NCBI GenBank assembly: GCA_000004985.1
Contig: GG738848.1
Source: Naegleria gruberi
Lineage: Eukaryota
Length of the DNA stretch: 64,000 nucleotides
Reading direction: 5' to 3' (one strand)
Under the pieces are notes generated by a model. That model was not told the origin of the DNA and searched no databases. It was given only the letters and a program-made list of their open reading frames with translations. Positions 1 through 64,000 of this stretch are shown piece after piece. A program made the position numbers and the translations under genes. Numbering within the stretch: the first letter of the stretch is position 1; the number at the start of each line of letters is the position of its first letter.

Positions 1-1030
1 TATTAACTGTTGTTAGACTATTCAAGTAGTAGAAGTAGTAATATATATATGATGTTTGATATGGTGTGAGTTAAAAACACAAAGTCCTTCAAAGCAAGAG
101 GCTGAATTCGCCCTCAATGCAATTATTGATGTTTTTTTTAAGTGGCTAATTAAGAATGCACGGATTCTTGTTTAATTTTCGGTGGTAACTGTTTGTGCCC
201 GGTTAACCGAATAATGTCCCAAAATATTCCCAATATTTACTTTTTCAAAACAACTACCAACAGACAATGATGTAATCTGGCAAGATGAAAATTGTCCCTC
301 TTATGATGTCTTACTCACGCTTAATATTTTGCTATTGTGTAATGTTATTTGAGATAGCTTTGAGATTGCAACATCAGAGTGTACAAAAAAAGAAGTGTGA
401 TTCTCTGAAAAAGCAATTCTGTTGGTCATTCAGGGTAATCGTATAATATTGATCCAAATAATAGAAGAGGAGGCATGTTGTAATTGGTAAGCTTAATTTC
501 CATTGAGTATTGTTTGCCAACCAATTTATCCCTACAGACAATTTGGTGAAATTTATGTATTGACAAACATTAAAATTACTTCAACAGGAATTGAGATTAC
601 CTTAAACAAGTCTTGGGCCGCATTGAACAGTATTTACATTTGCATAATGTCCAAAAATCTTATTTGGTCATCATCAAGGAGATTGGTATTAATTTCAAAG
701 AGGAGACAAATTAGAAAGCAATTGCGTATGATAACATTAATTTGTCTCTTGAATTCATTCCGTTTGTACCGAGCGACGAAGATGTAGACAAGGACCTAAA
801 AAGATAATTGTATTCAGAATTGAGGATATATCTATTTTCAAATTATGCCAGATCTTGAGATAAAAATTTTAAGGAAAATTTGGAAATTGTTTGACAAAAC
901 CTCGATACTGCATGTTTGATGGGAAAATCTCAAGACGTGGCATGCATGTATTCTTCAATAGACAATCATTTTTTATTAGAAAAAGACTAAGTAATTTCTC
1001 CATTTTCAAAGATCAACATTGTTTGTAAAT

Positions 1031-2700
1031 TTACAAATTTAAAGTGCCAATCCATAACAAGATAGCACACAACAAGACCATTAGCCCAATTGATTGTCCA
1101 TGACTGTTAGCATCTGATTGTTTTCCTGTACTATTAGATGTGGCAGGACCTGTACAATTACTAGTAGTAGCTCCATTCGTACATTGACAAGCATCTAAGG
1201 AGCTACATTTTCCATTTCCAGAACAAACTGATGCAGAGTTCTTTAACAATCCGAAACAAGTAAATTCTTCACAGTTTCTTCCAAAATATCCAGGAGCACA
1301 AATACATGATTGAGTAACACAAGTTCCATGTCCTGAGCAAACACCAGCATTTGTATATGAAACACCATTACAATACATGGTATCGGAAGTTGCAAGGTAA
1401 TTCCCATTAAGGTTAATTGTTGCATCTGAAATAATATTGCCTGATGGAATTGTGATACTATCGATTTTGTAAGAACCAGAGATGTCAGAAGTGTTTCCAT
1501 TACCGATATTACCATTTTGATTATTACCAAGTGTGTAAATTTCATTGTTATTTGAAATGACCATAATTACTTCATTGGAAGCAAAAACCTTGGAAGGTTT
1601 ACTTCCCAAATATACCAAGGAGGTCAATACAGAACTACCACATGTAGTAGTGGAAGTAATATATTGTCCCAAGTTCATAATCTTGTTTCCGTACAACTGG
1701 GTGAATGTTAGAGAAATTAATTCCAAATTCTTCAACTTACAATAATCTTGGAGGTATTTGTCAACAATAAAATGTGATAGTAAGTTACTGAAATATCAAC
1801 AATTGCTTCCTGAGTTGTGTCAATTGGCAATCCAGTAATCTTTGTTAAGGTTGTAGTACTAAAACAATTGAGCAAAGTTCCCATTACATAAACACTCGAA
1901 TCAGAAGTTAAAACAACTGAAAACTTGGAAGAGGCAGCAACTTTTGTGATAATCTTTCCAGATAAAGGTGTCATGCTCAATAATGTTGGAGTATATACTG
2001 AGCTGGCAAGTGAACTTCCTAGCTCACCATTCTCATTCAATCCAAACCCATAAATATATTGACCAAGAGAATCTTGACAGAACAATAATACATGATCGAA
2101 AATGGAAACCTGTTTCAAATTATCACCTTTACACTTATCTGGAATAACAACCGAAACTGGACTATTCACAACTCCACGACTCGAATTGGTATTTCCATCA
2201 CCCAAACAACCATGCTTGCTATCTCCCCATGAGTATAACATTAAATTACTCTGAGCATCTTTAGTTCCAAGAATTGAACATGCTTTACCATTCTGAACAA
2301 AAGAAACTGTACCAGAAAAATCCATCATTTGTGCAGGGCTGAGTTGTACACTGTAGAAACCATTGCCAGTTGAGAAATTTGGAAGATAGCTCTGATATCC
2401 ATTTCCCATAATTTTGATAATGTTCATATTAGAATCTCTTACAAGCATAAGTGAGGAGTAATACGAAAGACCCTCAACAAATTTTACAGAGGCATAGGTT
2501 TGAGGAAATTGAGAGGTCACAATGCTGCTTGGTGTGGATTGGATAAAATTATTGGCACCACCAATTCCAGATCTAACACCAAGTTGACCCCACATGTCTT
2601 GGCCGAAGGAATAGAGTTGTGTTGCTGCTTTGACATTTGGAAGGGCAAAACAAATCAAAACAACAAGAGGAAGAATGGTAAGTATAAGACTATTAGCCAT
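1031..2700 (-). CDS. Secreted RCC1-repeat (beta-propeller) protein with C-terminal EGF-like Cys-rich modules; probable 2 exons join(2700..1741,1696..1031)
   Basis: ORFs 1732..2700 and 1031..1735 abut in different frames. The N-terminus has a hydrophobic signal-like segment MANSLILTILPLVVLICFALP. RCC1 blade motifs recur: YSFGQDMWGQLG, YSWGDSKHGCLGDG, YGFGLNENGELG. The C-terminal half has EGF-like Cys spacing (CSGHGTC..C.CAPGYFGRNC, CSGNGKC..CQC) and a hydrophobic tail. On the minus strand GTAAGT at 1740 and a CAG acceptor at 1697 define a frame-restoring 44-nt intron. Confidence 0.55.
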
Positions 2701-3819
2701 TATTTTTTGAATTGTTTTCGTGTAAATAAAGCAGCTGTCAAAATGGTTAAATAAAAGTTCATCGAGTTCATCCTTTTTGAATGAAAAGAAAATGTTCTTT
2801 TACAATTTCTTATACAGTGTATGAAATAAATGATATTATCAGTTCAATTTCAAATAGTTTTCATTATCGATCAGAAATTCATCATCCTGTAACACAACCT
2901 GGGCATTCCATAAAATGCATGATAGAATTTGACTCCACCTTGATTAACTAGATCAAAATATCAAATTCCAAATCTACTTTCTAATCGAGTCCAATATGTG
3001 AATATCACAATCCACACATTCCACAATTTACCAAGCACACTATCCACATTATATTCACCAAAAAAAGCCATTTCACTCAGAGGATTCAATCTCCTTCAAT
3101 AATGCCACAAATTCGTCATGTTCTCTAATAAAATCCTCAACTGTAAAATCTAGATTAGTTTCTATTCACCTATTACACTATATTACATAATTCAAAGAAG
3201 AGCACAAGTGCATCAAACTAATATTCAACAATTTAATTATTAGAAATTAATTGTTATTGTTGTAGTATCTGATTAAATTGTGGATTATCCATTCGGAATG
3301 TTGTTTCAGTGCAAGAATACACCTTCTCCTTCCCAGCAGAATTTTCTTCCTCTTTTGTTCTTACATAAACAATTCAATTACAATTTTCAGGGGTAACAGC
3401 AACAAATCAGATTCTTTCATTGAATAATGACGCTTCAATGGTCTTGTTGATGAAGATATGTTGTTACCAACAACAACTCAGTTCTTGAAGGCTTGTGTGA
3501 CGACACTCCAATACAGCTTAAATTGCTCCTCTCTGAGAATATTTTTAATCATCCGATGCATCATCTCCTTCTGGCCACACAACAAGAGGCTTGTTGATGA
3601 TCATTATAAATTTCTTGTTGTTGGATGTTGTTGTTGGCGAGAAGGTGTGTGTTGTGGAGGAATTGATGTGTTGAGAACCTCTTCATCACCAAAAAATAGC
3701 AGGCTTGTTCTACAACATTGTCGGTAGCACTGTGATTGTCGTGTGTGCTCTGAAAACAACTTTGCACAATACAATAATAATAGGAAGTTTATACTTTATA
3801 TTGGATTTTCTTCATCATC

Positions 3820-6800
3820 ATGATGGACTCCACCACAACAATGAATGGAAGTGATGAAGGTAGTACAATAACAATGAATGGAACAATCCATCATCATCAA
3901 AATACCAATGGTATTACTTCTTCATCAACACTAGCAGCAACTAGTAGTGATAATAACAATCATGATACATTAACAAGCACTCTGAATGATGATGCTATTA
4001 TTGAATCCACTCCAATCAAACAAGAAAGCTTTGATGAAAACTTGATGAAACAAAATTCAACAACGAGGCAACTATTGACAAAACCATTGTCTCTGGTTGA
4101 TTATGAATACTTACTCAAATTGGAGACTGACCTTTCCAATCAAGAAGATAACCATCTAGATGAAGGATATTTAAAGGATGCTGCAGAAGATTACGACAAA
4201 TTGGGAGATTACTGTACAAGTTATTTTGAATCGAATAGTTTAGATTTGGAGGTACAAAAACAGTTAATAGCAGAGAATTCAATCGAAACTCTGACAGTAG
4301 AAGAATCTAAAACTTTGGAATCCAAGACAATTTCAAAAACCCTTGAGGAAACATTCAATAGTATTTGTGATGAATATCTTGATATTAATGTGTATGAAGA
4401 GATTTTATCTCAACAATACGAGGAGCAAAATGAAAAGAAGAGAAAGCCATGTGATGGTGTTGCCATTCATACTTGGAAGAATACATTAATAAGAGCAAAT
4501 CAACCAACCTTGTTGGTTTCTTCATCCATGAGAAAAAAGAAGAGAACAAAAAGGGATGAACAAGATAGAGGCAACTTTGAAGTTGCATTCACTGTTCCAA
4601 TGAATGGTTTCAATATTAATAAGGTGGTTGAAAATTTCCAGAATTGCATCAGTTCACACCATCATTTTATAGACAAGGCCACCAATTTGAGAAGTAAGAA
4701 GAGTTGGATTGAAAATATGAATCAAGAACAAACAGAAATCAAAACACAAGTTGAACAATTTTCTAAAGCTCTCATTCATGAAAAGTTGAACGAAACGTTG
4801 AACTCTCAAAAGAGTCACGATACTAGAGCAACAAATGGAACTTCAAAGCCATCTGTAAATATCAAACACTCCAAATTACATCAAATATCCAAAGATGTGG
4901 CTCAAAAGGTAAAGGAAAAACAAACCAAATCAGTAACAGAGCTGGATAATACTGTGGGAGGTATTTCATCTGTACTTTCTGATAGAATGAACTCTTTTTG
5001 GAAGAAACACGAAAAGGAAATATCAGAAAAGAGAAAGAGAAAAAAGAAGGAAGAGGAAGAGAAGGAGGAAGCTGTAAGACAACAAAGAAAGTTAAACTTT
5101 CTCCTCTCTCAAACAGAACTCTACTCTCACTTTATGTCCAAAAAATCAATCACAAGTGCTGTCACTTCTGATGATTCAACAGAAGAGAATGCAGCTCAAT
5201 CAGCTCTTCAGGCATCACAAAGACAAAAGCAATTCACTGAAGATTTTGATAAGGAAATTGAAAAGTACAGAACACAATCATCAATGGAGGATGAAAATAT
5301 AATTGAAGCAGGTGACGAGACCATGCAAGAGCCAAATATTTTCAATGGCTCACTTAAAAAGTACCAGTTGAAGGGTATGAAATGGTTGGTATCTTTGTAC
5401 GAGCAAGGTATCAATGGTATTTTAGCAGAGTAAGTATATTTAACATTGCACTCCTTACTAAGACTAATATTACAATTCTTTATTTTAATGAAAATTTTAA
5501 TAGTGAAATGGGTTTAGGTAAAACAATTCAAACCATTGCATTTATGGCCTATCTGGCTGAAAAGAAGAGTATTTGGGGACCAACCCTTATCATTACTCCT
5601 TCATCTACACTTCACAATTGGCAACAAGAATTTGAAAAATTCTGTCCAACACTTCGAGTATTACCATACTGGGGAGCATTGAAGGAGAGAAAATTGCTCA
5701 GAAAGTACTGGACCAATCCAGATAAGCTCTATCAAAAAGACTCACCATTCCATGTTGTTGTTTCCAGTTATGGTTTAATATTGGAAGATGAAAAGTATTT
5801 CAAAAAAGTCAAGTGGCAATATTTAATTCTAGACGAAGCCCATGCCATTAAATCGAGTAAGAGTTTGAGATGGAAAACACTGTTGAGCATGAAATGTAGA
5901 AATAGAATGCTTTTAACAGGTACTCCTATTCAAAATAACATGAAAGAGTTGTGGGCCTTGCTTCACTTTATCATGCCTTCAATATTCGATTCTCATGACG
6001 AGTTTAATGATTGGTTTTCGAAAGATATTGAATCTCATGCAACAAAGGAACAAGACACCAAACTTAACGAGCAACAATTGGCCAGATTACACATGATTCT
6101 CAAACCTTTCATGTTGAGAAGAGTCAAGAAGGATGTTGAAAGTGAAATGGCACCAAAAACTGAGGTTGTCCTCTCGTGTGGGTTGAGTTCTCTGCAGGGA
6201 GAAACTTACTACCGTATTAAGGACGATTTCAAAAAATCCTCCAAAGATAAGAAGAAGAAGATTGCTGTTGATTCAACAAGCAAGTCAGCACTGATGAATA
6301 TTGTAATGCAACTGAGAAAGGCATGTAACCATACTCATTTATTCAAAGAGTTTAGACAAGACACACTCTCTCCATTCCCATTCACCACGCCAATATCATT
6401 CTTGAAGCACATTCCAGGAAAAATTTATGATGAGTGTGAAAGATTGACCAATCCTATTCAATTCCACCTTCCTAAATTAATTTTTAGGGAGCTGACACCA
6501 CAAGGATCTCTAGAAATGGAATCTAACAGTTTGATGATTTCAAAGAGATTTGACTTTGTTCATGACATTTCATACATGATAGATACGTTTGGAACACTTC
6601 GTTACTTTTTCAAAGATAATTTTTGGAGATTGTACAAACTTAGAAATTTAAAGAATAGAATAGTCGAGTTCAGAGATAGAAAGGGTGGTTTTCAATTTTT
6701 AATGGATGAGTTACTAAGTGAACAATTGAACAACCACCTCGAGAGATGTAATTATCTTATTCAAAATATTGAAATTTTCTACAAATCCAATAGAGATCTC

Positions 6801-7610
6801 CTCAAGAAACTTGGCGAGTGTTGCATTGAAAAAGTTATTGCACCACCAATAGAAGTCAAATGTTCTGATAGAGGTTGTGATTATCAAATGACACCCATTA
6901 AGACTAGGTTCTTTAATAAGAAGTTCTTGTACAATAATCAATTTATTTATGATACCTTTAACACTTCCAGAATATCATTACCGAGTGTTAGCAAACTTAT
7001 TGCCGATTCTGGAAAACTCAAAGTTTTGGATCAATTACTTTCGAAATTGAAACAAGAAGGACATAGAGTTTTAATTTTCTGTCAAATGACAAAAATGATG
7101 GACCTTTTAGAAGAGTACATGTACAAGAGAAGATATACATTCTTTAGATTGGATGGTTCAACAGGAATTTCAGAAAGAAGAGACATGGTAGATGCCTTCC
7201 AAAATCAACGAGTGGATCCAGTTTTTGCATTCCTTCTCTCCACAAAAGCTGGAGGTCTAGGTATTACCTTAACAGCAGCAGATACAGTCATTTTCTATGA
7301 CAGTGATTGGAATCCAACATTGGATGCTCAAGCCATGGATCGTGTCCACAGAATTGGTCAAACTAAGCCAGTTACAATCTATCGTTTAATTACTAAAAAC
7401 TCTGTGGAAGAGAGAATCCTTGCCATTGCCAAGCAAAAGAGTACCATTCAAGAGACAGTCTACAAGGGTCAATTCAAAATGCAAGACAGCAATGAAGAAG
7501 AAGCAGCTGATGAACTTCTCGAAGATGAGGATGCAGTTGAGGCAGCAGTCGTAGTCGATGATGCAGGAGATTTGGATGAGAAGGAAATCATGTCCCTCAT
7601 TCTAGATTAA
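3820..7610 (+). CDS. INO80: INO80-type SNF2-family chromatin-remodeling ATPase; join(3820..5429,5504..7610), about 1239 aa
   Basis: Exon 1 ends GCA GA|GTAAGT and exon 2 starts after TAATAG at 5504. Splicing creates GINGILADEMGLGKT (SNF2 motif I). A DEAH box (LILDEAHAIKSS) is present. A roughly 400-aa insertion separates the two RecA lobes. Helicase-C motifs are present (LIFCQMTKMMD, LLSTKAGGLGITLTAADTVIFYDSDWNP, QAMDRVHRIGQTKPV). A DBINO-like basic region (KKHEKEISEKRKRKKKEEEE...LNFLLSQTELYSHFM) lies in the N-terminal exon. Confidence 0.85.
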
Positions 7611-7846
7611 CCAATCAGCCAACTTGATTGCAACAACCCTCATCATACATGTGTGCATAATTCTTTTCAATAATAATAATTATATTATTACTACTCTATT
7701 CCAATTATCTCCATGATCTCTCTTTGTAAAATAAAAAGAATTATCATTAAAAAAAATAGAGTGAAAGCAAGGGAATTTTTGTTGCCTGTTCTTTTTTGCT
7801 GATCATTATCTTTGTACATATATATATATTTATTGTTGGACATAAC

Positions 7847-8937
7847 ATGTTTTTGGGAAAGGTTGTAATTGCCTTGTTTTTATCATTGTATATAGCTATT
7901 AGAGGGTATCGGAAAAAGAGTTTGGATTTTTCGGGAGCCTTTGCTGCATTGTTTGTTGGATTTGTTTCTGTAGTTGGAGGGTTTTCATGGACTGTGATAT
8001 TACTCTTCTTCTTCTTTTCAAGTTCTGCACTCACCAAATACAAGGCAGATATTAAAAGGAAGAGAGAAGATGGATATAAAGAAGGAGGACAGGTAGGTGT
8101 TTAAATGATGACAATTATTATAATAATTGGTGAAATTACAAATAATAGAGAAATTTTGAGCAAGTAATTGCTAATGGATTCTTTCCAACATTTATTTGTT
8201 TACTATTCCAAGTGGTTAGAATATTCCAATTTGAAAATTTTGAAACAATATTCTGGCAATCACATCAATCAAATCAGCAGGTTGAGTTTTCTAGATTGGA
8301 AGTTCATAGATATTTGTATGGAAATTTCTATTATTTCAATGCTAAGGATTATCCATTGAAGACATTCTTATTGGTCTGCTATTTGTGTTGCTATATTGCA
8401 AATACAAGCGATACTTGGTCATCTGAATATGGAATTTTATCAAAGAAGGAACCAATTTTCATTTTAACATTGAAAAAGACTTTCCATGGTGTAAATGGAG
8501 GTGTCTCATTGAGTGGCTATTTGGCCTCATTGATGTGTGGTATTTCTTATGCTATAATTTGTTTATTAATGATTTGTTTGGATTTCTTTTATGCTAGATT
8601 TTCAGGATTTAATCAAGTTGGAAGTATGTTGGTCGGAAATTCTAATGAGATTCTTCCTTTATTTACTCAATTGGCTGTTGTTCTCAGTTACCAGTATCCA
8701 ATTGTAGTATTATGTATCTTCTCTGCATTATTTGGAACAACTTTGGATTCTGTCTTGGGAGCAATATTTGAATATTCAGGTTTTGATGAGGAAAAAAAGA
8801 TTGTGGTGAAACAACCTGGACCAAATGTTAAAACTATATCTGGCCTTTCATGGCTCAATGGAAATCAAGTGAATTTCCTTTCAGGGTGCATAACAGGACT
8901 TGGTAAGTATTTGATTTTTCATTTCTATGGAGGATAA
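7847..8937 (+). CDS. TMEM19/DUF92-family integral membrane protein; join(7847..8092,8149..8937)
   Basis: ATG at 7847. The donor is CAG|GTAGGT at 8092/8093 and the acceptor AG is at 8148, giving a 56-nt intron. The join ...KEGGQ|RNFEQVIANG... restores the frame. The protein is multi-pass hydrophobic with a DTWSSEYG motif and a GGVSLSGYLASL motif typical of DUF92/TMEM19. A GTAAGT at 8906 may mark a further C-terminal intron, unresolved. Confidence 0.65.
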
Positions 8938-9019
8938 CAATATTGTTAAAGTATCTGGTGTTATATCATTGTGGTTGTTCTACCAATAAATTCATTTCTA
9001 ACTTGATAATTTTATTTAC

Positions 9020-10924
9020 CTATTCTCTTGTGTAACCATTAAGGAATTGAATGAGTTCTTGTTTCTCTTGAGAATATTTGATATCATCCCACTTCAAGTC
9101 ATCCTTCATAATGTCCAAAAGCTTTTCTGGTTCCAATGCAATTCTTAATGGATCATATTTGTACATTTGACATCTAATAGCTACATCCAATGCCTTGATA
9201 CAATTCTCGTGCTTCACCAAATATTTAATTTCACTCTCAATGAATGGCAAGTCTTCCCAAACTTGTTGGTGTCTAAATATTTGCTTATCAGCAACTTGTT
9301 TCACATCTTGTGATAGAACATCCAAGCATCTGTCACCATAGCTGAATTTCAAGTATCTGATAATATCATTAGGAAGGTAAGGATATTTAGACTTCATGGT
9401 TTGAGTCAAGAAGTGAACAAAGTTTTCAGAGCCATAAATTGGTTCAGTATTTTTCATTTCTTTCAAGTCTTTTCCGTAAATATATTTCAATACAGCATGT
9501 GATGAGTAATAATCCTTGGTTTTGTCGATGATTCTCAAAGCATTTTCATATTTCAAACTGATCAATTTGAGCTCATTATCAAATACAAATCTAGAAGAAC
9601 TATAAATATCATTTTTGGTAAAGTCACCTAATCTCAATATTCCCTTCAAGTTTTCCAATTGTTGAGCTGGCAGTGATAATAAGCTGTATCTGTAATGTGA
9701 AATAAATTTTCCATACTGAGTAATGATATTATAGTTGGAAAGCTGTGGAAGAGTGAACAGGTATTCTTCCTTGCATTTGTGTGGATTGAGCCTCTTGAGA
9801 AGTTGTTCATCCTCAGAAGTATTCTCGCAAAATATTACCTTCTTGTACTTGATGGAATATTCCTTTTCGTTTATAATCTTATCTGAAAATGTCAGCAATG
9901 ATTTATCCATATCCACAGATTTGACATTCACATGGTTCAGAGCAATATTTCCAGATGCTGCCGATGTAAGAGCCAAAGAGGAGATAAATCTAGATAAATT
10001 CAGAATACCACTATCATAGTATGTGATACATCTGAAAACATTTCTGGCATCCTTCAAATCTCTAAACAAGTCACTCTCATCCTTTGTTCTTTCTTGGAAC
10101 CTATTCCTCAAAACTCCCAATCTAGCTTCACAATAATTTCTATCATCCAAAATTGTATCCTCCATCCACAAATCCTTTCCATACACAAAATATTCATATC
10201 CCAATAATTTCCACATTTGCTTGTAATACTTGAACTTTTGTGAGTTTCTAAATATTTCTGAATTTCTGTATTCTCTCATTAGGTGAGGAGCTATAGAAAA
10301 CAAGTGATTTCTCTTCTCCAACTTGTCCTTCATTGAATTGTACAAATTTTCATAATGTTTACACTCGATAACATCATTTTCAAAACCTCCAGAGCACTTC
10401 ATCACTTGAGTTTGAAAAAAGTTTGGTAAAAGTCCCTTCAATTCATCACCCTCCAACACATTATGAAAAATCAAATTGGAATTCAATGCCAAATCGTCCC
10501 TCTGTGAAACAAAATCATTAGATGAGAGCAAACAAACTGAATATCCTCTCATCGATGCTTCATAAGCCAACGATGCACCAATCAAACCATCCCCAACAAT
10601 ACACAAATCAAAATCCTCATCCAAATTCTCTACAATTTTAAATTGTTCCTCTCGTGATGGTATTTTCCATATGGCTGTTCGGAATGGAAAGGTTGTATAG
10701 TCAGCACTTGGTAAATCATCAACAGAAAAAGCCTGAATCATCCAAGGCTTTGCTACTACTGCTTGATGTAAATCATCGATGACTTTTTGAATGGATTCAT
10801 GGCCGTATGAGTGAGAAAAGGCTTTTCCTATGAGAAATGTTCCTCCTCCGATCAAAAGACATTTTCCAAGTGTTTTTGATGAGAATGAAGGCTTGCTGAA
10901 AATCTTCCTTCCAAATCTGAACAT
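9020..10924 (-). CDS. FAD-dependent oxidoreductase, divergent glycerol-3-phosphate-dehydrogenase-like, probably mitochondrial; 634 aa single ORF
   Basis: ATG at 10924. The N-terminus is basic and hydroxyl-rich, like a presequence. A Rossmann FAD motif DLCIVGDGLIGASLAYEASMRGYSV is present. RNHLFSIAPHLM resembles the RANLLEIAPHL segment of FAD-dependent GPD. The rest is divergent. Confidence 0.45.
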   Translation of the reverse strand: MFRFGRKIFSKPSFSSKTLGKCLLIGGGTFLIGKAFSHSYGHESIQKVIDDLHQAVVAKPWMIQAFSVDDLPSADYTTFPFRTAIWKIPSREEQFKIVENLDEDFDLCIVGDGLIGASLAYEASMRGYSVCLLSSNDFVSQRDDLALNSNLIFHNVLEGDELKGLLPNFFQTQVMKCSGGFENDVIECKHYENLYNSMKDKLEKRNHLFSIAPHLMREYRNSEIFRNSQKFKYYKQMWKLLGYEYFVYGKDLWMEDTILDDRNYCEARLGVLRNRFQERTKDESDLFRDLKDARNVFRCITYYDSGILNLSRFISSLALTSAASGNIALNHVNVKSVDMDKSLLTFSDKIINEKEYSIKYKKVIFCENTSEDEQLLKRLNPHKCKEEYLFTLPQLSNYNIITQYGKFISHYRYSLLSLPAQQLENLKGILRLGDFTKNDIYSSSRFVFDNELKLISLKYENALRIIDKTKDYYSSHAVLKYIYGKDLKEMKNTEPIYGSENFVHFLTQTMKSKYPYLPNDIIRYLKFSYGDRCLDVLSQDVKQVADKQIFRHQQVWEDLPFIESEIKYLVKHENCIKALDVAIRCQMYKYDPLRIALEPEKLLDIMKDDLKWDDIKYSQEKQELIQFLNGYTRE

Positions 10925-11075
10925 TTTTTTTAATATAATAATTATTTAATATGATTAATAAAATTAAATACTATTCTACTTATTGTCATGTTGTTCTTTT
11001 TTAAATATTACATTTATTGTAATTATGTATTTAATATTAAATTATTAGAGTATATTATATTAATCTTAAAAAAAA

Positions 11076-11426
11076 ATGTCGCAAACAATTACTAAAACTC
11101 AAGTTCAATCCTTGCTCGGAAATTTACCAACCGATCTTGTTTTGCTTGATGTTCGTGAACATTCCGAATATACATCCACAGATTTACCTGCAATTCATAA
11201 TAGTGCTATTAATGTTCCTGTTGCTACTGTAAAGAATGTTTTCGAGTTGAGTGATGAAGAATTTGAGAAACAAGTTGGAAAGAAGAAACCATCAAAGAAT
11301 GATCAAATTGTTACCTATTGTAAATTAGGAGGAAGAGCTCAAAAGGCTGCTGATCAATTGGTTGAATTGGGTTATACAAATGTACATTGTTTTAAGGGAT
11401 CTGCCTCTGAATGGTATTCTAATTAA
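11076..11426 (+). CDS. Single-domain rhodanese/sulfurtransferase, 116 aa
   Basis: ATG at 11076. The active-site Cys loop is IVTYCKLGGRAQKAA. The N-terminus reads LVLLDVREHSEY, typical of rhodanese. Confidence 0.75.
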   Translation: MSQTITKTQVQSLLGNLPTDLVLLDVREHSEYTSTDLPAIHNSAINVPVATVKNVFELSDEEFEKQVGKKKPSKNDQIVTYCKLGGRAQKAADQLVELGYTNVHCFKGSASEWYSN

Positions 11427-11445
11427 ATTAACACGCACTTTTTAT

Positions 11446-14142
11446 TTAGGTCTTTTTCTTCTTCTTTACACCACCAGCATCAAATTGAATGAATTGTAAT
11501 TCATACCTAGGAATTCTGAAATGCATAAATGGCATTCCAGCATTAGCAGCTTTGTTATTTGTTGAATTGTTATTTTGGTTTCGTTTTCTCTTCTTTTCCA
11601 CTGGTTGAGTAGTAGTGGTAAGAGGAGGTGTTACAGATTTGGTTTCTGATTTGACATTCGTATCAGTAATGTTATCAACTTGTCCTGAGGCAACTATACT
11701 ACTGCTACTACCAAAATTGGACATTGGTTGTGCATTCATACTCACAAAAGATGAGGTCAAATTGGAATTAACATCATTATTTTGAACATAGTTCCAGAGT
11801 GGATCAATATTTGGTCCTACAAGGGAGTTGGCAATGTCATTATTAACTGAGAGTAAGGAGTGTGGTTGTTCATCAGGATTGACAAGATCGAAATTGAAAT
11901 CTCCATCATCAAAAAGAAGAGCAAATGAATCATCAACAGAAATTGACATTCTATGTGACGCCTTTCTAGCCATAGTGACTGGAGCAACGGATTTTCTTCT
12001 GTATGAGGAAGGTTGTAAGAGAATTGAGGTTTTGTGAATATTCTCAATTTCATCCAATTTTTGTTCTTGGACGAAAATAGAGAGCAAGTCACAAACAAAG
12101 CTCAAAATTTGTTCATCTCGCTCACTAAAGTTACCTGTATGCTTGTTCAAAACTTCTAAAACTCCTACAAATTGGTTTCCACTTCCAACTATTGGAGAAC
12201 AAATAACACTCTTTGTTGAAAATCCTGTTGTTTTGTCCACTTCTGGTGCAAATTTAGAATTACTCCTCACATCAGGTATATTCACACTCTTTCCACTTTG
12301 GAAGCATGATCCTGCAATCCCTCTGTCAGAAGGAATTCTAATTTCATCTTCGCCAATTGCAACTTGTGAAATGAGCTCGTCTGTTTGTCTATCGTACATG
12401 AATAATGTTGTTCTTTCTGCATGTAACATTCTGGTAATACATGAGATTATGTGTTGGAAGAAAACTCCAACCGAGTGCAAGTCCTGTCTTAGAACAGATA
12501 AACGTCTATAGACACAACCCTTCTCTGTTGTTGACTCTCCAATTTTAACATGGTTTTCTTTCTTTTGGGTATTGTTGTTATCTCCTCCATTTTCAGCACT
12601 ATTTTCAACAACTGGAGTTGTTGATGAGGATGCAACCTTTTCTTGAGGCTCAATTCTAAAGAATGAAGGATACATATCCATAGCATACCTGGTTGGGAAG
12701 GCAGCTGGTGGAGTATTCTCTTCACCCCACAATTCAAAGGTTTGGGTCAATTCGTGTCTGTCCTTTTCTTCTGTATTGGAGGTTGTTTCTGGGTCACTGC
12801 TGGATACTTCTTTTTGAGGTGGGAATTTGTAGGTGTTAAGAGTTTCTTCGTCCTTTTTAGGTGGTGGGAATGTAAAGGCAGTAAGGGATTGATAAATATC
12901 ACCCTTTGGAGTGCCATTAGCAGAACCATTTGTACTATTTGGTGTTGAAGGTTGAGAAGTGGAAGTAGCGGATGGTGGCAGCATTGAGCCCATCATTTGT
13001 TGTTGACTTTGAATTGCTCTTGAAATAATATCAGGATTGCTGGAAATGTTGATATTATTGTAGAGATCTAGCATTTTTAGAACTTGTTCATATTTAGACT
13101 TGGCAAAAAGTAAGCAATGTTCTGCAACAACTGCTGTTCCGTATTGTTGAGCTTTGGCCCATTGTTGAAAAACGTTATCCACAGAAAGAGTTCCAATAAT
13201 AAATTCTTGGCATTGACTGAGAAGTGCACTCAGCTGATAGAATTTAGCTGCTTGATAAAGATCCCAAATCTTGTCAGATCTTAGAATGGTACAGTCAGTA
13301 TAAACAAATTCCAAAATATTATAGAAAATATCAGCAGATGCATCTTGAATCTCAATTTCCAAAATGGATGTATTGGAACATTTGACGAGAATTAGTTGAT
13401 TGAAATAATTACTCCTAGCACATAAAATTAATTTGTGAGCATAAAACTTCTTTCCTTGAATAATAAACGTCACATCACTTAAAATTGGATTATTAAAGAA
13501 TTGTTTGATGCTTGATCCCATGGTGTTACTCTTACTAATAAATGTTTGAGCTGTGGACTCTGTTATGGAACTTTGCCCCAATCCAGCCTGTCCTGCATTG
13601 TTAGTGGAACTAGAGGATGTAGAAACTGGTGATTGTGTAGGTTGTTGTATCTGCAAGATGCTTGAAGAGTTGGGAGAAATTTGTTGCAAGTTATTGTTAT
13701 TTGAAAGTTGATTTACGACCATATTCGAAAATTGATTATTCATGGGTGGTGAGGATACTTGGATTACTTGTTGATTTGAATTTTGTTGATTTAACAATTG
13801 TTGTAGCATGTTTTGTTGTTGATTTGTATTGTTTTGTTGTTGGTTTTGTTGAATAAGATTCATCAGGTTGTTGAAAATACCCATTGCTTGCTGATTATTA
13901 TTGTTAGAGGGTGATGGTTGGTTGTTTTGCATTTGTTGTTGTTGTTGGAAGAGATTGATTATACTATTCATGTTGTTATTACTATTACTATTGTTCTTCA
14001 TCATGTTGAGAAGCGAATTGATCTCATTCATTGAATTATTACCATTATTATTATTGTTGTTATTGTTGCCATTGTTATTATTCATCATCATAACTAGAGC
14101 ATTCAATAACTGTCCCGAATTTGCCTGATTATTCGGTAACAT
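11446..14142 (-). CDS. Poly-N/Q-rich regulatory protein with a BTB/POZ domain and a cNMP-binding-type GAF domain (NKFDE-like signature); 898 aa
   Basis: ATG at 14142. There are long Asn and Gln homopolymer tracts at both ends. The BTB fold reads DVTFIIQGKKFYAHKLILCARSNYFNQLI. The GAF domain reads LFMYDRQTDELISQVAIG...GIAGSCFQSGKSVNIPD...SPIV..NQFVGVLEVLNKHTGNFSERDEQIL, and the NK..FSE.DE motif matches the cyclic-nucleotide-binding GAF signature. The composite upstream region (14143..15111) may hold 5' UTR exons. Confidence 0.7.
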   Translation of the reverse strand: MLPNNQANSGQLLNALVMMMNNNNGNNNNNNNNGNNSMNEINSLLNMMKNNSNSNNNMNSIINLFQQQQQMQNNQPSPSNNNNQQAMGIFNNLMNLIQQNQQQNNTNQQQNMLQQLLNQQNSNQQVIQVSSPPMNNQFSNMVVNQLSNNNNLQQISPNSSSILQIQQPTQSPVSTSSSSTNNAGQAGLGQSSITESTAQTFISKSNTMGSSIKQFFNNPILSDVTFIIQGKKFYAHKLILCARSNYFNQLILVKCSNTSILEIEIQDASADIFYNILEFVYTDCTILRSDKIWDLYQAAKFYQLSALLSQCQEFIIGTLSVDNVFQQWAKAQQYGTAVVAEHCLLFAKSKYEQVLKMLDLYNNINISSNPDIISRAIQSQQQMMGSMLPPSATSTSQPSTPNSTNGSANGTPKGDIYQSLTAFTFPPPKKDEETLNTYKFPPQKEVSSSDPETTSNTEEKDRHELTQTFELWGEENTPPAAFPTRYAMDMYPSFFRIEPQEKVASSSTTPVVENSAENGGDNNNTQKKENHVKIGESTTEKGCVYRRLSVLRQDLHSVGVFFQHIISCITRMLHAERTTLFMYDRQTDELISQVAIGEDEIRIPSDRGIAGSCFQSGKSVNIPDVRSNSKFAPEVDKTTGFSTKSVICSPIVGSGNQFVGVLEVLNKHTGNFSERDEQILSFVCDLLSIFVQEQKLDEIENIHKTSILLQPSSYRRKSVAPVTMARKASHRMSISVDDSFALLFDDGDFNFDLVNPDEQPHSLLSVNNDIANSLVGPNIDPLWNYVQNNDVNSNLTSSFVSMNAQPMSNFGSSSSIVASGQVDNITDTNVKSETKSVTPPLTTTTQPVEKKRKRNQNNNSTNNKAANAGMPFMHFRIPRYELQFIQFDAGGVKKKKKT

Positions 14143-15111
14143 TTTCGACTGTTTTTATGTTCTCTCTATTCAGTGGCACACAGATAACGAAAATTATGAT
14201 CACCCAAATTACTTTCGGAGATGATAGACTCTATGAAAATCTCTGCGCAAACTATACAAATCCAATCTATTGACTTGTACACGAAGAACTCTATAATCAG
14301 TTGTGATATTCTATGTATCCTCGCCTCGTTTTCGGTATTTTTCTTTGCACTGTAGTTATTTGATGTTTGCTGAGAGTTTTGTGATGCTAGGTTGATGACA
14401 CGATTTTATTGTGATGATGATGAAGTGAGAGAGCGGAATAATTATTTGAAGTAATAAGACAACGACGTTGAATCTAGAACTGTTTCTCTTTTTCCAGGAG
14501 CAGCAGCACAATGGTGAAATTATACTTCTTGACAATAAACAGAAGGATCAAGAAGAACGAATGGATCTCTTGAGATTTTTGTTTTGAGAATATGGTGTGA
14601 GGTCGAACATGATACCATTGCAATAATTTTCATGTGTTTTAGCAAAGAATTTTTATCTGGAAATGGGAGTGGTTAAACTTTTAAGTAGTGTGCGCTGCAA
14701 TACTTTACAACATTGCACAATACTGAGAGAGTAGTTTGTTGTTTGTGTCTTTGTAACAACCGTAGTTGAGGGAACAAATTTAATTAAGGCAATTTTCAGA
14801 ATAAGGTGAAGTCAACTTGAAAATCTCCTTTTTAGAGGATTACAAAATAATCACATGCTATTTGAACTTTTTCGAGGTCAATAAGATACATTCTCTATTA
14901 CTAAATACAAGTTTTTTAAGCTTATTAATATGCATTGATTGGAAATCAGTTTTGGAATTGTTCAAATTGTATTCTTAATAATACTATTTGAAATACTTAC
15001 AATATTCATGTTCAAAAATTTTACAAAATTTAAATTTTAAACTTTAAAAAAAATGCAACAACTGCCTACTCTTTTAATTCATCACTCGAAAAGAAATTAA
15101 TAATTTGCAAA

Positions 15112-16182
15112 ATGAAAAATATTGATAGTGATTGTATGGTATTTGTTTTGGAATTTATGAGTGTGGCGGATCATGTTTATCAATTATCGAGGGTGTGTTC
15201 CGATTGGAGAATAAATTCAATCAAGTTTATTGTGAGGTATTTGGACAAGAGGTATGCAATGTTGGGAGATTTAGTGAAACAATTCGAAACTTGTTTTGGG
15301 TGTTCAGTATCGGGAAGGAAAATGAGAAAGTTTCTGATGAGATGCCATGTCAGAGACTTGGCAGAATATTTACTTGATTCATATGAAGGAGTCCACGAAA
15401 ATCAACAGTTCACCATTCTTTGGGTTAAGAGTGAAATGGAAATTCTGTGTAATTACTTGAAAATTTCTAATAGGATGAAATCAGATGGCAACCAAACTAA
15501 ATCTACTGGGTTTTTCACAAAGATTGGAAAATTATTCTCTAAAAAAACACATGACAAGGCATCTATTCAATCACCCAACAAAGAGGTAGAATCTAATATG
15601 AAACAATTTGATTATATCAATGTGGAGTCTTCTATTCAGGGAAATTTGAATGATTTAGAACGATACTATCTTGTCAATGCTATTATGGGAATTGAGTTTA
15701 TACCAGAGTATGATGAGGAGGGAAACTTGGATGAGAGTGTATTTTCGAGAGCGTGTCTTTATGGAAGCACTGATATTGTGTTGGAATTGAAAGATTGGTT
15801 CAAGATTCATTTGAATATTAGATATCCTAAACTCACAAGTGACAATTTGGAACCTAAAAGTTTGCTATCTCACTCACACCTTCTAATGATATCAGGAATA
15901 TCAATGCAGACAAACAGAAATAACTTGGAATTAATTAAGGAGCTCGACTTGAATAAGAAACTATTTAAAGATGATTCATGTAAGGTTTCCAATTACGAGC
16001 AAGTGGTTGTTGGTGTCAAGGTTAGTGATCCTCTCTTAAACTCACAACAAATGATTCAAACAGCATTTAGTTTTGATGGATTGCAATATTTCGAGTTTAA
16101 CGTCAGCAATCCACATCAAATGAGAGTATTATATTGGTATTCAATATTAATGTCATTCATTCTAAGTTTTTTAAATAGTTAA
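15112..16182 (+). CDS. F-box-like domain protein, 356 aa, function unknown
   Basis: ATG at 15112. The N-terminus MVFVLEFMSVADHVYQLSRVCSDWR fits the F-box pattern (L..L....F......L.....VC..W). No other recognisable domain. Confidence 0.5.
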   Translation: MKNIDSDCMVFVLEFMSVADHVYQLSRVCSDWRINSIKFIVRYLDKRYAMLGDLVKQFETCFGCSVSGRKMRKFLMRCHVRDLAEYLLDSYEGVHENQQFTILWVKSEMEILCNYLKISNRMKSDGNQTKSTGFFTKIGKLFSKKTHDKASIQSPNKEVESNMKQFDYINVESSIQGNLNDLERYYLVNAIMGIEFIPEYDEEGNLDESVFSRACLYGSTDIVLELKDWFKIHLNIRYPKLTSDNLEPKSLLSHSHLLMISGISMQTNRNNLELIKELDLNKKLFKDDSCKVSNYEQVVVGVKVSDPLLNSQQMIQTAFSFDGLQYFEFNVSNPHQMRVLYWYSILMSFILSFLNS

Positions 16183-16213
16183 TATTATTATTAATTATTA
16201 TTAAAGGGTCATT

Positions 16214-17185
16214 CTACAAGATTATCTGCACAGATAATTTCATCTTGGGGAAAAGTTTGGAAACTTCATCCACACATGCCAATTCGTTTTCTGTTAAATC
16301 CAATTGTGTTAAATTTGGTAATTTGCCAATAAATTCCAAATGTGCATCCTAAAAACCTTTAAAATAAAGTATTCCTATATTTTTACATACCTTAACCCTA
16401 CATTTTTTCAATTTTAAAAATTCCAGATTTGTCAATTTGCTTAAACATGTAGCTCCTGTAATGTGTAGGAATCCATTTTCTATTTCTAATCGTTTTAAAT
16501 TAATTAATTCAGAAATTGACATTAGTGCATGATCTCCAATACAATGATTTTCAATTATCAATGAAGTCAATTGTGTTATTTTTTTAAATTCTAAAAAAAT
16601 TGATTTTTTAGGATAAAATATTTCTCTGCCTGATGAATTGATAAAGCAAAGCTCCCTCAAATGGATTAATTTGCTTATTTGATCCAAATGATGGATCTCA
16701 ATATCGTGTACAATTAATTTTCTTAATTTGGGTAAAATTGCCAAATCATGTAAATCTTCCATAATGTAACTCAATTCCAATTCTTCCAAATTTATCAATT
16801 TTTGTAAAGGACTCAACGAAGAGGTAATTTTAGTAAATTTTAAATATTTCAAATTGACAAATTGTGAAATAATTTCCAAAATAAAACTACCATCACAAAT
16901 GAGATATTGTAAATTGATGAAAATTTCTACATGTTCTTGTTTTAGAAAATTGTAAATATTTCGGATGTGTAAATTGTGAGCATTCCGAAACTTTTTAAAA
17001 GCACTAGTAAAATAATTCCAAATATTTTCATCACGAATTAAACTTGTGCGAATGAGGGAAAGTTTAGTTGTGAATAAACATCGCAACCACTTTTCACAAA
17101 CCAAAGAACACACTTGAATTAGAAACTTTGGTTCATGAAATACAAAAATTTGATGAGAAATAATTTCATCCGGTAATTGTTCCAT
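16214..17185 (-). CDS. F-box/LRR-repeat protein; join(17185..16391,16348..16214)
   Basis: F-box LPDEIISHQIFVFHEPKFLIQVCSLVCEKWLRCL sits at the N-terminus. LRRs follow (LINLEELELS, LPKLRKLIVHD, LIHLRELCF). A 42-nt intron runs GTATGT(16390)...TTTTTAG(16349). Its acceptor TAG is also the stop of the unspliced ORF. The join ...KKCRVK|DAHLEFIGKLPNLTQLDLTENEL... continues the LRR pattern. Confidence 0.6.
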
Positions 17186-17228
17186 TTTTTTTAATAAAAT
17201 TTAAAACAATTTTTTTTTCAATTTTTTA

Positions 17229-17273
17229 CATTTATAGTAAAAACAATGAGACAACAAGCTCGAAAACATTGAG
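17229..17273 (-). repeat. Retroelement short repeat B2 (45 bp), putative 3' boundary
   Basis: Identical to B1. A 370-bp spacer separates it from A2. Confidence 0.75.
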
Positions 17274-17438
17274 TTTATTCTTCTACGCGTACACAAATTG
17301 CATACACTTTTATCCTCTTTTCATTCATTCAGCCATCCAGCCAGCTCAGTATTCATGGATATACTACTATATCATACTAAACTAACCTTAGACTGAATAA
17401 ACTCACATATTTGCAACTACTAGCAAAACAAACCAAAT

Positions 17439-17497
17439 AGATATTCCTATGAATATCTATTCGAACTTCAGTAGATATTCCATTGAATATCTACTTA
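17439..17497. repeat. Two adjacent perfect hairpins (10-bp and 11-bp stems, 4-nt loops) in the retroelement 3' spacer
   Basis: Hairpin 1 is atagatattc-ctat-gaatatctat. Hairpin 2 is agtagatattc-catt-gaatatctact. Both share the core agatattc/gaatatct. A GC-rich tract follows at 17520..17640. Confidence 0.7.
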
Positions 17498-17642
17498 AAA
17501 AACCCTCATTGGGTATTGATCGTGACAAGGGCTATCCCGGTGTCAACATGTTAAATTATCGCCACCTTCCTGGCCGATCAAATGACACCGTCGTCTATTA
17601 AGCCAATATAATACTTACAGATATTTTCGATCTAGGGTGGGG

Positions 17643-17844
17643 TGGTGGGTCATCTTAAGTATGTCAGTGATGGTTTCTTGAATTGTTGATTGACTCATAA
17701 TGTGTTGCAATTTTTTCAACTTGAGTTTTACTTTCCTTCAGTAAAACTCTCTATTTAACCTAAATTTTCATTGTAAAATTTAGGTTGACTACGTTACCTG
17801 GTTGTCTATTGTTTTTACAATATAAACTTACGTAAGGTGTGGAC
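17643..17844 (-). repeat. Retroelement repeat A2 (202 bp)
   Basis: Identical to 21688..21889. It follows B1 immediately after the ORF A stop. Confidence 0.85.
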
Positions 17845-17887
17845 CTTACTACCATTTATAGTAAAAACAATGAGACAACAAGCTCGA
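17843..17887 (-). repeat. Retroelement short repeat B1 (45 bp)
   Basis: The sequence catttatagtaaaaacaatgagacaacaagctcgaaaacattgag repeats at 17229..17273. It is flanked on both sides by the decamer gaccttacta. Confidence 0.8.
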
Positions 17888-17914
17888 AAACATTGAGACC
17901 TTACTAGCATAAGT

Positions 17915-20900
17915 TTAGAAGCCCATCAAGTGTGAACCGTTTCTATCACCTCTAAAGTTAGCTCGAAAATATCTGTCTATAGCATCTGAATTCCAACCAC
18001 CCATGGCCTTGATGGTAGCATCAGGGATACCCATAATGGCAGCCTCCGTGGCTCCACCAATTCTCAACGAATGAGAAGAGTACTTTCCTGGATCAGCTTC
18101 GATCCATGTTGCAACCTGAGTTAAGATGTAAGAAATCTCAACTGTATTTAAAGAAAAACCACCGGTAAACAAAAACTTTCCTTTGTCTCTTGAATCAAGT
18201 AATTTTTGAAGCCATTTCATCGGACACAATTCAGAACCTGTCGCTTCGATACATGATTTTCTTCCTTTCTTATCATTCTTCACTTTTCTCACTGTTATAC
18301 TAAACCCCACCACCGGGAACTTCACAATCTTTAGATCCTCTATTAATAAACCACCCAATTCTGAACCCCTAAACATTGACCTTATACCAAAAATCATTAG
18401 GCACGTGTATAGAACATATGATTTTTCTTTAACAAACTGTCTACCAACAATTACCCATTTACAAATAAATTCTATTCTCCATGGATCTCTTTCTCTCTTT
18501 GTCGCCACTGTAGCCAGATTGCACATACCCTTTATCACCATCTGTACTCTAATGTTTACTGTAATATCCTCCCAACCAATCCTTTTACAAAAATGCTTAA
18601 TAGCATACATTGCACTTCGACAGTTATTACCAGATGGTGTTTTGATGAACATAAAGGTGAGAAATCTGACTACCATTTCACTAGTTGCTGGTGGAACCTC
18701 TTTTTGCTTAATAAGAAAGTTGATAAATCTATTCCAATAACTTTCATAGTTGTCTGTTGTGGATATTTCAATTGAACATGACATTAATGTATCTGCAATC
18801 TTACTCAAATCGTGACTCTGCAGTCTACTAATGTTGCTCTTATGGTCCAAAATCCTTTGCATGGTTCTAGGTTCCCTCCTTGGGAGGCTCTGAAATGATT
18901 TCCATCTAGATTCATAAAACGAATTTGATAACTTTCTATTATCTTCCACCACCACCTCTTTTTCCATACTGGATGAACCAATACCATAACTGCTTTGGAC
19001 TCTAGACAATGTTGTAATACTCTCCCTATTAGATTGAAAGGTACGCAGCACCAATTTACCACTGGCTCTGTCCAAAGGTGAGAGAATGAATCTGCTTTCT
19101 CTCTTCTGCTGGTCTTCTTTCTCACTGTATATGGTTTTGTCTTGAAGTTGTAATGAGAGGCGAATCTGTCCCATCCTATTGATACATCCAGCTGCTTCTC
19201 TACTAATTGAAAAGCTTCTTTGGTAATCTCCCAATCTGTTGGGTCTTTCTCTTGAATATTTCTGCTCAGATTGTCCGCTACTTGATTCTCCTCCGAAGGT
19301 AACCATTCTAACGAAAGCAAACGGATGTCGTGTTCGAAAATAATGCGCCATATTAGTTGAATCAATTGATTCATAATGGGAGACTTTGCTCTTCCCTTCA
19401 TTATACAATATAGAGCCACCTTTGAATCCGTGTAAACAATTAAATTCTTTCCTTTCAAAAGATGTGACCATTCTTTTAGGGCAAGATAGATCGCTCTCAC
19501 TTCTAATACATTGATATGTTCTTGGCATTGTTCTCCCTTCCAAAAACCTTGTAGTTTCAAATTTCTTTCTTTGTGGAAAACTCCCCATCCCAATCTCGAT
19601 GCATCTGTCCAAAAGTATTCCACTAAGCTTGGATATTGGAACACCTTTCCATTCCAATGGTCCAAGTTGTATAAAATCCATTGGAGATTGAAAATTACAT
19701 CTCGGTCTCTGATGCGAAATTCGGAATCCCAGCCTCCAATATTCACCTAGTCCACCACTAAAGAATAAATCGGATTCAACATCACCCTTGCAGGTTGGAA
19801 ACAGTCTACATAAGCAATTATAATACCAGTCATCCGAAACAGTTCTCTGGATGTTACTTTCTGATCTTGGTGATACTTGGCAAGGGCTATGGAAATACGA
19901 GTTCGAATTTTCTCTAATGTAGCTTCTGTCATAATTAATTTCCTGCTGACCAGATCTATCTTGATCCCAAGTAGTTGAAAGACTTTTAATGGAGTTAACT
20001 GACTCTTCTTCTTTTCGATAACTACACCTAATTCTGCACATACCATTGTAACGAATGTATTGTTCCTTAATGCAGATAAATAGGAACCAAAATGTAATAA
20101 ACCAACATCGTCTAAGTAATTGGATGGTGTTAAAGAATCTGATCTCAAAAAATTGATAAATACATTCATCATTTGTGTAAAAAAGTATGGAGATCCATTC
20201 CATCCAAATGGAAGGACTGTGAATTGCAAAACCTCTTCCTCTACTTGAATGGCAAAGTATGGTCTGTCCTTCCTTTTTACCTTCATCTGGTGATATCCGG
20301 ATTTCATATCGAACATAGAACCCCAAATTTGATCTGTCTTGTTCATTGGTACGTGTTCTAAAAACTTCTTCAACGTGTTGTACTTGAATTTGGGGATAGA
20401 ACAAAACCGATTGAGCGGTCTTAAATCGATAATCAGTCGGTATGATTCTTTCTTTGGGACCAGCCGATACTTGGCTATCACTTTTGGATTGTGACAAGGT
20501 TCCAAAGCTCCAATCTCTTTCAAAATACTCACTTCTCTTTTTAACCATTCTCTCTCTTCCAAAGACCATTCTTCTAAATTTACCTTTCCATAGTATGGAA
20601 CAAATTCTTCGTTTGTTTGAACTGATACACCCTCTTTCAACATATCCACTATTTCCATTGAAGCTCCTTTCTTCCTCCAGGTATCCCATTTGTTCGAAAT
20701 GGAATGAATAGCCTCTCTTCTTTCTTCTACCTCTCGGAAAAAACAAATCATCTACATACTCTGAACCCTCTCTTTTATTTCTCTTAGGGCAATCTTTGAT
20801 CAGATGGTTTGGGTCATTACAAATAAAGCATTTCTTCACTTTCTTCATACCATTAGCACTACCAAACATATTCACCTTTTCCTCTGCCTTATCTTTCTTA

Positions 20901-21754
20901 TCATAAATCTTGGCATTTGCATAGGATTTAACAAAACTTGTCTTACCCTTCTCCTTATGGTCGAACTTGAGTAGTTTTTCTGCCATCTTAAGCTTATCCA
21001 TGTTCTCACGCCATAATGGATTGCTTTCTATAAACGCCAATTTAGATGCTAATTCTGGATTGACGGCTTGAACTTGTAATTGGAAAGCTCTTGTCTCTAA
21101 GTTCGCAACCATTTTCTTCGTATCATCTATTTCTGGGAAAAGATTAGCTATCTTCATTGTAAAAGCAGAATCCTTTCTCAAATTCTCATATTCTGTAAGA
21201 AGACTAGAATTAGTTGTTGGCAATGGTGTGTAGATTGTATCTGTGTATTTTCTAACTTCAGATTCAGCTGCCAATTGTTGTAAAACACGTTCTGTTTCAG
21301 CTTTTTCCAGCTTCATCTGTGCAATCTTAGCATCGATTATTTGTTCATAAGCCTTAAATCTCTTCACATCTTCTTCTGATACCTCTTCTCTCTTTCTCTT
21401 GTTAGAGCCATCTTCAACTTCTACAACTGACTCACCATCGTCCTCTTCGTCATCATCATCGTCATCATCATCTCTTGCTTCCTTGAATGCATGTTTAATC
21501 TCATCCTTTAACTTCTCTACATCTTTACTCTTGCCACTTGTGCAAACCGTAAACTTGTCTGCACCAATAAAGTCAACAATTGCCTTTGCCAATACCTTCT
21601 TTTGGCCAGAAACTTCAATTTCCAAGGTACCTATAATCTTTTGTATCAAGGCCTTTGTTAACTTTCCAACAGCACTTTTATCATGCTTCTTAAGTATGTC
21701 AGTGATGGTTTCTTGAATTGTTGATTGACTCATAATGTGTTGCAATTTTTTCAA
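17915..21754 (-). CDS. Retroelement ORF A: Gag-like N-terminus with CX2CX4HX4C zinc knuckle, then a C-terminal tyrosine recombinase, in one uninterrupted 1279-codon frame
   Basis: Starts MKKLQHIMSQ within repeat A1. The knuckle is CFICNDPNHLIKDCPKR. The YR boxes are HSLRIGGATEAA and GGWNSDAIDRY at the C-terminus. The middle ~600 codons have no recognisable domain yet stay open while overlapping the RT/RH frame. Confidence 0.75.
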   Translation of the reverse strand: MKKLQHIMSQSTIQETITDILKKHDKSAVGKLTKALIQKIIGTLEIEVSGQKKVLAKAIVDFIGADKFTVCTSGKSKDVEKLKDEIKHAFKEARDDDDDDDDEEDDGESVVEVEDGSNKRKREEVSEEDVKRFKAYEQIIDAKIAQMKLEKAETERVLQQLAAESEVRKYTDTIYTPLPTTNSSLLTEYENLRKDSAFTMKIANLFPEIDDTKKMVANLETRAFQLQVQAVNPELASKLAFIESNPLWRENMDKLKMAEKLLKFDHKEKGKTSFVKSYANAKIYDKKDKAEEKVNMFGSANGMKKVKKCFICNDPNHLIKDCPKRNKREGSEYVDDLFFPRGRRKKRGYSFHFEQMGYLEEERSFNGNSGYVERGCISSNKRRICSILWKGKFRRMVFGRERMVKKRSEYFERDWSFGTLSQSKSDSQVSAGPKERIIPTDYRFKTAQSVLFYPQIQVQHVEEVFRTRTNEQDRSNLGFYVRYEIRISPDEGKKEGQTILCHSSRGRGFAIHSPSIWMEWISILFYTNDECIYQFFEIRFFNTIQLLRRCWFITFWFLFICIKEQYIRYNGMCRIRCSYRKEEESVNSIKSLSTTWDQDRSGQQEINYDRSYIRENSNSYFHSPCQVSPRSESNIQRTVSDDWYYNCLCRLFPTCKGDVESDLFFSGGLGEYWRLGFRISHQRPRCNFQSPMDFIQLGPLEWKGVPISKLSGILLDRCIEIGMGSFPQRKKFETTRFLEGRTMPRTYQCIRSESDLSCPKRMVTSFERKEFNCLHGFKGGSILYNEGKSKVSHYESIDSTNMAHYFRTRHPFAFVRMVTFGGESSSGQSEQKYSRERPNRLGDYQRSFSISREAAGCINRMGQIRLSLQLQDKTIYSEKEDQQKRESRFILSPLDRASGKLVLRTFQSNRESITTLSRVQSSYGIGSSSMEKEVVVEDNRKLSNSFYESRWKSFQSLPRREPRTMQRILDHKSNISRLQSHDLSKIADTLMSCSIEISTTDNYESYWNRFINFLIKQKEVPPATSEMVVRFLTFMFIKTPSGNNCRSAMYAIKHFCKRIGWEDITVNIRVQMVIKGMCNLATVATKRERDPWRIEFICKWVIVGRQFVKEKSYVLYTCLMIFGIRSMFRGSELGGLLIEDLKIVKFPVVGFSITVRKVKNDKKGRKSCIEATGSELCPMKWLQKLLDSRDKGKFLFTGGFSLNTVEISYILTQVATWIEADPGKYSSHSLRIGGATEAAIMGIPDATIKAMGGWNSDAIDRYFRANFRGDRNGSHLMGF
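18805..20751 (-). CDS. Retroelement ORF B: reverse transcriptase plus RNase H, in the +1 frame relative to ORF A, with one in-frame stop at 19747..19749
   Basis: RT motifs are LPFGWNGSPYFF and SNYLDDVGLL. The RNase H motif is LIVYTDSKVALYC / TDASRLGWGVF. The two track ORFs 19747..20751 and 18805..19746 share one frame and are split by a single stop. The frame begins exactly where the Gag part of ORF A ends, which suggests a frameshift junction near 20751. Confidence 0.75.
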
Positions 21755-21889
21755 CTTGAGTTTTACTTTCCTTCAGTAAAACTCTCTATTTAACCTAAAT
21801 TTTCATTGTAAAATTTAGGTTGACTACGTTACCTGGTTGTCTATTGTTTTTACAATATAAACTTACGTAAGGTGTGGACCTTACTACCA
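21688..21889 (-). repeat. Retroelement repeat A1 (202 bp), contains the ORF A start codon
   Basis: Identical to 17643..17844 by direct inspection. Confidence 0.85.
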
Positions 21890-21940
21890 ATTATTTAGAA
21901 TTTACAAATATAGATAATAATATACAAATAATCGGCAAGA

Positions 21941-23639
21941 TTACTTTTGAGAAACCATATTCTTTGCAATGAGGAGGGATACATTCTTTGCTGAGATTAG
22001 GTTAGTTTCCATAGTACTGACAACACTTTCAACACTATTCGTATAGTAAATATTATTGTGGAGTTTGACAGGAGGTTGAATATTATTTGGTTTGAGAATT
22101 GGATAACTTCCATGTTTCCAAACTTGTTGAACTACTGATGTGGCTCCAACAAACATTTCCTGTAATGTTTTGGTTGAAAGTGGCTCATGACTATACGATT
22201 CGAATATTCTTTCTGATTCATCAGGTGTCTTTCCAATAGGTGCAATATTATTGAGTGGTAGATATTTGGTCAAAAGTGGTTTCATTGTTGTAATATACAC
22301 ATCTGATTCAGAGCAATCAGTTCCAAAATAATTCTTGTTCAAGTCCTTTGCACGAATAATGCTAGTAATCAGAATATTCATATCACGTTTTTGTAAGGCA
22401 GATGGAGGAAGTTTGATATTTTCAAATTTGATATTTGTAAACTCGAGTGGAGTTGCAACAATTACATAATCAAATTGACCGAGTTCAGAATTGTTTCCAC
22501 TCTTGAGAGAATACTTGTTTGATGCTGGATCGAATGAAATTTCAGAAACTTCACTATTCAACTTTAAGGTCAATCGATCTTTTGGAATTGATTCAATGCA
22601 ACCAAGTGGAACTTTTGAGGTTCCTTCAAGAACATGTCTAAAATCAGAAACTGCTCCAGCTAATCCAATAATTCCTCCATAGGCACTGATTTGATCAGAG
22701 TTTTGCATATAATTGATTCTCAAAATTGGATCACAATATTCCTTGATAAAACGTTCTTGAATCCAATTATTTCTTGCATATTCATAGAAAGTCAATTTGG
22801 TCAAATCACTCATTCCAGTATCTTGACAAAAATCTTCAGTACTTTCCCATGTATAGACCTTACTCAATGTTTCTGCATTTAATGGACCAGTCGATGGCAA
22901 TTCTTGGAGTTTGTAAATATTTAAAAATCTCTCCTTTGACAAGTAGTAATTAACACTTCTCTTCAATAAGAAGAGAGGAATACCAAAATCATATCTCCAT
23001 GCTCCTCTAATTGCAGTCTTCCACCAACTGTCAGATTCACAAAATACCATTCTCTTTTCGTCACCATTAAATATACCAATTCTGACATTAAAATGAGGTT
23101 CTTCCAATGTCAAATTAAACTTTTCAATCAAGCCCAAAATGTACTTGTTTTCCAAAATGACAGATGATCCACCCACTTCATATGAATACTTTGAATTTTG
23201 TCAATTAATTTTGATTCTGAAACATTAATTATAATAAACAAACCTTGTATGGATCCTTCTCATCCTGATACAAGACCATTTCCTTCAAACGACCTCCAAC
23301 TCGATCATCCCTCTCATAAACCACCAATTCAATTTCTCTCTTCATTTCTTGAGAATTGGAATTTGGCTCTGGTGAAGAAGAAGAGGAATCATTTTCTCTT
23401 CTATTCATCTCATCAACCAATTCGGAGAGAAAGTAGGCAGAGCCAGAACCAGAAATTCCACTGCCAATAATTGCAACTCTCTTATTGATCATTGAATTAT
23501 TAGCAACCTTTGGTGTTTCAGCTTGAATGGTTGTTGTAGGAAGGATCATGGAGTTTTTAGTGTGAGAAAAGTAGTTAGATCCGATCAAGCCAACTGAACC
23601 AACAGACAAAGTGGCAGCAACTAGACGTTTTAAAGACAT
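21941..23639 (-). CDS. Prenylcysteine oxidase (PCYOX1-like flavoprotein); join(23639..23244,23188..21941)
   Basis: An N-terminal signal-like segment is present. The FAD motif is VAIIGSGISGSGSAYFLSE...ELVVYERDDRVGGRL. A 55-nt intron runs GTTTGT...CAAAG, and the join ...DPYK|YSYEVGGSSVIL matches the conserved YEAGGSVIH block. A C-terminal Prenylcys_lyase-like region is present (GGIIGLAGAVSDFRH...VIVATPL). Confidence 0.7.
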
Positions 23640-23689
23640 TTTTTTTGATTGTAAAATGTCAAACCAATATGAGAATCTATTTGCAGCTT

Positions 23690-24800
23690 TGAGTTTCCAT
23701 AACTTTCAATCTGCTTGCTGTATCTTTAATTTATTTTCATGATTTTCTTCATATTCAAATATTCTTTGTAAATAGTAGAATATGTAAATATCTGAATGAA
23801 TACTTCCTGGAGGTAGTTCAACACCAGTGTATGTTCTTCCAATAGTGACATAGCCTTGCATTCCTTCATCGTAAATGTGGAATGAATCGTTTCTTCATGC
23901 CTGGAATTTTAAAATCCAAAACACAGCTGGAGAATATGCAAGATCAGTTTGAACAGCAGCTTCATCATGTTGATTAAGCTTAGATGGATTATTTTTAAAT
24001 AATCTAATTGAGTAATGTCATAAATATTTCTAACAGGATCATTAACAGATATTGCATGTCTGAGACATTTCCAGGATTCTTCTAGTGGATGTTGAAATGT
24101 AGTTACAACTTTGTACAAGTGCATGCCCTCGTGCTTTTGATCTTCATCAAACACATATTGAGTTTTGAAAGATTTCCAACTTTTTCGATAATGGAGAGGA
24201 AGAGGTTCTAAATTTCTACAGGATGAGGTTTGTTGATCATTATTTTGATGCAACAATTATAACCTTTAAAGCCGAATATTAAAACAAGATACTGAGTCTT
24301 CCATAACACTGATTGCAAAGTAAATCTCTCGATCCTCAATTGTTTTTCTGGTCAACTCTTTTGGTTTGAATCTAAAATCCACATAAAACCTTTGGAAATG
24401 TCAATCGCAATTGAACGAGTAAATAATTCGCCTTGTTTTTCGAGAAATTCTACAATCATAGAACTTCTAGCAAATCTCAAAAACTGATCGCTCATCAAAT
24501 CCAAAGAGACTGAGAAAATTACATCTTTGAACAATTCATCAAGATCCAATTTGTACTTGTTGCCATAGTGTTAGAACTTTTGACTTTGTGACAATTCCTA
24601 AATTTAGTTCATTCACACTGCCTGTTTTGATGAAGGTGTTAATCAGTTTGCTGCACTGATGGTTCATGTTTGACTGGTTGATACAATTTTCTGAACTCAT
24701 CAATTTCGTTAAGGAAAAGAATGGTTTCTTCACTATGTGCAACTTGTTTCTCAAACATCATCAATTTGCACACCTGCCGTGCATCTCTATTCTTCATCAA
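23690..24800 (-). pseudogene. RGS-domain gene remnant, disrupted by at least two +1 frameshifts inside the RGS domain
   Basis: ATG near 24818. The RGS-like sequence is split over three frames: ...FEKQVAHSEETILFLNEIDEFRKLYQ, then KLINTFIKTGSVNELNLGIVTKSKVLTLWQQ, then LDLDELFKDVIFSVSLDLMSDQFLRFARSSMIVEFLEKQ. The downstream ORFs 23909..24256 and about 23690..23900 carry no recognisable domain. There is no room for introns at the shift points. Confidence 0.4.
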
Positions 24801-25148
24801 GTTTAAATTTCTCCTCATTTTTCAAATTAGCAAACAGGCCATTCAATGTTAAAACGATGCCTATTTTAACGAACCTATCAACTATTAGATATGGTTTTAT
24901 TAAGCAAAACTACATTGTAACAAACTTTGAAATGACGCTGGGTAGCTTTCTCTTTTTATACAACAACAACTCATTGGATAGAGCAAATCCCACTTCTAGG
25001 CACAGCCAGCAATAAATGGCATCTAAGGAAAGCAAATTCTGAATCACTAGTGTTCTTTATAAATCCATATTGAAAGCCTGAAGCAAAGCAAAGCCTCAAC
25101 ATAGTGCTTTAGGGAGATGGTTTTCGTCGGGTTGACCCAAAATTGGCT

Positions 25149-26030
25149 TATTTCAAATAAAAATTGTTTATAGATCTGCAAAGTTCATTCTCTTTTCACA
25201 ATTTTTCTTCAAATGGATAGCAACTTTGTCACTTGCATTATTTTGTAAATATTTTGAAAGTAAGGTGGCAGCATTGTTGAAATTCTCATTGAAATATTCT
25301 TGAGTTGCTTCATTGTAAATATTCCATTGTTCATTCTTCTCCTTTGCATTCAATTCATACATCCATTCATCAGCTTCATTATTAATACTTTCACCCAATT
25401 CGTAAACTTTTCTTGGTGCGTGAATTTGACTTTTATCTGCAATGTTTGGATATGAATAATAATCATCCAACACAAAATTCTTAAAATCAACAAATCTAAC
25501 TTGAAACTTGTTGTCAATTTTCTGGAATAATTCATGAGAAATAACTATTGGAATATCCAACTCTTTTGCAGTTTCAATCATGCCTTGAATATTGTATTGA
25601 ACACTTCCAAAAACACCAAAGTTCATAATCTCCTTTGTTCCCACATTACCACACATACATTCTTGAGTTGTTGCAACAATATGGAAATCCAAATTCAATG
25701 TCGGATTATTCTCATAAACAATATGCTGTGATAGCTTATTTTCCTGTAAAGTTATCAATTTTTTCAATAAGGAATGACAACATTGAAGACCCTTCATTTC
25801 ATGTTTATGTTGATCACCTGAAGCATTGAAGAGAATTGTAACTGTTTCATTTTCAAATTTACCAACTTGTCCATTACTAATCTTTGCTACATAGTTAATA
25901 ACATCAAAAACATCTGTCAAAATGGAAAGACACTCTTTTGGATTGGCATTGTTGAACAAAATATTGACACCGTCCAAAAAGGCACTAACAGCAGTAACTC
26001 TCTTCTTTTCCAAATATAGAGAGAACATGT
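25149..26030. repeat. Inverted segmental duplication or gene-conversion tract shared with 58250..59102 (about 97% nt identity)
   Basis: The antisense ORFs 25350..25535 and 58716..58901 are identical. ORFs 25635..25829 and 58422..58616 differ at 5 of 64 residues. Similarity ends about 20 bp past the stop codons. Confidence 0.7.
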
Positions 26031-27612
26031 TGACGACAGAACTTTGTTGTTTGAGTAATTTTCTTGAAAGAATGCCTGAATGAGAGTTAGTATTAGAATT
26101 TGAAAACGAGGATGAGTCTTTGTGCTTTTCTTGCAAAGGTGTTTCTTCAACTTTCTCAACTTCTCCATCTTCTGAATTGTTGTTGTCCAACTTACTCAAC
26201 AAGTGACCTGGAATAAATTTTCTGTACAATCTAATTCTTTCTACCATACCTATAAAGTGAACTTGCAAGGATTTCACTTCAGAGAGTAAAGACCTAGACA
26301 AACGAAAATTATCCAGTTCCATATTCGAAACCAATTCAAATGAGTCTATTAAATTTTGGAATGGCTTAACAACCATAATAGAAAACACAGTTGTCATAGT
26401 TAATCCAAATATAACTACCACAACAGACCCAACAATTGCACAAACAATAGCAAAAATCATATTACCAATATAATTCCATTTTGGGACGCTGTACACTAAT
26501 ATCCAATCAATACCTTCATCAATACACATTCTTCGAACTGATACATAAGTGTCATCAATTATAACTGTAACATTGGTGTTACAAGCAAGATTTTGAAAAT
26601 CATTATTGAATTGTAAAGCTATTTGATCTCCAAATTTGGTGACACCACCCCCATGGGTTGAGAATGTCTTTCGAGTGGAATCTCTTTCTGTGAACACGTC
26701 TTCTAGAAAACCTGAAGCAATCATGTTTTTTGATTGTGTTTCAAATACAAACCCAACAGTTCCTGTAATATTGACTGTTTGTTTGTAAAGGAACTCTGAT
26801 AAAACATCAAGATTCATAACTATTGTTACAAAATCATTGATTTTACCATAGGATGATATGCTACTGGTACAAGCAATATTCAACTGATTAGAGTTTGTTG
26901 AAGCAACAAATGATGGAGAGAAAATAGTCTTCCCTGGATTCCTTGTAGCTGTCTGAGAAAGGAATGTGTAATCAGTTGAGTTGACCACCCTATCAGGTTT
27001 TGTTTGATGGATACAAACATCGTTATGCTCTGGGTCTATACAATTCCAATAGCTTTGATTCTGTCCCTGATTCACTGCTGTGTACATTACTGATGTTTCG
27101 TCAACCGTAATTCCATACATGTTACCACTAGCATCACCAATCGAGAGCATGTTCAGAAAATCAATGTGAGATTTAATAACTTTCTGCAATCTAAATGTTC
27201 GATCCATTATGAGAGTTTGATTAGTGAAATCAAAATTAGGGTCGAGTTGTGATTTTGTGGATTCTGTTGCCAATACCACATTCTTAATAGAAGTCTCTGT
27301 GTAGGAAATAATGACATCAAATTCTGATTTTCTCACCTTCTCACTCAATGTACCAACCTCTGAACTGAATGCTGTTATCCATATCGAGTCAAACACGACT
27401 GTACATGACAATATCAAGAGAAATATAATAAAGACAAGAATAAATTTGATGGAAGAAAAAAAGCTTAAAACCCTCGAACGACTCTGAATCGTTTTCCTTG
27501 GTGCCTCAGCTGGTGAAGCGTTTTGGTCTGAATTTTTGCCTGGAACCTTTTCCTGTAGTTTTTGCTCACTATTAGGCTTTGAAGAGGTAACAAGTGGTTG
27601 AATACGAGTCAT
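25168..27612 (-). CDS. Receptor-type class III nucleotidyl (adenylyl/guanylyl) cyclase, copy 1: TM1, ~350-aa extracytoplasmic domain, TM2, linker, cyclase domain; 814 aa
   Basis: ATG at 27612. TM segments are FILVFIIFLLILSCTVVF and IFAIVCAIVGSVVVVIFGLTMTTVFSIMVV. The cyclase-homology domain is degenerate in its first motif (VTAVSAFLDG...FHIVATTQECMCGNVGTKEIMNFGVFGSVQYNIQGMIE). It is a paralog of 56712..59083. Confidence 0.7.
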   Translation of the reverse strand: MTRIQPLVTSSKPNSEQKLQEKVPGKNSDQNASPAEAPRKTIQSRSRVLSFFSSIKFILVFIIFLLILSCTVVFDSIWITAFSSEVGTLSEKVRKSEFDVIISYTETSIKNVVLATESTKSQLDPNFDFTNQTLIMDRTFRLQKVIKSHIDFLNMLSIGDASGNMYGITVDETSVMYTAVNQGQNQSYWNCIDPEHNDVCIHQTKPDRVVNSTDYTFLSQTATRNPGKTIFSPSFVASTNSNQLNIACTSSISSYGKINDFVTIVMNLDVLSEFLYKQTVNITGTVGFVFETQSKNMIASGFLEDVFTERDSTRKTFSTHGGGVTKFGDQIALQFNNDFQNLACNTNVTVIIDDTYVSVRRMCIDEGIDWILVYSVPKWNYIGNMIFAIVCAIVGSVVVVIFGLTMTTVFSIMVVKPFQNLIDSFELVSNMELDNFRLSRSLLSEVKSLQVHFIGMVERIRLYRKFIPGHLLSKLDNNNSEDGEVEKVEETPLQEKHKDSSSFSNSNTNSHSGILSRKLLKQQSSVVNMFSLYLEKKRVTAVSAFLDGVNILFNNANPKECLSILTDVFDVINYVAKISNGQVGKFENETVTILFNASGDQHKHEMKGLQCCHSLLKKLITLQENKLSQHIVYENNPTLNLDFHIVATTQECMCGNVGTKEIMNFGVFGSVQYNIQGMIETAKELDIPIVISHELFQKIDNKFQVRFVDFKNFVLDDYYSYPNIADKSQIHAPRKVYELGESINNEADEWMYELNAKEKNEQWNIYNEATQEYFNENFNNAATLLSKYLQNNASDKVAIHLKKNCEKRMNFADL

Positions 27613-27952
27613 TTTCTTTTGATTGTGTTAGAGTTTGTGCGTATCGTATTCGGTTTGTTGAACTGTACTTATCAACACAGACGTTATCGCATCAATGGAA
27701 CAATGATCCAGCACTGTGTGGAAAGAGACAACATCCAAAAGTGTCTGGCTTAGTCTTAATATGAAATTATGGGCGAATATAAAAAATATCACCATGGCTG
27801 TAGTAAGGCTCGAGCATTCTGTTGGAAAATATTGTTTCGGGGAGATATTGGTGATCTGAGATACGATAACAAGAGGAGAATTTATTTGTATTTCCTTCTG
27901 CTGCTTGTAAAGCTTGATGCAAGCTATACAACTTGTGAAACAAGGACAATAA

Positions 27953-28180
27953 TTATAGACGTTTCCTATTGATTGCCAATCGAATATTTACGATAGGAAT
28001 ATCGTGCGTGTGGGCATTGATCAATTCCATCTCTTCATTATTGGCCCTATCACCTATTTCGTTTGTTTCATCCAAATGTTCCAATTCTGATTCGTTTATT
28101 TCATCTTGGTTAGAAGCACTTTGCTTTGGTGCTTCAGTTTCCTTTCTCTTCTCTCTTTTTTTCATTTTGAAATTATTCAA
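27953..28180 (-). CDS. Small acidic hypothetical protein (75 aa); could instead be non-coding upstream sequence
   Basis: It has a clean ATG and a 75-codon ORF (MNNFKMKKREKRKETEAPK...), with no recognisable domain. It sits between the cyclase copy-1 promoter and the GNAT gene. Confidence 0.2.
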   Translation of the reverse strand: MNNFKMKKREKRKETEAPKQSASNQDEINESELEHLDETNEIGDRANNEEMELINAHTHDIPIVNIRLAINRKRL

Positions 28181-28222
28181 TAAAACTAATCAATGTATTT
28201 TCTCAATTTAGTCAAAATCCAA

Positions 28223-28858
28223 TTACATTTCAATTTCCTTTTTGAAATGGACACAGCCATCTCTTTCACAAACTTGAATAAAGCCCAACTTTTTGTAGAG
28301 TTCCACTGCTTCAATCCAGGGTGTGTCTGTTTCCACAACAAGCCAGCTCTTCATTACCTTATTTTCATCATCTTTCAATTTCACATATAATTGACCTGCC
28401 TTTGAAATTAAATATTTCATGATTTGGAAAGCCAATCCTTTTCTTCTATATTCTTTAATCACAGAAACCCTCCCTACTCTCAGACAATACTCATTTTCAC
28501 TCTCCCTTTGCTTGGAATTATCCGAATCTTGATCATGATTATTTTCCACAAGTTTTGATGTGAAATGTTCCAAACTCAATGCACCAGTCCCTATCATTTC
28601 ATTATTACTAGTCGAAAACATGGCACAAAAAACCAAATAATTTGCATCCAAATCATTCAAATCTTGATTAAAACTTTCATCGTATTCATCTCCGAATCTT
28701 TCTGCAAGTCCTTGATGAACAATTTGTGCTGCAACTTTCTTTTGCTCAACTGGTGCTGAGCAAGAATAACTTCCTGCAATCTCTTCAATACGAAATTGTT
28801 GATCATTCATTTTTTTCTTATTGATTTTCATAACAACCTTATCAAACGGAGTTAGCAT
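28223..28858 (-). CDS. GNAT-family N-acetyltransferase, 211 aa
   Basis: ATG at 28858. The acetyl-CoA-binding motif A is RVGRVSVIKEYRRKGLAFQIMKYLISKA. Confidence 0.7.
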   Translation of the reverse strand: MLTPFDKVVMKINKKKMNDQQFRIEEIAGSYSCSAPVEQKKVAAQIVHQGLAERFGDEYDESFNQDLNDLDANYLVFCAMFSTSNNEMIGTGALSLEHFTSKLVENNHDQDSDNSKQRESENEYCLRVGRVSVIKEYRRKGLAFQIMKYLISKAGQLYVKLKDDENKVMKSWLVVETDTPWIEAVELYKKLGFIQVCERDGCVHFKKEIEM

Positions 28859-28897
28859 TTGCCTTTCTCCGGCGTTACTTTTTCATCTGTAAAAAAA
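28859..28897. promoter_or_regulatory. 39-bp head-to-head intergenic spacer between the GNAT (-) and cathepsin X (+) start codons
   Basis: The start codons are at 28858 (minus) and 28898 (plus). The spacer is an A-run flanked by ...ctccggcgttactttttcatctgtaaaaaaa. Confidence 0.5.
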
Positions 28898-30241
28898 ATG
28901 AATAGAATTTGCGCTGTTGCTTTCCTCATCGCAGCCTTGTGTTTGGTTTCTGTGGCTTTTGCCTCTACTGAACAAAAGAGTTTCCATCAGAGAAATCCAT
29001 GTTATAGAAAGGATAAACGTTATGATGGTTCCGATCCACGTTATGTCAAGTCTGTTATCAAAACTCCTAGACCACACGATATTTATGCTCCACAAGATCT
29101 TCCATCTTCTTGGGTATGTTTTTATAGCAAATGTAGTAATTTGTATTTATCAAATGATTCAAAAATCGACGATTGATTGGATGATTTTTGTGTGGATGAT
29201 GAAAATTGTGTGGATAGGATTGGAGAAATGTTAGTGGTGTTAACTATTTGTCTGTTACTAGAAATCAACACATTCCAACATATTGTGGAAGTTGTTGGGG
29301 TATGTTTAATAGTATTTAAATTGTTTTTTCTAATTTTCAAAAGCTCACGGAAGTACTTCTGCTTTGGCTGATAGAATTAACATTGCCAGAAAGGGACAAG
29401 CTCCACGTGCTCTCCTCTCTGTTCAACACGTTATTGCTTGTGGTGATGCTGGAAGTTGTGAAGGTGGTGATGATGTTCGTAAGTGTCAAATGTAATGATT
29501 AATTAATATTAATACGTCAACTATATAGCTGTCTATCAATATGCTCATGATTATGGTATTCCTGATGAATCTTGTAACAATTATAAGGCTCAAGATCAAG
29601 ACTGTACTGCTTTTGCTAAATGTGGTACTTGTAATTCCACTGGATGTTCTCCAATCACAAACTTCAAGAGATGGAAGGTTGGAGAATATGGTAGCATTGA
29701 TGGTGAACATCAAATGATGTCTGAAATTTTTGCTCGTGGTCCAATTTCGTAAGTATATTTAATTGAATTTCCAAAACTGAAATAATTAGTTGTGGTATTG
29801 GTATGTTAATTTTGAATTTAATGAAAATTAATTGTAATTAGATGCTACTAACAAGTTGGAAGCCTACACTGGAGGTATCTTTGAAGAATTTGAAATCTTC
29901 CCAATGATTAATCACATCATTTCAGTTGTTGGTTGGGGAGAAGAAAATGGAAAGAAGTATTGGATTGTTAGAAACAGTTGGGGCGAACCATATGGAGAAC
30001 AAGGTATGTAATAATAATATAATAATAATTAATGATTATCATCTTGAAATAATGATTTATAATTATTATTTTGAAATAATTGCTCAACTACTACAGGATT
30101 CTTCAGGTATGTTATCATTATTTTGAAATAACTAAATTTTTACTCAATTATTTAAATTTTAACAGAATTATTAGAGGTACCACAAGATTCTACAATTTGG
30201 CAATTGAAACACAATGTGCTTTTGCTGTACCAATTGTTTAA
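28898..30241 (+). CDS. CTSZ: Cathepsin X/Z-type papain-family (C1) cysteine protease, 303 aa, 8 exons; join(28898..29113,29218..29299,29344..29478,29529..29748,29790..29800,29842..30003,30097..30106,30166..30241)
   Basis: A signal peptide [22 protein letters not shown] is present. The spliced product has [45 protein letters not shown] with the active-site Cys, [24 protein letters not shown]...[21 protein letters not shown]...YNLAIE and the C-terminal FAVPIV. Every junction uses GT...AG and all exon phases close. Exon 5 is 11 nt (TTGTGGTATTG) and exon 7 is 10 nt (GATTCTTCAG). Introns measure 104, 44, 50, 41, 41, 93 and 59 nt. Confidence 0.8.
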
Positions 30242-30590
30242 ACCTATTAAAAATAATTTATTTACTAAAATGATATTTAATATCATCTCAAAACAATCTT
30301 TTTTGAATTTATTAAAACAAAGAACCACTTAGTAATAATGGAACTCAAGGTTTGACTTGTGATGAAAATATTGTTAAGACATTCATTTCTACAAACAATC
30401 TAATTATCTGAAGAATATTGAATTTAAAGTGGTTGTCACTTGACCAAATTACGCATTAAGTGTTGTCTGAATTTGTCATTTGTCATAACCATGTTACTAA
30501 TATCTCTTCAGTACGCAACAATAGTATTTATCAATTAGTGCTTTCATTCGAAAACAATTAACAATAAAAAACAACAACAATAAACACAAC

Positions 30591-31019
30591 ATGGGTGAAT
30601 TCGTTTGCATAGAAAAGGAAGACAACTCATTCTCTGACATTAAAATCCCAACATTTAATGAAATTATTGCACACAACATTAACACAGAATGGGCCAAACA
30701 ATGTTGCCAAATTTTCACTGAATTTGGAAAGAAAGCAAGACGTGAAAGATCAGATGTTAAAGAATTTGTTCTATTTAATGTGAGAACAATTGGCAAATAT
30801 TTAACTGAACTCGCGTTGAAACAAGAGACAGTTGAAACAATTAGTCAACCAGAAGAAATTAGAAGACATCATCAAGAAATTCAATCACTTCTCCAAGAAT
30901 ATATTGATGAGTTGACTTCAAAGATTGTTGCTGTCATTGCAGAGAAATCAGAAAGCGAGATTAAGACCATCATTAATGAAGGCACTGGTGCGGATTATGG
31001 AATTGGTGGTGAAGAATAA
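30591..31019 (+). CDS. Hypothetical protein, 142 aa
   Basis: ATG at 30591. It is a clean ORF with an eukaryote-like context and no recognisable domain. Confidence 0.35.
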   Translation: MGEFVCIEKEDNSFSDIKIPTFNEIIAHNINTEWAKQCCQIFTEFGKKARRERSDVKEFVLFNVRTIGKYLTELALKQETVETISQPEEIRRHHQEIQSLLQEYIDELTSKIVAVIAEKSESEIKTIINEGTGADYGIGGEE

Positions 31020-31065
31020 TCATTAAAAATTAAAGTTTCCATTTATAGTAAATGTTACAAAGTGT

Positions 31066-32957
31066 CTAGTTCAGTTTTGTTTTAGTATTTTTATCCCTTT
31101 GTTGATTAAACCATCCATGATCATATCCAATAAAATCCAATTCATCACAATACTTCTTATGGAAATCAGTGACAATTTGATTGGCAGGAGTTTGGAAAAA
31201 CAATGTCTGACGATTATCAGCAGAGAATTTAGGCCACTGAATGAGATTGGTTGTATTCTTTCCTTGATTTGGATTACCAAATTTCACAAAGTTAGTGATA
31301 TACTCAACCATGGATGCTGACAAACGTTCTTCCTCTGGATTGAAATGCATATCTGGCATGAATGTTGTTCCAATTGAGTGGAATACGAATGGTAATTCAG
31401 CTCCATGACAAACATGACCAACACAATAGTTATATCTTGGTCCCCAAGCATCAAATGACAAGACATGGTCAAAGATATAGTTATAGATTGGAAGTTGTGG
31501 ATTTTGTTGTGAAATTTGAGAGAGAATCTTTCTCAATGGACACAAGAAAATGTAATCTGTACCAAGAACTGATGTAATAGGTCTCTTATCACCATCCAAT
31601 AGTGGTCTATACCAATCTAGAATTCTAACTCCATCCTCAACTCCGAAAATGTCCATAATTAATGCTAAATATTCAACAGTATTGAGCTTGTTGTGAATTC
31701 CCATATAAATGAACAAGAGAGCTTCCTCTCTGACGTTTCCAATCATGATTGGCACCTTGTGATACAATCCCTTCTCAATAGCTTTTCATATTTACATTAA
31801 AATCACTTTCGAATACAATTCCAACACAAATTAAACCTACCTTCAAAAGTTTGATAAGGAATCAATCCACCCTTTGATACAGTTGGAGCCCACGGTAAGA
31901 ATGTCTCCAAAGGAATTGATAAATTCTTATAAGTATCCATGAAATATTGTCCCTCAAGAATTTTTTCAATTGACAAATTTTGGAAACATTCAAAATCATT
32001 CACCTCACAACCAACTTGTTTAGCAAATGGTTTTCCAAGATTTTCAGTGGCATCATCAATCATTCTCATTGGTAATACCAAGGGATTACTTTCTATAATG
32101 ACCTTTGAAAAAAGACCCTTACTTGCAGGACTAACTAAATGAGCAGTTGTTGAGCTAGCTCCAGCTGATTGACCTCCAATGGTTACTTGTTTAGGATCAC
32201 CTCCAAATGCAGCAATATTATTTTGAATCCATTGTAATAATTGCAATTGATCAGTAAATCCATAATTGCCTTCCATTCCTGCTTTTGAGTTGACCAACCA
32301 TCCCAAAGCTCCCAAACGATAAGAACCAACAATTATAATGATATTTGTCTTGTTTGCAATGTAAGTTCCATCATAGAGTATAACATCAGGTCCACCTTGC
32401 TATTTTTTTTCATTGAATATTATTTTACAAAATTAAATAGTTAAATATTTAAATAGTTAAATAGTTTACAAACCTCAAAATGACCACCAGGTAAAAAAAC
32501 ATAAACAGGAACAAGTTGATCCCTGATAGTATCAATCCTAGGAGTAAATAGATCAATAAATAGACAATCTTCACTCTGAGTTGACGGACAAGTTAAGGGA
32601 GGTAATTCACATCGTTGCGGGCATGCTAATTGATGATAATATTCGAAAGTTAATAGATTAGTATGACATACCTGGGGTTGGGATTGTGTTATTTGCATAA
32701 AAGATTCCATCATGTTTACCAATTGGTTGTGATGGTTGGAATCTCAACTTTCCAATAGGTGGTTTCGAATAACGAATTCCTGTGAAAGCTCTGGCAGTTA
32801 TTTGATATTCAGGAAATGATGAGATGAAACCCTTGTATTTACCGAGAGGAGATGTTACAATCAATTCATCTTGATCACTACATTTTACTTGTTGATGATT
32901 CGAATAAATGATCAATAAGAATCCCAGTAGAATGCACAGTGCAAGATTAGTTTTCAT
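31066..32957 (-). CDS. Type-B carboxylesterase/lipase (alpha/beta hydrolase), 570 aa, 4 exons; join(32957..32672,32625..32474,32399..31841,31781..31066)
   Basis: A signal peptide MKTNLALCILLGFLLIIY is present. Spliced blocks are FTGIRYSKPPIGKLRF, ACPQ...SEDCLFIDLFTP, YDGTYIAN...YRLGALGWL, GNYGFTDQ and the nucleophile elbow GGQSAGA. VPIMIGNVREEALLF and HGAELPFVF follow. The introns are 46, 74 and 59 nt (GTATGT, GTTTGT, GTAGGT donors). Confidence 0.8.
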
Positions 32958-33390
32958 GTATTTTTTTTTTGAGAATGAAGAGTTTGAAATTTCACGAGAC
33001 ATCTTTTTTCATGTCAACGAGAGCGGAGTGAAAATCTTAGCAAGGCCCACAAATCTGAATCAAAGTTTACAACATGAATTCATCCATTTTCATTGCCTCC
33101 TTACAACCATTACAATATGACCATTGAATCAAGAATAATCTCCAATCGATTAAAGCATATCAATACTCTATTTTAGGTAATAAAAATTTATTTCTCTCTC
33201 CCCAAAATCACTTGAGGAGAATCTTTAAACATCAATAACAGTAATTGCAATTCAGAGGAGGATTCGCATCTATCCTTATAAGCTGTTCGAATTTCAAGGA
33301 AAAATTCAAAAATCACTCACTCTCTTAGTCCATAGTAAGAAGAGATAACATCAAGTCAACCAAAAATATTATAACCAAAAAAGTAAAGAA

Positions 33391-33909
33391 TCACTCCTTA
33401 AAATTTCCTCCATTCCAATTCATATTTCTACAGAGGAGAGAGGCGCTGCTTAATCGCTTTCTACTACTGTTGCTTGCTGATTGCATGTGTAGAAAGAAGG
33501 GATATCTTCTACGAGGGTTGTTTGATAGATTGGATTGGAAGGAGGGCAATGTTTTGGTTTGGAGAGGCAGCTTCTGAATGGTGGATGGTTGATCTTCTTG
33601 TTTGGATGAGTGAGAGTTGTCAGAACAAGCAAGAGTGGATGAAGAAACATCTCTTGTCGATGATTGTATCTTGAGACTGTCGTTATCTGTTGATGTAATT
33701 TGAGATTGAGCATCAACAGCAACATGTTTTTGGAGTGATTTAAAATTGGTATCCAATGTAACAAGATGAGGGTATGGATGATAGGCGAGTGAATTATTGT
33801 TACTCCTTTTCATTTCAAAATGTTGATTCAGGTCTGGAACTAGACTATGATAGACATTTTCAAGGAAGCCAATAATGAGCTGAAAAAGAGAGAAGAGTAA
33901 TGCAAACAT
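33391..33909 (-). CDS. Hypothetical protein with N-terminal hydrophobic, signal-like segment; about 172 aa
   Basis: ATG at 33909 (MFALLFSLFQLIIGFL). The rest is Ser/Asn-rich with no domain. Confidence 0.3.
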   Translation of the reverse strand: MFALLFSLFQLIIGFLENVYHSLVPDLNQHFEMKRSNNNSLAYHPYPHLVTLDTNFKSLQKHVAVDAQSQITSTDNDSLKIQSSTRDVSSSTLACSDNSHSSKQEDQPSTIQKLPLQTKTLPSFQSNLSNNPRRRYPFFLHMQSASNSSRKRLSSASLLCRNMNWNGGNFKE

Positions 33910-34072
33910 TTTTTTCTGAATGGTATTGTTGCTTTTCAGTTTTTGTGAGGAGACCAAAGAGCTACTTGGGAGGAGACTAGTCTACTACGATTTTGAATGG
34001 ACATTGGTCTTTAAGGATATAAAAAGAAATAATGGGTAGGGTTTATTTTGGGAAGTAGTTATGATAGTGGAT

Positions 34073-34675
34073 TTATTCTTTAACTTCAAAGCTTGGGTCG
34101 ATTTTCTTAATTCTATCTCTCAATTCTTTGAGTTCTTCATTCTTGGTCTTGACGATATTCATCATGTTTTGGAATTGAGAAGTTTGATTAACCTTGAGAG
34201 TTAATTCATTTTGAGCGGTGGCGATATCCTTCTTCAGATTATCAACAGCCTTTTCAATTTCCTTCTTTTCAGCTTCGCACTTGTCGAGAGATTGTTTGAG
34301 GGATTCCAAACTGGCCTTCAAATTGGAATTTTCATCTTGTTGGGCTTTTGATTGGGTAGATAATTGTTCAATACTGCTCTTTAATTCAGCCTTTTCTTGT
34401 TCTTCCTTTGGATCGACGGTTCCTTCAACCTTATGCTTCAATCTTGTTAATTCATCTGTGGTCTTGTTCAAAGTATCGGTGATTTCAGTCTTTGCCTTCA
34501 TCATTTCATTGTATGCCTTTTGAAGGGAGGTTAATTGATCTCTCATTTGATCATTTTCCTTTTTCAATTTGAGAGTATCATCACCACCTGCTGGTTTAAG
34601 AGATGGGAGCTTATTTCCGCTTGTTGGAACAGTCTTTGGAAACATGGCAGTTTCAATTTTTGCCATTTCCTTCAA
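34073..34675 (-). CDS. Coiled-coil protein, 200 aa
   Basis: ATG at 34675. Heptad-rich K/E/L sequence runs throughout (LKKENDQMRDQLTSLQKAYNEMMKAKTE...). Confidence 0.45.
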   Translation of the reverse strand: MKEMAKIETAMFPKTVPTSGNKLPSLKPAGGDDTLKLKKENDQMRDQLTSLQKAYNEMMKAKTEITDTLNKTTDELTRLKHKVEGTVDPKEEQEKAELKSSIEQLSTQSKAQQDENSNLKASLESLKQSLDKCEAEKKEIEKAVDNLKKDIATAQNELTLKVNQTSQFQNMMNIVKTKNEELKELRDRIKKIDPSFEVKE

Positions 34676-34763
34676 TGTTTCTCTATTAATGTATTATTGA
34701 AAATTAAATTGTTAATTAGAATTAAATTATATTCAATAAATCCAAATAATAATTATTAAATAC

Positions 34764-35120
34764 CTACTCGTCTTCAATACTTGAAATATCAACTTTGAGT
34801 TTAAATCCAGCCTGATCAGCCTCAGAGAAAACTTGTCTTAATAATTCAATGGATGTATGGCTGGCATATTGTGTTTCCGATTTAATTGTAGTCTTGACTA
34901 CCGTTTCCACTGCGTCAATAATATTCTTAACCTCTAATAAACTATATTGGTTATCCAACAATCTACTATCCTTAATATCTTGAATACCTCTAGAAACTTC
35001 CTTGAGGTGCAAGTCAGTCTTGTGATGAGTAAACTTGATGTAACTCTTGACAACTTCCCTATAGTGATCAGAGAGACCGTCCAAAAGAAGAGATTCTTCA
35101 ATAGCTTCTTGAGAAGACAT
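34764..35120 (-). CDS. Small hypothetical protein, about 118 aa
   Basis: ATG at 35120 (MSSQEAIEESLLLDGLSD...). The track ORF begins earlier at a TTG. Confidence 0.35.
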   Translation of the reverse strand: MSSQEAIEESLLLDGLSDHYREVVKSYIKFTHHKTDLHLKEVSRGIQDIKDSRLLDNQYSLLEVKNIIDAVETVVKTTIKSETQYASHTSIELLRQVFSEADQAGFKLKVDISSIEDE

Positions 35121-35553
35121 GTTGTTATACAAAAGAGAGAATGTAAAAGAGTTTTAAAAGGCTTTTTTTTTGTAGTTGAATAATAATTCAGAGACCCCAC
35201 GGCCATACACAGCTAATACAATGAAACCTCTCCAACCCTCAAACATTTTAATAAATCACTATCATCATCACACATTGAGCAAGTTATTATTGGTGGTGCT
35301 TGCTGCTAACATGGAGTGATGCAAGAGATCGAATAATATAATACGGAATGGTTTATTTGCTCATATAGAATTTCAATGCACCTCATGAGCATTACAATGA
35401 ACATCAATAAATCATCATTCACAATCAATAATTTAATATTAAATTTGCATTGTTCTTATCATAAATTCCATCAAATATCTTTCCACTATCATTGGTGAAG
35501 CAATCAGACACAATCTGTAGATACGAATTGGCGCCAAAACATTAAAAGAAAAA

Positions 35554-37641
35554 ATGTCTACAGCTGGCTCTCATCGTTCTCTCAGCGCAATGTCTAAGGA
35601 AAGTGCTGTAGGAACCACATCAGGTAGTAATTCAAAGCAATCCTCACAGGCTAATTTAAAACAAAGTAAATCACAACGTTCTATTATATCAGTCAAGACA
35701 ATTCCATCAATAATATCAACATCAGGGGACAAGACGAATGGAGAAAACGATGAAGGAGAATTGGATAGGACAACATCAATATCAACAGTTGGATTTGAAG
35801 ATAGCTTGGAAATAATAACGGAAAATGGAGCTACTGCTTTGGACGCCTTATTTACAAAAATAAGAAATTCTATTTATTTGGATTATTCTGAGGAGAGGAA
35901 TCGAGTTAGATTCAGAAATCAATTCATGAATCATGTCAGAGATGTATATAGAAAAATGATTTTGAAAGAGGATTGTAAAATACCAAGAATTGAAAAATTA
36001 GAGGAGGAAGGTAATTGGTCAGGAGGTGCAGCTCTGGAAATTAAAAGCACACTGTTTGCTGACATTGAATATAACCTTACGAGAGAAATTGAAAGTAATA
36101 AGCTATTGAGGGATCCTAAACCAGTAGAGTAAGTAGCTGGGTTTTTATTGTAATTAATGACAACTGAATTAGAGATATAATGTTAATGATTGCAAACAAA
36201 ATGTCACGGGATTATACACTAGATATGATCTCCTCTAAATATCTGAGAGAAGTTGACTTGTCATCATCCAAGATACAAAGCATAGACTCTGACTTTACTA
36301 AAATATGTACAAATTTAGAGATTCTGGGATTGTCTTTCAACAAGCTTAATTCTATCACAAGACTCCCAGCCAATATTTTTGGAGTAAATGCCTACTCGAA
36401 CATAATAACTAAAAGCATACCACTTGCATCTTTTGGAAATTTAATACACCTTGGATTGGGATATAATAGGCTCACCGACTTGTCGTTCTTGAATGAGTGC
36501 GAACAGTTGGCTTCCCTGGATGTGAGCTTTAATGACCTTGATAACTTAGAAAGTACTATTGGAATACTATCAAAATTACCCAAACTAATGTCGTTAAATA
36601 TGCAAGGAAACTGCTTCTGCATGTTTGACAGTTACAGAGGCGCTGTGCTAACAAATGTGCCTCAAATCAAATTATTGGATAATGATGAACTCAATGAAGA
36701 TCAAAGAAGGCGATATATGGAGTTATTTAAAGGGTTCGAAGGAGAAAAGAGTAAGTTTTTGAAATCGATCAATGATGTTTACTCTTATTAGAATCAAAGA
36801 TTATTGTCACATTATCACCACTTGTTGGGTTGAATTTTGATGAGGAAATCAAATTTGTTGAGGATGAAAATTCAGCCAATGTTGATAAGAACGGAAAAAA
36901 GACTCCTGTTAAGAGAGCTCCTTCTGCAAAGAAGAAGGCTACCAATTCAAAGAAACCTGCTGAAATCACATTCATCAAGTGTGTGTATTATGTAGTGAAA
37001 TTCTTATGGCCTGAAGATCCTGAACAAGATTTTAAAAAGACAATTGAATCCAATCCAATTTACTTACCAGACCCTGATCCAAAATCAAACTCAAGACTAG
37101 TTAATTTAGATTTTAAAGATTTATTCGAGTTTCAAATAACTGAAAAGTCAATCGGTGTTAAGCATCATTTAGAAAGTAGGTTCCTCTTTCCTTGATTTTT
37201 TAATATTTACTCATTATTTTAGAGCCAGTGAGCTTTTATGTAGAGCGAATTGTTTCCAACATTCAAGAGGACGATGAAACAAATAGAACTGAATTTTCGA
37301 GAGATTTACTTGGAATTTTAATTGCAAAATTTGATTTACTTTGGGAAAGAGGATTCACATTACCAGATCCAATACCGGATGAAGATGAATCATCCAAGAC
37401 TGGAGATGAATTAAAAGCTCTCATGAAAAATCAATGGGAGCAAAAGAACAAACTTCAAAATGACATTTCAACAGAATCTCAATCCAACCTTTCTCTTGGT
37501 GTGTCAATAACTCTGCCAAGTGAAATATGGGATAATTATGAAAAGGATTGGAAGGATCCAAAAAAGAGAAAGCAAGCCAGAGCCAATACTCTTAAAGCAA
37601 ATCAACAAAAAAGACCAACCTCCAACACACCAAAGAAATAA
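35554..37641 (+). CDS. Leucine-rich-repeat protein with Ser-rich N-terminus and basic C-terminus, about 642 aa; join(35554..36128,36173..36776,36845..37175,37223..37641)
   Basis: Four ORF segments sit in three frames, linked by introns of 44 nt (GTAAGT...AATTAG), 68 nt (weak GTTTAC donor, least certain) and 47 nt (GTAGGT...TTTTAG). All phases close. The LRRs read LEILGLSFNKLNSI, LIHLGLGYNRLTDLSFL and LASLDVSFNDLDNL. Confidence 0.5.
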
Positions 37642-37683
37642 ATCCATTCTCTCTCTTTTTCAATTATTTCAAATAATAAAAAA

Positions 37684-38016
37684 ATGGTAAGTGCAATCAG
37701 CAAACAACTTGTCCAAATCATCACAGTCCAAAAAACTTTCGGAACAAGATATCAATATTTACAGATTAATGTTTGAAAAGATTGATTCAGATAAATCAGG
37801 AACCATTGATCGTACCGAGTTATTTTCAATGATGAAGGAATTGACTGAAGGAAAGATTTCCGAAACTGATGTTGATGCCATGATGAAGGGTAAGTTGTAT
37901 TCTTCGTTAAATATGAAAATAATATTATAAATTAATTGATTTTTAAAGATGCTGATGTTGATCAAGATGGGCGAATTGATTTTGAAGAATTTGTCAAGCA
38001 AATGGAAAAGTTCTAA
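37684..38016 (+). CDS. Small two-EF-hand calcium-binding protein, 77 aa; join(37684..37686,37727..37889,37949..38016)
   Basis: Exon 1 is the ATG alone, followed by GTAAGT. A 40-nt intron ends at CACAG(37726). EF loop 1 is DSDKSGTIDRTE. A 59-nt intron runs G|GTAAGT...TTTTAAAG. EF loop 2 is DQDGRIDFEEF. Confidence 0.6.
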
Positions 38017-38434
38017 ATAAAGTTGATGTGTTAGGATTTGCTGAATCCTTCTCTGAACATAATTGACCGATCAAAAATGAAGTGGTTGGAATTTAATAAA
38101 TTTATTGATTTTTTCATAGTTGATTTTGGTTCTGCTGAATTGATTGGCGCAACAGAATTAGACGGAGCAAGATAATCCTAACAAATCAAGTGAAATGATT
38201 CAAATAATAATTTCCAGAAAATCACAATGATCACATCTCAAGGAAACAAATTCCATTCCAGCTCTTTTTTCTACCACCACCTCAGGTGCTAATTTAAAAC
38301 AATTGTTTTGGTCAATTCTACCACAAATTACTTACTTTTATCACATTCCTTTCCATGATCTCCATAACAATCAATCAATTGTTGTGATATGTATTTTATT
38401 GACAATCCATTTGACTATATATTGTGAAAGTATG

Positions 38435-38965
38435 TTAGAAATTTAAATTCAAAAAAACACAAACAGAAGTAGGAACCCGAAGACCACATTTACAAAAGAG
38501 TGAATGTTTGGTTTCGAGTAAATGATTCTTCTTACACAAAGGACATAAATATACGGACTTTTCATAGTAATCTATTAATTGTTGTAAATCTTCAGCTTCC
38601 AAAGCTTCTTCCTCTTCAAATTGTTTTAAATGATTTTCCTCTTCCTCTCTCCATTCATTTTCAATTTCATTTCCTATCTGTACAAGTAAATCAAAATATT
38701 CATCATCGGACATGGATCCCTTCTCCTCTGCAAATATTCTTTCCATTTCTGTTTTACAAGCTTGAATATATTCATCATGGAGAGCCAAATTTTCATCATT
38801 AGAATTTGAAAAGGGATCCCGAATCATATTTTGTAATTGTCTTCTCTTTTCCTTTACATTTTCGATGGCTCTCTTCTTGATGATATTTTTATATTCGGTC
38901 TTTTTAACCTTGATCGATGCTTCTCTGGAGAGATGATGATTTCCATTGTCTTGATAATTAAACAT
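38435..38965 (-). CDS. Acidic protein with C-terminal zinc-ribbon (C..C...C.C), possibly RPA-interacting-protein-like; 176 aa
   Basis: ATG at 38965. The C-terminus reads LCPLCKKNHLLETKHSLFCKCG. The middle is acidic and coiled. Confidence 0.4.
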   Translation of the reverse strand: MFNYQDNGNHHLSREASIKVKKTEYKNIIKKRAIENVKEKRRQLQNMIRDPFSNSNDENLALHDEYIQACKTEMERIFAEEKGSMSDDEYFDLLVQIGNEIENEWREEEENHLKQFEEEEALEAEDLQQLIDYYEKSVYLCPLCKKNHLLETKHSLFCKCGLRVPTSVCVFLNLNF

Positions 38966-39242
38966 TTTTTTTTAATTTTATTGAATTTCTTGTTGTTTTT
39001 GAAATTCCAATATTTGGCGGAATTGACAAATATAAGATTCATCCAGAGTTTTTAACAATCTTCCTCACCATCTCTTAGGACTTGGAATGAACAATTTATA
39101 TATATATGGATGCCTATTGTTATTCGGTTTATATATGTCTTAATCAGTACAATATTGCCACACATACAAATAAGTCAAAGACACTTGGTTTTTTTGGACT
39201 CGGTCGCTGTAAAAAACATTGTTTGGTTACATAGATACTTAT

Positions 39243-41196
39243 TTACTTCTTCCTCTTTACAAAGCTTACGGTTAGGTCGTTTTCAGTTGCCAATTGTTTT
39301 GGAGTTTGTGAGGTTTTATCCTTTATCTTTTCACTTGCTCCTGATTGATACAAGAATCCACACAATCTCTCGGCAGTATTCTTTTCTTTCAGTCTGCAGG
39401 CGCAGTGGAGTGGTGTTTCACCCTTATCATTTTGTACATTCATACTGTCCTTACTGAGGAGAGTTAAGAGTAAATTAACAGTCTTGATGTTTGCATTTTG
39501 TACTGCCAAGTGGAGTGGTGTGTTACCAGTAGCGTCTTGTTCCTTCATCAATGCTGCACATTGGGTTGGATTCAAAAATGCAAGTCTGTTAATGAGTGGA
39601 TCGGTTCCTGTAACAGCTGCTTGATGGAGAATGTTTTGTTTCTTATCATCTCTTGAAGCAGGACCAAATACAACAGCTGGATTCGTATTTGTGAGAATAT
39701 ATTCTACAATGTTAATGTGTCCACTTGCTGCTGCTCTCATAATTGGTGTTCTACCAAACTTGTCCTTAGAGTTTATCAAAACCTTATTACCTGTTTGAGA
39801 TGAAGCCATTCCTCCCGATGAATTAACTTCAGCAGATTCACTAACTAAAAATTTGACTGAATTCAATCGTCCAGCTTCGCAAGCCATGTGTAAAATTGTT
39901 GAACCGTCAGTTGTCTTGAAATTGTAATCTCCTTCAAATTGTCCACACATTACTTGGGCAGCTTTGAAACCATGTTGAGCACTTTGCAAATCTCCAATTT
40001 CCTCATCAATAAATGCCTTATTGAAAAGCAATTGCAAAGGACTCTTTCCAAACTTATCTCTAATGTTAATCTTTGATTTGAGTTGACAAAGAATTGAAAT
40101 AGCATCGTAACCTCTATGATTACAAGCATAGTGGAGCGGTGTCGATTCAGATTCATCTGGAGCCATTATGTTACACTTGTATTTTGAGACGAGTAAAAAG
40201 ATTAATGATGATCTGTTATATTTTGCACATTGATGGAGAAGGAATGATCTTGGTTTCTCCTTATCTCTTAATTTACGTACTTCTTTATCTGTCCAAGAGA
40301 AGAATTCTTTCATTTCCTCATTACCTTCCTCCTTCAGTTTGGCACACATTTCAAGATATTGAGTAATGAACTCGTCAAACATGTCAGAACAAGTGTGGTC
40401 ATCATAACCATCAATATTTTTAACAAACTTTCTCAAGACATAGTGATATAACATTGAAGGTTTGATTTGAGTCATATCAGAAACGTCTTCGAAAGGTTCA
40501 GTTTCGGTTTCATCCTCTGCAGTTTCTACAACATCAACTACAGCATCAACAAGAGCATCCAATCCAGGTGTTGTTGGAGTACTACATTCATCCAAATTGC
40601 TCAACTATTATATATCATATGCAAATTCAATTAAATTCAATCATCATTACCGTTAATTAATTAAACAATAACAATAAACTTACTGATGGATTTGAAGGAA
40701 TTGGAGGTAATGGTCTTTGTTGATAGGATAATGATTGGGGAGATTCACTACCTGCCAAAGCCGATGATGATGAATTACTAGATGAAGACAATGGAGTTTC
40801 CTCTTCTGTAGCAAAAACAGGTTCAGAATCTTCATAACCTTCATATTTCTCTTGATTTTCCAATGCAAAATCTGTCATTGAATGATTTCTTTGGAAAGGT
40901 AAAGTTGGTGTTGAATGACTACTCTCTAACGCTGTAGGTACTGTTGGACTTTCTCCAGTTGAAGATGAATCATCTGAATATCTATTCGAATTATGTGGAT
41001 TTGGAAGAGAGGCACGAACACCAGGATTATTCAAACCAGAAGAACTTGTACTCGATGAGGTTGATGGTTTTGTAGCAGTGCCAGAAGTTACCTTTTTCTT
41101 CTTTGGTTTTCCATTCATAAATGTTTGTTTAAATAAATTCCATGATGAAGTTGTTGTTGAAGTTGGATAATAATTAGGATCGTTATATCTCGACAT
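39243..41196 (-). CDS. Ankyrin-repeat protein with Ser/Thr/Pro-rich N-terminal exon, about 624 aa; join(41196..40684,40604..39243)
   Basis: ATG at 41196. A 79-nt intron runs TCA|GTAAGT...ATAATAG. The join ...PPIPSNPS|LSNLDECSTP merges the two track ORFs. At least six ANK repeats are present (GSTILHMACEAGRLNSVKFLV, GRTPIMRAAASGHINIVEYIL, GNTPLHLAVQNANIKTVNLLL, GETPLHCACRL). Confidence 0.65.
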
Positions 41197-42429
41197 TTTG
41201 TTCTAGTCAAATAGAGAGTGAGTAGGTCAAGAGAGAGAGTGGAAATTCGGAAGTGATATATGACTCAATCACAAGCAGAGAGTGTTGTGGTTGGTGGTAG
41301 TTTAAATTGTACAAGCCTTGATTGGTTTTATAAAAATACAAAAGAGTTTTTTCAATAGACAGAGAATTTGATATGTGCTACTACTACTATTGAGTTGTAA
41401 AGTATACTGGCACTTGTCAAAATAGTGTTGAGTCTTTTTTTCTAGTTCGTGGGCTGGATAATGAGCTGCTGCTGAACCTCGAAACAACATCAACACAAAC
41501 ATTCGCATCACAAATAGGTGGGTTTCACTTCGATGGACGTTTGGTGTCTAAAAAGATCTTTGATGGGAAAGCGTTCACATTTTAAGAAGAACGTATCAAG
41601 CCTTATGATGGGTTATTGAGAGGACGTTTGTCAGATTAAGCAGTAGGTTTCGTTTGTGTGCAACAACAAGTGAAATCATTGCCTTTTGCTAATCAGCATG
41701 AAACTGTTAAACGAAAGAAGAGGCAATTACATTGTGTTGTATGTTGCAGTTTTACTTTCAGTTTGGTGAAGAGGGGTTGTGTATTGTAGCCTTTGATATT
41801 TACTTTGTCTTTGCATTCTTCGTTATTCGACCACTCTCTTCGTTTCCTTTCAAATGTAAAAAATCGCAAAGTGCATTTGCTATTCCAACTCATCAGACAA
41901 CCGATAAATATTCATTCAACATTTTATCATCATCAAGTTTGTGTTAATTTACAGTTATACAAATATGTTTGTTTTAATTCCATATTGCAAGCTGCATTTT
42001 CAACTAATAAGAAGACACAAAAAGCACAGAAAAATTGAGAGAATTGGCCGAGGTTGTGTTTTGGGCGTTTTTTAATGATGATCTGATTGCTTAGCAACTA
42101 GGTGTGAACACGCTCAGCGTGGAATGAAAAAAGTGAACGAAAATTTCGCTTAGTCACAATAGGTTGGCTCATGAGCCAAATTTATATTTATAGGACAAAG
42201 GTTCTACATCCTTATTTAAACAATAACACTTGTTGTTAAGGAGAAGAATCCCCCATGTAAGGTCGTGTATCTAACCACCGCCATATTTGATATTGCTGGT
42301 TTTTTATGATGCATTGTCCCTTAACAGCGCAGTGGGAAGGGTGTGCTTGCCAACTTTAAACCAGCCTTAAAAAACAACTCGAAAACAAACTTTCATCTCA
42401 TAATAACAACAACCTTCTAGAATAGTGCC

Positions 42430-45400
42430 ATGAATTCTAGAAACATCTACAGCAACAATGCAGGGTCGGTTGTTGGCTCAGATAGTTCTCAAGAATCACA
42501 CAATACTTCCAGCACAAATTCTTCATCATTTCAACACAAAATACGAGTGGAAGTCTTTAACTTTTTCTTTGCCTCACAGAATGTATCTAAAAAGCAAGGA
42601 GGTAAACGATTTTTTGCAATCCTATTATTGTACATACTAATTTATTGGAGTTATATATGGCTTCCTGTATTAAGCCCACAAGATTTTCACTTTGGTGCTT
42701 GGGGTTCATGGATATTTTCAGTATTTAACTATACAACAAGTTTATCAATGGATTTACTTCCGTATGAAGGAGCAATTGCTGTGGCTAGTATAACCATGAC
42801 TTTTATTGCAATAACCGTTTGTATTACTATTATTACTCTGTGGGCTGTAAAGTCTACTTCTCAATACATTAAGAAGATTCAAATGATTCTTCACATCAAT
42901 GCCTACTTAATAATAGTACTCTCTGCTCCTATAATATTTATTTTGACTAGTTTTGTGGATTGTGATTATGGATACAACCCAAGAGAATCATTGATAAATT
43001 TTGTATCTCACCATGCTAATGGTACTTCAATAAGTTCAACAGCAACTCTCACACCCATGCTCAACAGATTTACAAGCATGGAATGTTATTCAACAAATAA
43101 CATCATCTTGATGGCTGTCACCCTCTCATTCATTGCCTTATATTTTGTATTGTGTGTATTGGCCAACTTTTTGGTACCAAATTCACATCCATTAAGCTTT
43201 GCCCCAATGATAACGGAGGGTTACATCTTTCCTATTGGTATGAGTTTGGGAAATTGCATTGGAATTTTGGTACATTTCCTCATACCAGCAGAGTATGCTT
43301 TTGTGAGGTCTATTGTACATTTAGTATATGGCATGTGCATGCTTGTTGTTATTATGAAGAGTTTGCCAATGTATAGAAGATATGAAAACACAATTGTATG
43401 TGGAGTGGTATGCGCAAGATTTGGCACATCAATAGGAAGTATCATTTCCTTTTTTGTAAATGCATCGAACACTGCTGAAATTGGTATTGGAATGTGGGCT
43501 TTAACAACAGGACTGGCTGTTGGATTGGGTTTAGTGGGAGCTGTATCTATGGATATTTATACTCGTTACGTAATTTACTTTATCAAAACTAGATATATCT
43601 TATCAGTAAGATCATCTGATAGATCACTTGAAAAGGAAGCAACAAATATTTATTTCAAATTGGAAGAGGATGGAACCATGTACAAAATGATGTTATATAT
43701 GAGATTTGTTTTAATGAGATATGCTAGAACAAAGACAGAGGAATTAGAAGACAAGTACGACTTGGTTGCATTGATTTCATTCATTAGAGGAATAAGCTCT
43801 CAAAAGTGCTTCAGCGATATTGAACTGTTATCTATGGCTGGAACACTTGTTGGTTATCTGATGGTTGATGAAATGCACTCTTCATATTTTGCTCAAGCTT
43901 TGCTAAAGAGGGCTCTTAAACAGCGACCAGATGTCTATAAAAGATTCCTCATTCATCAAAGATTAAGGGAAGTAGAATTAACAGGTGCTGATGATGTTAA
44001 GGGAAGTAGAACCGTGCTTGAGTTGAAATCTATAATGCTCAATATTCAAAAATATATTACTGAACTCACTTCGTTACATCGTCACTTCTGGAAGGAATTG
44101 ATGCAGGAAATTGTGAACTATGAAAAGGCAGAAAATATAGTTGCAAGATGCTCTGTTATCAACCATGAATTAGATTCCATGTTCGACAACATTTTATCAC
44201 TGTACTATAATGACAAAACTGTACTGAGAACTTATGCCAGCTATTTAGAAAATTTCAAATTCAACAAAGAGCTTGCCAATGAATATTACACAGAAGCATC
44301 AAGTTTGGAAGAAGAAGAATCAAGGATTCCTCTCGCTCAAAAAGGTAATAGAAGGACAAAGAACAAGGTATTCCCAGATGTTCAGGAAAGTGTGGACATA
44401 TCTAAAAAGCTAGGCCCAAAAGGTTTGGCCGTTGGTAGAAGTGTTGCATTTGAAAATTTGGAAACAGCAAGTTACTTGTCTAGCAATATGGATTTTAATG
44501 GGGTTGAGAATGCTAATGCTGATACAAAGAGAGAAATTGGGTTTAGAAATGCCCTTTCTCTTCCTGATTCACACACCATTCACATTATTACTTTCGTTTT
44601 CTTTATTGTATTTGCTTTCATATTATTAGTTGTTGGTTTGGTTATTGGCTTACAATTCTCCAAAGGTGTAACAATGAATGTTGTTAATGTAATTGAAGCT
44701 TGCTCTCCAATATGCGCCTTGAGCAATGTTTTACAATCTGTTCGAGCATTCCAAATGCATTCAATGTTCAACTCTACCCTTGGCTCTTCCAATATTCCAT
44801 TAACTTTAACATCAGAGTCCTACATTGATTTGGCAAATACTAAGATTTTAGTTTCCAAATTCAAAGATATTCTTGTAAATCTGCAACAAAAAGCCTACAA
44901 TGCCAAGTTCGATGGAACTGTTTATTCAAATTATCATGAGGTTTACAGTGAAATTTACATGCCAAACATTGGTGATGATTCAAAATTTTATAACCACACT
45001 ACAAAGATCAATGTGACAGTGACAGATGTAACCAATACCCTTATTAAGATTTCTGATCAAATTATCAATTCAAAGGAAAATGATATAACTAAAACACTGA
45101 ACAGTTATGGATTCATGTTCCTTTACATCAATCATGAATCAATTACAGACATATATGACAAATTTTGTAATATCTTTACTGATTCTGCCAAGACTGAGGC
45201 CCTAGCAATCAACAATATCTTCACGATATATATTTCTGTGTCTCTGGCCACGTTTATATTGTGTGGAGCACTTTACATGATATTCTCAAGAAAGGAATTG
45301 ACAGTTGTTAGGGAGCAAATCAAACTCATTCAACATAATGTTTCCAAGAATGAAATTGGTAAATTATTCCATGATTTGGGTAAAAAAGTTGGTGACGAGG

Positions 45401-47695
45401 TTTCAATTCACATATCTAGAAATTCTCTATTCAAACCAAAGAATGCATTCTTGATCGTTTCTGCCTTTTTAATTATTATTGTTTCAGTGAGTTGTGGAAT
45501 TTACCTTGACCAAACTTTGGGTAATTCAACATACAGTTTTGAATCATACATTACAATGGAGGATGGTTTCGATACAATGACTCACTTGCAGTATGTTTCC
45601 TTTATTGGAACAGAGTATTTTTCACATGTAACAACAAGTATTGTCGGTTCTGAAACGTTACAGCTACTTGATGATGATGAAGTAGAAGCAATGGAGGACA
45701 AATTGTCTTATCTTACAAAGCAATTGAGATATTTTTGGAATCTGTGTATGTATGGTTCTTCAGTTAAGGCATATGAAACTCTTGTGGTTGGTATGTTCCC
45801 AGAGACTGATCAAATGATTAGAGGTTCTGTGAATTGTACTGTTGAAAAGTTGTCTGAAACCTATATTGCTGGAGGTAACAATTCCACAACATGTGAAATG
45901 GGCATTGACTATATGGTACAAGATACCATTCTAATGATTTACAAAATGGTTCAAGATTTGGAAGGTGTTCATCATTCCAAGGGTAAAACATCAATATCCA
46001 CTCTGATTGATTTATTGAATGATTATTTTAAAATCAATTATATGACCAAGACCATTTCCTTAAAGTTAATTGAATTTTCCAACATTTTTGCTGTCAAGTC
46101 ATCAACTCCTCTATTGAACAACATGATTGGTCTGGCAGTGGTTGGATTTGCAAGTAACATAATTTGTGCCATATTAATGTTCCTCTTGTTGAATAATCAT
46201 AGAAGAAGTGCATTTGCAATGAGAGGTTTATTCAACTATCTTTCCATTGATACATTGGAGAATAATGAGAAATTGAGAAACTATGCTCTATACCATACTC
46301 TTGGAGACAATGTACTTTCTAAGCTCAAGACAAAGAAACAAACTCAAAACGGAGAAGATGCTAAAGTCAGATCCATTTTGAATGCTGCTGTTGATGGTGT
46401 TGTACTTTGCTCTAGCTCTGCAAGTATTGATATTTTCAATCCAGCAGCTCAGAGAATGTTTGGTAATCAACAAGAAGATGTTATTGGCAAATACATTTTC
46501 ACTCTATTTGCACCACAGCATCATGGAGAAATTAGAAAATCAATTGAGGGAATGAAACATACTGTATCAGCCAATGATTCAAAGGGAGAAACCTTTGAAA
46601 TTGAATGTATAAGAAAGAATAATACTACATTCCCAGCTACGGTCAATATTTTCGTAACAATTTTCGACAAGAAACCAATCATTACTTGTTTTATCAAGGA
46701 TATTACTTCAGAGAAGAAGGTATGTATTTAATCAAGTAGTTATTTTAATTTACTTTTTACAATAATAGCACAATTCATTACTTGCTGAGGAAAAGAAGAA
46801 TTCAGAGACCTTATTGTTGAATATTTTGCCTGGAGCTGTTGCTTCGAAACTTAAATCTGGAGCATCTCTTATTGCAGAAAGATTCCCAGATGTAACTTGT
46901 TTCTTCTCAGACATGGTTGGATTTACATCACTCTCTTCCAAGTTGACTCCCAATGATCTAGTCCAAATGCTTAATAGTATTGTTATGGGATTTGATGATT
47001 TGATGGATAAATATCACTTGGAAAAGATTAAGACTATTGGTGATGCTTACTTTGCAGCAGGTGGTTTGCATGATTTGAATGCTCAATCTGATCACCCGGA
47101 AAGAGTTTTGAGATTTGCTATTGATACCTTCTCTGTCATTAGAGCCTACAATTCTGAGCATAGAAAGGGAAGAGTAAATGAACAAATCAATATTAGAATT
47201 GGTATAAATACTGGACCAGTTGTAGCAGGTGTTATTGGTCGTAAGAAGTTTGCCTACGATTTATGGGGTGATTCAATTAATACAGCCTCAAGAATGGAAT
47301 CTAACAGCAAGCCTGGAAGAATTCAAATTTCACGTTCGACCTATGAGAGAGTTCACGATTTGGGATTCACCTTTGAAGAAAGAAAGATTGAAGTGAAAGG
47401 AAAAGGTTTAACTCAAACTTACTTACTAGATGCCAAACATCATCAATCTGCTGTACTAACAGAGGAGGAGCTTACTGTAACTATAACAACCAATCAAGAT
47501 CACTATCAAGATGCTGATATTGAGCTAGAAGAAAATGAGGAGAGTTACCTCGAATTGGAAAAAACACATTTAGAAAAACCAAGTTTGCCTGTTGGTCAAT
47601 CAATGACATTTGGAAGTGTCAGTGAAATGAGTGATGAGCCTAATCCAAAAACTATTCCAACGATTCCAACAATCACAACAACAGAATTTGAATAA
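42430..47695 (+). CDS. Large polytopic membrane protein with C-terminal PAS domain and class III nucleotidyl cyclase catalytic domain, about 1738 aa; join(42430..46719,46769..47695)
   Basis: ATG at 42430. There are at least 10 predicted TM helices in several clusters. The PAS-like block is ILNAAVDGVVLCSSSASIDIFNPAAQRMFGNQQEDVIGKYIFTLF. A 49-nt intron runs AAG|GTATGT...AATAATAG. The cyclase motifs are LLLNILPGAVASKL, DVTCFFSDMVGFTSLSS and IKTIGDAYFAAGGL. Confidence 0.8.
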
Positions 47696-47704
47696 ATATT
47701 AGGT

Positions 47705-48916
47705 TTATCTTCTTCTTGTATTTGCATTGGTAGGAGCAGTATTTGGTTGACGAGGAAGTTGAGGTGGTGTTGGAGTAGGTCCTACAACCTCTTCTTCTTC
47801 CTCTGATTCATCATCAACACCATGCATGTTTCTAAATTCTGTATGAGTTGCCTTGTCGACTGTTGAACCAGTCACTTCCGTCAAAAAGTTCAGTATTTGA
47901 TCCATATCTAACAACTCCTTTCTTAGCCTAGATCCATGTTGATAAATGTACAAGGGAGTTGCACTTTCCTTTGTTTTCATACCTAGTTCATCCTTATTCT
48001 TTTCAATATAAAATTGTTTTTCAAATTGTTGGATAAGTTTTTCAGGTAATCCAAACACAGAGTGATAATGTCCTTTTTCAATTCCAAGTTTTAACAGTAA
48101 TTTCCACATTTCCTCTTCATCCAAACGATTCTTTCTTATTTGAATAAGACAGACAATTACCATCAATAATCCTATTTGTGACTGTTCAAGTCCCTCCAAA
48201 CTAAATTCACGTCTCTTACGTTGAATACTGTTCGAACTTGCTTGTTTCTTTTCCTTTTTAGACAGGTCTAATAGTGGCAAACCATCAAGGTCTGCTGGTA
48301 ATAATCGAAGAATATATATTCCTGAAGACTTTTTCTTTTGTTTTTGAGTTTGTGTAGCTTGGGTTGACTTGGTGTTAACATCAGCATTTGTGTCATGCCT
48401 ATCTATTTCAACTAATTCAAATCCAAATATTTTGATGAATCTTTGTGAGGCTTTTCCGAGTAAATTATCGAGCAACCCCTTTCTCCCCTTGTATTTTTCA
48501 CCAAGAACCGTTGCATTCAAATCTTCTTTTTTAATTGGTAATTTGTTTGCATCTTTGAACAAACAAAATCTCATCAGACTTCCAATTAAATGTTCCTCTT
48601 CCTGTTCTAATAAATTAAAATTGGGAGGCTCTTGTGTTGCTTTTGGTTTTTTAGCTCGTGGATTACTTTGTGTGGTTTTTCTCTTCCTATTATTTGATGG
48701 TACAACTTCAGCCTCTTCTTCCGAGTCATATGAATCATCTTCCTGTTGTTGTGACGCAAAACGTTGTGATGATTGCGATTGTGATGGTGGTATTACTTTT
48801 CTCTTAGGTGCCTACAATACATTGATCATCATTCCAAATAACAAATCATCAAAAAATTCGTATGTGAGTTTGCAAATTAATTTGAAAACGTTTTCTCAAA
48901 ACAAATAACGTACCAT
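47705..48916 (-). CDS. NSE3/MAGE-homology-domain protein (SMC5/6 non-SMC element 3-like), about 369 aa; join(48916..48914,48811..47705)
   Basis: Exon 1 is the ATG alone, followed by GTACGT. A 102-nt intron ends at TGTATTGTAG(48812). The spliced protein starts MAPKRKVIPPSQ. MAGE-type blocks are PIKKEDLNATVL, IKIFGFELVEI, IGLLMVIVCLIQIRKNRLDEEEMWKLLLKLGI, GLPEKLIQQFEKQFYIE and LYIYQHGSRLRKEL. Confidence 0.6.
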
Positions 48917-48986
48917 TTTTTTCCCAATTATTTTTAGAAATATTTTTGGAGGCAAATCAATTTTAAATTTTATTATTTTAAAAAAA
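48917..48986. promoter_or_regulatory. 70-bp head-to-head spacer between the NSE3 (-) and peptidyl-tRNA hydrolase (+) start codons
   Basis: The start codons are at 48916 (minus) and 48987 (plus). The spacer is A/T-rich. Confidence 0.45.
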
Positions 48987-49799
48987 ATGGCAAGCAATGT
49001 GCAAAAGCGTTTGGTTTTGATTGGCTTGGGAAATCCTGGTGATAAGTACAAGCTCACCCGACACAATATTGGTTGGATGATTGTTAATGAATTCATCAAG
49101 GAATATTCATTTCCGGCTTTGAGAGAATCTAACAATGATGCCATGTTGTCGCAGAGGGAAAATGTTTCGTTTTGGACACCTTCGGAATTGAGAAGAAGTT
49201 TTGTTGAGAAAGAAATTCAACGTTTGAGGAGTAAATGGTATCATGAAAAGAAGAGGGAATTAGGAGCTAATTTTGATGAAAATAATATTCAATATCCAAA
49301 CTTTGGAAATGCTGACATTGGTATGAAACAATTGGAGGATCGTGTGAAAAATATTATTGCTTATCCTACATTGGATGTTCACTGCATGTTACCATTATCT
49401 TTTATGAATTTGAGTGGTGGACCTGTCAAGAAATATTTGGATATGAATGGAATGAAAATTAATCAATTGGAGGATGTGAATAGAATTTTGGTTATTACCG
49501 ATGATGTTTCACAACCATTTGGAACATTTAAATTAAAAGCTAAGGGAACACATGGAGGACATAATGGACTCAGGGATATTGAAGCCAAGCTTGGAACTGA
49601 TAAATATCACAGACTTAAAGTTGGTATTGCTCCACTCAAAAATCCAGATATGGCCAAACAAGCAGGTCAAGATTTGGCCAGTTTTGTCTTGGGCAATTTC
49701 ACTCATGAAGAACAAAAAGACTTGCCAAAAGTCGTCTCTAGGGGTGTTGAAATTTTGAAAGACTACATTTCATTTGACTTCAAGTATGTCAAGACGTAA
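48987..49799 (+). CDS. pth: Peptidyl-tRNA hydrolase, bacterial/organellar PTH1 type, with ~75-aa internal insertion; 270 aa
   Basis: ATG at 48987. PTH1 blocks LVLIGLGNPGDKYKLTRHNIGWMIVNEF, DDVSQPFGTFKLKAKGTHGGHNGLRDI and KVGIAP are present. The insertion lies between the first two blocks. Confidence 0.75.
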   Translation: MASNVQKRLVLIGLGNPGDKYKLTRHNIGWMIVNEFIKEYSFPALRESNNDAMLSQRENVSFWTPSELRRSFVEKEIQRLRSKWYHEKKRELGANFDENNIQYPNFGNADIGMKQLEDRVKNIIAYPTLDVHCMLPLSFMNLSGGPVKKYLDMNGMKINQLEDVNRILVITDDVSQPFGTFKLKAKGTHGGHNGLRDIEAKLGTDKYHRLKVGIAPLKNPDMAKQAGQDLASFVLGNFTHEEQKDLPKVVSRGVEILKDYISFDFKYVKT

Positions 49800-49843
49800 T
49801 TGAGTATCATTGTAAGCAAACTTCAACTTTCCACAATAAAAAA

Positions 49844-51288
49844 ATGCCTCCACGAAAAGCTTCCACACCTACATCAGCAGAGAAGAGAAAACGAGAAAAA
49901 CTCTCTTCGGGATTGAATTTGTCAGAGGAAGAAGCGAAAATGCTTGATCTTGCCATATCGGGTGGTATTAGCAACACATCACCATCTGGTAATCCAGTTA
50001 CACCAACAAAAAAGAGAAAATCAGAATCAACTAGCGAAAGAGCCTTGTTGGAAAGAAAGATGGTAGAGACTGCCAATGAATTAACCTCTCCAACAGCTTT
50101 ATCTTCTCCATCTTCTTCGGAGAAACGAGTTTTCAAAACCCCAACCCGATTGAACAAAAAAGTTGAGACTCCCTCCAGTAGTACTTCATCTAGTAGCACC
50201 ACCACTGCTTCTGCAAAATCTTCTCCAAAATCTTCTCCTCGTACTACACCAACTAAAACAACAACTCCAACAAGAACCACTTCAACTCCAACCACTCCAT
50301 CATTTAGTAGTGATGGATTTTATAGTGAGGAGCAAACTAGAGGTGGTGAGGATACAAATCAATTGAATGCTGTAGCACTGTTTGTGGAAAATGCTGCAGA
50401 TTTTCAATTTTCAGATACTCATGTAGCTTTTTTAAAGCTCAGACAGGAAATTCAAAACTCAATTCTGAGTTGTAAACATTTGATGAAATTTATTTTTCCT
50501 CCAATAATTTTAAAGCATTTACTTTACAATGAAAATGTAATTAGTGGACAAACACCAACTCAAATAGAACAAACTATTAATCAAATGATTGATACAAATG
50601 AAATAAGAAAATTCTACATTGACAGAAGTATTTACAGAGATATATTTGGATTTGTTTTTATGGAGGATTATATTAAAACTATGTGGATTCAACACGAGGT
50701 AAGTTAGTGGTAGTAGTTCAGCAGAAAATATTAAACCATTTAACCAAGACCTATATTAATAATTTAGAAAATACTTTGAACGAAGAGGATAAATCAAGAT
50801 TACCAGTATTTCAGGAGGAAAGAAAGAAAGAAATTAAAAAATTGCTCAGTGCTTCTAGAATTAATGAACTGAAAGATATTGTCAAGAAATTCTGTGAGCT
50901 TGTATTACCAATGATAAAAGAACCTTTCATTGAGAAGAGAGATTTAATCGATTTACTTTTCGAAGAAAATGATTCAAAGCAAATCACTCATGATGAAGCC
51001 ATAACACACCTCATGTCACTAGGTGCCCTAACTATAAGAGATATTGAAAGTTTCTTCTTCTCCATACCAAACCTCTCTCAATTCATGTATTATCTACACA
51101 ATGGAAGAAAAGAAATATTGAATGTATTGAGGAGAAAGCAATTCAAAGAAATAATGGTAAACACCTTGCTTCAAAAAAATATTAGAAATACCATCTTCAA
51201 TCCAATGTTTCACATAAGGGATATGATTGGGGACGGAGATGTCACCGTAATCGACATCAATGGACAAGCTATGCTAAGGCTAAAATAG
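49844..51288 (+). CDS. Hypothetical nuclear protein: Ser/Thr/Pro-rich basic N-terminus with KRK motifs, conserved-looking C-terminal ~300 aa; probable join(49844..50698,50749..51288)
   Basis: ATG at 49844. The donor is GAG|GTAAGT at 50698/50699. The acceptor is ambiguous: CCAAG at 50748 gives a 50-nt intron, while CAG at 50724 would give a 26-nt one. There is no recognisable domain. Confidence 0.4.
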
Positions 51289-51650
51289 GGAAGCATTTTT
51301 GTTACAAATTTAGCCAACATTTACAAACTGGATGGAAATAATGTATTTATTTTAGTAACTTGGCAAATTAGTACCAAGTAACTACAGGTTGTTTTGGTAC
51401 TAATTCCTCAGTTCATACACTAATTAACCTGAGTGATTAAGATTCCACCAAATTACTGCTAGATATCGAATTAGGGCAAAGCGTACCCCTTGGTTGTCTT
51501 TCTGGTTGAAGGATTCTCCGTGTCTAACGATCATGAAGAAATAGTTTACTATTTTGAATAGAGAAATACTACAAAAAAAAACCGATCATATCTAGATATC
51601 ACACAACCACGGGTGAAAATTAGCTTCTAATCTATTTTTTTCACCAACAC

Positions 51651-54600
51651 ATGCCTTCGCCATCTCTTCTTGATAATCCTTTTCAAGCTGTGCAAAGCAC
51701 ATCTGCTTTGTACACAATCAATATTAGATCTTTCTTTCTTCAAAAGAGAGATCGAATTGTTTTCTTGTCAGTTGTGATCATACTACTAACTCTTATACTT
51801 CCGCTATATCATGATATTTATTATGAGAATAGTTTACTTTCAAATACAATATTTTGCACAAATAATTTAAATAATGAGAGGTCAAATCAAATATTTTCGA
51901 CTGATGAATGGTCTGATAGCATGCACTGCAATTCTTATGTTGCAAACCATCCATTCATCAAGAATTGTCAATTCTCTGACTATTTTCCTCAATTTTTAAG
52001 AAGCATTCCAAAGATTTATATAATTTTTGCTGAATACGCGATCAAATTTATAATTTACATGTTTCTGTTGATGATATATTGGAGATTTCATAATGTAATG
52101 AACAAGCTCTTCAAGTTTTTATTACTTAATGAAACAATAGAAATGGAAAATGAGGCAAGGCAGCAAAGAACCTCAGGGGAATCACATCATGTGTACCTGC
52201 TGTGTTCTGAAGTTTCTAGATGTTTGTGTTCATCAATTTGGATAATGAGTGTACAAATGGTGTTGGGAAGAAATGCTCCAGCTTTTTTATGGATTTTAGT
52301 ATATAGTTGTCTTGGTTCGGTTGCTCTAGAAATGAGTAAGAAGCCAAGTATCGATTCCAAACAACAAACACATGTGACGCCTCCACCTGAACGTTTGCCC
52401 ATGTACAGAAAAATATTTAACTTTTTAAGGAAACTAATAATAGGCACACATGCGACAACATACGTTACTATTACAGTAATGGTGATATGTGAGCTCTTTG
52501 TAATGATTTACTATTTGAAATATTCAGCTTCATTTTGCTCATGCGTTGTAGTTTCTATTCTTATTGTACAAGTAATGACTATTGAATTGATAGATTTTAT
52601 GAGAAATCACTCTATTGAGTTTGTACAACAACGAGAGATGCAAAGTATGAAAAAAGTAGCCAATTTATATAAGAATCTATACATGACAGCACCTGACACA
52701 TTTCTCTCATGTGTATGCGATAGTGATGATGTATTAGTAAGACCATCCGATACAAAGGTGGAATCAGCATACTTGTTTCTTCAGTCATTCAAGATTGTCC
52801 AATACAACAACACAGCAATAGATACACTTTCATGTGCTTCCTCACTCTCCATTAATCCTGATAATTATTATAATCATTCAGATCATGAAGTGACTCTTGG
52901 TGATGTGATTATTAATCCTTACAAAGAATCTGATGAGGTAATGAGAACAGCAGCACTTGGAGGAAATTTACTCAGTGTCAGCGATTTACAAAACTCTGCT
53001 GTGTTGAAGCTTGGTGAAGTGTTGCAGGATGTTATTCAATCACCTTTTGACCAAACATCTAAGCAAACACCAACTCACGAGAGAATCCTCCCCTTGTTTG
53101 TTAAAGGAAAAAATCAAACAATACTAACATGCTCTTTGAGTATATCAAAGATTTTGCTCTATGATATCGACTCTGCAGGTGAGGGAATGGTCTTTTTTAA
53201 TATCATTCTTCACGACATTACTCAAAAATACAAACTATTGGATGAAATCAATGTAGAAAAGGAGAAAGCTATTGAGGCCAACAAAGCAAAGAGTCAATTT
53301 TTAGCACAAATGTCGCACGAATTGCGAACTCCTCTTCATGGTATTATTGGCCTTACTGATGTGTTGCTATCAAAATGTAAAGAAGAAACAGAAAATGAGA
53401 AAAACTTGGACACGTTTGATAAGGCTGTAAATCTCAATAATATTTGCAAGGATAGCGCCACTATTGCATTTGTGGAAAGTGAAAAATCTCACTCACCAGT
53501 ATTGGAACAACAAACGAACATTATTCAGACAATAAGGTATAGTGGTAACATTTTACTAGGCCTTATTAATGACTTATTGGATATTTGCAAGATTGAATCC
53601 TCGAAAATCAAGTTGGAAAATAAGAAGTTCAATTTGAGACGTGCTATTGACCAAATTCATTGTGGAATGTTTCAATTACAAGCTAGAGAAAAATCATTAG
53701 AGTTCAATTTACAGCTCGGTGAGAATGTTCCAACTTTTATAGTTGGCGACGAGTATCGTCTTGTTCAAATCCTTATCAACCTGGTATACAATGCCATTAA
53801 ATTCACCGATATGGGATCAGTTTCTCTCATTATTGAGTCAAAACCACCATCTGAAGACAACGTTTATGAGCTTACATTTAAGGTAACTGATACTGGAATC
53901 GGAATTTCGCAACATGATTTGAAGAGATTGTTTCAACCCTTCTCTCAAATATTGAGCACTTCACACAAGCAGACCAAGATTAATGAAGGTACTGGCTTGG
54001 GTCTTTACATTTGCAAACAACTTGTCGAAATGATGAGAGGTACCTTGTGTGTTGATAGTGAGGAAGGCGTGGGAAGCACTTTCTGGTTTACCATTAAATT
54101 CCATGGTGAGTTTATTCCTGGCTTTGAAGAAACAACCCGCTCCAAGATACTTTCTAAGAATGTATCGTCTAAATCACTGCTATCCCTAGAAAATTGCAAG
54201 AAAAATGAGCTAACAACAGTTAGAACACCAACTATTGAGGATTTTGAATCAAGTTTACCAAAATTGAAAATTCTAATAGTTGAGGATAATGCAATCAATA
54301 GAATTGTTTTGATTAATATGTTGAAGAAAATTGGTTGTACAAATATTGCAGTGGCTCAAGATGGTTTGGAGGGTGTTCAACAATTTGAAGAATTTAAAAA
54401 GACCAATCAACTTTTTGATATAATTTTTGTTGACATTTTCATGCCTAGATTGGATGGTTATGGAACTGTAAGAAGAATACTGGAACTAGAATCCAACGAT
54501 CCTTCCGATCATCACTCGATTCTAGTAGCCCTGACAGCAAATGGGTTTGAGGAAACCAGAAATTATTGTCTAGAGCATGGATTTGATGTGTTTATGAGCA

Positions 54601-54680
54601 AGCCATTCTCAATTACTGATTTAGAGCAGTGTGTAACAAATTGCATGACCAGAATCCATCCAAGTAGTATAATTCCGTAA
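51651..54680 (+). CDS. Hybrid sensor histidine kinase: N-terminal multi-TM domain, HisKA, HATPase_c, C-terminal receiver domain; 1009 aa, no intron detected
   Basis: ATG at 51651. The H-box is FLAQMSHELRTPLHGIIGL, the N-box LINLVYNAIKFT, G1 DTGIGIS and G2 GTGLGLYICKQLVEMM. The receiver has KILIVEDNAINRIVL, the phospho-acceptor Asp in DIIFVDIFMPRLDG and MSKPF. Confidence 0.85.
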   Translation: MPSPSLLDNPFQAVQSTSALYTINIRSFFLQKRDRIVFLSVVIILLTLILPLYHDIYYENSLLSNTIFCTNNLNNERSNQIFSTDEWSDSMHCNSYVANHPFIKNCQFSDYFPQFLRSIPKIYIIFAEYAIKFIIYMFLLMIYWRFHNVMNKLFKFLLLNETIEMENEARQQRTSGESHHVYLLCSEVSRCLCSSIWIMSVQMVLGRNAPAFLWILVYSCLGSVALEMSKKPSIDSKQQTHVTPPPERLPMYRKIFNFLRKLIIGTHATTYVTITVMVICELFVMIYYLKYSASFCSCVVVSILIVQVMTIELIDFMRNHSIEFVQQREMQSMKKVANLYKNLYMTAPDTFLSCVCDSDDVLVRPSDTKVESAYLFLQSFKIVQYNNTAIDTLSCASSLSINPDNYYNHSDHEVTLGDVIINPYKESDEVMRTAALGGNLLSVSDLQNSAVLKLGEVLQDVIQSPFDQTSKQTPTHERILPLFVKGKNQTILTCSLSISKILLYDIDSAGEGMVFFNIILHDITQKYKLLDEINVEKEKAIEANKAKSQFLAQMSHELRTPLHGIIGLTDVLLSKCKEETENEKNLDTFDKAVNLNNICKDSATIAFVESEKSHSPVLEQQTNIIQTIRYSGNILLGLINDLLDICKIESSKIKLENKKFNLRRAIDQIHCGMFQLQAREKSLEFNLQLGENVPTFIVGDEYRLVQILINLVYNAIKFTDMGSVSLIIESKPPSEDNVYELTFKVTDTGIGISQHDLKRLFQPFSQILSTSHKQTKINEGTGLGLYICKQLVEMMRGTLCVDSEEGVGSTFWFTIKFHGEFIPGFEETTRSKILSKNVSSKSLLSLENCKKNELTTVRTPTIEDFESSLPKLKILIVEDNAINRIVLINMLKKIGCTNIAVAQDGLEGVQQFEEFKKTNQLFDIIFVDIFMPRLDGYGTVRRILELESNDPSDHHSILVALTANGFEETRNYCLEHGFDVFMSKPFSITDLEQCVTNCMTRIHPSSIIP

Positions 54681-54903
54681 ATTTATTTTTACAAAATTTC
54701 AGTCGGAAGTGATATTGAAGTTAAAATAATTCAGGCTGAATTACATCTCTTGACATTTAAAAACTCCAATTAGACACTTCAATGAAAGATGAAGTTTTTT
54801 GTCGGGCGCTATGTCGTTCGCTTAGTCGCAAACATGCCGCCAGTTGACTAGAACCGATCATTAAGAACTGCACCAATGTTAAATAATACAACATATCAAA
54901 AAA

Positions 54904-56541
54904 ATGGAAGATATTCTTGTAACTTGTTTCGTGTACATCCCTCTTGGATGTATTCTTTTACTTTCAATCTTATTGGTGGAAAGATACGTTCAATATAAGA
55001 AACTTTGCAAAAAATATGAACACTTACCAGGTGTTACTCAATTTTTACCACCTCACATTGCTCAATTCCTTCCTAAATGGATGCTCCCAGATGGAATCAT
55101 TGATAATCCATTCGAAATCTTTACTCCAGACACAATCCTTCGAATCATTAAGGAAAATAATAGTGATTACTTTAAAATCATATTTGGTATTGCCAATTTA
55201 TCATTTGTTATTGGTGACTGTCCTGAATTAGCCAAAGAATTTGCAACCAAGGGTGCAAAAGTATTCAGAAAAACAGAATTTATGGACAGATCGAGTAAAG
55301 AATTATTTTTTGGAACCAACGTATTTGCTGAGCCAGACCACCATACTTGGTTAAAGCATAGACAATTAATTGATCAAAGTTTTTCACCATCCAATTTGAA
55401 ACTTGTTGCAGATGTTACTAATGAAGTGGTTGAGAAGGATATGATTCCTGCCATTAATTCTCAACTTGAAAGAAGAGATGTAATGGTTGACATGGCGAGA
55501 TTGACAATGGATGTTATTGGAAAGGCAGCTTTTGGATATAGTCTTAATTCATTCCATTCAAAGCCAGGTGAAGTAACCTTGGAACAACAAGGTAATATTT
55601 TTATGAGCTATCTTGATTATCTGAGAGTTATTCCAACAAAATTTTTGAGAAGTAACCTCAAAATTGGTGCTGTTGGTAAATTGCACTTTGCTGTTAAATC
55701 ATTCACTGATGTCATTAGTAAGATTATTGAAAAGAGAGAACGAAGTGATGATAAAGATGAAGCTGCCGATATTTTGTCTCTCCTATTGAAGGAGAGAAAG
55801 AATAATAGAGATCAATCGAGTGGTGGCATTTTGACTGATGAAGAACTAGTGTCAAATTCATTTGTGTTATTAGTGGCCGGCCATGATACTACGTCTAGAA
55901 CACTTGGTTATGCCACTTACTTACTCTCCAAGAATCCTCATATTCAACAAGAATTGCACGATGCAGTTGACAAAGTCGTAAAGGAAACTGGAAAAGATAC
56001 ATTTGATTTCTCAGACTATGAAAGTGGAAGATTGGACTATGTGAAAGCAGTATTTAATGAAGTGTTGAGATTAATCCCTGTTGCTTTTGGTTCTTTCAGA
56101 GATTTAACCAAAAATGTTGAATATAACGGAACAGTATTTCCAAAAGGAGCCATTTTTGGCATTTCATTTGTTCACACTCTCGTCAATGAAAAGTATTGGG
56201 ACGAACCATTATCTTTCAAACCAATGAGATTTATCAAGGATGGAAAGTTTATTGTTCCAAACAGTAATCCATTTGTTTTCACGCCATTTGGTGTCGGTGG
56301 AAGAATTTGTGCAGTAAGTTATTGAAATCAATCATCATGATTATTAATATTCTCTCTATTATCTATATATCAATAGGGTCGTTATTTCTCAACAGTTGAA
56401 GGATTATGTGCATTGGCCAAGTTAGCTAGAACCTACTCTTTCAAACTCTCAGATCCAAATTATGTTGTTCAACACGAAATGCACATTACATTGAAGCCAA
56501 AAGAGACTCTCTATGTTGATTTCATTCCTCGTCAACTCTAA
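54904..56541 (+). CDS. Cytochrome P450 monooxygenase, 524 aa; join(54904..56313,56377..56541)
   Basis: ATG at 54904 with an N-terminal membrane anchor. The ETLR-like block is EVLRLIP. A 63-nt intron (GTAAGT...CAATAG) lies inside the heme loop, and the join FGVGGRICA|GRYFSTVEGLCALAKL restores the canonical FxxGxRxCxG motif. Confidence 0.85.
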
Positions 56542-56711
56542 TACCTATATTCTTCCGTTGCGCCTAATAATAAAACAAACTACCTTACTGCATCTTTGTT
56601 CTATCTCTTGAACTAATTCCGTGAAGTCTTCACATCCTATTAAGGTCAAATTACCATCCTCTTTGCAGGCAATAAATCCGAGAAAAACGCATTGCGAATA
56701 ACTCAAAGAAA

Positions 56712-59083
56712 ATGTCTCGTGTTCAACCAATCACTGAGAATGGTGCAGTAGAAACAACCACACCTTATACACCAAGGAAGATTATTGAAAGCAAATCCAA
56801 AGTTCTCAACTTTTTAACCTCTATCAAATTTACTCTGACACTAATAATATTTCTGGTGATATTGTCATGTACAATAGTGTTCGATTCTATTTGGATGTCT
56901 GTCTTTGCAGGCGAAGTGAGTAAATTAAGTGAGAATGTGAGAAAATCAGAGTTTAATTTAATAATATCCAACACTGAGAGATCCATTAAGAAAGTGGTGT
57001 TGGCTTCGGAATTGGCAAAATCTCAACTTTATTCTGGTTTTGACTTCTCAAATGAAACCCAGTCTATGTCTCATACTTTTAGAATGCACAAAGCTATCAA
57101 ATCACATTTGAATGATCTACATATGCTCCTAGTTGGTGATTCCAATGGAAATATGTATGGAATAGAGCTGGAAGAAACCTCAGTAATGTTCACCATTGTA
57201 AACCAAGAAAAGGATCAAAGTTATTGGAATTGTACAGATCCAGATAAAAATGACGAATGTATTCACGGTGATTTTCCAGAGAGAGTTGAACCCTATTCGG
57301 ATTATACTTTCATTCCTCAGATAGCATCCAATAATCAAGGAAGGACGCTTTTCTCACCACCATTTATTGATTCACATTCTAATCAATTGAGTATTGCTTG
57401 CACTAGTATTTTAGCCATTCCTCCCTCATCCAAAACCATTAACTTTGTAACCATGCTTTGAATCTTGGGGAGTTTTTTGAGTTTCTTCATGAACAAGCAG
57501 ATAATATTCTAGAGGCTATTGCATTTGTCTTTGATACAAAATCCAGACTCTTGATTGTCTCTAGTAGTAAACAGAAGTTCTCTTCTGAGAGTTCCTCCAC
57601 ACTGAAAACATTCTCTGATGTTGGGGGAAGAATAGAAATAATTGGAAATCAAGTGGCAGCTCAGTTCAATAATGACTTGCAAAATTTTCCATGCAACACT
57701 AACTTGACTTTTGTGTTTGATCTTGTTACCTATGTATCTGTAGGAAGAATGTGTAATGAAGAAGGAATTGATTGGATATTTGTATATGATGTTCCTCAAT
57801 GGAATTACATGGGTTATACTACTCACCTTATTGCTTCGGGTAATGGGTCAATTGGGCTGTTGATAACCATGTTTATTCTGGCGTTTATATTTTCCAGTAT
57901 AGTTGTTAAGCCATTCAAAACGTTGATAGCATCGTTTGAATTGGTTTCGAATATGCAACTGGATAATTTTCAACTTTCGCCATCACTCATTTCTGAAGTG
58001 AAATCCTTGCAAGTTCACTTTATAGGTATGGTGGAAAGAATTAGATTGTACAGAAAGTTTATTCCAAGTCACTTGTTGAGTAAGTTGGACAACAACAATT
58101 CAGAAGATGATGTTGAGAATGTTGAAACATCTTTACAAGAAAAACCACAGGATTCACCTTTCTCAAATTCTCATTCAAGCAGTCTTTCAAGAAAACATCC
58201 CAAACAACAACCTTCAGATAATGTATTCTCGCTTTATTTGGAGAATAAGAAAGTTACAGTAGTGGCAGTGTTTTTGGACGGTGTCAATAACTTGTTCAAC
58301 AATGCCAATCCAAAAGAGTGTCTTTCCATTTTGACAGATGTTTTTGATGTAATTAACTATGTAGCAAAGATTAGTAATGGACAAGTTGGTAAATTTGAAA
58401 ATGAAACAGTTACAATTCTCTTCAATGCTTCAGGTGATCAACATAAACATGAAATGAAGGGTCTTCAATGCTGTCACTCCTTATTGAAGAAATTGATAAC
58501 TTTACAGGAAAATAAGCTATCACAGCATATTGTTTATGAGAATAATCCGACATTGAATTTAGATTTCCATATTGTTGCAACAACTCAAGAATGTATGTGT
58601 GGTAATGTGGGAACAAAGGAGATTATGAACTTTGGTGTTTTTGGAAGTGTTCAATACAATATTCAAGGCATGATTGAAACTACAAAAGAGTTGGATATTC
58701 CAATAGTTATTTCTCATGAATTATTCCAGAAAATTGACAACAAATTTCAAGTTAGATTTGTTGATTTTAAGAATTTTGTGTTGGATGATTATTATTCATA
58801 TCCAAACATTGCAGATAAAAGTCAAATTCACACACCAAGAAAAGTTTACGAATTGGGTGAAAGTATTAACAATGAAGCTGATGAATGGATGTATGAATTG
58901 AATGCAAAGGAGAAGAATGAACAATGGAATATTTACAATGAAGCATCACAAGAATATTTCAATGAGAATTTCAATAATGCTGCCACCTTACTTTCAACAT
59001 ATTTACAAAATAATGCAAGTGACAAAGTTGCTATCCATTTGAAGAAAAATTGTGAAAAGAGAATGACCATTGCAGATCTATAA
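56712..59083 (+). pseudogene. Receptor-type class III nucleotidyl cyclase, copy 2: reading frame broken by an apparent 5-nt insertion (ctttg, 57456..57460) creating TGA at 57459; otherwise collinear with copy 1. Pseudogene or assembly error
   Basis: The two track ORFs 56712..57461 and 57458..59083 align to contiguous parts of copy 1 (…FVTIVMNLDVLSEF in copy 1, versus …FVTML* then NLGEFFEF in copy 2). The C-terminal ~290 aa, including the cyclase domain, are about 97% identical to copy 1. Confidence 0.5.
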
Positions 59084-59102
59084 ACAATTTTTATAAACTC
59101 TA
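58250..59102. repeat. Inverted partner of the 25149..26030 duplication or gene-conversion tract
   Basis: See 25149..26030. The 3' boundary lies about 20 bp after the stop codon. Confidence 0.7.
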
Positions 59103-59165
59103 ATTGCGGATTGGTATTTAAGACAGAGGACTGATTGTAAAAGGATAATTTCGAATAAGAAAAAA

Positions 59166-59585
59166 ATGAAAAGACAATTTCAAGATGTCTCCTCGGCTAA
59201 TACTGTTGATACCACACTGAAAAAAGTGAAAGAAAATCCACATGATGATGCGTATTCACTTCTTGATCAATTATCGGAAGAATGCATTGAATCAGTGTTG
59301 GTGTTTTTAGGAGTTTTGAAGAAGGTATTCCATGACAAGATTAAAATGGAAAATGATGAAGACAATGATGATGATGATGATTATACTGGGTTAATTGTAA
59401 AGGGAATTGATAGAAATCAATTTGCGAAACATGCAGTGGTTAACTGGCAACAATTGAGGAATATTAGTTTAGTTTCAAAGAACTTATTCTCTAAATGTGC
59501 TCCTTTCATGTTTGAGCACGAGACTAGGCAAGTTACAAACCAAGTATTTGATAACATTTTTTCAAACCTATTGAAGCTCAGTTGA
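59166..59585 (+). CDS. Small F-box-like protein with acidic tract, 139 aa
   Basis: ATG at 59166. It has LLDQLSEECIESVLVFLGV and DEDNDDDDDY. Its stop TGA at 59583..59585 lies 2 nt before the next gene's ATG. Confidence 0.4.
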   Translation: MKRQFQDVSSANTVDTTLKKVKENPHDDAYSLLDQLSEECIESVLVFLGVLKKVFHDKIKMENDEDNDDDDDYTGLIVKGIDRNQFAKHAVVNWQQLRNISLVSKNLFSKCAPFMFEHETRQVTNQVFDNIFSNLLKLS

Positions 59586-59587
59586 AA

Positions 59588-60955
59588 ATGCTCGAATGTA
59601 AAATGACTTCAGACAAGTTGAAATTGAAAAAGATTAAACAATGGGAACAGTGGTTTGCTGGTGAGATTGGCCATCTTCACAAGGTACAATCCGTTGAATC
59701 ACAAAATGAATTGAAGGAAAAGGTTTTGAATAGAGCAAGCTATTCATTTAAGAATAGTAATCAGCAAATGAATGGAAGATGGGAAATTTCTGCATACTGC
59801 CACTTGATGGAAGATTTACATTTACATCATGCATTTGAATGTGATTATGATAGTTGCAGTTTTACTATTGGTTTGTTTGGAGATCTTGATCAAGTCAACC
59901 AGTCGATTAAGGAAGATTTAATGAAATATTTAGATCTTCCTAATAATACAAGTTTTAAGAGTGAAGATAGTGATGAAGATTTCTATGACGAAGAAGAAGA
60001 AGAAGACAATAGAAAGTACAATCCAGTTGAACTAATGACCTCTCAATATGTTAACAGCTCAGTTAACACCTGTGTTCTCAATTATATCAGAGAAAAGCTT
60101 GGAATTTCTTCTCAAGTCACTAATTTAGAGCTTGTTGCTGCTTTGGTTTATATCTTTCCCTATGATATTTCTGTAAAATCATCAGATATTGTCTACGAAG
60201 ATGTTCAATTTAACGACGAGGAAGTTGAGATTGATTTTACACTCAACCATACTCCAAAGAAAAGTAAGGAAAGGACATATAATGAAGAAACAGATAAGGA
60301 TATATGTTGCAAACCTTGTGAAGGTCGTTCTATTTTTGATATTGGAAATGATATGTTGCTTCAAATCCTTTCCTTTTTAAGATTTAGATATGTTGCAACA
60401 CTCTCAGAAACAAGCAAGACATTTTACAGTGCTTATTTAAGAAGTGGGTGGTCATTCCCAATTAGAATGGGTAAGGTTATCGATTCACTCTCTCCAATTC
60501 TAAACAAGCAAGGTATTGAGAGATCTCTTTCAGTTGTACGTGATGCCAGATACTATGCATTTAACACTCACCCTTATTTTGTTCAATATTTGGAAGTAAG
60601 ATATGAAAATATCGACTACCTATCCTCTGTTAAAACAGTAATGAAAGTTGGAAACCGTACTTATAGCTTTGAAGGATTTGATGATGAAGGATCAAGTCCT
60701 TATTTTACAATGGATGACATTACAAATGGGAAAGTTAAGAAATATTATCCTAAGGACCATGATTTTTACTGTTCAAATGGCGATCTAGTTGTGAGAGTGG
60801 AAGCCATTGCTACCCTAACCAACATGTTTGGATATATGGATGGTAAGGATTTAGTAGAGAAATTCTTGGAACTTCTTCCTTTTGAAAATTGGAGATATGT
60901 AAGTGAAATTAGAATTGGAGATGAGAAAAAGAAACCAAAGCCAAAGAGAAAATAA
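59588..60955 (+). CDS. F-box-like domain protein, about 455 aa, with acidic tract and C-terminal KKKPKPKRK
   Basis: ATG at 59588 (MLECKMTS). The F-box-like block is IGNDMLLQILSFLRFRYVATLSETSKTFYSAYL, and an acidic run DSDEDFYDEEEEED is present. It could be one gene with the preceding ORF if there is a frameshift. Confidence 0.5.
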   Translation: MLECKMTSDKLKLKKIKQWEQWFAGEIGHLHKVQSVESQNELKEKVLNRASYSFKNSNQQMNGRWEISAYCHLMEDLHLHHAFECDYDSCSFTIGLFGDLDQVNQSIKEDLMKYLDLPNNTSFKSEDSDEDFYDEEEEEDNRKYNPVELMTSQYVNSSVNTCVLNYIREKLGISSQVTNLELVAALVYIFPYDISVKSSDIVYEDVQFNDEEVEIDFTLNHTPKKSKERTYNEETDKDICCKPCEGRSIFDIGNDMLLQILSFLRFRYVATLSETSKTFYSAYLRSGWSFPIRMGKVIDSLSPILNKQGIERSLSVVRDARYYAFNTHPYFVQYLEVRYENIDYLSSVKTVMKVGNRTYSFEGFDDEGSSPYFTMDDITNGKVKKYYPKDHDFYCSNGDLVVRVEAIATLTNMFGYMDGKDLVEKFLELLPFENWRYVSEIRIGDEKKKPKPKRK

Positions 60956-60981
60956 ACTAAACTTAAGTAACCATGATTTAT

Positions 60982-61878
60982 TTACAAAGTTTGATGAATA
61001 TCACCAGGGAATAGAGGAATAATATCTGCAGAAACATGAGCAAATGAATCCCTGCCCAAAATTTCATCATAATGTGAGAGAGTTCCATGATGAACAATTA
61101 GAGTTTGCTTTGGAACTAATTTCTTATGGAGCTCAATGATATTTTGAGAATTGTTGGTAATGTTTCCAATAACATTAGTGGAAATATCACCAACAAATGG
61201 TGTTTTCTTCAATGATGCTTCTCCTCCATTAGTAATTACAAAATCAAATTGTTCTCTTGTCAATTCATCCACATCTTTGGCAATGTTTCTCTCATTAAAG
61301 ACTGAATCTCCAGTGACATAAAACTTAGTTTGATTTTCCTTAATTTTGACAATGTAACCATTAGCATTACCCATTGTAATATTGCCAAATTCTTCATTTT
61401 GTCCATGGATTGCATTCACTGAATGGATGGAAATGGTCAACCCTTTAACTTGAAGTTCCAAATCTTGTTGAGGATTCATCCAATGAACAACTCTGCCATC
61501 AAATGTGATATCCTCATGTTTGAATATTTGAGTCAATAGGAATTGAACACCTGGATGAGCAACGATAATAGATTTTGGATTTCCTTTCAAAATCTTTTCC
61601 AAGCCATATCTGTCTACGTGATCTTCGTGTCCATGAGTGAGAAGCCACAAATCAATATTGGTCAAATCATTTTCACCTTTGAGAGAAGGAGCATTCAAAC
61701 GCTCTGATTTGAACAAACCAAAATCAAAGACATGACCTTGTGGACAAAGCATTGGATCAATGGCAATTTGAACTGTTTCGTTTGAGTTTTCAGTTGTTGT
61801 TTCATAGACAAAGGTAGCTCCACCAATTGATCTAATGGTACCTTTTGGAAGTTGTTCTGTACTTGTTGCTGTGCTCAT
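60982..61878 (-). CDS. Metallo-beta-lactamase-fold hydrolase, about 298 aa
   Basis: ATG at 61878 (MSTATSTEQLPKG). The MBL motif is LWLLTHGHEDHVD. The track ORF extends further to an upstream non-ATG start. Confidence 0.6.
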   Translation of the reverse strand: MSTATSTEQLPKGTIRSIGGATFVYETTTENSNETVQIAIDPMLCPQGHVFDFGLFKSERLNAPSLKGENDLTNIDLWLLTHGHEDHVDRYGLEKILKGNPKSIIVAHPGVQFLLTQIFKHEDITFDGRVVHWMNPQQDLELQVKGLTISIHSVNAIHGQNEEFGNITMGNANGYIVKIKENQTKFYVTGDSVFNERNIAKDVDELTREQFDFVITNGGEASLKKTPFVGDISTNVIGNITNNSQNIIELHKKLVPKQTLIVHHGTLSHYDEILGRDSFAHVSADIIPLFPGDIHQTL

Positions 61879-62267
61879 GTTTTTTTGATTTAGGTAATCA
61901 TTTAGCAGTGCAATAGTTTGTAAAATAGGTTTACGGATATGAAAAAGTTTCGGTTTTTGAGCGTGCGGACTTTTTTTCCCTCCAAACTTTAACTTCAATC
62001 CCTTAGTGTTTCGAAAGAGATTACAGTCCTCGACCATTCTACTGCCTTTGACAGTAAATTATTACTGGCTGACACAGTAGTCAATCAGCCGAAATCTGGA
62101 TGCAATATTAAAAATGAAATTACAATTTGTTTTTTTTAATTTTTAAAGAATAATAACTGTACACAAAGATTTTATCTTTTGGAATAGGAAGGATGGAAGA
62201 GGAAAGAGATTGGAATATTCTCTCGATTATAAATTAATAATTTTGTAAACATGACACTAGATTTTTC

Positions 62268-63268
62268 TTATCCACAACATGATTTCTTCTTCTTTTCGTT
62301 GGATGTATTTTGATTTTGATCAATTCTAACAGTACCAGAGTTGGATGTTTTTGGCTTTTCTTCTTCAGTTGACTTTTTAGTGTTTGAAGGAGAGCTATCT
62401 TCGACTATTGGTTCTACTTCTCCAGAATCAATTAATCTGGATTTAATTTCTCTAGCAATAGTAAAGAAAGCTTCCTCCACATTAATATTGTTTTTAGCAC
62501 TGGTTTCCATGAATGGAATTCCATAACTCTTGGCCAATGATTGTCCTCTTTCTGTTTCCACAATTTTCTTTTCGATTAAATCACACTTATTTCCGATCAA
62601 CATCTTATTGACATTATCAGCTGCATGTTCTTCTATATTTTTCATCCAATTTCTAATGTTCAAGAATGATTGTTCATCAGTAACGTCATAAGTTAACATA
62701 ATACCCATAGCACCTCTATATTATTATTATTATTAAATTAATATTTAGACAAATGACTATTATTCTTACCTATAATACGCTGTTGTAATAGTTCTAAATC
62801 TCTCTTGTCCAGCACTAAATAATTATCATCATTTCATGTTGTTGTATTATTATTTTACTTACGTATCCCAAATTTGTAATTTTACTCGCTTTCCATCTAA
62901 TTCAATAGTTCTTATTTTGAAATCAATACCGATGGTAGTTATAAAGTTTGTTGTAAAAGTGTCATCACTAAATCTGAGAAGCAGACAACTCTTTCCCACA
63001 CCTACATGATTTTAAATTTGTTATTTTTGTTGTTATTTCATCATCATCATACAAGTATTAATATCATATAATATTATACAAATAATATCATCATCATTCC
63101 GTCATCAATTCCAACGTAGGCAATTTAAATTTTAAAAAACAAAATAATCCACCCACACTCAACTTGATTAAAATCCAGTGTATACTTACCACTATCTCCA
63201 ATGAGCAATAATTTACAAAGGTAATCATACTGTGCGTTACCAGATCGTGATGGTGGAGGGACTGACAT
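62268..63268 (-). CDS. rab8: Rab8/Rab10-family small GTPase, 236 aa, 4 exons; join(63268..63190,63001..62863,62814..62770,62715..62268)
   Basis: Spliced sequence: [27 protein letters not shown]|[46 protein letters not shown]|[15 protein letters not shown]|[13 protein letters not shown]...GNKCD...ETSAK...SCCG. The introns are 188, 48 and 54 nt. All phases close, and the P-loop, switch I/II, NKxD and SAK motifs are intact. Confidence 0.85.
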
Positions 63269-63715
63269 GACGATTTTCTATTAATTTTTTAAAATAAAAA
63301 TTTAAACGTTGGAAATGACGAGGCAAACAAGATGATGGAAAAATGCCCATTTGATGACTAAAAAATAAATATTCGCAGCTCATCACCCGTTGAAAATGTT
63401 GAAGTTTGTTGTGTTGAAATCATGTCTCTCTTGACATTAAACAAGTGTACGATTAAAATGGATATCGGAAGATGGTGTGTTGGCATATCCAATGAAAATA
63501 TTCGAATTGGGTATTTTTTATTGTAAGATAGTATGAATTTTGAAATTGAATCAATATAGTCATGAAATATTTCAATAGGAATACTGATTCAATTCTTTAA
63601 TCAGTTTCATTTCCTTCTTATTAAGACGATGAGGATTAGCTTTGATTTTCTGAATAACAATAGGACTACTTTCGTTTATCTTTAATTATTATATTGTAAC
63701 AATTTTAAATAGAAT

Positions 63716-64000
63716 TTACATGTCTTCCCAATCGTCGTCGTCATCCATATCATCATATGGATTACCAATATCCAATCCATGAGCTGTATTGCTCAAAACA
63801 AGTACTAATTGGAAAACGTACTTGTTAAAGAATTTTCCTGGTTCTCTCTCAATGACTGTTGGTTGGTGGAATGTTGGTTCAAACAAATTATAGTCTAGTT
63901 CTGAATCAATATATGGTGTATCTTCAAGGTCCATTTCGATTTCAGATTTCCTCTCATATTTTCCAATTTGAACGCTATCCATATCGAAGGATTCATTTGC
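63716..64000 (-). CDS. C-terminal part of a gene running off the window end; acidic tail ...DDMDDDDDWEDM
   Basis: The ORF is open to the window edge and reads ...ANESFDMDSVQIGKYERK... No domain is assignable. Confidence 0.35.
   Translation of the reverse strand, partial: ANESFDMDSVQIGKYERKSEIEMDLEDTPYIDSELDYNLFEPTFHQPTVIEREPGKFFNKYVFQLVLVLSNTAHGLDIGNPYDDMDDDDDWEDM

What the first reader, a model, noticed from the sequence alone, without database searches (positions are those of the whole stretch)
11446..14142. BTB/POZ plus cNMP-type GAF domain combination in a poly-N/Q protein
The GAF domain carries the NK..F.E.DE-type motif (LNKHTGNFSERDEQ) associated with cyclic-nucleotide-binding GAFs, as in PDE2/5/6 and some cyclases. 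BTB is usually a Cullin-3 adaptor or a dimerisation module. A BTB-GAF fusion would couple cNMP sensing to ubiquitin-ligase targeting or transcriptional control. I do not recall this combination as a described family. Extreme N- and Q-homopolymers flank the domains.
Basis: partly seen in the sequence, partly recalled or inferred. Interest (0 to 1): 0.55.

Follow-up and report, generated by a model that had tools for sequence, protein, structure and literature searches.

The report
BTB protein with cAMP-type GAF sensor
This Naegleria gruberi gene encodes one protein that joins a ubiquitin-ligase-adaptor-type BTB domain to a GAF domain whose binding pocket looks like that of known cAMP/cGMP sensors, so it may be an unstudied kind of cyclic-nucleotide effector, although nucleotide binding has not been shown.

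Summary
Window 11446..14142 (-) is one uninterrupted 898-aa ORF. It is identical to N. gruberi XP_002682074.1, which is misnamed 'adenylate/guanylate cyclase' and has no cyclase domain.

- **BTB domain.** Pfam finds BTB at aa 213-317 (E=1.7e-25). A 3-box/BACK-like helical extension runs to about aa 386. Its best structural matches are CUL3 adaptors (KBTBD4, KBTBD2, SPOP, KEAP1).
- **GAF domain.** There is a single GAF at aa ~555-695 (GAF_2, 36 bits, above the cut-off). Its best PDB relatives are the nucleotide-binding GAFs: CyaB2 (8e-30), PDE2A GAF-B (8e-23), PDE5, PDE6, PDE10 and Lcd1.
- **Pocket.** The NKFDE motif is intact. Eight of 12 PDE2A cGMP-contact positions are identical and one is conservative. 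The three differing positions are the purine-selecting ones, and they look like cAMP-binding CyaB2.
- **Conservation.** Orthologues with the same order occur in N. fowleri, N. lovaniensis, Willaertia, Acrasis and several metagenomic protists. All share invariant linear motifs: RRLS and RRKS sites flanking the GAF, an acidic patch, a KKRKR NLS, and the C-terminal PFMHFRIPRYELQFIQF motif with a lysine tail.
- **Caveat.** The canonical pocket is eroded outside the Naegleria/Willaertia clade.

Best reading: a dimeric, probably nuclear, cAMP-responsive BTB adaptor. Ligand binding and output are inferred, not shown. No literature describes it.

The parts
11446..14142 (-). Complete gene/ORF, 898 aa plus stop. 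Equals N. gruberi XP_002682074.1, misnamed 'adenylate/guanylate cyclase'.
13558..14142 (-). N-terminal N/Q-rich low-complexity region, aa 1-195 (29% N, 18% Q). Not conserved in sequence. Absent in Acrasis and the metagenomic relatives.
13192..13506 (-). BTB/POZ domain, aa 213-317. The position of the CUL3 'phi-x-E' motif is C255-S256-N257.
12985..13191 (-). 3-box/BACK-like helical extension of the BTB, aa 318-386 (AF2 pLDDT 80-92).
12862..12897 (-). Conserved linear motif IYQSLTAFTFPP, aa 416-427.
12658..12747 (-). Conserved linear motif TQTFELW..PPAAFPT..YPSFF, aa 466-495. Present in all family members. No PDB or Pfam match.
12493..12507 (-). RRLSV, aa 546-550. A basophilic (PKA/PKG-type) phospho-site consensus just N-terminal of the GAF. 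It reads [RK][RK][LF]S in all 11 aligned family members.
12058..12480 (-). Single GAF domain of the cyclic-nucleotide-binding clade, aa ~555-695.
12214..12252 (-). Ligand-contact/lid segment FAPEVDKTTGFST, aa 631-643. It corresponds to PDE2A Y481..T492, with V, D, T, F and T identical.
12112..12147 (-). NKFDE motif N666 K667 x4 F672 x3 D676 E677.
   Evidence: PMC11977230, PMC4411481
11989..12021 (-). LLQPSSYRRKS, aa 708-718. A second conserved basophilic phospho-site consensus, C-terminal of the GAF. RKAS follows at 726-729.
11884..11934 (-). Acidic/hydrophobic patch DDSFALLFDDGDFNFDL, aa 737-753 (activation-domain-like or docking motif).
11581..11598 (-). EKKRKR, aa 849-854. Classical monopartite NLS consensus. 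KKRKR is invariant in the seven sequences and varies slightly in the shorter metagenomic relatives (K-P-K-K-K, K-K-R-K-K).
11449..11532 (-). C-terminal motif PFMHFRIPRYELQFIQFD plus lysine tail, aa 871-898. The most conserved element of the family; partner unknown.

Best explanation
The gene encodes a BTB-scaffold signalling protein that is regulated by cyclic nucleotide. The steps below are marked as shown or inferred.

- **Shown:** a BTB domain with a 3-box/BACK-like extension of the type found in CUL3 substrate adaptors.
- **Inferred:** this BTB makes the protein a homodimer.
- **Shown:** a single GAF domain belonging to the CyaB/PDE cyclic-nucleotide-binding clade, with an intact NKFDE motif and conserved ribose/phosphate-contact residues.
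- **Inferred:** the GAF binds cAMP (less likely cGMP). The reason is that the three purine-selecting positions are A595, I596 and A632, as in cAMP-binding CyaB2, and not F, D and Y as in cGMP-binding PDE2A.
- **Inferred:** nucleotide binding closes the GAF lid and moves its terminal helices. This changes the exposure of the flanking conserved elements.
- **Shown (as sequence):** those elements are two PKA-type RRxS sites, an acidic patch, a KKRKR NLS and the invariant C-terminal PFMHFRIPRYELQFIQF-Kn motif.
- **Inferred:** these elements recruit a partner or substrate to the BTB dimer, most likely for CUL3-dependent ubiquitination and/or nuclear transcriptional control.
- **Inferred, by analogy with PDE5:** phosphorylation next to the GAF is a second cAMP-dependent input.
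For: **Architecture.** One ORF, BTB E=1.7e-25, GAF_2 above the gathering score.

**GAF clade.**
- phmmer against the PDB ranks CyaB2 1YKD (8.4e-30), then PDE2A 1MC0 (7.9e-23), then HD-GYP 4MCW, PDE5, PDE6, PDE10 and Lcd1-cAMP.
- Within PDE2A, the nucleotide-binding GAF-B scores 68.8 bits and the non-binding GAF-A scores 13.3 bits.
- The AF2 GAF model has pLDDT 81.5. Its Foldseek top 39 PDB hits are all GAFs of cyclic-nucleotide enzymes.

**Pocket map**, from the alignment (PDE2A GAF-B residue, then this protein):
- S424 / T579
- I458 / I609
- A459 / A610
- V484 / V635
- D485 / D636
- T488 / T639
- F490 / F641
- T492 / T643
- E512 / E663
- F438 / A595, D439 / I596 and Y481 / A632 differ. CyaB2 GAF-A has V-A-A-G-E and F-A at these places.

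CyaB2 T293 and I308, shown by mutagenesis to affect ligand binding (PMC4411481), align to T579 and V594. The NKFDE motif is complete, and mutating it in PDE2/5 abolishes or greatly weakens cGMP binding (PMC11977230).

The closest non-family relatives are tandem-GAF-PAS-cyclases with the domain order I recall for CyaB1/CyaB2. At least one of them is annotated as bacterial, and they are 37-47% identical over the GAF.

**BTB type.** The BTB plus extension is modelled at pLDDT 80-92. Its best PDB matches are KBTBD4, KBTBD2-CUL3, SPOP, KEAP1 and KLHL3-CUL3 over 140-220 columns. ZBTB transcription factors rank lower.

**Conservation.** The architecture and motifs are conserved in N. lovaniensis, N. 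fowleri, Willaertia magna, Acrasis kona and the metagenomic proteins P0004, P0012, P0068, P0069, P0072 and P0085.
Against: - No binding data exist, and the contact-residue list for PDE2A is from my memory of Martinez 2002 and Wu 2004. Those papers were not retrievable. The list was checked only by confirming that every remembered residue type falls at the right offset in the 1MC0 sequence.
- There is a single GAF. Characterised cNMP-GAF proteins have tandem GAFs, and an isolated CyaB2 GAFb has reduced affinity and specificity (PMC4411481).
- In Acrasis, P0012, P0068, P0069, P0072 and P0085 the lid segment is deleted and pocket residues are lost. The rest of the protein is still conserved, so the family's core function does not need canonical cNMP binding.
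- The CUL3 'phi-x-E' position reads C-S-N, and Pfam BACK does not hit.
- The SLiMs are not docked by AF2 (pLDDT below 50).
- Nuclear localisation rests only on a KKRKR consensus. The aromatic-basic C-terminus could instead bind membranes.
Confidence: 0.45

Rival explanations
1. The GAF is a ligand-free structural or dimerisation module, or binds a different small molecule. The protein is then a BTB adaptor or regulator controlled mainly by phosphorylation of the RRxS sites, and the intact pocket in Naegleria is inherited rather than functional.
For: More distant family members lack the lid segment and several pocket residues. They still keep the BTB, the [RK][RK][LF]S site and the acidic patch, and those that are not truncated also keep the C-terminal motif; the NLS is kept in slightly varied form. 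NKFDE residues are structural and do not contact the ligand (PMC11977230). There is only a single GAF. The GAF of the top structural hit, 4MCW, has no established ligand (own knowledge).
Against: In Naegleria spp., P0004 and Willaertia, 12 of 13 mapped pocket positions and four of the five NKFDE residues are strictly conserved at 56-70% overall identity. The other two positions vary only in P0004 (A610V, E677Q). This argues for purifying selection on the pocket. Similarity to nucleotide-binding GAFs is far higher than to non-binding ones (68.8 against 13.3 bits within PDE2A).
Confidence: 0.3
2. The protein is a BTB-type nuclear transcription co-regulator and not a CUL3 adaptor. The BTB only dimerises. 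The Q/N-rich N-terminus and the acidic FALLFDDGDFNFDL patch act as activation regions. The C-terminal basic/aromatic motif binds DNA, chromatin or a transcription factor. cAMP (through the GAF) and PKA gate its activity, much as plant NPR1 couples a BTB to direct ligand sensing.
For: KKRKR NLS consensus, an acidic-hydrophobic patch, a lysine tail and a Q/N-rich N-terminus. The phi-x-E position is non-canonical (C-S-N) and there is no Kelch/MATH substrate domain. By sequence, BTB hits include ZBTB17, BCL6 and BACH.
Against: No recognisable DNA-binding domain. The 3-box/BACK-like extension and the best structural matches are those of CUL3 adaptors, not ZBTB factors. The N/Q tract is not conserved. 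This reading is compatible with cAMP sensing, so it rivals only the output step.
Confidence: 0.2
3. The database name is right and the protein is an adenylate/guanylate cyclase. Alternatively, the ORF is a gene-model fusion of two separate genes.
For: NCBI and UniProt name the protein 'adenylate/guanylate cyclase'. The closest non-family GAF relatives are GAF-PAS cyclases, which probably caused the name.
Against: No PF00211 hit even at E<=1, and no unassigned folded region large enough for a cyclase domain. A genuine PF00211 ORF elsewhere in the window scores E=1e-56, so the method detects it. There is a single stop-free ORF, and collinear orthologues exist in five genomes and in metagenomic single ORFs.
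Confidence: 0.02

Closest known systems
cAMP-binding tandem GAF domains of cyanobacterial adenylyl cyclases CyaB1/CyaB2 (PDB 1YKD)
   Same: Best sequence match in the PDB (E=8.4e-30, both GAFs match). It shares the motifs ADRTT/AERTT, VAAGE/VAIGE, EIRIPxDxGIAG, FA...TG(Y/F)xT and VLNK. The purine-selecting positions are small or aliphatic, as in the cAMP binder. Proteins with the domain order I recall for CyaB1/CyaB2 (GAF-GAF-PAS-cyclase) are the nearest non-family homologues.
   Different: There is one GAF rather than a tandem pair and no PAS or cyclase output. The output here is a BTB domain plus linear motifs. The host is a eukaryote.
Regulatory GAF domains of mammalian PDE2, PDE5, PDE6, PDE10 and PDE11
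   Same: Same GAF subfamily and NKFDE motif. Eight of 12 PDE2A GAF-B cGMP-contact residues are identical and one is conservative. A basophilic kinase site lies just N-terminal of the GAF, as with Ser102 of PDE5, whose phosphorylation raises cGMP affinity (own knowledge).
   Different: It lacks the Asp (PDE2A D439, PDE5 D164) that favours cGMP (PMC4411481, citing Heikaus 2008). There is no phosphodiesterase catalytic domain and only a single GAF.
BTB-3-box/BACK CUL3 substrate adaptors (SPOP, KEAP1, KLHL3, KBTBD2, KBTBD4)
   Same: The BTB fold plus the following helical pair(s) superpose best on these adaptors. By sequence, KBTBD4 scores 9e-17 and SPOP 7e-11 over BTB plus 3-box. KEAP1 and KBTBD4 are precedents for CRL3 adaptors that respond to small molecules (own knowledge).
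   Different: No Kelch or MATH domain. The phi-x-E CUL3-contact position is C-S-N. Pfam BACK is not detected. CUL3 binding is untested.
Plant NPR1/NPR3/NPR4 (BTB proteins that bind salicylic acid directly) - functional analogy only
   Same: A BTB domain combined with a small-molecule-sensing region, an NLS and a C-terminal regulatory/activation region in one nuclear co-regulator that also interfaces with CUL3 (own knowledge).
   Different: No sequence relationship outside the BTB. NPR proteins use ankyrin repeats and a salicylate-binding C-terminal domain, not a GAF.

Membership tests
Cyclic-nucleotide-binding GAF subfamily (PDE2/5/6/10/11, CyaB1/2) | GAF fold | tested here: met
   Pfam GAF_2 at 36.3 bits against a cut-off of 28.6. 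AF2 model pLDDT 81.5 with the typical helix-strand order. Foldseek probability 1.00 to GAF structures.
Cyclic-nucleotide-binding GAF subfamily (PDE2/5/6/10/11, CyaB1/2) | NKFDE signature (N-K-xn-F-x3-D-E) | tested here: met
   N666 K667 F672 D676 E677. Chance expectation is 0.003 per protein. The motif definition is from PMC4411481 and PMC11977230.
Cyclic-nucleotide-binding GAF subfamily (PDE2/5/6/10/11, CyaB1/2) | Conservation of ligand-contact residues (ribose/phosphate cage and lid) | tested here: met
   Eight of 12 PDE2A GAF-B contact positions are identical, one is conservative, and three purine-side positions are CyaB2-like. The contact list is from memory and was checked against the sequence offsets.
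Cyclic-nucleotide-binding GAF subfamily (PDE2/5/6/10/11, CyaB1/2) | Tandem GAF-A/GAF-B arrangement | tested here: not met
   Only one GAF is detected by Pfam and by phmmer self-scan. The linker is predicted to be disordered.
Cyclic-nucleotide-binding GAF subfamily (PDE2/5/6/10/11, CyaB1/2) | Measured binding of cAMP or cGMP | not testable with these tools
   Requires recombinant protein.
CUL3 substrate adaptors (BTB-3-box/BACK) | BTB fold followed by a 3-box/BACK helical extension | tested here: met
   BTB E=1.7e-25. aa 213-386 are modelled at pLDDT 80-92. The top Foldseek hits are KBTBD4, KBTBD2, SPOP, KEAP1 and KLHL3 over 140-220 columns. The Pfam BACK model itself did not hit.
CUL3 substrate adaptors (BTB-3-box/BACK) | phi-x-E CUL3-contact motif in the alpha3-beta4 loop | tested here: inconclusive
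   The aligned position is C255-S256-N257. It reads C-N-N, C-P-N or C-K-N in the orthologues and C-K-D or F-K-D in the metagenomic relatives. The alignment to SPOP M233-E-E was made by hand from a remembered SPOP sequence.
CUL3 substrate adaptors (BTB-3-box/BACK) | Physical binding to CUL3 and a dedicated substrate-binding domain | not testable with these tools
   No Kelch, MATH or other known substrate domain. The GAF and the SLiMs would have to serve this role.
Class III adenylate/guanylate cyclases (the name the protein carries in NCBI and UniProt) | Catalytic domain PF00211 | tested here: not met
   No hit at E<=1. A positive control in the same window scores E=1e-56.
ZBTB/BTB-zinc-finger transcription factors | C-terminal zinc fingers or another DNA-binding domain | tested here: not met
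   No such Pfam or NCBIfam hit. The C-terminal region has no PDB sequence match.

The most novel reading that the evidence does not exclude
This family is a previously unrecognised class of eukaryotic cyclic-nucleotide effector. It would be a cAMP-gated BTB/CUL3 adaptor (or nuclear co-regulator) in which a single CyaB-type GAF, rather than a CNB domain, translates cAMP directly into protein degradation or transcription. It would do so through an invariant C-terminal docking motif. It would operate in Naegleria, including the pathogen N. fowleri, whose genomes carry very large cyclase repertoires.
Probability: 0.3. Interest if true: 0.8.

Novelty: new variant of a known kind. Interest (0 to 1): 0.55.

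Why it matters
The known eukaryotic cAMP/cGMP receptors are few: PKA/PKG, Epac, CNG/HCN channels, Popeye proteins and the GAF domains of phosphodiesterases. In every characterised case a cNMP-type GAF regulates an enzyme.

Here a cNMP-type GAF is wired to a BTB scaffold. That would link cyclic nucleotides directly to ubiquitin-ligase targeting or nuclear regulation. It would also help explain what the very large adenylate/guanylate cyclase families of Naegleria signal to.

The family is conserved in the human pathogen N. fowleri, which makes it an accessible target for study.

The work also corrects a database misannotation ('adenylate/guanylate cyclase'). It defines an invariant C-terminal motif whose partner is unknown.

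Tried and rejected
- A word-index search of 5.8 billion proteins with the C-terminal 54 aa, meant to find the PFMHFRIP motif in other architectures, returned no candidates, not even the protein itself. It is uninformative.
- PDB sequence searches with the C-terminal motif and with the FELW/PPAAFPT linker gave nothing at E<=10.
- AF2 of aa 196-898 with an 11-sequence alignment folded the BTB-3box and the GAF. It left all linear motifs at pLDDT below 50 and gave no docking hypothesis.
- NCBIfam gave nothing meaningful.
- Literature searches found no relevant paper. The searches covered Naegleria+GAF+BTB, BTB+GAF+cyclic nucleotide, the accession numbers, and Naegleria+cullin+BTB. The Acrasis kona genome paper and its held supplements do not mention AKO1_014682, GAF or BTB.
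- The primary structural papers (Martinez 2002 and 2005; Heikaus 2008 and 2009) are not held. The PDE2A contact list is therefore from memory and was cross-checked against the sequence.
- The 'adenylate/guanylate cyclase' annotation was rejected because there is no PF00211.
- The apparent lack of a BTB in P0012 was rejected. Its ORF runs off the contig end, and the upstream frame still encodes the BACK-like helices.
- The short ORFs on the + strand inside the gene (<=122 aa) were not pursued. They were not scanned against any library and lie inside a conserved coding region.
Full report
**What is there.**

Window 11446..14142 (minus strand) is a single uninterrupted ORF of 898 codons plus a stop. 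In-frame stops lie directly upstream of its ATG. The translation is identical over its full length to Naegleria gruberi NEG-M XP_002682074.1 / EFC49330.1 / UniProt D2V1L3. The window is therefore N. gruberi nuclear DNA (about 34% G+C).

Pfam finds BTB/POZ at aa 213-317 (E=1.7e-25) and GAF_2 at aa 560-691 (36.3 bits against a gathering score of 28.6). This pattern is expected 0.003 times by chance and appeared in 46 of 20,000 composition-preserving shuffles.

The first 195 residues are 29% Asn and 18% Gln. The only correction is that the extreme homopolymeric sequence is N-terminal only.

**The database name is wrong.**

NCBI and UniProt call the protein 'adenylate/guanylate cyclase'. No class III cyclase domain (PF00211) is found even at E<=1. 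A genuine cyclase ORF elsewhere in the same window scores E=1e-56 with the same tool. The name was probably transferred from the closest non-family homologues, which are GAF-GAF-PAS-cyclases, at least one annotated as bacterial.

**Is the GAF of the cyclic-nucleotide type?**

The evidence comes from four directions.

1. *Ranking against solved structures.* The best PDB matches are these:
   - Anabaena CyaB2 tandem GAF with cAMP, 1YKD (E=8.4e-30, both GAFs matched).
   - PDE2A, 1MC0 (7.9e-23).
   - An HD-GYP GAF, 4MCW.
   - PDE5, PDE6, PDE10A GAF-B and Lcd1-cAMP.
   - GAFs with other ligands (methionine-sulfoxide reductase, PtsP, NifA-like) score at least 10 orders of magnitude worse.
2. *Binding versus non-binding GAFs.* Within PDE2A, the cGMP-binding GAF-B scores 68.8 bits and the non-binding GAF-A scores 13.3 bits.
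3. *Structure.* An AF2 model of aa 535-720, built on a 32-sequence alignment, is confident (mean pLDDT 81.5; core blocks 88-98). Its 39 best Foldseek PDB hits are all GAFs of cyclic-nucleotide enzymes.
4. *Pocket residues.* I mapped the residues that contact cGMP in PDE2A GAF-B. The list is from my memory of Martinez et al. 2002 and Wu et al. 2004, because those papers are not held. As a check, all 12 remembered residue types fall at the correct offsets in the 1MC0 sequence printed.

| PDE2A GAF-B | This protein | Status |
|---|---|---|
| S424 | T579 | conservative |
| I458 | I609 | identical |
| A459 | A610 | identical |
| V484 | V635 | identical |
| D485 | D636 | identical |
| T488 | T639 | identical |
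| F490 | F641 | identical |
| T492 | T643 | identical |
| E512 | E663 | identical |
| F438 | A595 | differs (purine side) |
| D439 | I596 | differs (purine side) |
| Y481 | A632 | differs (purine side) |

At the three differing positions the sequence resembles CyaB2 GAF-A, which has VAAGE and FA where this protein has VAIGE and FA. The equivalent Asp in PDE5 (D164) discriminates cGMP from cAMP (PMC4411481, citing Heikaus 2008). Its absence here points to cAMP.

CyaB2 GAFb T293 and I308 affect ligand binding when mutated (PMC4411481). They align to T579 and V594.

The NKFDE residues do not touch the ligand. Mutating them in PDE2 and PDE5 abolishes or greatly weakens cGMP binding, and they mark this subfamily (PMC11977230). 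All are present here.

Actual binding remains untested.

**The BTB.**

AF2 of aa 196-898 folds aa ~213-386 at pLDDT 80-92. This covers the BTB plus a further set of helices.

Foldseek places this unit closest to CUL3 substrate adaptors: KBTBD4, KBTBD2-CUL3, SPOP, KEAP1 and KLHL3-CUL3. The alignments span 140-220 columns, so they include the 3-box/BACK region. The first ZBTB-type transcription-factor BTB appears only at rank 50, with 100 columns. Sequence search agrees, with KBTBD4 at 9e-17 over query residues 19-156.

Two points count against a simple filing as a CUL3 adaptor. Pfam BACK does not hit. The position of the CUL3-contacting phi-x-E motif reads C255-S256-N257; it is C-K-N in Willaertia and Acrasis and C-K-D or F-K-D in metagenomic relatives. 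That position comes from my hand alignment to a remembered SPOP sequence.

**A conserved family, not a one-off fusion.**

Full-length collinear orthologues exist in the following:
- N. lovaniensis, 70% identity.
- N. fowleri, 69%.
- An ENA contig, P0004, 64%.
- Willaertia magna, 56%.
- Acrasis kona, 40%.
- A JGI metagenome contig, P0012.

P0012 appeared to lack a BTB. This is only because its ORF runs off the contig end, and the upstream frame still encodes the BACK-like helices.

An exhaustive HMMER profile search of 1.84 billion representative proteins added more members:
- P0068, P0069/P0210, P0072 and P0085 are shorter metagenomic proteins. In P0069 and P0072 Pfam finds both BTB and GAF. 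In P0068 and P0085 it finds only BTB, and the GAF region is recognised by alignment to the family.
- P0195 is a fragment.
- P0115 has a duplicated BTB/GAF arrangement and a related C-terminus (PVFHFRL...KKKK).

All of the named sources among these relatives are Heterolobosea. The origin of the metagenomic members is unknown. The metagenomic genes were called as single ORFs, so BTB and GAF are on one exon there too. The third refutation criterion (separate transcripts) is very unlikely, although no transcript data were examined.

**What else is conserved.**

Between and after the domains the protein is predicted to be disordered. It nevertheless carries short motifs that are nearly invariant across the family:
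- IYQSL..F.FP (aa 416-427).
- F-E-L-W...PPAAFPT..S...FP.FF (aa 466-495).
- RRLSV (aa 546-550), which reads [RK][RK][LF]S in all 11 sequences and lies just before GAF helix 1.
- LLxPSxYRRKS (aa 708-718), just after the GAF.
- An acidic-hydrophobic patch, DDSFALLFDDGDFNFDL (aa 737-753).
- KKRKR (aa 850-854), a classical NLS consensus.
- The C-terminal 17-mer PFMHFRIPRYELQFIQF followed by a lysine tail. This is the best-conserved element of the whole protein.

Neither the linker motif nor the C-terminal motif matches anything in the PDB or Pfam.

The two RRxS sites are PKA/PKG-type consensus sites. The arrangement recalls PDE5, where phosphorylation of a basophilic site N-terminal of GAF-A raises cGMP affinity (own knowledge).

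**A caveat from evolution.**

The canonical pocket is strictly kept in the three Naegleria species and Willaertia. P0004 departs only at A610V and in the last NKFDE residue (E677Q).

In Acrasis, P0012, P0068, P0069, P0072 and P0085 the lid segment (F631-T643) is shortened or deleted, and several contact residues are lost. The NKFDE signature mostly persists in these proteins.

The family's core function therefore does not depend on canonical nucleotide binding. That core function presumably involves the BTB and the SLiMs. Either cNMP sensing is ancestral and was lost repeatedly, or it matters only in the Naegleria/Willaertia branch. The second, fully intact GAF of P0115 is compatible with an ancestral complete pocket.

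**Most likely mechanism.**

- *Shown:* a BTB-3box scaffold and a single CyaB/PDE-type GAF with an intact, cAMP-like pocket, flanked by conserved phospho-site, acidic, NLS and C-terminal motifs.
- *Inferred:* the BTB dimerises and may recruit CUL3.
- *Inferred:* the GAF binds cAMP, and ligand-induced lid closure and helix movement alter the accessibility of the adjacent motifs.
- *Inferred:* PKA-type phosphorylation provides a second cAMP input.
- *Inferred:* the C-terminal motif docks a partner or substrate, probably in the nucleus.

I give the composite about 0.45. Within it, nucleotide binding by the N. gruberi protein is about 0.6, and CUL3 adaptor function is about 0.4.

The main rivals are:
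- a ligand-free or other-ligand GAF (0.3);
- a purely transcriptional, CUL3-independent output (0.2, compatible with cAMP sensing);
- the cyclase or mis-fusion readings (0.02).

**Comparison and novelty.**

The parts are well-known kinds: a cNMP-type GAF and a CUL3-adaptor-type BTB. In every case I know of, a cNMP-type GAF regulates an enzymatic output (own knowledge). In solved structures it is joined to phosphodiesterases. A BTB output was not found in any paper searched.

The proteins exist in databases only as 'hypothetical', 'BTB domain-containing' or misnamed entries.

I rate it a new variant of a known kind, with interest 0.55. It offers a concrete, testable candidate for a new cyclic-nucleotide effector class in a lineage with very large cyclase repertoires, and it is present in N. 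fowleri. Its function is still wholly inferred.

Noticed in passing
window 42430..46731 (+) and 46814..47695 (+): A 1433-aa ORF with TmcB-type TPR and a C-terminal PAS domain is followed 83 nt later by an ORF with a strong adenylate/guanylate cyclase catalytic domain (PF00211, E=1e-56). This is probably one PAS-cyclase gene split by a short intron or frame change. It is a genuine cyclase about 30 kb from the gene misnamed as one.
   Followed up: partly
window 17915..21754 (-): A 1279-aa ORF has a CCHC zinc knuckle (E=7e-4) and a C-terminal tyrosine-recombinase/'Phage_integrase' match (24.9 bits, just below the cut-off). Local G+C is higher (0.38) and GC skew is strongly negative. It looks like a tyrosine-recombinase (DIRS/Ngaro/Crypton-like) mobile element.
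   Followed up: partly
window 51651..54680 (+): A hybrid histidine kinase (HisKA + HATPase_c + receiver domain) of 1009 aa, that is, prokaryote-type two-component signalling in this eukaryotic window.
   Followed up: no
window 3820..5433 (+) and 5382..7610 (+): An ORF with the DBINO DNA-binding domain overlaps the start of an ORF with SNF2 and Helicase_C domains. Together they look like an INO80-type remodeller split by an intron or frameshift.
   Followed up: no
window 11076..11426 (+): A single-domain rhodanese ORF of 116 aa. It is convergent with the BTB-GAF gene and ends only 20 nt from that gene's stop codon, so the 3' ends are tightly packed. Beyond it lies a DAO/DAO_C glycerol-3-phosphate dehydrogenase-like gene (9020..10924, -).
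   Followed up: no
P0115 (ENA metagenome protein, 1049 aa; not in the window): A relative with a duplicated BTB/GAF arrangement (two BTB and two GAF matches). Its last GAF keeps a complete NKFDE motif and lid, and its C-terminus (PYPVFHFRL...KKKK) resembles the family motif. Its source organism is unknown.
   Followed up: partly
window 47705..48574 (-), 59582..60955 (+), 15112..16182 (+), 25168..27612 (-), 57458..59083 (+): A MAGE-homology-domain ORF and a weak F-box ORF. There are also three long ORFs (356, 814 and 541 aa) with no Pfam match at all.
   Followed up: no

What the first reader, a model, noticed from the sequence alone, without database searches (positions are those of the whole stretch)
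17229..21889. Apparently intact tyrosine-recombinase retrotransposon with Ngaro-type split direct repeats
The element has Gag (CCHC), RT, RNase H and a C-terminal tyrosine recombinase, but no integrase or methyltransferase. Its repeat layout is A1 (202 bp, containing the Gag start), ORFs, B1 (45 bp), A2, a 370-bp spacer, then B2. That layout resembles the split direct repeats described for Ngaro/PAT-type elements, not LTRs and not the inverted terminal repeats of DIRS1. Both A copies and both B copies are 100% identical, which implies recent transposition or ongoing homogenisation. The decamer gaccttacta flanks B1 on both sides and is a candidate recombination core. The element lies 44 bp upstream of an F-box/LRR gene ATG.
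Basis: partly seen in the sequence, partly recalled or inferred. Interest (0 to 1): 0.8.

Follow-up and report, generated by a model that had tools for sequence, protein, structure and literature searches.

The report
Known PAT-like retrotransposon of Naegleria
This is a nearly intact tyrosine-recombinase retrotransposon of Naegleria gruberi that Repbase already lists as DIRS-1_NGr; it belongs to the PAT-like group, not the Ngaro group, so it is an ordinary catalogued mobile element.

Summary
On the minus strand the layout is A1 (200 nt), ORFs, B1 (45 nt), A2, a 379-nt spacer, then B2, with both repeat pairs identical. Gag-CCHC, RT, RNase H and a tyrosine recombinase are all present.

- A DIRS-type methyltransferase-like domain follows RNase H (47 bits against at most 10 bits for shuffles). 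This rules out Ngaro and points to PAT-like.
- The copy is not fully intact. Pol carries an in-frame TAG where relatives have Met or Leu.

The window is Naegleria gruberi. The RT, RH and YR fragments published as Repbase DIRS-1_NGr, and listed as PAT-like by Ribeiro et al. 2019, match this locus at 376 of 376 residues. The element is therefore already known.

- One 1,272-codon frame runs from Gag through to the recombinase and overprints all of pol. It has 0 stops where 39 are expected, and two 60%-identical metagenomic relatives keep the same frame open.
- Pol lies in the +1 frame, behind a TTT-TTT-CCG site.
- The B|A junction lies inside an 80-nt palindrome.

These features fit the "long ORF overlap" and circle-junction model already described for this order. 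Interest is low.

The parts
21688..21887 (-). A1, the 5' split direct repeat (200 nt). It contains the Gag ATG (21733-21731) and a 12-bp hairpin.
   Evidence: Identical to 17653-17852.
17915..21733 (-). Long ORF of 1,272 codons plus stop. It comprises Gag (21733-20752), a stop-free overprint of pol ('X', 20751-18808), and the tyrosine recombinase (18805-17918).
   Evidence: ORF list and stop map. Pfam finds zf-CCHC and Phage_integrase.
20783..20836 (-). CCHC zinc knuckle of Gag (CFICNDPNHLIKDCPKRN).
   Evidence: PF00098, residues 307-324 of the ORF.
20735..20743 (-). TTT TTT CCG in the Gag frame. This is the candidate +1 frameshift site into pol.
   Evidence: Pol is +1 relative to Gag. CCG occurs 0.9 times per 1000 codons in host ORFs. 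Relative L001 has TTT_T at the same junction and no ATG in the pol frame. The site is inferred, not shown.
18805..20751 (-). Pol ORF in the +1 frame: RT (19957-20460, YLDD), RNase H (19261-19608) and an MT-like domain (18934-19170). It ends at TGA 18805-18807.
   Evidence: Pfam RVT_1, RVT_3 and RNase_H. MT-like profile at 47 bits.
19747..19749 (-). In-frame TAG between RT and RNase H. It is probably a nonsense mutation; TTG>TAG would be silent (CTT>CTA, Leu) in the long ORF.
   Evidence: Relatives have M or L here.
17969..18421 (-). Tyrosine recombinase catalytic domain (motifs RGSE, HSLRIGG, GGW, RYF).
   Evidence: PF00589, E 2e-5. 142 of 142 residues are identical to the published DIRS1_NGr YR fragment.
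17853..17897 (-). B1, the internal copy of the 3' split direct repeat.
   Evidence: Identical to 17229-17273.
17653..17852 (-). A2, the internal copy of the 5' repeat. It directly follows B1, and B1|A2 is the presumed circle junction.
17801..17879 (-). Imperfect palindrome of about 80 nt spanning the B1|A2 junction. The junction falls in its internal loop.
   Evidence: DNA fold z -6.1. Inverted repeats found. RNA fold of 17600-17990 gives z -7.0.
17274..17652 (-). Spacer S between A2 and B2. It is non-coding, strongly structured, and has twin 22-nt hairpins at 17436-17496.
   Evidence: RNA fold z -5.0. No Rfam family matched. It has no similarity to the rest of the element.
17229..17273 (-). 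B2, the 3' terminal repeat.
17897..17906 (-). Copy of the decamer TAGTAAGGTC just upstream of B1. The other copies are at 17842-17851 and 21877-21886, at the start of A.

Best explanation
The locus is one young copy of DIRS-1_NGr. [quoted passage not shown] It is inserted in a roughly 95-bp intergenic gap of Naegleria gruberi.

Shown:
- The domain set is Gag-CCHC, RT, RNase H, an MT-like domain and a tyrosine recombinase.
- The repeats are split direct repeats, A1 ... B1A2-S-B2.
- The locus is identical to the published DIRS-1_NGr protein fragments.
- Pol lies in the +1 frame and is fully overprinted by a stop-free frame that joins Gag to the recombinase.
- Pol carries one nonsense codon.

Inferred mechanism, by analogy with the published model for this order:
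1. A transcript runs from within A1 to B2.
2. It is reverse transcribed.
3. The internal B1A2 copy supplies the template that rebuilds and joins the two ends into a circle.
4. The B|A junction of that circle lies in a long palindrome.
5. The recombinase recombines this junction with an A/T-rich target that resembles the B end, without a true target-site duplication.

Inferred expression:
- Ribosomes that stay in frame make Gag-X-YR.
- A minority shift +1 near TTT-TTT-CCG and make Gag-Pol.
- Because of the TAG in pol, this copy probably depends on proteins supplied in trans, or is dead.
For: Host:
- Four window ORFs are exact N. gruberi proteins from one 712,659-bp scaffold.
- INO80 is 79% identical to N. 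lovaniensis.

Identity of the element:
- The RT, RH and YR fragments labelled DIRS1_NGr in supplements 16-18 of PMC6681497 match at 121/121, 113/113 and 142/142 residues.
- Supplements 14 and 15 of that paper list it as PAT-like.

Domains and repeats:
- Domains.
- Repeats.

Overlapping frame:
- 0 stops against 39.2 +/- 4.1 expected (minimum 26 in 5000 synonymous shuffles).
- 0 of 192 codons that precede AA/AG/GA codons end in T, against 166 of 455 elsewhere.
- Relatives L001 and L002 show the same pattern: 0 stops against 31.5 and 24.2 expected.
- Long pol/YR overlaps are a described trait of DIRS1-like elements (PMC3266345).

Junction and target:
- Junction palindrome.
- Target similarity.
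Against: - Only one genomic copy could be examined, so the exact ends and the role of the spacer are not confirmed by a second copy.
- No circle junction, transcript or frameshift product was observed.
- TTTT is a weak motif in A/T-rich DNA.
- The RT tree places the element with PAT references in only 83 of 200 bootstraps, and published trees do not recover PAT-like as monophyletic.
- L001 and L002 differ from this copy in frame relations, so the Gag-X-YR fusion may not be general.
Confidence: 0.88

Rival explanations
1. It is an Ngaro-type element: a YR retrotransposon with split direct repeats and no methyltransferase.
For: - The A1 ... B1A2 ... B2 layout, with internal repeats downstream of YR, is shared with Ngaro.
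- Pfam itself reports no MT domain in this protein.
Against: - The MT-like domain is present (47 bits against at most 10 for shuffles; alignment).
- RT similarity to Ngaro references is 25-40 bits, against 55-75 bits for DIRS-like and PAT-like. It is sister to Ngaro alone in 9 of 200 bootstraps.
- There is a long ORF overlap, which Ngaro usually lacks.
- The literature lists the family as PAT-like.
Confidence: 0.03
2. The locus is a head-to-tail cointegrate of two units. One is an autonomous A-int-B element. The other is a short non-coding A-S-B element of 624 nt, comparable to SIRE of VIPER or the solo AB units of Cafeteria Ngaros. Under this reading it is not one element whose normal form is A1 ... 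B1A2-S-B2.
For: - B1|A2 is exactly what a circle junction between two units would look like.
- S is unrelated to the internal region and is strongly structured.
- In T. cruzi, SIRE corresponds to A2 plus about 30 bp plus B2 of VIPER.
- Solo AB units exist for Cafeteria Ngaros.
Against: - The A1 ... B1A2 ... B2 arrangement is the standard full-length form in PAT-like, Ngaro and VIPER elements. In nematode Pat1 and Kangaroo, large segments lie between A2 and B2.
- In the accepted model the internal B1A2 is needed to regenerate the ends.
- No separate A-S-B or A-int-B unit could be looked for, because the rest of the genome was not searchable.
Confidence: 0.08
3. The stop-free frame across pol is a by-product of base or codon composition and has no function. 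Under this reading YR is translated independently.
For: - The X peptide has no recognisable domain.
- It shows no extra conservation. Third-base identity at identical residues is 0.46 in the overlap, against 0.43 in YR and 0.56 in Gag.
Against: - None of 5000 synonymous shuffles gave fewer than 26 stops.
- The third frame has 75 stops over the same stretch.
- The same frame is stop-free in two relatives at about 60% amino-acid identity.
- T-ending codons are completely avoided before AA/AG/GA codons.
Confidence: 0.02

Closest known systems
Repbase DIRS-1_NGr (Naegleria gruberi), as used in Ribeiro et al. 2019, Mob DNA 10:34 (PMC6681497)
   Same: All 376 residues of its published RT, RNase H and YR alignment fragments are identical to this locus. 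The host species is the same.
   Different: Nothing detectable. The nucleotide consensus and its annotated ends were not available to compare. This copy has a TAG in pol, and whether the consensus shares it is unknown.
PAT-like elements (Pat1 of Panagrellus redivivus, SpPat1, Kangaroo, Toc)
   Same: - YR plus RT, RNase H and an MT-like domain.
- Split direct repeats A1 ... B1A2 ... B2.
- A zinc finger in Gag, as in Pat1.
- Internal repeats downstream of YR, as in the echinoderm form.
   Different: - Only 24-30% RT identity to PAT references.
- Weak tree support (83/200).
- A 379-nt structured spacer between A2 and B2.
- A pol/YR overlap that covers the whole of pol and is fused in frame to Gag.
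DIRS1-like elements (DIRS-1 of Dictyostelium discoideum and relatives)
   Same: - The same domain set, including the probably inactive MT-like domain.
- A long overlap between the pol and YR ORFs, with the catalytic YR domain in the non-overlapping 3' part.
- RT similarity as high as to PAT.
- Piednoel et al. 2011 assigned N. gruberi sequences to this group by similarity.
   Different: It has no inverted terminal repeats and no internal complementary region. The termini are direct split repeats.
Ngaro elements (DrNgaro1, Cafeteria Ngaros)
   Same: Split direct repeats with B1A2B2 at the 3' end, a YR, and Gag-RT-RH.
   Different: Ngaro lacks the MT-like domain and usually lacks ORF overlaps. 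Its RT is distant from this one.

Membership tests
Repbase family DIRS-1_NGr | Sequence identity with the family's published protein fragments, in the same host. | tested here: met
   121/121 (RT), 113/113 (RH) and 142/142 (YR) residues are identical. The host is N. gruberi.
Repbase family DIRS-1_NGr | Nucleotide identity with the Repbase consensus, and the same ends. | not testable with these tools
   Repbase is not among the collections. A search for the name in the paper library found nothing.
PAT-like (DIRS order) | Encodes a tyrosine recombinase instead of a DDE integrase. | tested here: met
   PF00589 at E 2e-5, 24.9 bits, just under the 27.1 cut-off. The R, HxxR, W and Y motifs are visible in the sequence. 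No rve hit was found.
PAT-like (DIRS order) | Pol with RT, RNase H and the putative methyltransferase domain. | tested here: met
   - RVT_1 at E 5e-18 and RNase H families.
- MT-like profile at 47 bits, against at most 10 bits for 2000 shuffles.
- Relatives P0030, P0004 and P0010 give weak Dam or PCIF1 hits on the aligned region.
PAT-like (DIRS order) | Split direct repeats A1 ... B1A2 ... B2, which distinguish it from DIRS1-like. | tested here: met
PAT-like (DIRS order) | RT and YR group with PAT references in a phylogeny. | tested here: inconclusive
   Sister to PAT alone in 83 of 200 NJ bootstraps and to DIRS+PAT in 31. Published trees do not recover PAT-like as one clade.
Pat1-like subgroup | Zinc finger in Gag. 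| tested here: met
   zf-CCHC, E 7e-4. CX2CX4HX4C is visible.
Ngaro | Absence of the MT domain. | tested here: not met
   The MT-like domain is present.
Ngaro | RT groups with Ngaro RTs. | tested here: not met
   25-40 bits against 55-75 bits for DIRS-like and PAT-like. 9 of 200 bootstraps.
Ngaro | Split direct repeats with internal repeats downstream of YR. | tested here: met
DIRS1-like | Inverted terminal repeats plus an internal complementary region. | tested here: not met
   No inverted repeat links the two ends. The only long repeats are direct.
DIRS1-like | Long overlap of the pol and YR ORFs (present in about half of described members). | tested here: met
   The trait is described in PMC3266345.

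The most novel reading that the evidence does not exclude
In this family the recombinase is not a separate gene. It is the zero-frame continuation of Gag through a 649-codon overprint of pol that is kept free of stops but is not conserved as a peptide. Pol is reached by a +1 frameshift at UUU-UUU-CCG. One frameshift event would then divide ribosomes between a Gag-X-recombinase product and a Gag-polymerase product. This would explain why many DIRS-order elements keep a long pol/YR overlap.
Probability: 0.3. Interest if true: 0.45.

Novelty: already known. Interest (0 to 1): 0.2.

Why it matters
It matters little beyond annotation. The family is already in Repbase and has been used in a published phylogeny as PAT-like.

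Three points have modest value.
- This copy gives a clean anatomy for an excavate PAT-like element: exact split repeats, a junction palindrome and the insertion site. Piednoel et al. 2011 called the Naegleria sequences too degenerate to describe.
- The element sits 43 nt upstream of a host gene start, which may affect that gene.
- It is an unusually clear case of a stop-free overprinted frame (0 stops against 39 expected). It could serve as a test system for how DIRS-order elements express their overlapping ORFs.

Tried and rejected
- Exact look-ups of the F-box ORF and the 1,272-aa ORF found no record.
- The metagenome scan with a family alignment returned only distant DIRS elements, at most 35% identical, and no terminus-bearing relatives.
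- The contigs of close relatives (L001-L003) do not reach the element ends and have no A/B-type repeats.
- The third protein search, with the long ORF, returned nothing, probably because low-complexity words filled the candidate list. As a result no other N. gruberi copies could be fetched.
- Rfam found nothing in the element.
- There are no tRNA genes in the window.
- A PDB sequence-profile search with the MT-like domain found nothing.
- The test for amino-acid constraint on the overprinted peptide was negative.
- An intron that removes the TAG was considered and rejected, because the sequence after it encodes conserved residues.
- A true 10-bp target-site duplication was considered. The 9/10 flanking match more likely reflects a small array of CAAT-T(n) units in the target that also resemble the B end.
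- A tRNA primer-binding site at the TGG that starts A was considered and not supported.


Full report
**Observation**

The element lies on the minus strand.

Repeats:
- Two direct repeat families dominate the region. One is a 200-nt pair at 21688-21887 and 17653-17852. The tool extends it to 207 nt with one mismatch. The other is a 45-nt pair at 17853-17897 and 17229-17273.
- Both pairs are identical. They occur nowhere else in the window, and none is expected by chance.
- Read 5' to 3' on the element strand, the order is A1, coding region, B1, A2 (abutting B1), a 379-nt spacer S, then B2.
- The decamer GACCTTACTA occurs three times against 0.08 expected. It lies on both sides of B1 and at the start of A1.

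Domains:
- Pfam finds a CCHC knuckle, RVT_1 (E 5e-18), RNase H families and a C-terminal Phage_integrase domain.
- It finds no rve integrase and no protease.

Neighbours:
- B2 ends 43 nt before the ATG of an F-box/LRR ORF.
- A1 starts about 50 nt after the stop of a prenylcysteine lyase ORF.

**Two corrections**

First, the pol frame has an in-frame TAG at 19747-19749, between RT and RNase H.
- The two closest relatives in public data are P0001 (60% identical) and P0002 (58%). They have Met and Leu at that position.
- The residues after the TAG are conserved, so no intron removes it.
- The simplest reading is a nonsense mutation. A TTG>TAG change would be silent in the overlapping frame.

Second, the 'no methyltransferase' statement is wrong.
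- The stretch after RNase H reads DRFASHYNF...NWCCVPFNLIGRVL...HPVWKKRWWW. It aligns with the DLFAS...YAFPPF...APxWPxQxWF domain of ten DIRS-type relatives.
- A profile built from those ten alone scores it at 47 bits. The best of 2000 shuffles scores 10 bits.
- Three of those relatives give weak Pfam Dam or PCIF1 hits on that region.
- This is the domain the literature calls MT in DIRS and PAT elements. It is thought to derive from PCIF1 and to be inactive (PMC4738411). Here FPPF has become CVPF.

**Host and identity**

- INO80 in the window is 79% identical to Naegleria lovaniensis and 78% to N. fowleri.
- Four window ORFs are exact Naegleria gruberi proteins, such as XP_002681926, from one 712,659-bp scaffold.
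- Ribeiro et al. 2019 (PMC6681497) include a Repbase entry DIRS-1_NGr from N. gruberi in their RT, RNase H and YR alignments. Their sequence tables list it as PAT-like.
- All 121, 113 and 142 residues of those fragments are identical to this locus. The only gaps are at columns they trimmed.
- Piednoel et al. 2011 (PMC3266345) had already detected seven DIRS1-like sequences in six families in N. gruberi. They judged them too degenerate for structural description.

The element is therefore already catalogued.

**Classification**

Published definitions:
- DIRS-group elements carry the MT domain. Within that group, DIRS1-like elements have inverted terminal repeats plus an internal complementary region, and PAT-like elements have split direct repeats.
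- Ngaro and VIPER have split direct repeats but lack MT, and usually lack ORF overlaps.
- Among PAT elements, only Pat1-like have a zinc finger in Gag.

This element has MT, split direct repeats, a Gag zinc finger, and no terminal inverted repeats. That makes it PAT-like by structure.

Its RT scores 55-75 bits against DIRS-like and PAT-like references and 25-40 bits against Ngaro. In a simple NJ analysis of 30 sequences it was sister to:
- PAT alone in 83 of 200 bootstraps;
- DIRS+PAT in 31;
- DIRS alone in 20;
- Ngaro alone in 9.

The Ngaro label is rejected. The PAT-like label rests mainly on structure, as it does in the literature.

Frame layout:
- The Gag frame has no stop from 21775 to 17917. 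One 1,272-codon ORF therefore runs from the Gag ATG, across the whole of pol, into the recombinase.
- Pol (20751-18805) is in the +1 frame.
- The third frame has 75 stops over the same 648 codons.

Evidence that the frame is kept open:
- Shuffling synonymous codons of pol gives 39.2 +/- 4.1 stops in the Gag/YR frame, with a minimum of 26 in 5000 trials. The observed number is 0.
- None of the 192 pol codons that precede an AA-, AG- or GA-initial codon ends in T. Elsewhere 166 of 455 do.
- The same frame is stop-free in L001 (0 against 31.5 expected) and L002 (0 against 24.2 expected), although these are only about 60% identical at the protein level.

Limits:
- Third-base identity at identical residues is no higher in the overlap (0.46) than in YR (0.43) or Gag (0.56). 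The frame is kept open, but the peptide does not appear conserved.
- This matches the 'long ORF overlap' described for about half of DIRS1-like elements, with the catalytic YR domain in the non-overlapping 3' part.
- The in-frame fusion to Gag may be particular to this family. L001 and L002 differ in frame relations, possibly through indels.

**Entry into pol**

- In L001 the pol frame opens without an ATG, so a frameshift from Gag is the likelier route.
- At the junction this element reads TTT TTT CCG in the Gag frame. CCG is the rarest proline codon in host ORFs of the window, at 0.9 per 1000.
- L001 has TTT_T at the same place.
- This resembles Ty1-type +1 shift sites. It is an inference from a short motif only.

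**Termini and junction**

Junction palindrome:
- The B1|A2 junction lies in an imperfect palindrome of about 80 nt (17801-17879). The DNA fold gives z -6.1, with arms listed.
- The element ends fall in a 4x4 internal loop between an outer stem of about 25 bp (the end of B pairing with the start of A) and an inner stem, GTAAGGT/ACCTTAC, capped by CCAC.
This gives some support to the idea that it belongs to the recombination site.
- The second decamer copy, upstream of B1, remains unexplained.

Surrounding structure:
- A 14-18-nt pairing between the end of the YR ORF and the start of S encloses the B1-A2 region. The RNA fold of 17600-17990 gives z -7.0.
- S itself folds with z -5.0. It matches no Rfam family.

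Insertion site:
- The 10 nt on each side of the element match at 9 of 10 positions. Only 5 of 59,321 positions in the window do as well.
- The target is a small array of CAAT-T(n) units, and the B end (CATTTATAG on the plus strand) resembles those units.
- I read this as recombination into a site similar to the junction, not as a true target-site duplication. That fits the published no-TSD model.

**Mechanism**

Shown: the anatomy, the dual-frame constraint and the nonsense codon.

Inferred from the published model for this order:
1. A transcript runs from within A1 to B2.
2. It is reverse transcribed.
3. The internal B1A2 copy is used to restore and join the ends into a circle.
4. The tyrosine recombinase recombines the junction with the target.

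An alternative is that the locus is a cointegrate of a full unit and a short A-S-B unit, like SIRE of VIPER or the solo AB units of Cafeteria Ngaros. This cannot be excluded without other genomic copies. It is less likely, because the A1 ... B1A2 ... B2 form is the norm in these groups.

**Verdict**

This is a real and well-preserved copy, probably non-autonomous, of an already catalogued PAT-like retrotransposon. Novelty is low. The clean example of an overprinted reading frame is the only aspect worth a follow-up.

Noticed in passing
window 17801-17879: An imperfect palindrome of about 80 nt spans the B1|A2 junction.
   Followed up: partly
window 17959-17976 and 17617-17634: An 18-nt stretch at the 3' end of the YR ORF is 94% complementary to the start of spacer S. 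In the predicted fold this pairing closes a domain around B1-A2 (z -7.0 for 17600-17990).
   Followed up: partly
window 17436-17496: Two tandem 22-nt hairpins (TAGATATTC-loop-GAATATCTA) lie in the spacer, 12 nt apart. The whole spacer folds far better than shuffles (z -5.0) but matches no Rfam family.
   Followed up: partly
window 17219-17228 and 21888-21897: The 10 nt flanking the element on each side match at 9 of 10 positions (CAATTTTTTA / CAATTATTTA). The target is a small array of CAAT-T(n) units that also resemble the B end, so this is probably not a true target-site duplication.
   Followed up: partly
window 17617-17698 (minus strand): A2 plus the start of the spacer carries a 27-codon ORF that begins with the first 15 codons of Gag.
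   Followed up: no
L002 3595-3754 and L003 3461-3620: Two metagenomic relatives from different ENA samples share the same frame changes. Both have a YR ORF cut short after about 40 residues, next to a 32-nt direct repeat. They may be a recombinase-less derivative.
   Followed up: no
window 3820-7610: The INO80 homologue is split into two overlapping ORFs (3820-5433 with DBINO, 5382-7610 with SNF2 and helicase). The Naegleria orthologues are single proteins of about 1,270 aa. This suggests a short intron or a frameshift in the assembly.
   Followed up: no
window 21941-23639: The prenylcysteine lyase gene just upstream of the element is in two ORFs separated by about 50 nt, probably a short intron. 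Its stop codon is about 50 nt from A1.
   Followed up: no
window 42430-46731 and 51651-54680: Two large ORFs lie in the same window: a TmcB-type TPR plus PAS protein, and a hybrid histidine kinase (HisKA, HATPase_c and receiver). Both are ordinary host genes.
   Followed up: no

What the first reader, a model, noticed from the sequence alone, without database searches (positions are those of the whole stretch)
17915..21754. Overlapping-frame coding layout: a 1279-codon Gag...YR frame stays open across the whole RT/RNase H region, which sits in the +1 frame
ORF A runs uninterrupted for 3.84 kb. It encodes Gag at its start and the tyrosine recombinase at its end. RT and RNase H are encoded in another frame (20751..18805) that overlaps the featureless middle ~600 codons of ORF A. 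In DNA of about 35% GC, a 1.9-kb stretch with no stops in a non-coding frame is very unlikely by chance, so the open frame is probably selected. Either Gag-YR is made as a fusion and RT/RH by +1 frameshifting near 20751, or there is a two-step shift out and back. My recollection is that DIRS1 also has overlapping ORFs, but the gag/YR continuity here is unusual. The RT/RH frame carries one internal stop (19747..19749).
Basis: seen in the sequence. Interest (0 to 1): 0.75.

Follow-up and report, generated by a model that had tools for sequence, protein, structure and literature searches.

The report
Stop-free Gag-to-recombinase frame over polymerase
A 4.7-kb tyrosine-recombinase retrotransposon of the amoeba Naegleria gruberi keeps one reading frame free of stop codons from its Gag gene, across the whole polymerase gene (which sits in the +1 frame), to its recombinase gene; this looks like a selected way to get ribosomes to the recombinase, and it extends an ORF overlap already known in DIRS elements.

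Summary
On the minus strand, 21754..17915 is a 1279-codon stop-free frame with a Gag zinc knuckle at the start and a tyrosine recombinase (YR) at the end. RT/RNase H/MT-like pol lies in the +1 frame (20751..18805) with one TAG.

The openness is selected. In pol, 0 of 192 codons that precede AA/AG/GA end in T, against 166 of 455 elsewhere. Synonymous shuffles expect 39±4 stops.

The layout is conserved:
- Three 99.8-99.9% identical copies in N. lovaniensis all carry an intact 676-codon pol in the +1 frame. Two keep an uninterrupted 1332-codon Gag..YR frame; in the third that frame ends early (1235 codons).
- Several metagenomic relatives share the layout. Some have a single stop after gag.

Only the openness of the middle is conserved, not its amino-acid sequence.

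A U6-C run (UUU UUU CCG) at the gag/pol junction is shared by both Naegleria elements. It is a candidate +1 slip site.

The TAG in pol is a sense codon in all relatives, so it is probably a defect of this copy.

Long pol/YR ORF overlap is already described for DIRS1-like elements (PMC3266345). I found no description of Gag-YR continuity or of the stop-avoidance statistics. I rate this a new variant of a known kind, of moderate interest. Expression was not tested.

The parts
17229..21894 (-). Whole element (4666 bp): a DIRS-order tyrosine-recombinase retrotransposon of Naegleria gruberi. It is inserted in a ~90-bp spacer between two host genes.
   Evidence: The host is identified by an exact match of the neighbouring ORF to XP_002681926.
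21688..21894 (-). A1, the 5' terminal direct repeat (207 nt). It includes the 5' UTR and the first codons of ORF A.
   Evidence: Identical to 17653-17859 except for one edge mismatch.
17915..21754 (-). ORF A: a 1279-codon stop-free frame running Gag - unconserved middle 'X' - tyrosine recombinase. The probable start is the ATG at 21733.
   Evidence: The N. gruberi annotation XP_002682075.1 starts at 21733.
20783..20836 (-). Gag CCHC zinc knuckle (CFICNDPNHLIKDC).
   Evidence: Pfam zf-CCHC at aa 307-324 of ORF A.
20735..20743 (-). UUU UUU CCG in the Gag frame: the candidate +1 slip site (or transcriptional slippage site). It lies 9 nt after the last stop of the pol frame (TAG 20754-20752).
   Evidence: Sequence. 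CCG is a rare Pro codon. The same TTTTTTCC occurs at the N. lovaniensis junction. No significant RNA structure lies downstream.
19750..20751 (-). pol part 1 in the +1 frame: reverse transcriptase (RVT_1 at 19957-20460, YLDD motif intact).
   Evidence: Pfam RVT_1, E 4.8e-18. 57-60% identity to metagenomic relatives and 44% to N. lovaniensis pol.
19747..19749 (-). In-frame TAG inside pol, probably a copy-specific nonsense mutation. In the ORF A frame it is a silent Leu codon (CTA).
   Evidence: Relatives have Met or Leu at this column and no stop.
18805..19746 (-). pol part 2 in the +1 frame: RNase H (19261-19608) followed by the DIRS-type methyltransferase-like domain (about 18808-19254, with DRFAS in place of DLFAS).
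   Evidence: Pfam RNase_H/RVT_3. The DxFAS columns are invariant in alignment A1 with a Dam-positive homologue, P0004. There is no direct Pfam Dam hit for the window protein.
18808..20752 (-). Region X: the 648 codons of ORF A that fully overlap pol. It is kept free of stops but is not conserved as protein. It is rich in Arg and Ser and poor in Ala.
17918..18805 (-). Tyrosine recombinase, the non-overlapping 3' part of ORF A (Pfam match 17969-18421). The HSLRIGG and RYF motifs are present.
   Evidence: Pfam Phage_integrase. 55% identity to P0025/P0026 and 46% to the N. lovaniensis YR.
17853..17897 (-). B1 repeat (45 nt). It abuts A2, so B1-A2 has the sequence of a 3'-end/5'-end junction.
   Evidence: Identical to 17229-17273.
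17653..17859 (-). A2, the internal copy of the 5' terminal repeat.
17274..17652 (-). C, a 379-nt unique spacer between A2 and B2. It holds two copies of the palindrome TAGATATTC-N4-GAATATCTA (17435-17496).
   Evidence: An equivalent spacer exists in N. lovaniensis (497 nt), L004 (336 nt) and L062 (425 nt).
17229..17273 (-). B2, the 3' terminal repeat.

Best explanation
The locus is a near-intact DIRS-order (tyrosine-recombinase) retrotransposon of Naegleria gruberi. Its termini are split direct repeats in the order A1...B1A2-C-B2.

Its single RNA appears to be decoded in two frames.

- Frame 0. Ribosomes start at the Gag AUG (21733). Those that stay in frame 0 meet no stop for 1272 codons. They read Gag, then a 648-codon stretch X that overlaps all of pol, then the recombinase. 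The product is a Gag-X-YR fusion of about 145 kDa (inferred).
- Frame +1. A fraction of ribosomes, or of transcripts, shift +1 at the U6-C run (UUU UUU CCG, 20743-20735) and make Gag-Pol with RT, RNase H and an MT-like domain (inferred).

X is not a protein domain. Selection acts only to keep it free of stops, by banning T at the third position of every pol codon that precedes AA, AG or GA (shown). X therefore serves as a bridge. It carries ribosomes roughly 2 kb to a 3'-distal enzyme that has no conserved AUG of its own, in an element with no protease and no evident subgenomic RNA.

This particular copy carries a nonsense mutation in pol (TAG at 19749-19747), so it probably depends on RT supplied in trans.
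For: Shown:
1. The frame 0 ORF and the +1 pol sit at the stated coordinates.
2. Stop avoidance is extreme: 0 stops against 39±4 expected, and 0 of 192 against 166 of 455 T-ending codons.
3. The same avoidance is seen in every relative that has the overlap: L001 0/150, L002 0/104, L060 0/68, L061 1/162, L004 0/179, L019 0/121, L062 0/124 and N. lovaniensis 0/174. DIRS-like loci without the overlap (L009, L010, L011) behave like the shuffles.
4. N. lovaniensis holds three copies that are 99.8-99.9% identical over 4.78 kb, so the family was recently active. Two have the 1332-codon Gag..YR frame intact, and all three have an intact 676-codon pol in the +1 frame.
5. The amino-acid sequence of X is not under extra constraint. 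At conserved pol residues, third-position identity is 50.9% (41.6% expected). In the non-overlapping YR it is 52.5% (43.0% expected). The comparison with L001 and L002 gives the same picture. ORF A has no Pfam hit between the zinc knuckle and the integrase.
6. In L001 the pol frame has no AUG until codon 46 after the upstream stop, although pol homology begins earlier.
7. In L001, L019 and L007 the YR part has no Met before or inside its conserved N-terminal domain. This argues against independent initiation.
8. The U6-C run at the junction is conserved between the N. gruberi and N. lovaniensis elements, which share only 44% pol identity. CCG is rare in N. gruberi.
9. Gene callers find many proteins of 870-1352 aa with a YR at the C-terminus and no RT: 23 of the best 150 representatives. 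P0066 has a zinc knuckle and an integrase but no RT.
Against: - There is no expression data of any kind. Neither translation of X nor a Gag-X-YR protein has been observed.
- A 650-residue unselected polypeptide between Gag and YR is an odd thing for a working enzyme to carry.
- The rare A-site codon is not conserved: CCA in N. lovaniensis against CCG here.
- L001 has a different T-rich sequence, not U6.
- No stimulatory RNA structure was detected (z = 0.2).
- In other lineages (L004, L018, L019, L002) one stop separates gag from the X-YR frame, so the fusion there would need read-through.
- The window copy has a stop in pol, and only one copy could be examined in N. gruberi itself.
Confidence: 0.5

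Rival explanations
1. The stop-free frame is selected to protect the RNA, not to make YR. Ribosomes that fail to shift keep translating to near the 3' end. The genomic RNA then never presents a premature stop followed by a 3-kb 3' UTR, and so escapes nonsense-mediated decay. YR would be made by some other route, such as internal initiation or a subgenomic or spliced RNA.
For: Only openness is conserved, not the X sequence. ORF A ends 18 nt before the B1 repeat, near the 3' end of the unit. A window-copy Met lies 8 codons after the pol stop.
Against: In L001, L019 and L007 the YR has no AUG that would preserve its conserved N-terminal domain. Lineages with a gag stop (L004, L018, L019) still keep X open after that stop, which a pure decay-avoidance argument does not explain.
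Confidence: 0.15
2. A two-step recoding makes one Gag-Pol-YR polyprotein: +1 into pol near 20740, then -1 (or +2) back into the YR frame near 18810.
For: The frame geometry allows it. YR lacks a conserved AUG. The pol and YR frames overlap at the pol stop.
Against: This route needs only short overlaps at the two junctions. It does not explain why 648 (or 676) codons are kept free of stops. No canonical -1 slippery heptamer occurs in the last ~250 codons of pol in either Naegleria element, and none is conserved near the pol end.
Confidence: 0.1
3. X is a true overprinted gene product, that is, a functional domain or accessory protein encoded in the -1 frame of pol.
For: The open frame is ancient and widespread. 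X has a consistent Arg/Ser-rich composition in both Naegleria elements.
Against: pol synonymous sites are no more conserved in the overlap than in the non-overlapping YR. X identity is 28-33%, as expected as a by-product of pol conservation. There are no Pfam hits. The shared composition follows from the pol codons.
Confidence: 0.07
4. The pol region is removed as an intron, giving a spliced Gag-YR or YR mRNA, as the N. gruberi gene model XP_002682075.1 implies.
For: The annotated 559-aa model joins 21733-20282 to 18154-17918 across a GT...AG pair in frame.
Against: The model keeps only the last ~76 residues of YR, which gives a non-functional recombinase. Splicing would not require X to be open. 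N. lovaniensis gene models use different junctions. The model is probably an ab initio artefact.
Confidence: 0.04
5. The open frame is a chance or compositional by-product.
For: None beyond the a priori possibility.
Against: P is about 1e-38 in this copy. The result is replicated independently in 8 or more relatives with 37-62% GC. Control elements without the overlap match the shuffles.
Confidence: 0.01

Closest known systems
DIRS-1 of Dictyostelium discoideum and DIRS1-like elements with a 'long ORF overlap' (Piednoel et al. 2011, PMC3266345; Wiegand et al. 2014, PMC3950715)
   Same: Both have Gag, RT/RNase H/MT-like pol and a tyrosine recombinase, and lack a protease and a DDE integrase. 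The YR ORF extends far upstream over pol in another frame, and the catalytic YR domain lies in the non-overlapping 3' end. About half of 28 annotated DIRS1-like elements show the long overlap.
   Different: Here the termini are direct (A1...B1A2-C-B2), not inverted repeats plus an ICR. The overlap covers all of pol. The YR frame is continuous with Gag, with no stop at all. I found no published statement of that continuity, or of selection acting on openness only. The two key reviews (Goodwin & Poulter 2001; Poulter & Butler 2015) were not available to me.
PAT-like elements (PAT, kangaroo, TOC): DIRS-order elements with split direct repeats
   Same: Split direct repeats with A at the 5' end and B1-A2...B2 at the 3' end. 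pol has an MT-like domain. [quoted passage not shown]
   Different: The classical layout is A1...B1A2B2, with B2 directly after A2. Here a 379-nt spacer C separates A2 from B2. The spacer is 336-497 nt in three relatives. Phylogenetic placement was not computed.
Ty1/Ty3 programmed +1 ribosomal frameshifting (from general knowledge)
   Same: pol is in the +1 frame of gag. A P-site codon can re-pair in +1 (UUU to UUC) and is followed by a rare codon (CCG) in N. gruberi.
   Different: In Ty elements the gag frame terminates shortly after the shift site. Here it runs on for another 940 codons to a second enzyme. The site is untested, and the rare codon is not conserved in N. lovaniensis.
Hepatitis B virus P/S overlap (from general knowledge)
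   Same: A very long overlap of two coding frames in a reverse-transcribing element, in which one partner is a poorly conserved spacer.
   Different: In HBV the unconserved spacer belongs to the polymerase and overlaps a functional envelope gene. Here the conserved polymerase domains are overlapped by an unconserved spacer of the Gag-YR frame. The two are not homologous.
Gag-stop-Pol read-through (murine leukaemia virus type), and the relatives seen here with one in-frame stop
   Same: Distant DIRS-like loci have gag-UGA-pol in one frame (L010-L014), or gag-UAG-[X-YR] in one frame with pol in +1 (L004, L018, L019), in contexts such as UAG-GGA and UGA-CUA.
   Different: The window element and the N. 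lovaniensis copies have no stop after gag, so no read-through is needed.

Membership tests
DIRS order (tyrosine-recombinase retrotransposons) | Reverse transcriptase plus RNase H | tested here: met
   Pfam RVT_1 at E 4.8e-18, plus RNase_H, RVT_3 and RT_RNaseH hits.
DIRS order (tyrosine-recombinase retrotransposons) | Tyrosine recombinase instead of a DDE integrase, and no aspartic protease | tested here: met
   Phage_integrase at aa 1112-1262 of ORF A. The HSLRIGG and RYF motifs can be read in the sequence. No rve or RVP hit occurs in any frame product scanned.
DIRS order (tyrosine-recombinase retrotransposons) | Gag-like first ORF | tested here: met
   zf-CCHC at aa 307-324, preceded by coiled, acidic N-terminal sequence.
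DIRS1-like superfamily | Inverted terminal repeats plus an internal complementary region | tested here: not met
   No inverted terminal repeats are found. The termini are direct repeats.
DIRS1-like superfamily | Methyltransferase-like domain after RNase H | tested here: inconclusive
   The window pol C-terminus gives no Pfam Dam hit. However, its DRFAS motif aligns with the invariant DxFAS columns of homologues, one of which (P0004) hits PF05869 Dam.
DIRS1-like superfamily | Long overlap of the YR ORF with pol (present in about half of members) | tested here: met
   648 codons of overlap.
PAT-like superfamily | Split direct repeats A1...B1A2B2 | tested here: inconclusive
   A1 (207 nt), B1-A2 abutting and B2 (45 nt) are all present. 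A 379-nt spacer separates A2 from B2. The same layout occurs in L063, L004 and L062.
PAT-like superfamily | Phylogenetic grouping of RT/RH with PAT, kangaroo and TOC | not tested
Ngaro superfamily | No MT domain, ORFs usually not overlapping, often an extra SGNH hydrolase ORF | tested here: not met
   An MT-like DRFAS domain is present, the overlap is complete, and there is no fourth ORF.
Programmed +1 ribosomal frameshift site (Ty1-like) | P-site codon able to re-pair in +1, followed by a slowly decoded codon, located between the last stop of the +1 frame and the start of pol homology | tested here: inconclusive
   UUU UUU CCG lies 9 nt after the pol-frame stop. CCG is used 1.1 times per 1000 codons. 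The U6-C run is conserved in N. lovaniensis, but there it is followed by CCA. L001 differs.
Programmed +1 ribosomal frameshift site (Ty1-like) | Demonstrated trans-frame protein | not testable with these tools
   Needs proteomics or a reporter assay.

The most novel reading that the evidence does not exclude
A deep clade of DIRS-order retrotransposons expresses its recombinase through a translated bridge. The bridge is about 650 codons laid over the entire polymerase gene. Its only selected property is the absence of stop codons, so that Gag-frame ribosomes run on to the 3'-distal YR. Pol is reached by +1 recoding at a U6 run. This would be one of the longest complete dual-coding overlaps in a eukaryotic element, and a distinct answer to polycistronic expression without splicing, a protease or an IRES.
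Probability: 0.45. Interest if true: 0.65.

Novelty: new variant of a known kind. Interest (0 to 1): 0.5.

Why it matters
It is not known how DIRS elements translate three proteins from one RNA. The literature I could read records the pol/YR overlap but offers no mechanism for it.

This locus and its active N. lovaniensis relatives add three things:
- The overlap can cover all of pol.
- The overlapping frame can be continuous with Gag.
- It is maintained purely by stop avoidance.

Together these make a specific model testable: a frame-0 Gag-X-YR fusion plus +1 recoding at U6-C. Reporters, proteomics, or stops in X that are synonymous in pol would each test it.

There are also practical consequences. 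Because both frames are open, frameshift mutations create long chimeric ORFs. This misleads gene finders and TE classifiers. Examples are XP_002682075.1 in N. gruberi, the intron-bridged models in N. lovaniensis, and the 'too many frameshifts' remark about N. gruberi in PMC3266345.

Tried and rejected
- The word-indexed homologue search with the whole ORF A returned nothing: 8000 candidates, none significant, probably swamped by the acidic and basic low-complexity runs. Searches with pol and with YR separately worked.
The 3-sequence alignment returned only distant relatives of 25-30% identity.
- No second copy of the element exists in the window. Exact look-ups of the window ORFs found no other N. 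gruberi copy.
- Rfam found no match in 17000-22200.
- Folding 160 nt from the junction gave no stability above shuffles (z = 0.2).
- A canonical -1 heptamer near the pol end, which would support an out-and-back shift, was not found or conserved.
- Pfam gave no direct Dam/MT hit for the window pol C-terminus.
- Goodwin & Poulter 2001 and Poulter & Butler 2015 are not held. I therefore could not check whether Gag-YR continuity was described there.
- I considered whether the frame changes in L001, L002, L015, L018 and L062 are programmed. I treat them as indels in decayed copies, because the N. lovaniensis copies lack them. The point remains open.
- Structure prediction of X was not run. A single-sequence model would be uninformative either way.

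Full report
**1. What is there**

The window is Naegleria gruberi. The host ORF 15112-16179 is an exact match to XP_002681926.

On the minus strand, 21894..17229 is a 4666-bp retroelement.
- ORF A (21754..17915) has 1279 codons without a stop.
- It carries a CCHC zinc knuckle at aa 307-324 and a Phage_integrase (tyrosine recombinase, YR) match at aa 1112-1262. Nothing is recognisable between them.
- The +1 frame holds RVT_1 (E 5e-18) in 20751..19747 and RNase H in 19746..18805.
- Next comes a domain whose DRFAS motif aligns with the DxFAS columns of the DIRS methyltransferase-like domain. One homologue hits Pfam Dam, but the window protein does not.
- One TAG (19749-19747) interrupts pol.

**2. 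Is the open frame more than chance?**

Yes.
- A stop in the ORF A frame requires a pol codon ending in T followed by AA, AG or GA.
- Among 192 such contexts none has T. In the other 455 positions 166 do, so P is about 1e-38.
- Permuting synonymous codons gives 39.2±4.2 stops, with a minimum of 22 in 20,000 permutations.
- The third frame has 75 stops.

**3. Relatives**

Only one copy lies in the window, so I fetched relatives.

*Closest relatives from metagenomes*
- L001, L002/L003 and L060 share 55-60% pol or YR identity.

*N. lovaniensis*
- The related family has 44% pol and 46% YR identity to the window element.
- Three genomic copies are 99.8-99.9% identical over 4.78 kb.
- L063 and L064 each have one 1332-codon stop-free frame running from a CCHC Gag to the YR.
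- All three copies have an intact 676-codon pol in the +1 frame.
- L065 has the long frame cut short at 1235 codons.
- In L063 the frame that overlaps pol (the -1 frame relative to pol) has 0 stops where 40.7±4.3 are expected, and 0 of 174 against 177 of 501 T-ending codons.

*More distant DIRS-like contigs*
- The same stop avoidance appears in L061 (1/162), L004 (0/179, 61% GC), L019 (0/121) and L062 (0/124).
- It also appears over the 3' 464 codons of L007.
- L009, L010 and L011 lack the overlap and match the shuffles.

*Exhaustive profile search*
- 23 of the best 150 representative proteins are 870-1352 aa long with the YR match in the last ~300 residues.
- Those scanned have no RT in the long N-terminal part.
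- P0066 (1352 aa) has a zinc knuckle and an integrase, which is the same Gag..YR layout.

*Relation of gag to the X-YR frame*
- gag and the X-YR frame share one frame, with pol in +1, in the window, N. lovaniensis, L001, L062, L004 and L019. L018 fits once a single indel inside its pol is allowed for.
- They are separated by no stop in both Naegleria elements, L001 and L062.
- They are separated by one stop, in contexts such as AGA-UAG-GGA, in L004, L018 and L019.

**4. What is selected?**

Only openness is selected.
- Between the window and N. lovaniensis, third-position identity at conserved pol residues is 50.9% (41.6% expected if independent).
- This is indistinguishable from the non-overlapping YR, at 52.5% against 43.0%.
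- Comparisons with L001 and L002 give the same answer.
- The 28-33% identity of X is the by-product of pol conservation.
- X is rich in Arg and Ser and poor in Ala in both species.

**5. How might it be decoded?** (inference)

*The gag/pol junction*
- The pol frame is closed by a TAG at 20754-20752.
- pol homology to relatives starts within a few codons after that.
- Entry into pol must therefore occur around 20751-20715.
- There the Gag frame reads GAU UUG UUU UUU CCG AGA.
- The same TTTTTTCC occurs at the N. lovaniensis junction (CAG UUU UUU CCA AGA).
- tRNA-Phe can re-pair in +1 (UUU to UUC).
- CCG is a rare codon in N. gruberi: 4% of Pro codons, 1.1 per 1000.
- L001 has no AUG in the pol frame for 46 codons.
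- No downstream RNA structure stands out.
- Transcriptional slippage on T6 is an alternative I cannot separate from ribosomal slippage.

*The recombinase*
- The YR has no Met that would preserve its conserved N-terminal domain in L001, L019 or L007.
- No -1 heptamer is conserved near the pol end.

*Simplest reading*
- Unshifted ribosomes translate Gag-X-YR.
- Shifted ones translate Gag-Pol.
- The out-and-back model does not explain why the whole of X must be open.
- An RNA-protection role (escape from nonsense-mediated decay) could act alongside this.

**6. The TAG in pol**

All relatives have a sense codon there: Met in P0002 and N. lovaniensis, Leu in P0003. A single TTG-to-TAG change would be silent in ORF A (CTT to CTA). 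This copy is probably RT-defective even though its A1 and A2 repeats are essentially identical.

**7. Termini and classification**

- The layout is A1 (207 nt) ... B1 (45 nt) abutting A2 ... a 379-nt spacer C ... B2.
- The same order, including the spacer, occurs in N. lovaniensis (187, 44 and 497 nt), L004 (120, 37 and 336 nt) and L062 (300, 79 and 425 nt).
- There are no inverted terminal repeats, so the element fails the DIRS1-like terminus criterion.
- It resembles PAT-like split direct repeats with an added spacer.
- An MT-like domain argues against Ngaro.
- I did not compute a phylogeny.

**8. What is known**

- Piednoel et al. 2011 (PMC3266345) state that pol and YR ORFs may overlap considerably, and that the catalytic YR domain is in the non-overlapping 3' end.
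- They found long overlaps in half of 28 annotated DIRS1-like elements.
- They found 7 sequences in N. gruberi with 'too many frameshifts or indels'.
- Other papers say only that the ORFs frequently overlap.
- In the papers I could read I found no mechanism, no statistics on stop avoidance, and no mention of a Gag-YR continuous frame.
- Two central reviews were unavailable.

**9. Verdict**

- It is a new variant of a known kind: the long DIRS ORF overlap extended to a complete overlap fused to Gag, in a lineage with split direct repeats.
- Expression is untested.

Noticed in passing
window 17435-17496 (spacer C, 17274-17652); L063 10203-10445: The spacer between A2 and B2 holds two copies of a 22-nt palindrome, TAGATATTC-N4-GAATATCTA. 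The equivalent spacer in N. lovaniensis holds eight copies of (T)GGGATGCCT. These may be binding sites for the recombinase or another protein.
   Followed up: partly
window 21733-20282 joined to 18154-17918: The N. gruberi annotation XP_002682075.1 (559 aa, 'predicted protein') is built from Gag, 149 codons of the overlapping frame X and the last ~76 residues of YR. It bridges them with a 2.1-kb GT...AG 'intron', so a retroelement is annotated as a host gene. N. lovaniensis models (1139-1389 aa) likewise bridge the frames with introns.
   Followed up: partly
L001 1076-1118 and about 2690; L015 against L019; L062 2683-2697; L002 2068 and 3200; L018 5934: Several relatives have indels that swap pol into the Gag/YR frame, or split pol between frames, without creating early stops, because both frames are open. 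This produces long chimeric ORFs (for example the 850-aa P0002, and the 997-codon pol-YR frame of L015). I could not decide whether any of these are functional rearrangements or just decay.
   Followed up: partly
L010, L012, L013, L014 (stop at 813, 3063, 943 and 813); L018 4722; L019 1821; L015 827: Distant DIRS-like elements have a single in-frame stop after gag in contexts that look prone to read-through (UGA-CAA, UGA-CUA, UAG-GGA-GAC). It is followed in the same frame either by pol or by the X-YR frame.
   Followed up: no
window 17617-17634 and 17959-17976: An 18-nt stretch at the start of spacer C is 94% complementary to a stretch inside the end of the YR ORF. This is of borderline significance for a 6.5-kb region, and it is unclear whether it is an ICR-like pairing.
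   Followed up: no
window 21895-21943 and 17186-17228: The element sits in a ~90-bp intergenic spacer, 46 nt after the stop of one host ORF (21941-23176) and 43 nt before the ATG of the next (17185). There is no target-site duplication. The 5' flank (ctaaataattg) resembles the end of repeat B (ctataaatg), which hints at a preferred recombination site.
   Followed up: no
window 18808-20751, third frame: The remaining frame (+1 relative to pol) has slightly more stops than synonymous shuffles predict: 75 against 65.5±3.3. This is probably a by-product of replacing T-ending codons with A- or G-ending ones.
   Followed up: no

What the first reader, a model, noticed from the sequence alone, without database searches (positions are those of the whole stretch)
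25149..26420. Inverted paralogous receptor cyclases with a sharply bounded ~97%-identical 3' tract (gene conversion or recent segmental duplication)
The two single-cyclase receptor genes (25168..27612 on minus, 56712..59083 on plus) are only moderately similar in their N-terminal extracytoplasmic halves (roughly 45-65% at protein level) and in an S-rich linker. Their TM2-proximal region and whole cyclase domain are nearly identical at nucleotide level, and the identity stops about 20 bp beyond the stop codons. The antisense ORFs are identical or near-identical, which confirms DNA-level identity. This step-like identity profile is the signature of gene conversion between inverted repeats about 31 kb apart, or of a chimeric duplication.
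Basis: seen in the sequence. Interest (0 to 1): 0.7.

Follow-up and report, generated by a model that had tools for sequence, protein, structure and literature searches.

The report
Gene conversion between inverted Naegleria receptor paralogs
Two old, oppositely oriented copies of a Naegleria gruberi sensor-cyclase-like receptor gene have had their 3' thirds recently overwritten with the same sequence by gene conversion, an ordinary process, and one copy looks like a decaying pseudogene.

Summary
Gene A (25168..27612, minus strand) and gene B (56712..59083, plus strand) are old paralogs. Synonymous divergence (dS) is 1.16 over the 5' 1.3 kb. It falls to 0.077 in an 824-nt tract, T1 (A 25157..25980 / B 58271..59094, 17 mismatches). 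T1 ends 11 nt past the stop codons, not about 20. A second 117-nt tract, T2 (A 26167..26283 / B 57992..58108, 3 mismatches), is separated from T1 by an unconverted linker with dS 1.0. TM2 is not part of either tract.

Permutation tests, the drop in synonymous divergence, unrelated flanks and two independent metagenome contigs rule out chance, selection on the protein and repeat collapse. Interlocus gene conversion between inverted paralogs 32 kb apart is the best explanation.

The window is Naegleria gruberi NEG-M (A = NAEGRDRAFT_62622). The proteins combine a dCache-type ectodomain with a divergent class III cyclase-fold domain. That domain gets no Pfam hit and lacks canonical catalytic residues.

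B carries a frameshift here and a 1.9-kb deletion in a related strain, so it is probably a pseudogene. Strain comparison hints that conversion is recurrent and runs from A to B.

This is a new instance of a well-known process and of modest interest.

The parts
25168..27612 (-). Gene A, an intact 814-aa ORF (N. gruberi NAEGRDRAFT_62622 / XP_002682077.1). Layout: cytoplasmic tail, TM1, dCache-type ectodomain (about aa 81-385), TM2, juxtamembrane helices, S-rich linker, divergent class III cyclase-homology domain (about aa 533-715), helical C-terminal extension.
   Evidence: ORF. Exact-sequence look-up. AF2 model. Foldseek PDB matches. Family-profile matches to PDB cyclases.
25157..25980 (-). Conversion tract T1, arm in gene A. 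It covers the cyclase-homology domain, the C-terminal extension, the stop codon and 11 nt of 3' flank.
   Evidence: 824 nt with 17 mismatches to 58271..59094. dS 0.077 against 1.16 in the 5' part. Segment score 638 against a null maximum of 59.
25981..26166 (-). Unconverted S-rich linker plus the first CHD strand, in gene A.
   Evidence: 73% nucleotide identity, indels of 3, 3, 15 and 3 nt, dS 1.0.
26167..26283 (-). Conversion tract T2, arm in gene A. It encodes the juxtamembrane helix SEVKSLQVHFIGMVERIRLYRKFIPGHLLSKLDNNNSED.
   Evidence: 117 nt with 3 mismatches. Run score 86 against a null maximum of 41 in 2000 permutations. 3 synonymous differences at 22.8 synonymous sites, where about 13 are expected at the background rate.
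56712..59083 (+). Gene B, the paralog of A. A 1-nt deletion relative to A near 57455 creates a TGA at 57459-57461. The annotated product NAEGRDRAFT_62636 is only the 249-aa N-terminal ORF. B is probably a pseudogene.
   Evidence: ORFs. Alignment. Frames. Exact look-up. The orthologous locus in a related strain carries a 1920-nt deletion.
57992..58108 (+). Conversion tract T2, arm in gene B.
58109..58270 (+). Unconverted linker in gene B.
58271..59094 (+). Conversion tract T1, arm in gene B.
56748..58667 (+). Segment of gene B that is missing from the related-strain contig L002. The deletion junction has 3-nt GCA microhomology.
   Evidence: blastn of L002 against the window. Junction sequence.

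Best explanation
A and B are old paralogs of a Naegleria/Willaertia receptor family with a dCache ectodomain and a cyclase-homology domain. They lie tail-outward in inverted orientation, 32 kb apart, on one N. gruberi NEG-M scaffold.

Their 3' third (T1, 824 nt) and a short juxtamembrane segment (T2, 117 nt) were homogenised recently by interlocus, non-reciprocal homologous recombination, that is, gene conversion.

Inferred mechanism: a break in or next to the 3' part of one copy was repaired from the ectopic inverted copy without crossover. At the 3' side the tract ends where homology ends, 11 nt past the stop. At the 5' side it ends at the diverged, indel-rich linker, which heteroduplex formation cannot cross. 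T2 is either a second event or a discontinuous part of the same one.

What is shown: the two tracts, the roughly 15-fold drop in dS, and the independence of the two loci. What is inferred:
- B is a decaying pseudogene. It has a frameshift here and is mostly deleted in a sister strain.
- The net direction of transfer has been A to B.
- Homogenisation happened at about the time of, or after, the split from that sister strain, so it may be recurrent.
For: - Identity steps from 55-75% to about 98%.
- dS is 1.16 in the 5' part, 1.0 in the linker, 0.077 in T1 and 0.14 in T2. dN/dS is 0.27 in the 5' part, so both copies were constrained for most of their history.
- Max chi-square is 207 against a null maximum of 19.6, and both tracts exceed every permutation.
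- The flanks are unrelated and the neighbouring genes differ. Only two copies are present in the window.
- The metagenome contig L001 (the A ortholog, 97.3% identical) carries the same 5' part, T2, linker and T1 junctions. L002 (the B locus) carries the T1-to-B-flank junction.
- Timing: ortholog dS between the two strains is 0.014-0.08, against paralog dS of 0.077 in T1.
- Recurrence and direction: within the tract, B of strain L matches A of NEG-M at 9 of the 10 sites where NEG-M A and B differ. d(Bw,BL) is about 2.8%, greater than d(Aw,BL) at about 1.0%. At site 25537 both paralogs have T in NEG-M and both have G in strain L.
- All 7 amino-acid differences in T1 map to the NEG-M B lineage, while the 4 A-specific changes are synonymous.
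- Naegleria genomes encode homologous-recombination and mismatch-repair genes (PMC9928731).
Against: - Only two sequences come from the window's own genome, and no reads are available. B's 5' tract junctions are not independently confirmed, because strain L lacks that segment.
- Strain L data come from a short-read metagenome assembly in which near-identical repeats can be merged. One site (25531) does distinguish the A and B copies of strain L.
- The four-sequence overlap is only 152 nt, with a single informative site.
- The excess of B-lineage changes is marginal. My hand calculations from the counts give a binomial p of about 0.05 and, for nonsynonymous versus synonymous changes, a hypergeometric p of about 0.05.
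- No GC-biased conversion signal is present: GC3 is 0.27 in T1 and 0.30 in the 5' part.
- The donor cannot be identified from an outgroup, because no N. gruberi or other Naegleria protein is a one-to-one ortholog of A or of B.
Confidence: 0.85

Rival explanations
1. Chimeric or partial segmental duplication. A copy of the 3' third of one gene was recently inserted, inverted, behind the 5' part of the other, without homology-guided conversion.
For: The identity is sharply bounded and ends just past the stop codon. With only two sequences this looks the same as conversion at the 3' boundary.
Against: The near-identical DNA sits in exact collinear register inside a full-length old paralog. There are two separate tracts, T1 and T2, with an old linker (dS 1.0) between them. 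An insertion would need two precise events. No target-site duplication or extra sequence is present at the boundaries.
Confidence: 0.07
2. Strong purifying selection, or nucleotide-level constraint such as an antisense ORF or an RNA element, keeps the cyclase domain identical while the sensor domain diverges.
For: T2 and the cyclase-homology domain are the most conserved protein segments across the family.
Against: Synonymous divergence drops about 15-fold, from 1.16 to 0.077. Identity continues through the stop codon into 11 nt of flank. The first CHD strand and the linker, which are also coding, keep dS 1.0. Other family members are only about 30-50% identical in this domain. No antisense ORF of 100 aa or more overlaps T1.
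Confidence: 0.02
3. Assembly artefact. Reads from one locus were placed at both loci, or the contig was joined wrongly through a repeat.
For: No reads or coverage data could be examined. NEG-M is a draft assembly (my own knowledge).
Against: The arms differ at 17 of 824 sites in T1 and 3 of 117 in T2, and each runs into unique flanks. Independent MEGAHIT contigs from a different sample reproduce A's structure across T2, linker and T1, and reproduce B's T1-to-downstream-flank junction.
Confidence: 0.04

Closest known systems
Interlocus (ectopic) gene conversion and concerted evolution between dispersed or inverted paralogs. Examples are human gamma-globin genes, CYP21A2/CYP21A1P and other gene-pseudogene pairs, Y-chromosome palindrome arms and yeast duplicated genes (my own knowledge).
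   Same: A sharply bounded tract of near-identity lies inside otherwise old paralogs. Synonymous divergence collapses inside the tract. The tract ends at the edge of homology. One partner is a probable pseudogene. The repeats are inverted on the same chromosome, tens of kb apart.
   Different: The organism is a heterolobosean amoeba in which such events have hardly been described. There are two tracts split by an unconverted linker. The direction and number of events are inferred from only four sequences.
Bacterial dCache-linked class III adenylate/guanylate cyclases and chemoreceptor ligand-binding domains (PctD, Tlp3, TlpQ, McpB/C; CyaB, Cya2, CyaC).
   Same: The predicted ectodomain has a double-Cache fold between two TM helices. 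The C-terminal domain has the class III cyclase fold: Foldseek TMt is 0.5-0.64 for the ectodomain and up to 0.78 for the cyclase domain, and the profile E-value to CyaB is 2.3e-12.
   Different: No Pfam model reaches even E = 10. The first metal-binding Asp is replaced by Phe, and by Cys, Tyr or His in relatives. The second is Glu. The transition-state Arg is Met or Leu. The family also has its own EWMYEL...helical C-terminal extension.
Trypanosomatid receptor-type adenylate cyclases (ESAG4/GRESAG4) and Dictyostelium ACG (my own knowledge; mentioned in PMC9928731).
   Same: A large lineage-specific family of single-cyclase-domain membrane receptors with an extracellular sensor, in a protist. 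Trypanosome family members also undergo recombination between paralogs.
   Different: The ectodomains differ: periplasmic-binding-protein-like in trypanosomes against dCache here. There are two TM helices here rather than one. Catalytic residues are not conserved here.

Membership tests
Interlocus gene conversion tract | A segment of significantly elevated identity between paralogs, compared with the rest of the alignment | tested here: met
   Max chi-square 207 against a null maximum of 19.6. T1 scores 638 against 59, and T2 scores 86 against 41.
Interlocus gene conversion tract | The drop applies to synonymous or neutral sites, not only to amino-acid sites | tested here: met
   dS is 0.077 in T1 and 0.14 in T2, against 1.16 in the 5' part and 1.0 in the linker. 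Identity continues 11 nt past the stop.
Interlocus gene conversion tract | Two separate genomic loci with unrelated flanks, i.e. not alleles and not a collapsed repeat | tested here: met
   The neighbours and flanks differ. The arms differ at 20 sites. Independent contigs L001 and L002 agree. Read-level confirmation was not possible.
Interlocus gene conversion tract | Phylogenetic incongruence: within the tract, paralogs inside a lineage are closer to each other than orthologs are between lineages | tested here: inconclusive
   d(Aw,BL) is 1.0%, less than d(Bw,BL) at 2.8%. One site (25537) groups the paralogs by strain, and no site contradicts this. The four-way overlap is only 152 nt, and strain L is a metagenome assembly.
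Class III nucleotidyl cyclase (Pfam PF00211, Guanylate_cyc) | Sequence match to the family model above its threshold | tested here: not met
   There is no Pfam hit for A, B, P0002 or P0003, even at E up to 1-10. Homology does show in other searches: phmmer to PDB 2w01 at E 1e-4, and the family profile to 3r5g at 2.3e-12.
Class III nucleotidyl cyclase (Pfam PF00211, Guanylate_cyc) | Cyclase-homology-domain fold | tested here: met
   AF2 gives pLDDT of about 80-90 for residues 533-715. Foldseek matches CyaB 3r5g at TMt 0.78 and Cya2 and CyaC at 0.7-0.75, with probability 1.00.
Class III nucleotidyl cyclase (Pfam PF00211, Guanylate_cyc) | Catalytic residues: two metal-binding Asp, plus the transition-state Asn and Arg | tested here: not met
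   In the HMMER alignments the first Asp aligns with Phe in A (Cys, Tyr or His in relatives), the second Asp with Glu, and the Arg with Met or Leu. The Asn (N674) is conserved. This rests on alignment only; enzymatic activity was not tested.
dCache_1 extracellular sensor domain | A long N-terminal helix followed by two PAS-like alpha/beta modules, between two TM helices | tested here: met
   The AF2 secondary structure and pLDDT of about 85 for residues 55-385. Foldseek matches to the PctD, Tlp3 and TlpQ ligand-binding domains and the McpB/C models. There is no Pfam dCache hit.
Processed or unitary pseudogene status of gene B | A disabling lesion, relaxed constraint and loss in relatives | tested here: inconclusive
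   B has a 1-nt frameshift outside any homopolymer. The ortholog in strain L has a 1920-nt deletion. All 7 amino-acid changes in T1 fall on the B lineage. A sequencing error in NEG-M cannot be excluded, and no expression data are available.

The most novel reading that the evidence does not exclude
Conversion between A and B is recurrent and ongoing in N. gruberi populations, with separate events in NEG-M and in the metagenome strain. More generally, the large Naegleria dCache-cyclase-like receptor family evolves as a mosaic. Output modules are homogenised by ectopic recombination, sensor modules escape and diversify, and pseudogenes take part as conversion partners. This would be direct genomic evidence for active mitotic or meiotic ectopic homologous recombination in an amoeba whose sexual cycle has never been observed.
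Probability: 0.2. Interest if true: 0.45.

Novelty: new member of a known kind. Interest (0 to 1): 0.3.

Why it matters
This is a clean, well-bounded example of ectopic gene conversion in Naegleria gruberi, a lineage where recombination is inferred mostly from gene inventories.

It matters for annotation in three ways:
- NAEGRDRAFT_62636 is the N-terminal fragment of a frameshifted paralog of NAEGRDRAFT_62622, not a stand-alone 249-aa protein.
- Phylogenies of this receptor family built on the cyclase domain will wrongly date the A/B duplication as recent.
- The family is a dCache-plus-cyclase-fold receptor that Pfam misses and that lacks canonical catalytic residues. Counts of Naegleria 'cyclases', and assumptions that all of them make cAMP or cGMP, need care.

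None of this changes general understanding of gene conversion.

Tried and rejected
- Pfam scans of A, B and two N. gruberi relatives found no domains, even at E up to 10.
- A profile-based third search of the big protein collection returned only 3 hits already known.
- No N. gruberi DNA could be fetched for P0002 or P0003, so other paralog pairs could not be tested for conversion.
- The exact-look-up contig search failed for A and for B's N-terminal ORF.
- The JGI metagenome scan gave only one distant relative, at 24% identity.
- A literature search for the metagenome project PRJEB11402 found nothing. The N. gruberi genome paper is not in the library. The 1988 alpha-tubulin paper mentions gene conversion only in its reference list.
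- I looked for a GC-biased conversion signal and found none.
- I considered whether an intron could rescue B's frame. The only GT..AG segment of the right phase is 26 nt long and would remove a conserved ectodomain strand, so I rejected it (the argument from intron size rests on my own knowledge).
- I considered crossover or inversion as the cause. Inversion swaps sequences but does not homogenise them, and L002 keeps the NEG-M linkage between T1 and B's flank.
Full report
**What is there.** The window is 34% GC. Exact-sequence look-up shows that it comes from Naegleria gruberi NEG-M. The 814-aa ORF at 25168..27612 (minus strand) is NAEGRDRAFT_62622 / XP_002682077.1. The 249-aa ORF at 56712..57461 is NAEGRDRAFT_62636 / XP_002681935.1. 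Both lie on a 712,659-nt scaffold. I call the first gene A. Gene B is its paralog at 56712..59083 (plus strand). B is read as two ORFs, 56712..57461 and 57458..59083, because a 1-nt deletion relative to A near 57455 shifts the frame into a TGA. tblastn and self-blastn find only these two copies in the window.

**Checking the observation.** The repeat finder reports an inverted pair, 25157-26025 vs 58226-59094 (869 nt, 96% complementary), with 32,200 nt between the arms. It also reports weaker pairs covering the rest of the genes. A global alignment in 50-nt windows shows 55-75% identity across the 5' 1.6 kb and 94-100% across the last ~0.8 kb. Identity collapses again right after the stop codon.

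Read base by base, the near-identity consists of two tracts:
- T1 is A 25157..25980 / B 58271..59094, 824 nt with 17 mismatches (97.9%). It ends 11 nt after the TAA.
- T2 is A 26167..26283 / B 57992..58108, 117 nt with 3 mismatches.
- Between them lies a linker of 186 nt in A and 162 nt in B. It encodes the S-rich spacer and the first strand of the cyclase-like domain. It is 73% identical and contains indels of 3, 3, 15 and 3 nt.

TM2 is only 59% identical at nucleotide level. The finding's span of 25149..26420 is therefore too wide at its 5' end, and the tract is not continuous.

The step is far beyond chance. Maximum chi-square is 207, against a maximum of 19.6 in 2000 permutations. T1's segment score is 638 against a null maximum of 59. 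With T1 removed, T2 scores 86 against a null maximum of 41.

**Selection or DNA-level homogenisation?** Nei-Gojobori estimates on the codon alignment, with B's frameshift padded:

| Segment | Codons | dS | dN |
|---|---|---|---|
| 5' part | 1-442 | 1.16 | 0.31 (dN/dS 0.27) |
| T2 | 443-482 | 0.14 | |
| Linker | 483-543 | 1.0 | |
| T1 | 544-814 | 0.077 | 0.012 |

The roughly 15-fold drop at synonymous sites, together with identity running through the stop into the flank, excludes protein-level constraint as the cause. The dN/dS of 0.27 in the 5' part shows that both copies were under purifying selection for most of their separate history. There is no GC3 enrichment in the tracts.

**Artefact?** The arms differ at 20 sites and continue into unrelated flanks. 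Their neighbours also differ: a GNAT acetyltransferase upstream of A and an RGS-like ORF downstream, against a cytochrome P450 upstream of B and an F-box protein downstream.

Two contigs from an unrelated ENA metagenome (ERZ929261) represent a strain, here called L, that is about 1-3% diverged:
- L001 (3500 nt) is 97.3% identical to window 28914..25432. It carries the same order of A 5' part, T2, linker and T1.
- L002 (3747 nt) matches 54722..56747 and then 58668..60257. It carries the same junction between T1 and B's downstream flank.

Collapse or chimerism in the NEG-M assembly is therefore unlikely. B's own 5' tract junctions could not be confirmed independently.

**Gene B looks like a pseudogene.**
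- The frameshift in NEG-M is not in a homopolymer.
- In strain L the orthologous locus lacks window 56748..58667 (1920 nt). The junction has 3-nt GCA microhomology, and it leaves the first 12 codons running into a TGA.
- Polarising the T1 differences with strain L places all seven amino-acid differences between A and B on the NEG-M B lineage: I to N, A to T twice, T to S, K to T, N to T and F to I. The four changes specific to NEG-M A are all synonymous. By my hand calculation from these counts the hypergeometric p is about 0.05, which is suggestive only.
- Strain L's A copy also carries a TG-unit deletion in a (TG)3 run inside the conserved CGNVG motif. This is either real decay or a metagenome assembly error.

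**Timing and recurrence.** Orthologous dS between NEG-M and strain L is 0.041 for the A 5' part, 0.014 for the P450 and 0.08 for the GNAT gene. This is comparable with the paralogous dS of 0.077 in T1 and far below the 1.16 of the 5' parts.

L002 covers 427 nt of T1. Within it, B of strain L matches A of NEG-M at 9 of the 10 sites where NEG-M A and B differ. d(Aw,BL) is about 1.0%, whereas d(Bw,BL) is about 2.8%. At site 25537 both NEG-M copies have T and both L copies have G. Site 25531 distinguishes the A and B copies of strain L, so the assembler did not simply merge them.

This pattern is what conversion after the strain split would give, most simply from A to B in strain L, on top of an earlier homogenisation. 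It rests on few sites and on a metagenome assembly, so I rate it as suggestive.

**What the genes encode.** Pfam finds nothing in A, B or two N. gruberi relatives. A single-sequence search of the PDB nevertheless hits the class III cyclases Cya2 (2w01, E 1e-4) and CyaB (3r5g). A profile of nine Naegleria and Willaertia relatives hits CyaB at 2.3e-12 and Cya2 at 2.3e-10.

An AlphaFold2 model of A has mean pLDDT 71.7, with about 85 for the ectodomain and the cyclase-like domain. Foldseek matches it in two places:
- Residues of about 533-715 match class III cyclase domains (TMt up to 0.78).
- Residues 55-385 match dCache ligand-binding domains of bacterial chemoreceptors (PctD, Tlp3, TlpQ, McpB/C; TMt 0.5-0.64).

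The architecture is therefore: tail, TM1, dCache, TM2, helices, S-rich linker, cyclase-homology domain, helical EWMYEL extension. It is conserved across the family. The family has 803 representatives at E up to 1e-3 and 60 at up to 1e-30. UniRef labels one relative, from N. lovaniensis, 'Guanylate cyclase domain-containing'.

In the alignments the first metal-binding Asp is Phe in A (Cys, Tyr or His in relatives), the second is Glu, and the transition-state Arg is Met or Leu. The Asn is kept. 'Receptor cyclase' thus holds for fold and homology. Catalytic competence is doubtful and untested.

**Mechanism.** The best-supported explanation is interlocus gene conversion between inverted paralogs on the same chromosome. 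The steps below are inferred:
- A break in or near the 3' part of the recipient was repaired by copying from the ectopic copy without crossover.
- The 3' limit of the tract is the end of homology.
- The 5' limit is the diverged, indel-rich linker, which would block heteroduplex extension.
- T2 has the same mismatch density as T1 (2.6% against 2.1%). It is either a second event of similar age or a discontinuous part of the same event.

Regions that are already too diverged (the sensor domain, TM2 and the linker) escape conversion. Naegleria genomes encode the required recombination and mismatch-repair genes (PMC9928731).

**Rivals.**
- Chimeric duplication is disfavoured by the two collinear tracts.
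- Selection is excluded by the dS profile.
- Assembly artefact is disfavoured by the arm differences and by the independent contigs.

**Novelty and verdict.** Interlocus gene conversion, including between a gene and a pseudogene and between inverted repeats, is textbook biology. This is a clean new instance in a heterolobosean amoeba. Its by-products are useful for annotation: a mis-annotated frameshifted paralog, and a dCache-plus-pseudo-cyclase-like family that Pfam does not see. Interest is modest.

Noticed in passing
window 17653..21894: A 4.2-kb element is bounded by 207-nt direct repeats (206/207 identical) at 17653-17859 and 21688-21894. It encloses a 1279-aa ORF (17915..21754, minus strand) with a CCHC zinc knuckle and a tyrosine-recombinase (Phage_integrase) domain. 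It looks like a recently inserted DIRS/Ngaro-type tyrosine-recombinase retroelement, next to a prenylcysteine lyase gene.
   Followed up: partly
L001 3270..3285 (corresponds to window 25654..25655): In the metagenome strain, the A ortholog has lost one TG unit of a (TG)3 run. This shifts the frame inside the conserved CGNVG motif of the cyclase-like domain and truncates the product to 654 aa. It is either real decay of A in that strain or an assembly error.
   Followed up: partly
window 25168..27612 (protein residues about 545, 584, 678): The whole Naegleria/Willaertia family lacks the canonical class III cyclase catalytic set. The first metal Asp is replaced by Phe, Cys, Tyr or His, the second by Glu, and the Arg by Met or Leu. 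The family is also invisible to Pfam. It may be a pseudo-cyclase family, or it may need a partner.
   Followed up: partly
window 11446..14142, 42430..46731, 51651..54680: The neighbourhood is rich in signalling genes. There is a BTB+GAF protein, a 1433-aa TPR+PAS protein and a hybrid histidine kinase (HisKA, HATPase_c, receiver). An RGS-like multi-exon gene lies just downstream of A, at about 24350..25015.
   Followed up: no
L002 1..146: The first 146 nt of the metagenome contig L002 do not align with the window upstream of 54722, although the rest is 97.5-99% identical. This may be an indel or rearrangement difference between the strains upstream of the P450 gene.
   Followed up: no

Follow-up and report, generated by a model that had tools for sequence, protein, structure and literature searches.

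The window analysed here, 64,000 nt of Naegleria gruberi contig GG738848.1 (assembly GCA_000004985.1), has the composition of AT-rich eukaryotic DNA, with a G+C content of about 34%. At 28898..30241 on its forward strand lies what we take, with a probability of about 0.9 and from sequence evidence, to be the N. gruberi cathepsin X (cathepsin Z/P) gene NAEGRDRAFT_62623, built from eight exons that include two constitutive micro-exons of 11 and 10 nt. Of the two, micro-exon 1 is the more certain. The exons and introns are arranged as follows:

28898..29113, + strand: exon 1, 216 nt; start codon, signal peptide, short propeptide with a conserved Cys (NPCYR), start of the mature enzyme (LPSSW)
29114..29217, + strand: intron 1, 104 nt, GTATGT...TAG, phase 0; specific to N. 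gruberi among the six genes compared
29218..29299, + strand: exon 2, 82 nt; begins DWRNV, holds the mini-loop HIP and the catalytic Cys
29300..29343, + strand: intron 2, 44 nt, phase 1 in A100; common to N. fowleri
29344..29478, + strand: exon 3, 135 nt
29479..29528, + strand: intron 3, 50 nt, GTAAGT...TAG, phase 1 in P145; common to the corrected N. fowleri model
29529..29748, + strand: exon 4, 220 nt; its 3′ end is ...ARGPI followed by TC
29749..29789, + strand: intron 4, 41 nt, GTAAGT...TAG, phase 2 in S218
29790..29800, + strand: micro-exon 1, 11 nt, TTGTGGTATTG; completes S218, codes C219-G220-I221 and opens D222
29801..29841, + strand: intron 5, 41 nt, GTATGT...TAG, phase 1 in D222; found in N. 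gruberi only among the six genes
29842..30003, + strand: exon 6, 162 nt; INH (catalytic His), VRN (catalytic Asn), SWGEPYGEQ followed by G
30004..30096, + strand: intron 6, 93 nt, GTATGT...CAG, phase 1 in G276; one codon off an N. fowleri intron
30097..30106, + strand: micro-exon 2, 10 nt, GATTCTTCAG; completes G276, codes F277-F278 and opens R279
30107..30165, + strand: intron 7, 59 nt, GTATGT...CAG, phase 2 in R279; specific to N. gruberi
30166..30241, + strand: exon 8, 76 nt including the TAA stop; starts with the rest of R279

Joined in frame, the eight exons amount to 912 nt, which comprise 303 codons and the TAA stop and yield a product that ends in ...AVPIV. All seven donors read GTATGT or GTAAGT, and every acceptor is AAG, TAG or CAG. 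Micro-exon 1 is preceded by ...aattAG and micro-exon 2 by ...tacAG, and both are followed by GTATGT. Both segments are micro-exons as defined by a length of at most 27 nt between a 3′ AG and a 5′ GT (TAG, 11 nt, GTATGT; CAG, 10 nt, GTATGT). The range that had drawn attention to this gene, 29749-30165, begins where intron 4 begins and ends where intron 7 ends. For the coordinates, sequences, canonical AG/GT sites and flanking introns of 41-93 nt that the initial annotation gave for the micro-exons, every base matches (the four introns are 41, 41, 93 and 59 nt long). Its further claim, that the phases of the eight exons close to give 303 aa collinear with cathepsin Z, holds as well: the chain stays in frame, and the alignment to human procathepsin X (1DEU) is gapless through both micro-exon junctions, with GEPWGERGWLRIV as the human stretch at micro-exon 2.

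A database search and a residue-by-residue check showed that the 303-aa product is 100% identical over 100% of its length to EFC49183.1 / XP_002681927.1 / UniRef100_D2V1L9, which GenBank names only 'predicted protein' and UniRef names 'cathepsin X'. When the public protein was spliced exactly back onto the window, exons 1-7 were placed uniquely, both micro-exons included. Because the identical product can be obtained from the window DNA solely via both micro-exons, the public model must already contain them; both N. gruberi micro-exons are thus already known, in the gene model deposited with the 2010 genome. The remark that automated gene callers miss exons this small is consequently inapplicable at the N. 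gruberi locus, although it is apt for the relatives, since the N. fowleri and Willaertia magna annotations each lack one cathepsin X micro-exon. In the literature, we found nothing specific on Naegleria micro-exons or on the structure of the Naegleria cathepsin X gene.

The comparisons support a cathepsin X/Z orthologue (MEROPS C01.013-like, papain family C1A) as the predicted product. Its top database matches are named cathepsin X/Z. Among structures, it matches human procathepsin X 1DEU with E = 8.3e-111 (373 bits) and mature cathepsin X 1EF7 with E = 4.6e-104, and the next papain-family structure, DPPI, follows at 127 bits. The Pfam domain Peptidase_C1 (PF00112) covers residues 68-293 (E = 8.5e-51, 173.6 bits). 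The motifs NQ...CGSCW, INHIISV and VRNSWG are identical to those of 1DEU/1EF7, so the catalytic Cys, His and Asn and the oxyanion-hole Gln are present.

According to a review, the hallmarks of cathepsin X are a mini-loop that gives carboxypeptidase specificity and a very short prodomain of about 38 aa that is tethered to the active site by a Cys (PMC13257197). In the N. gruberi protein, the three-residue mini-loop between the oxyanion Gln and the catalytic Cys has the same length as in human QHIPQYCGSCW and keeps His-Ile-Pro. The prodomain is short too, with about 44 residues from the predicted signal peptide to LPSSW, and NPCYR aligns with QTCYR of 1DEU. Overall, the protein aligns collinearly with cathepsin X/Z (CTSZ) of humans and mammals, all the way from the Cys in the propeptide to the PIV at the C-terminus, and shares the catalytic Cys/His/Asn, the mini-loop QHIPxYCGSCW and the short propeptide. 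There are also differences: the human enzyme has an integrin-binding RGD in the propeptide and an ECD, whereas the N. gruberi protein has RYDG and QDC instead, and a 5-residue loop before YNLAIE is deleted relative to human cathepsin X. We predict a secreted or lysosomal papain-family cysteine carboxypeptidase, a prediction included in the probability given above for the gene as a whole.

Both micro-exons code for residues in the core of the protease fold. Micro-exon 1 contributes S-C-G-I-D to the conserved GPISCGI(D/M)AT strand, and micro-exon 2 contributes G-F-F-R to the conserved G-aromatic-hydrophobic-R-I motif just past the catalytic Asn. An intronless environmental homologue that is 73% identical (L007) reads GPISCGI... 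and the micro-exon-2 region contiguously.

The initial annotation had argued that these conserved blocks need both tiny exons, and the ranking of exon chains by a profile HMM bears this out. For two regions, 29529-30003 and 29842 to the stop, we enumerated every GT/GC-AG exon chain with at most two introns and scored the in-frame, stop-free candidates with an HMM built from 65 homologues of 255-325 aa, leaving out the Naegleria and Willaertia genome models. The first region yielded 31,349 chains and 2,680 scored candidates. The micro-exon chain 220/11/162 ranked top at 241.4 bits, followed by a 5-nt variant of micro-exon 1 at 228.5 bits, and the best chain lacking a micro-exon reached 206.6 bits. 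In the second region (10,178 chains, 3,506 scored candidates), the micro-exon chain 162/10/76 again came first with 144.5 bits, ahead of 134.7 bits for the second and 129.7 bits for the best chain lacking a micro-exon. The advantage over the best model without it is therefore 34.8 bits for micro-exon 1 and 14.8 bits for micro-exon 2, and for neither did this exhaustive enumeration return an equal or better model that does without it. Micro-exon-free models that use other donors or acceptors, retain introns or skip exons were each lower-scoring or truncated.

The arrangement is also far beyond chance. Given the base composition of the introns and the space available, an AG, 11 nt, GT segment coding S-C-G-[IVLM]-D in phase is expected about 2e-6 times. 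For an equivalent 10-nt segment coding G-[FWY]-[FLIMV]-[RK], the expectation at intron composition is about 6e-4. A premature stop results if one of the micro-exons is skipped or if any one of introns 4-7 is retained. As neither 11 nor 10 is divisible by three, a functional protein requires that both be included.

An in-frame model without micro-exons, the outcome that the initial annotation had named as contrary evidence, does exist in a formal sense for micro-exon 2, and it defines an alternative in which this exon is unused. Exon 6 would be extended by 4 nt to 30007, and the donor at 30008 (GTAATA) would be joined directly to 30166, so that one 158-nt intron is removed and a 301-aa protein reading ...GEQGIIIRG... 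is made. This chain is in frame and free of stops, and it is the top scorer among the models lacking the micro-exon, but it is clearly inferior, falling short of the micro-exon model by the 14.8 bits given above. It loses G-F-F-R, although the motif G-[FWY]-[FLM]-R is kept in N. fowleri, both W. magna genes, the environmental homologue, whale and sea anemone. In addition, its donor departs from the GTAWGT of all seven other donors, and it leaves the perfect AG, 10 nt, GTATGT arrangement, with its low chance expectation, unexplained. We consider it highly improbable.

It is also conceivable that the micro-exons are regulated cassettes, with skipping leading to a frameshift and a premature stop that lowers cathepsin X output through unproductive splicing. 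Their lengths would suit such a role, since without one or the other the protein is cut short, at 220 or 300 residues, and ends in an aberrant tail, and both exon skipping and intron retention have been detected in N. gruberi transcriptomes (PMC6142364). However, about two thirds of exons have lengths that are not multiples of three by chance, we see no sign of skipping at the N. gruberi locus, and the splice sites are of consensus strength. Moreover, retention is reported to dominate over skipping in short-intron organisms (PMC6142364). Regulated use thus seems distinctly improbable to us. A decaying pseudogene or an annotation artefact, in which the apparent micro-exons would be a by-product of forced homology, is scarcely credible in view of a frame that is intact from ATG to stop, seven consensus splice-site pairs, the conservation of the catalytic and structural cysteines, all of them, the high identity to human cathepsin X, and an HMM score of 490.9 bits, level with that of intact relatives. 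The reading that we prefer is thus an intact cathepsin X gene with two constitutive micro-exons.

RNA-seq data for N. gruberi are deposited as ENA PRJEB23822 (PMC6142364). In JGI metagenome and metatranscriptome contigs, the spliced-junction strings of both micro-exons were not found. An exact protein look-up had no encoding contig on record, and the protein cluster is single-member, with neither a Logan nor a transcriptome source.

The cathepsin X genes of the relatives provide a broader view. The proteins of N. fowleri FDP41_002916 and of W. magna ABK040_006711 and ABK040_004368 are 73-76% identical to that of N. gruberi, and their genes contain micro-exons at other positions: N. fowleri has three (8, 18 and 12 nt), and of the two W. 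magna genes, ABK040_006711 has one of 24 nt and ABK040_004368 one of 4 nt. Introns 5 and 7 of N. gruberi are absent from N. fowleri and both W. magna genes. The public N. fowleri model (FDP41_002916, 290 aa) has the 8-nt and 12-nt exons and lacks EGGDDIP. An 18-nt exon lying between cattAG and GTATGT (L001:3716-3733, N. fowleri contig VFQX01000068.1) brings back EGGDDI(P), and the chain that includes it is the best of 154 in-frame candidates (319.9 vs 292.2 bits). The corrected N. fowleri protein is 296 aa long and its score rises from 455.6 to 483.7 bits; the 8-nt and 18-nt micro-exons are consecutive, and the 12-nt one comes in addition.

A similar omission affects the public W. magna model ABK040_004368 (231 aa), which reads into an intron and acquires a false SWVSTIFLSF tail. 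Here a 4-nt exon, ATGG, between tatAG and GTAAGT (L006:2306-2309, W. magna contig JBEGDK010000026.1) restores NSWGSEYGENGFFRIV...AVPVV and the stop, so that the catalytic-site NSW motif and the whole C-terminus are back in a protein of 257 aa. The chain with the ATGG exon is the best of 5,984 candidates, at 145.5 bits, compared with 117.7 bits for the top chain that has no more than one intron, and the score of the full corrected protein increases from 402.8 to 453.5 bits. The N-terminus of ABK040_004368 looks truncated as well, with no signal peptide.

The N. fowleri gene is probably the orthologue of the N. gruberi gene. The BTB/GAF neighbour upstream of cathepsin X in N. fowleri matches window 11725-13572 on the minus strand with 69% identity, 16 kb from the N. 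gruberi gene. Comparison of the two loci indicates loose synteny with rearrangement. The downstream guanylate-cyclase neighbour of N. fowleri shows weak matches at window 43021-45420 on the plus strand. Cathepsin X of N. fowleri occurs on two contigs (VFQX01000068.1, L001, and VFQX01000031.1, L002) with identical product and exon structure and different upstream neighbours, which may reflect a recent duplication or redundancy of the assembly.

To place the introns, we compared six genes, each mapped onto its own genomic DNA (N. gruberi, N. fowleri, the two W. magna genes, whale CTSZ and sea anemone), and read intron positions from gapless alignment of the relevant regions. Introns 1, 5, 6 and 7 occur in N. 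gruberi only, and introns 2 and 3 are common to N. fowleri. Intron 4 (GPI/SCGI, phase 2) has the same position and phase as introns in whale CTSZ (L005:7057-7447) and in a W. magna paralogue (L006:2076-2116). This shared position suggests that intron 4 is probably ancient, though it could be a parallel gain. Because intron 4 is shared with whale CTSZ and intron 5 is confined to N. gruberi, micro-exon 1 would have arisen when the lineage-specific intron 5 was added 11 nt downstream of the old intron 4. Micro-exon 2 has a lineage-specific intron on either side, and around it the intron positions differ strongly from one homologue to another. Such a mixture of old and lineage-specific introns agrees with a published figure, according to which an estimated 30-50% of the intron positions in N. 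gruberi are common to other supergroups (PMC3174169).

Across the six genes, eight distinct intron positions fall inside the 13 codons NSWGxxxGxxGFFR (window 29950-30180; L001, L003, L005 and L006 in the homologues), and intron 6 of N. gruberi and an intron of N. fowleri have the same phase and are exactly one codon apart. This stretch may represent a hot spot, rich in AG/G proto-splice sites, at which introns were gained or slid. It is tempting to go further and regard the heterolobosean (Naegleria, Willaertia) cathepsin X genes as a hot spot where introns have recently been gained or have slid, repeatedly making lineage-specific micro-exons of 4-24 nt. We offer this as a tentative idea, at rather less than even odds. 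If it were true, micro-exons would be systematically under-annotated in heterolobosean genomes (two of the three other models examined are wrong from missed micro-exons), and the N. gruberi pair would be one visible case of a genome-wide feature.

The idea that the micro-exons stem from the duplication of an adjacent intron is not supported. Using local-alignment scores against dinucleotide shuffles, introns 6 and 7 gave p = 0.02, uncorrected over 21 pairs, and introns 4 and 5 gave p = 0.46; once the 21 comparisons are corrected for, no significant similarity between introns is left. Introns 6 and 7 have in common an 18-nt near-identical stretch, AT[T/C]ATTATTTTGAAATAA, of which the last 15 nt are identical.

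Several other repeats and candidates were noted in the window. A 27-nt tandem duplication with 81% identical copies lies inside intron 6, at 30021-30074, and an 18-nt tandem repeat, GATGATTTTTGTGTGGAT / GATGAAAATTGTGTGGAT (83%), lies at the end of intron 1, at 29180-29215. The motif TTGAAATAA has 3 copies within 90 nt of introns 6-7, one of them at 30123-30131, and 9 in the whole window vs 4.2 expected. A scan of the window for further micro-exons, with the pattern GTAWGT...YAG, 3-30 nt, GTAWGT, turned up a candidate at 45764-45790 on the plus strand, which was rejected since it sits within a continuous ORF, and another at 17619-17631 on the minus strand, which was rejected since its surroundings look non-coding. 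An intronless ORF of 141 codons, beginning MGEFVCIEKEDNS and ending ...GIGGEE before its stop, is found at 30593-31018 on the plus strand, some 350 nt beyond the stop codon of cathepsin X.

How might exons of this size be spliced? The introns flanking the micro-exons (41 and 41 nt for the first, 93 and 59 nt for the second) each have their own strong GTAWGT 5′ splice site and a YAG 3′ end. What is generally known of splicing suggests that introns as short as these (41-93 nt) would be recognised singly by the ordinary U2-type spliceosome, through intron definition. A stretch of 10-11 nt leaves no room for the complex of 3′ splice site and U2 together with the downstream U1 snRNP. Since both complexes cannot be held at once, the two introns around each micro-exon are most likely removed in succession.

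For the N. gruberi locus itself, little is at stake, given that the model already holds both micro-exons and that exons of such sizes are well documented across eukaryotes. The practical value of the comparison is modest and lies with the relatives, where more recent automated annotations missed the 18-nt micro-exon of N. fowleri and the 4-nt micro-exon of W. magna, leaving one protease without the conserved EGGDD(I/V)P and another with a false C-terminus. The gene is also a clean example of an intron position common to an excavate and mammals that stands beside lineage-specific introns.

Compared with mammalian CTSZ, whose 6 exons measure 108-180 nt and include no micro-exon, the N. gruberi gene is distinguished by its two. 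Micro-exons are reported to challenge the splicing machinery (PMC8378409), and constitutive ones as small as 1 nt are on record in Arabidopsis (PMC4674806) and in Fusarium CYP621A (PMC12940212); at 10-11 nt, the N. gruberi micro-exons are well above this minimum. The micro-exons described in other eukaryotes likewise measure at most 27 nt, have canonical sites and are required for the reading frame of a conserved protein, and gene callers often overlook them (PMC4674806, PMC12940212, PMC8378409, PMC7935315). Animal neuronal microexons (at most 27 nt) differ in other respects: they are alternative, mostly multiples of three, located in long introns and dependent on SRRM4 or PRP-40 (PMC8378409, PMC7935315). 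In contrast, the N. gruberi micro-exons are apparently constitutive, shift the frame if skipped and lie between very short introns.
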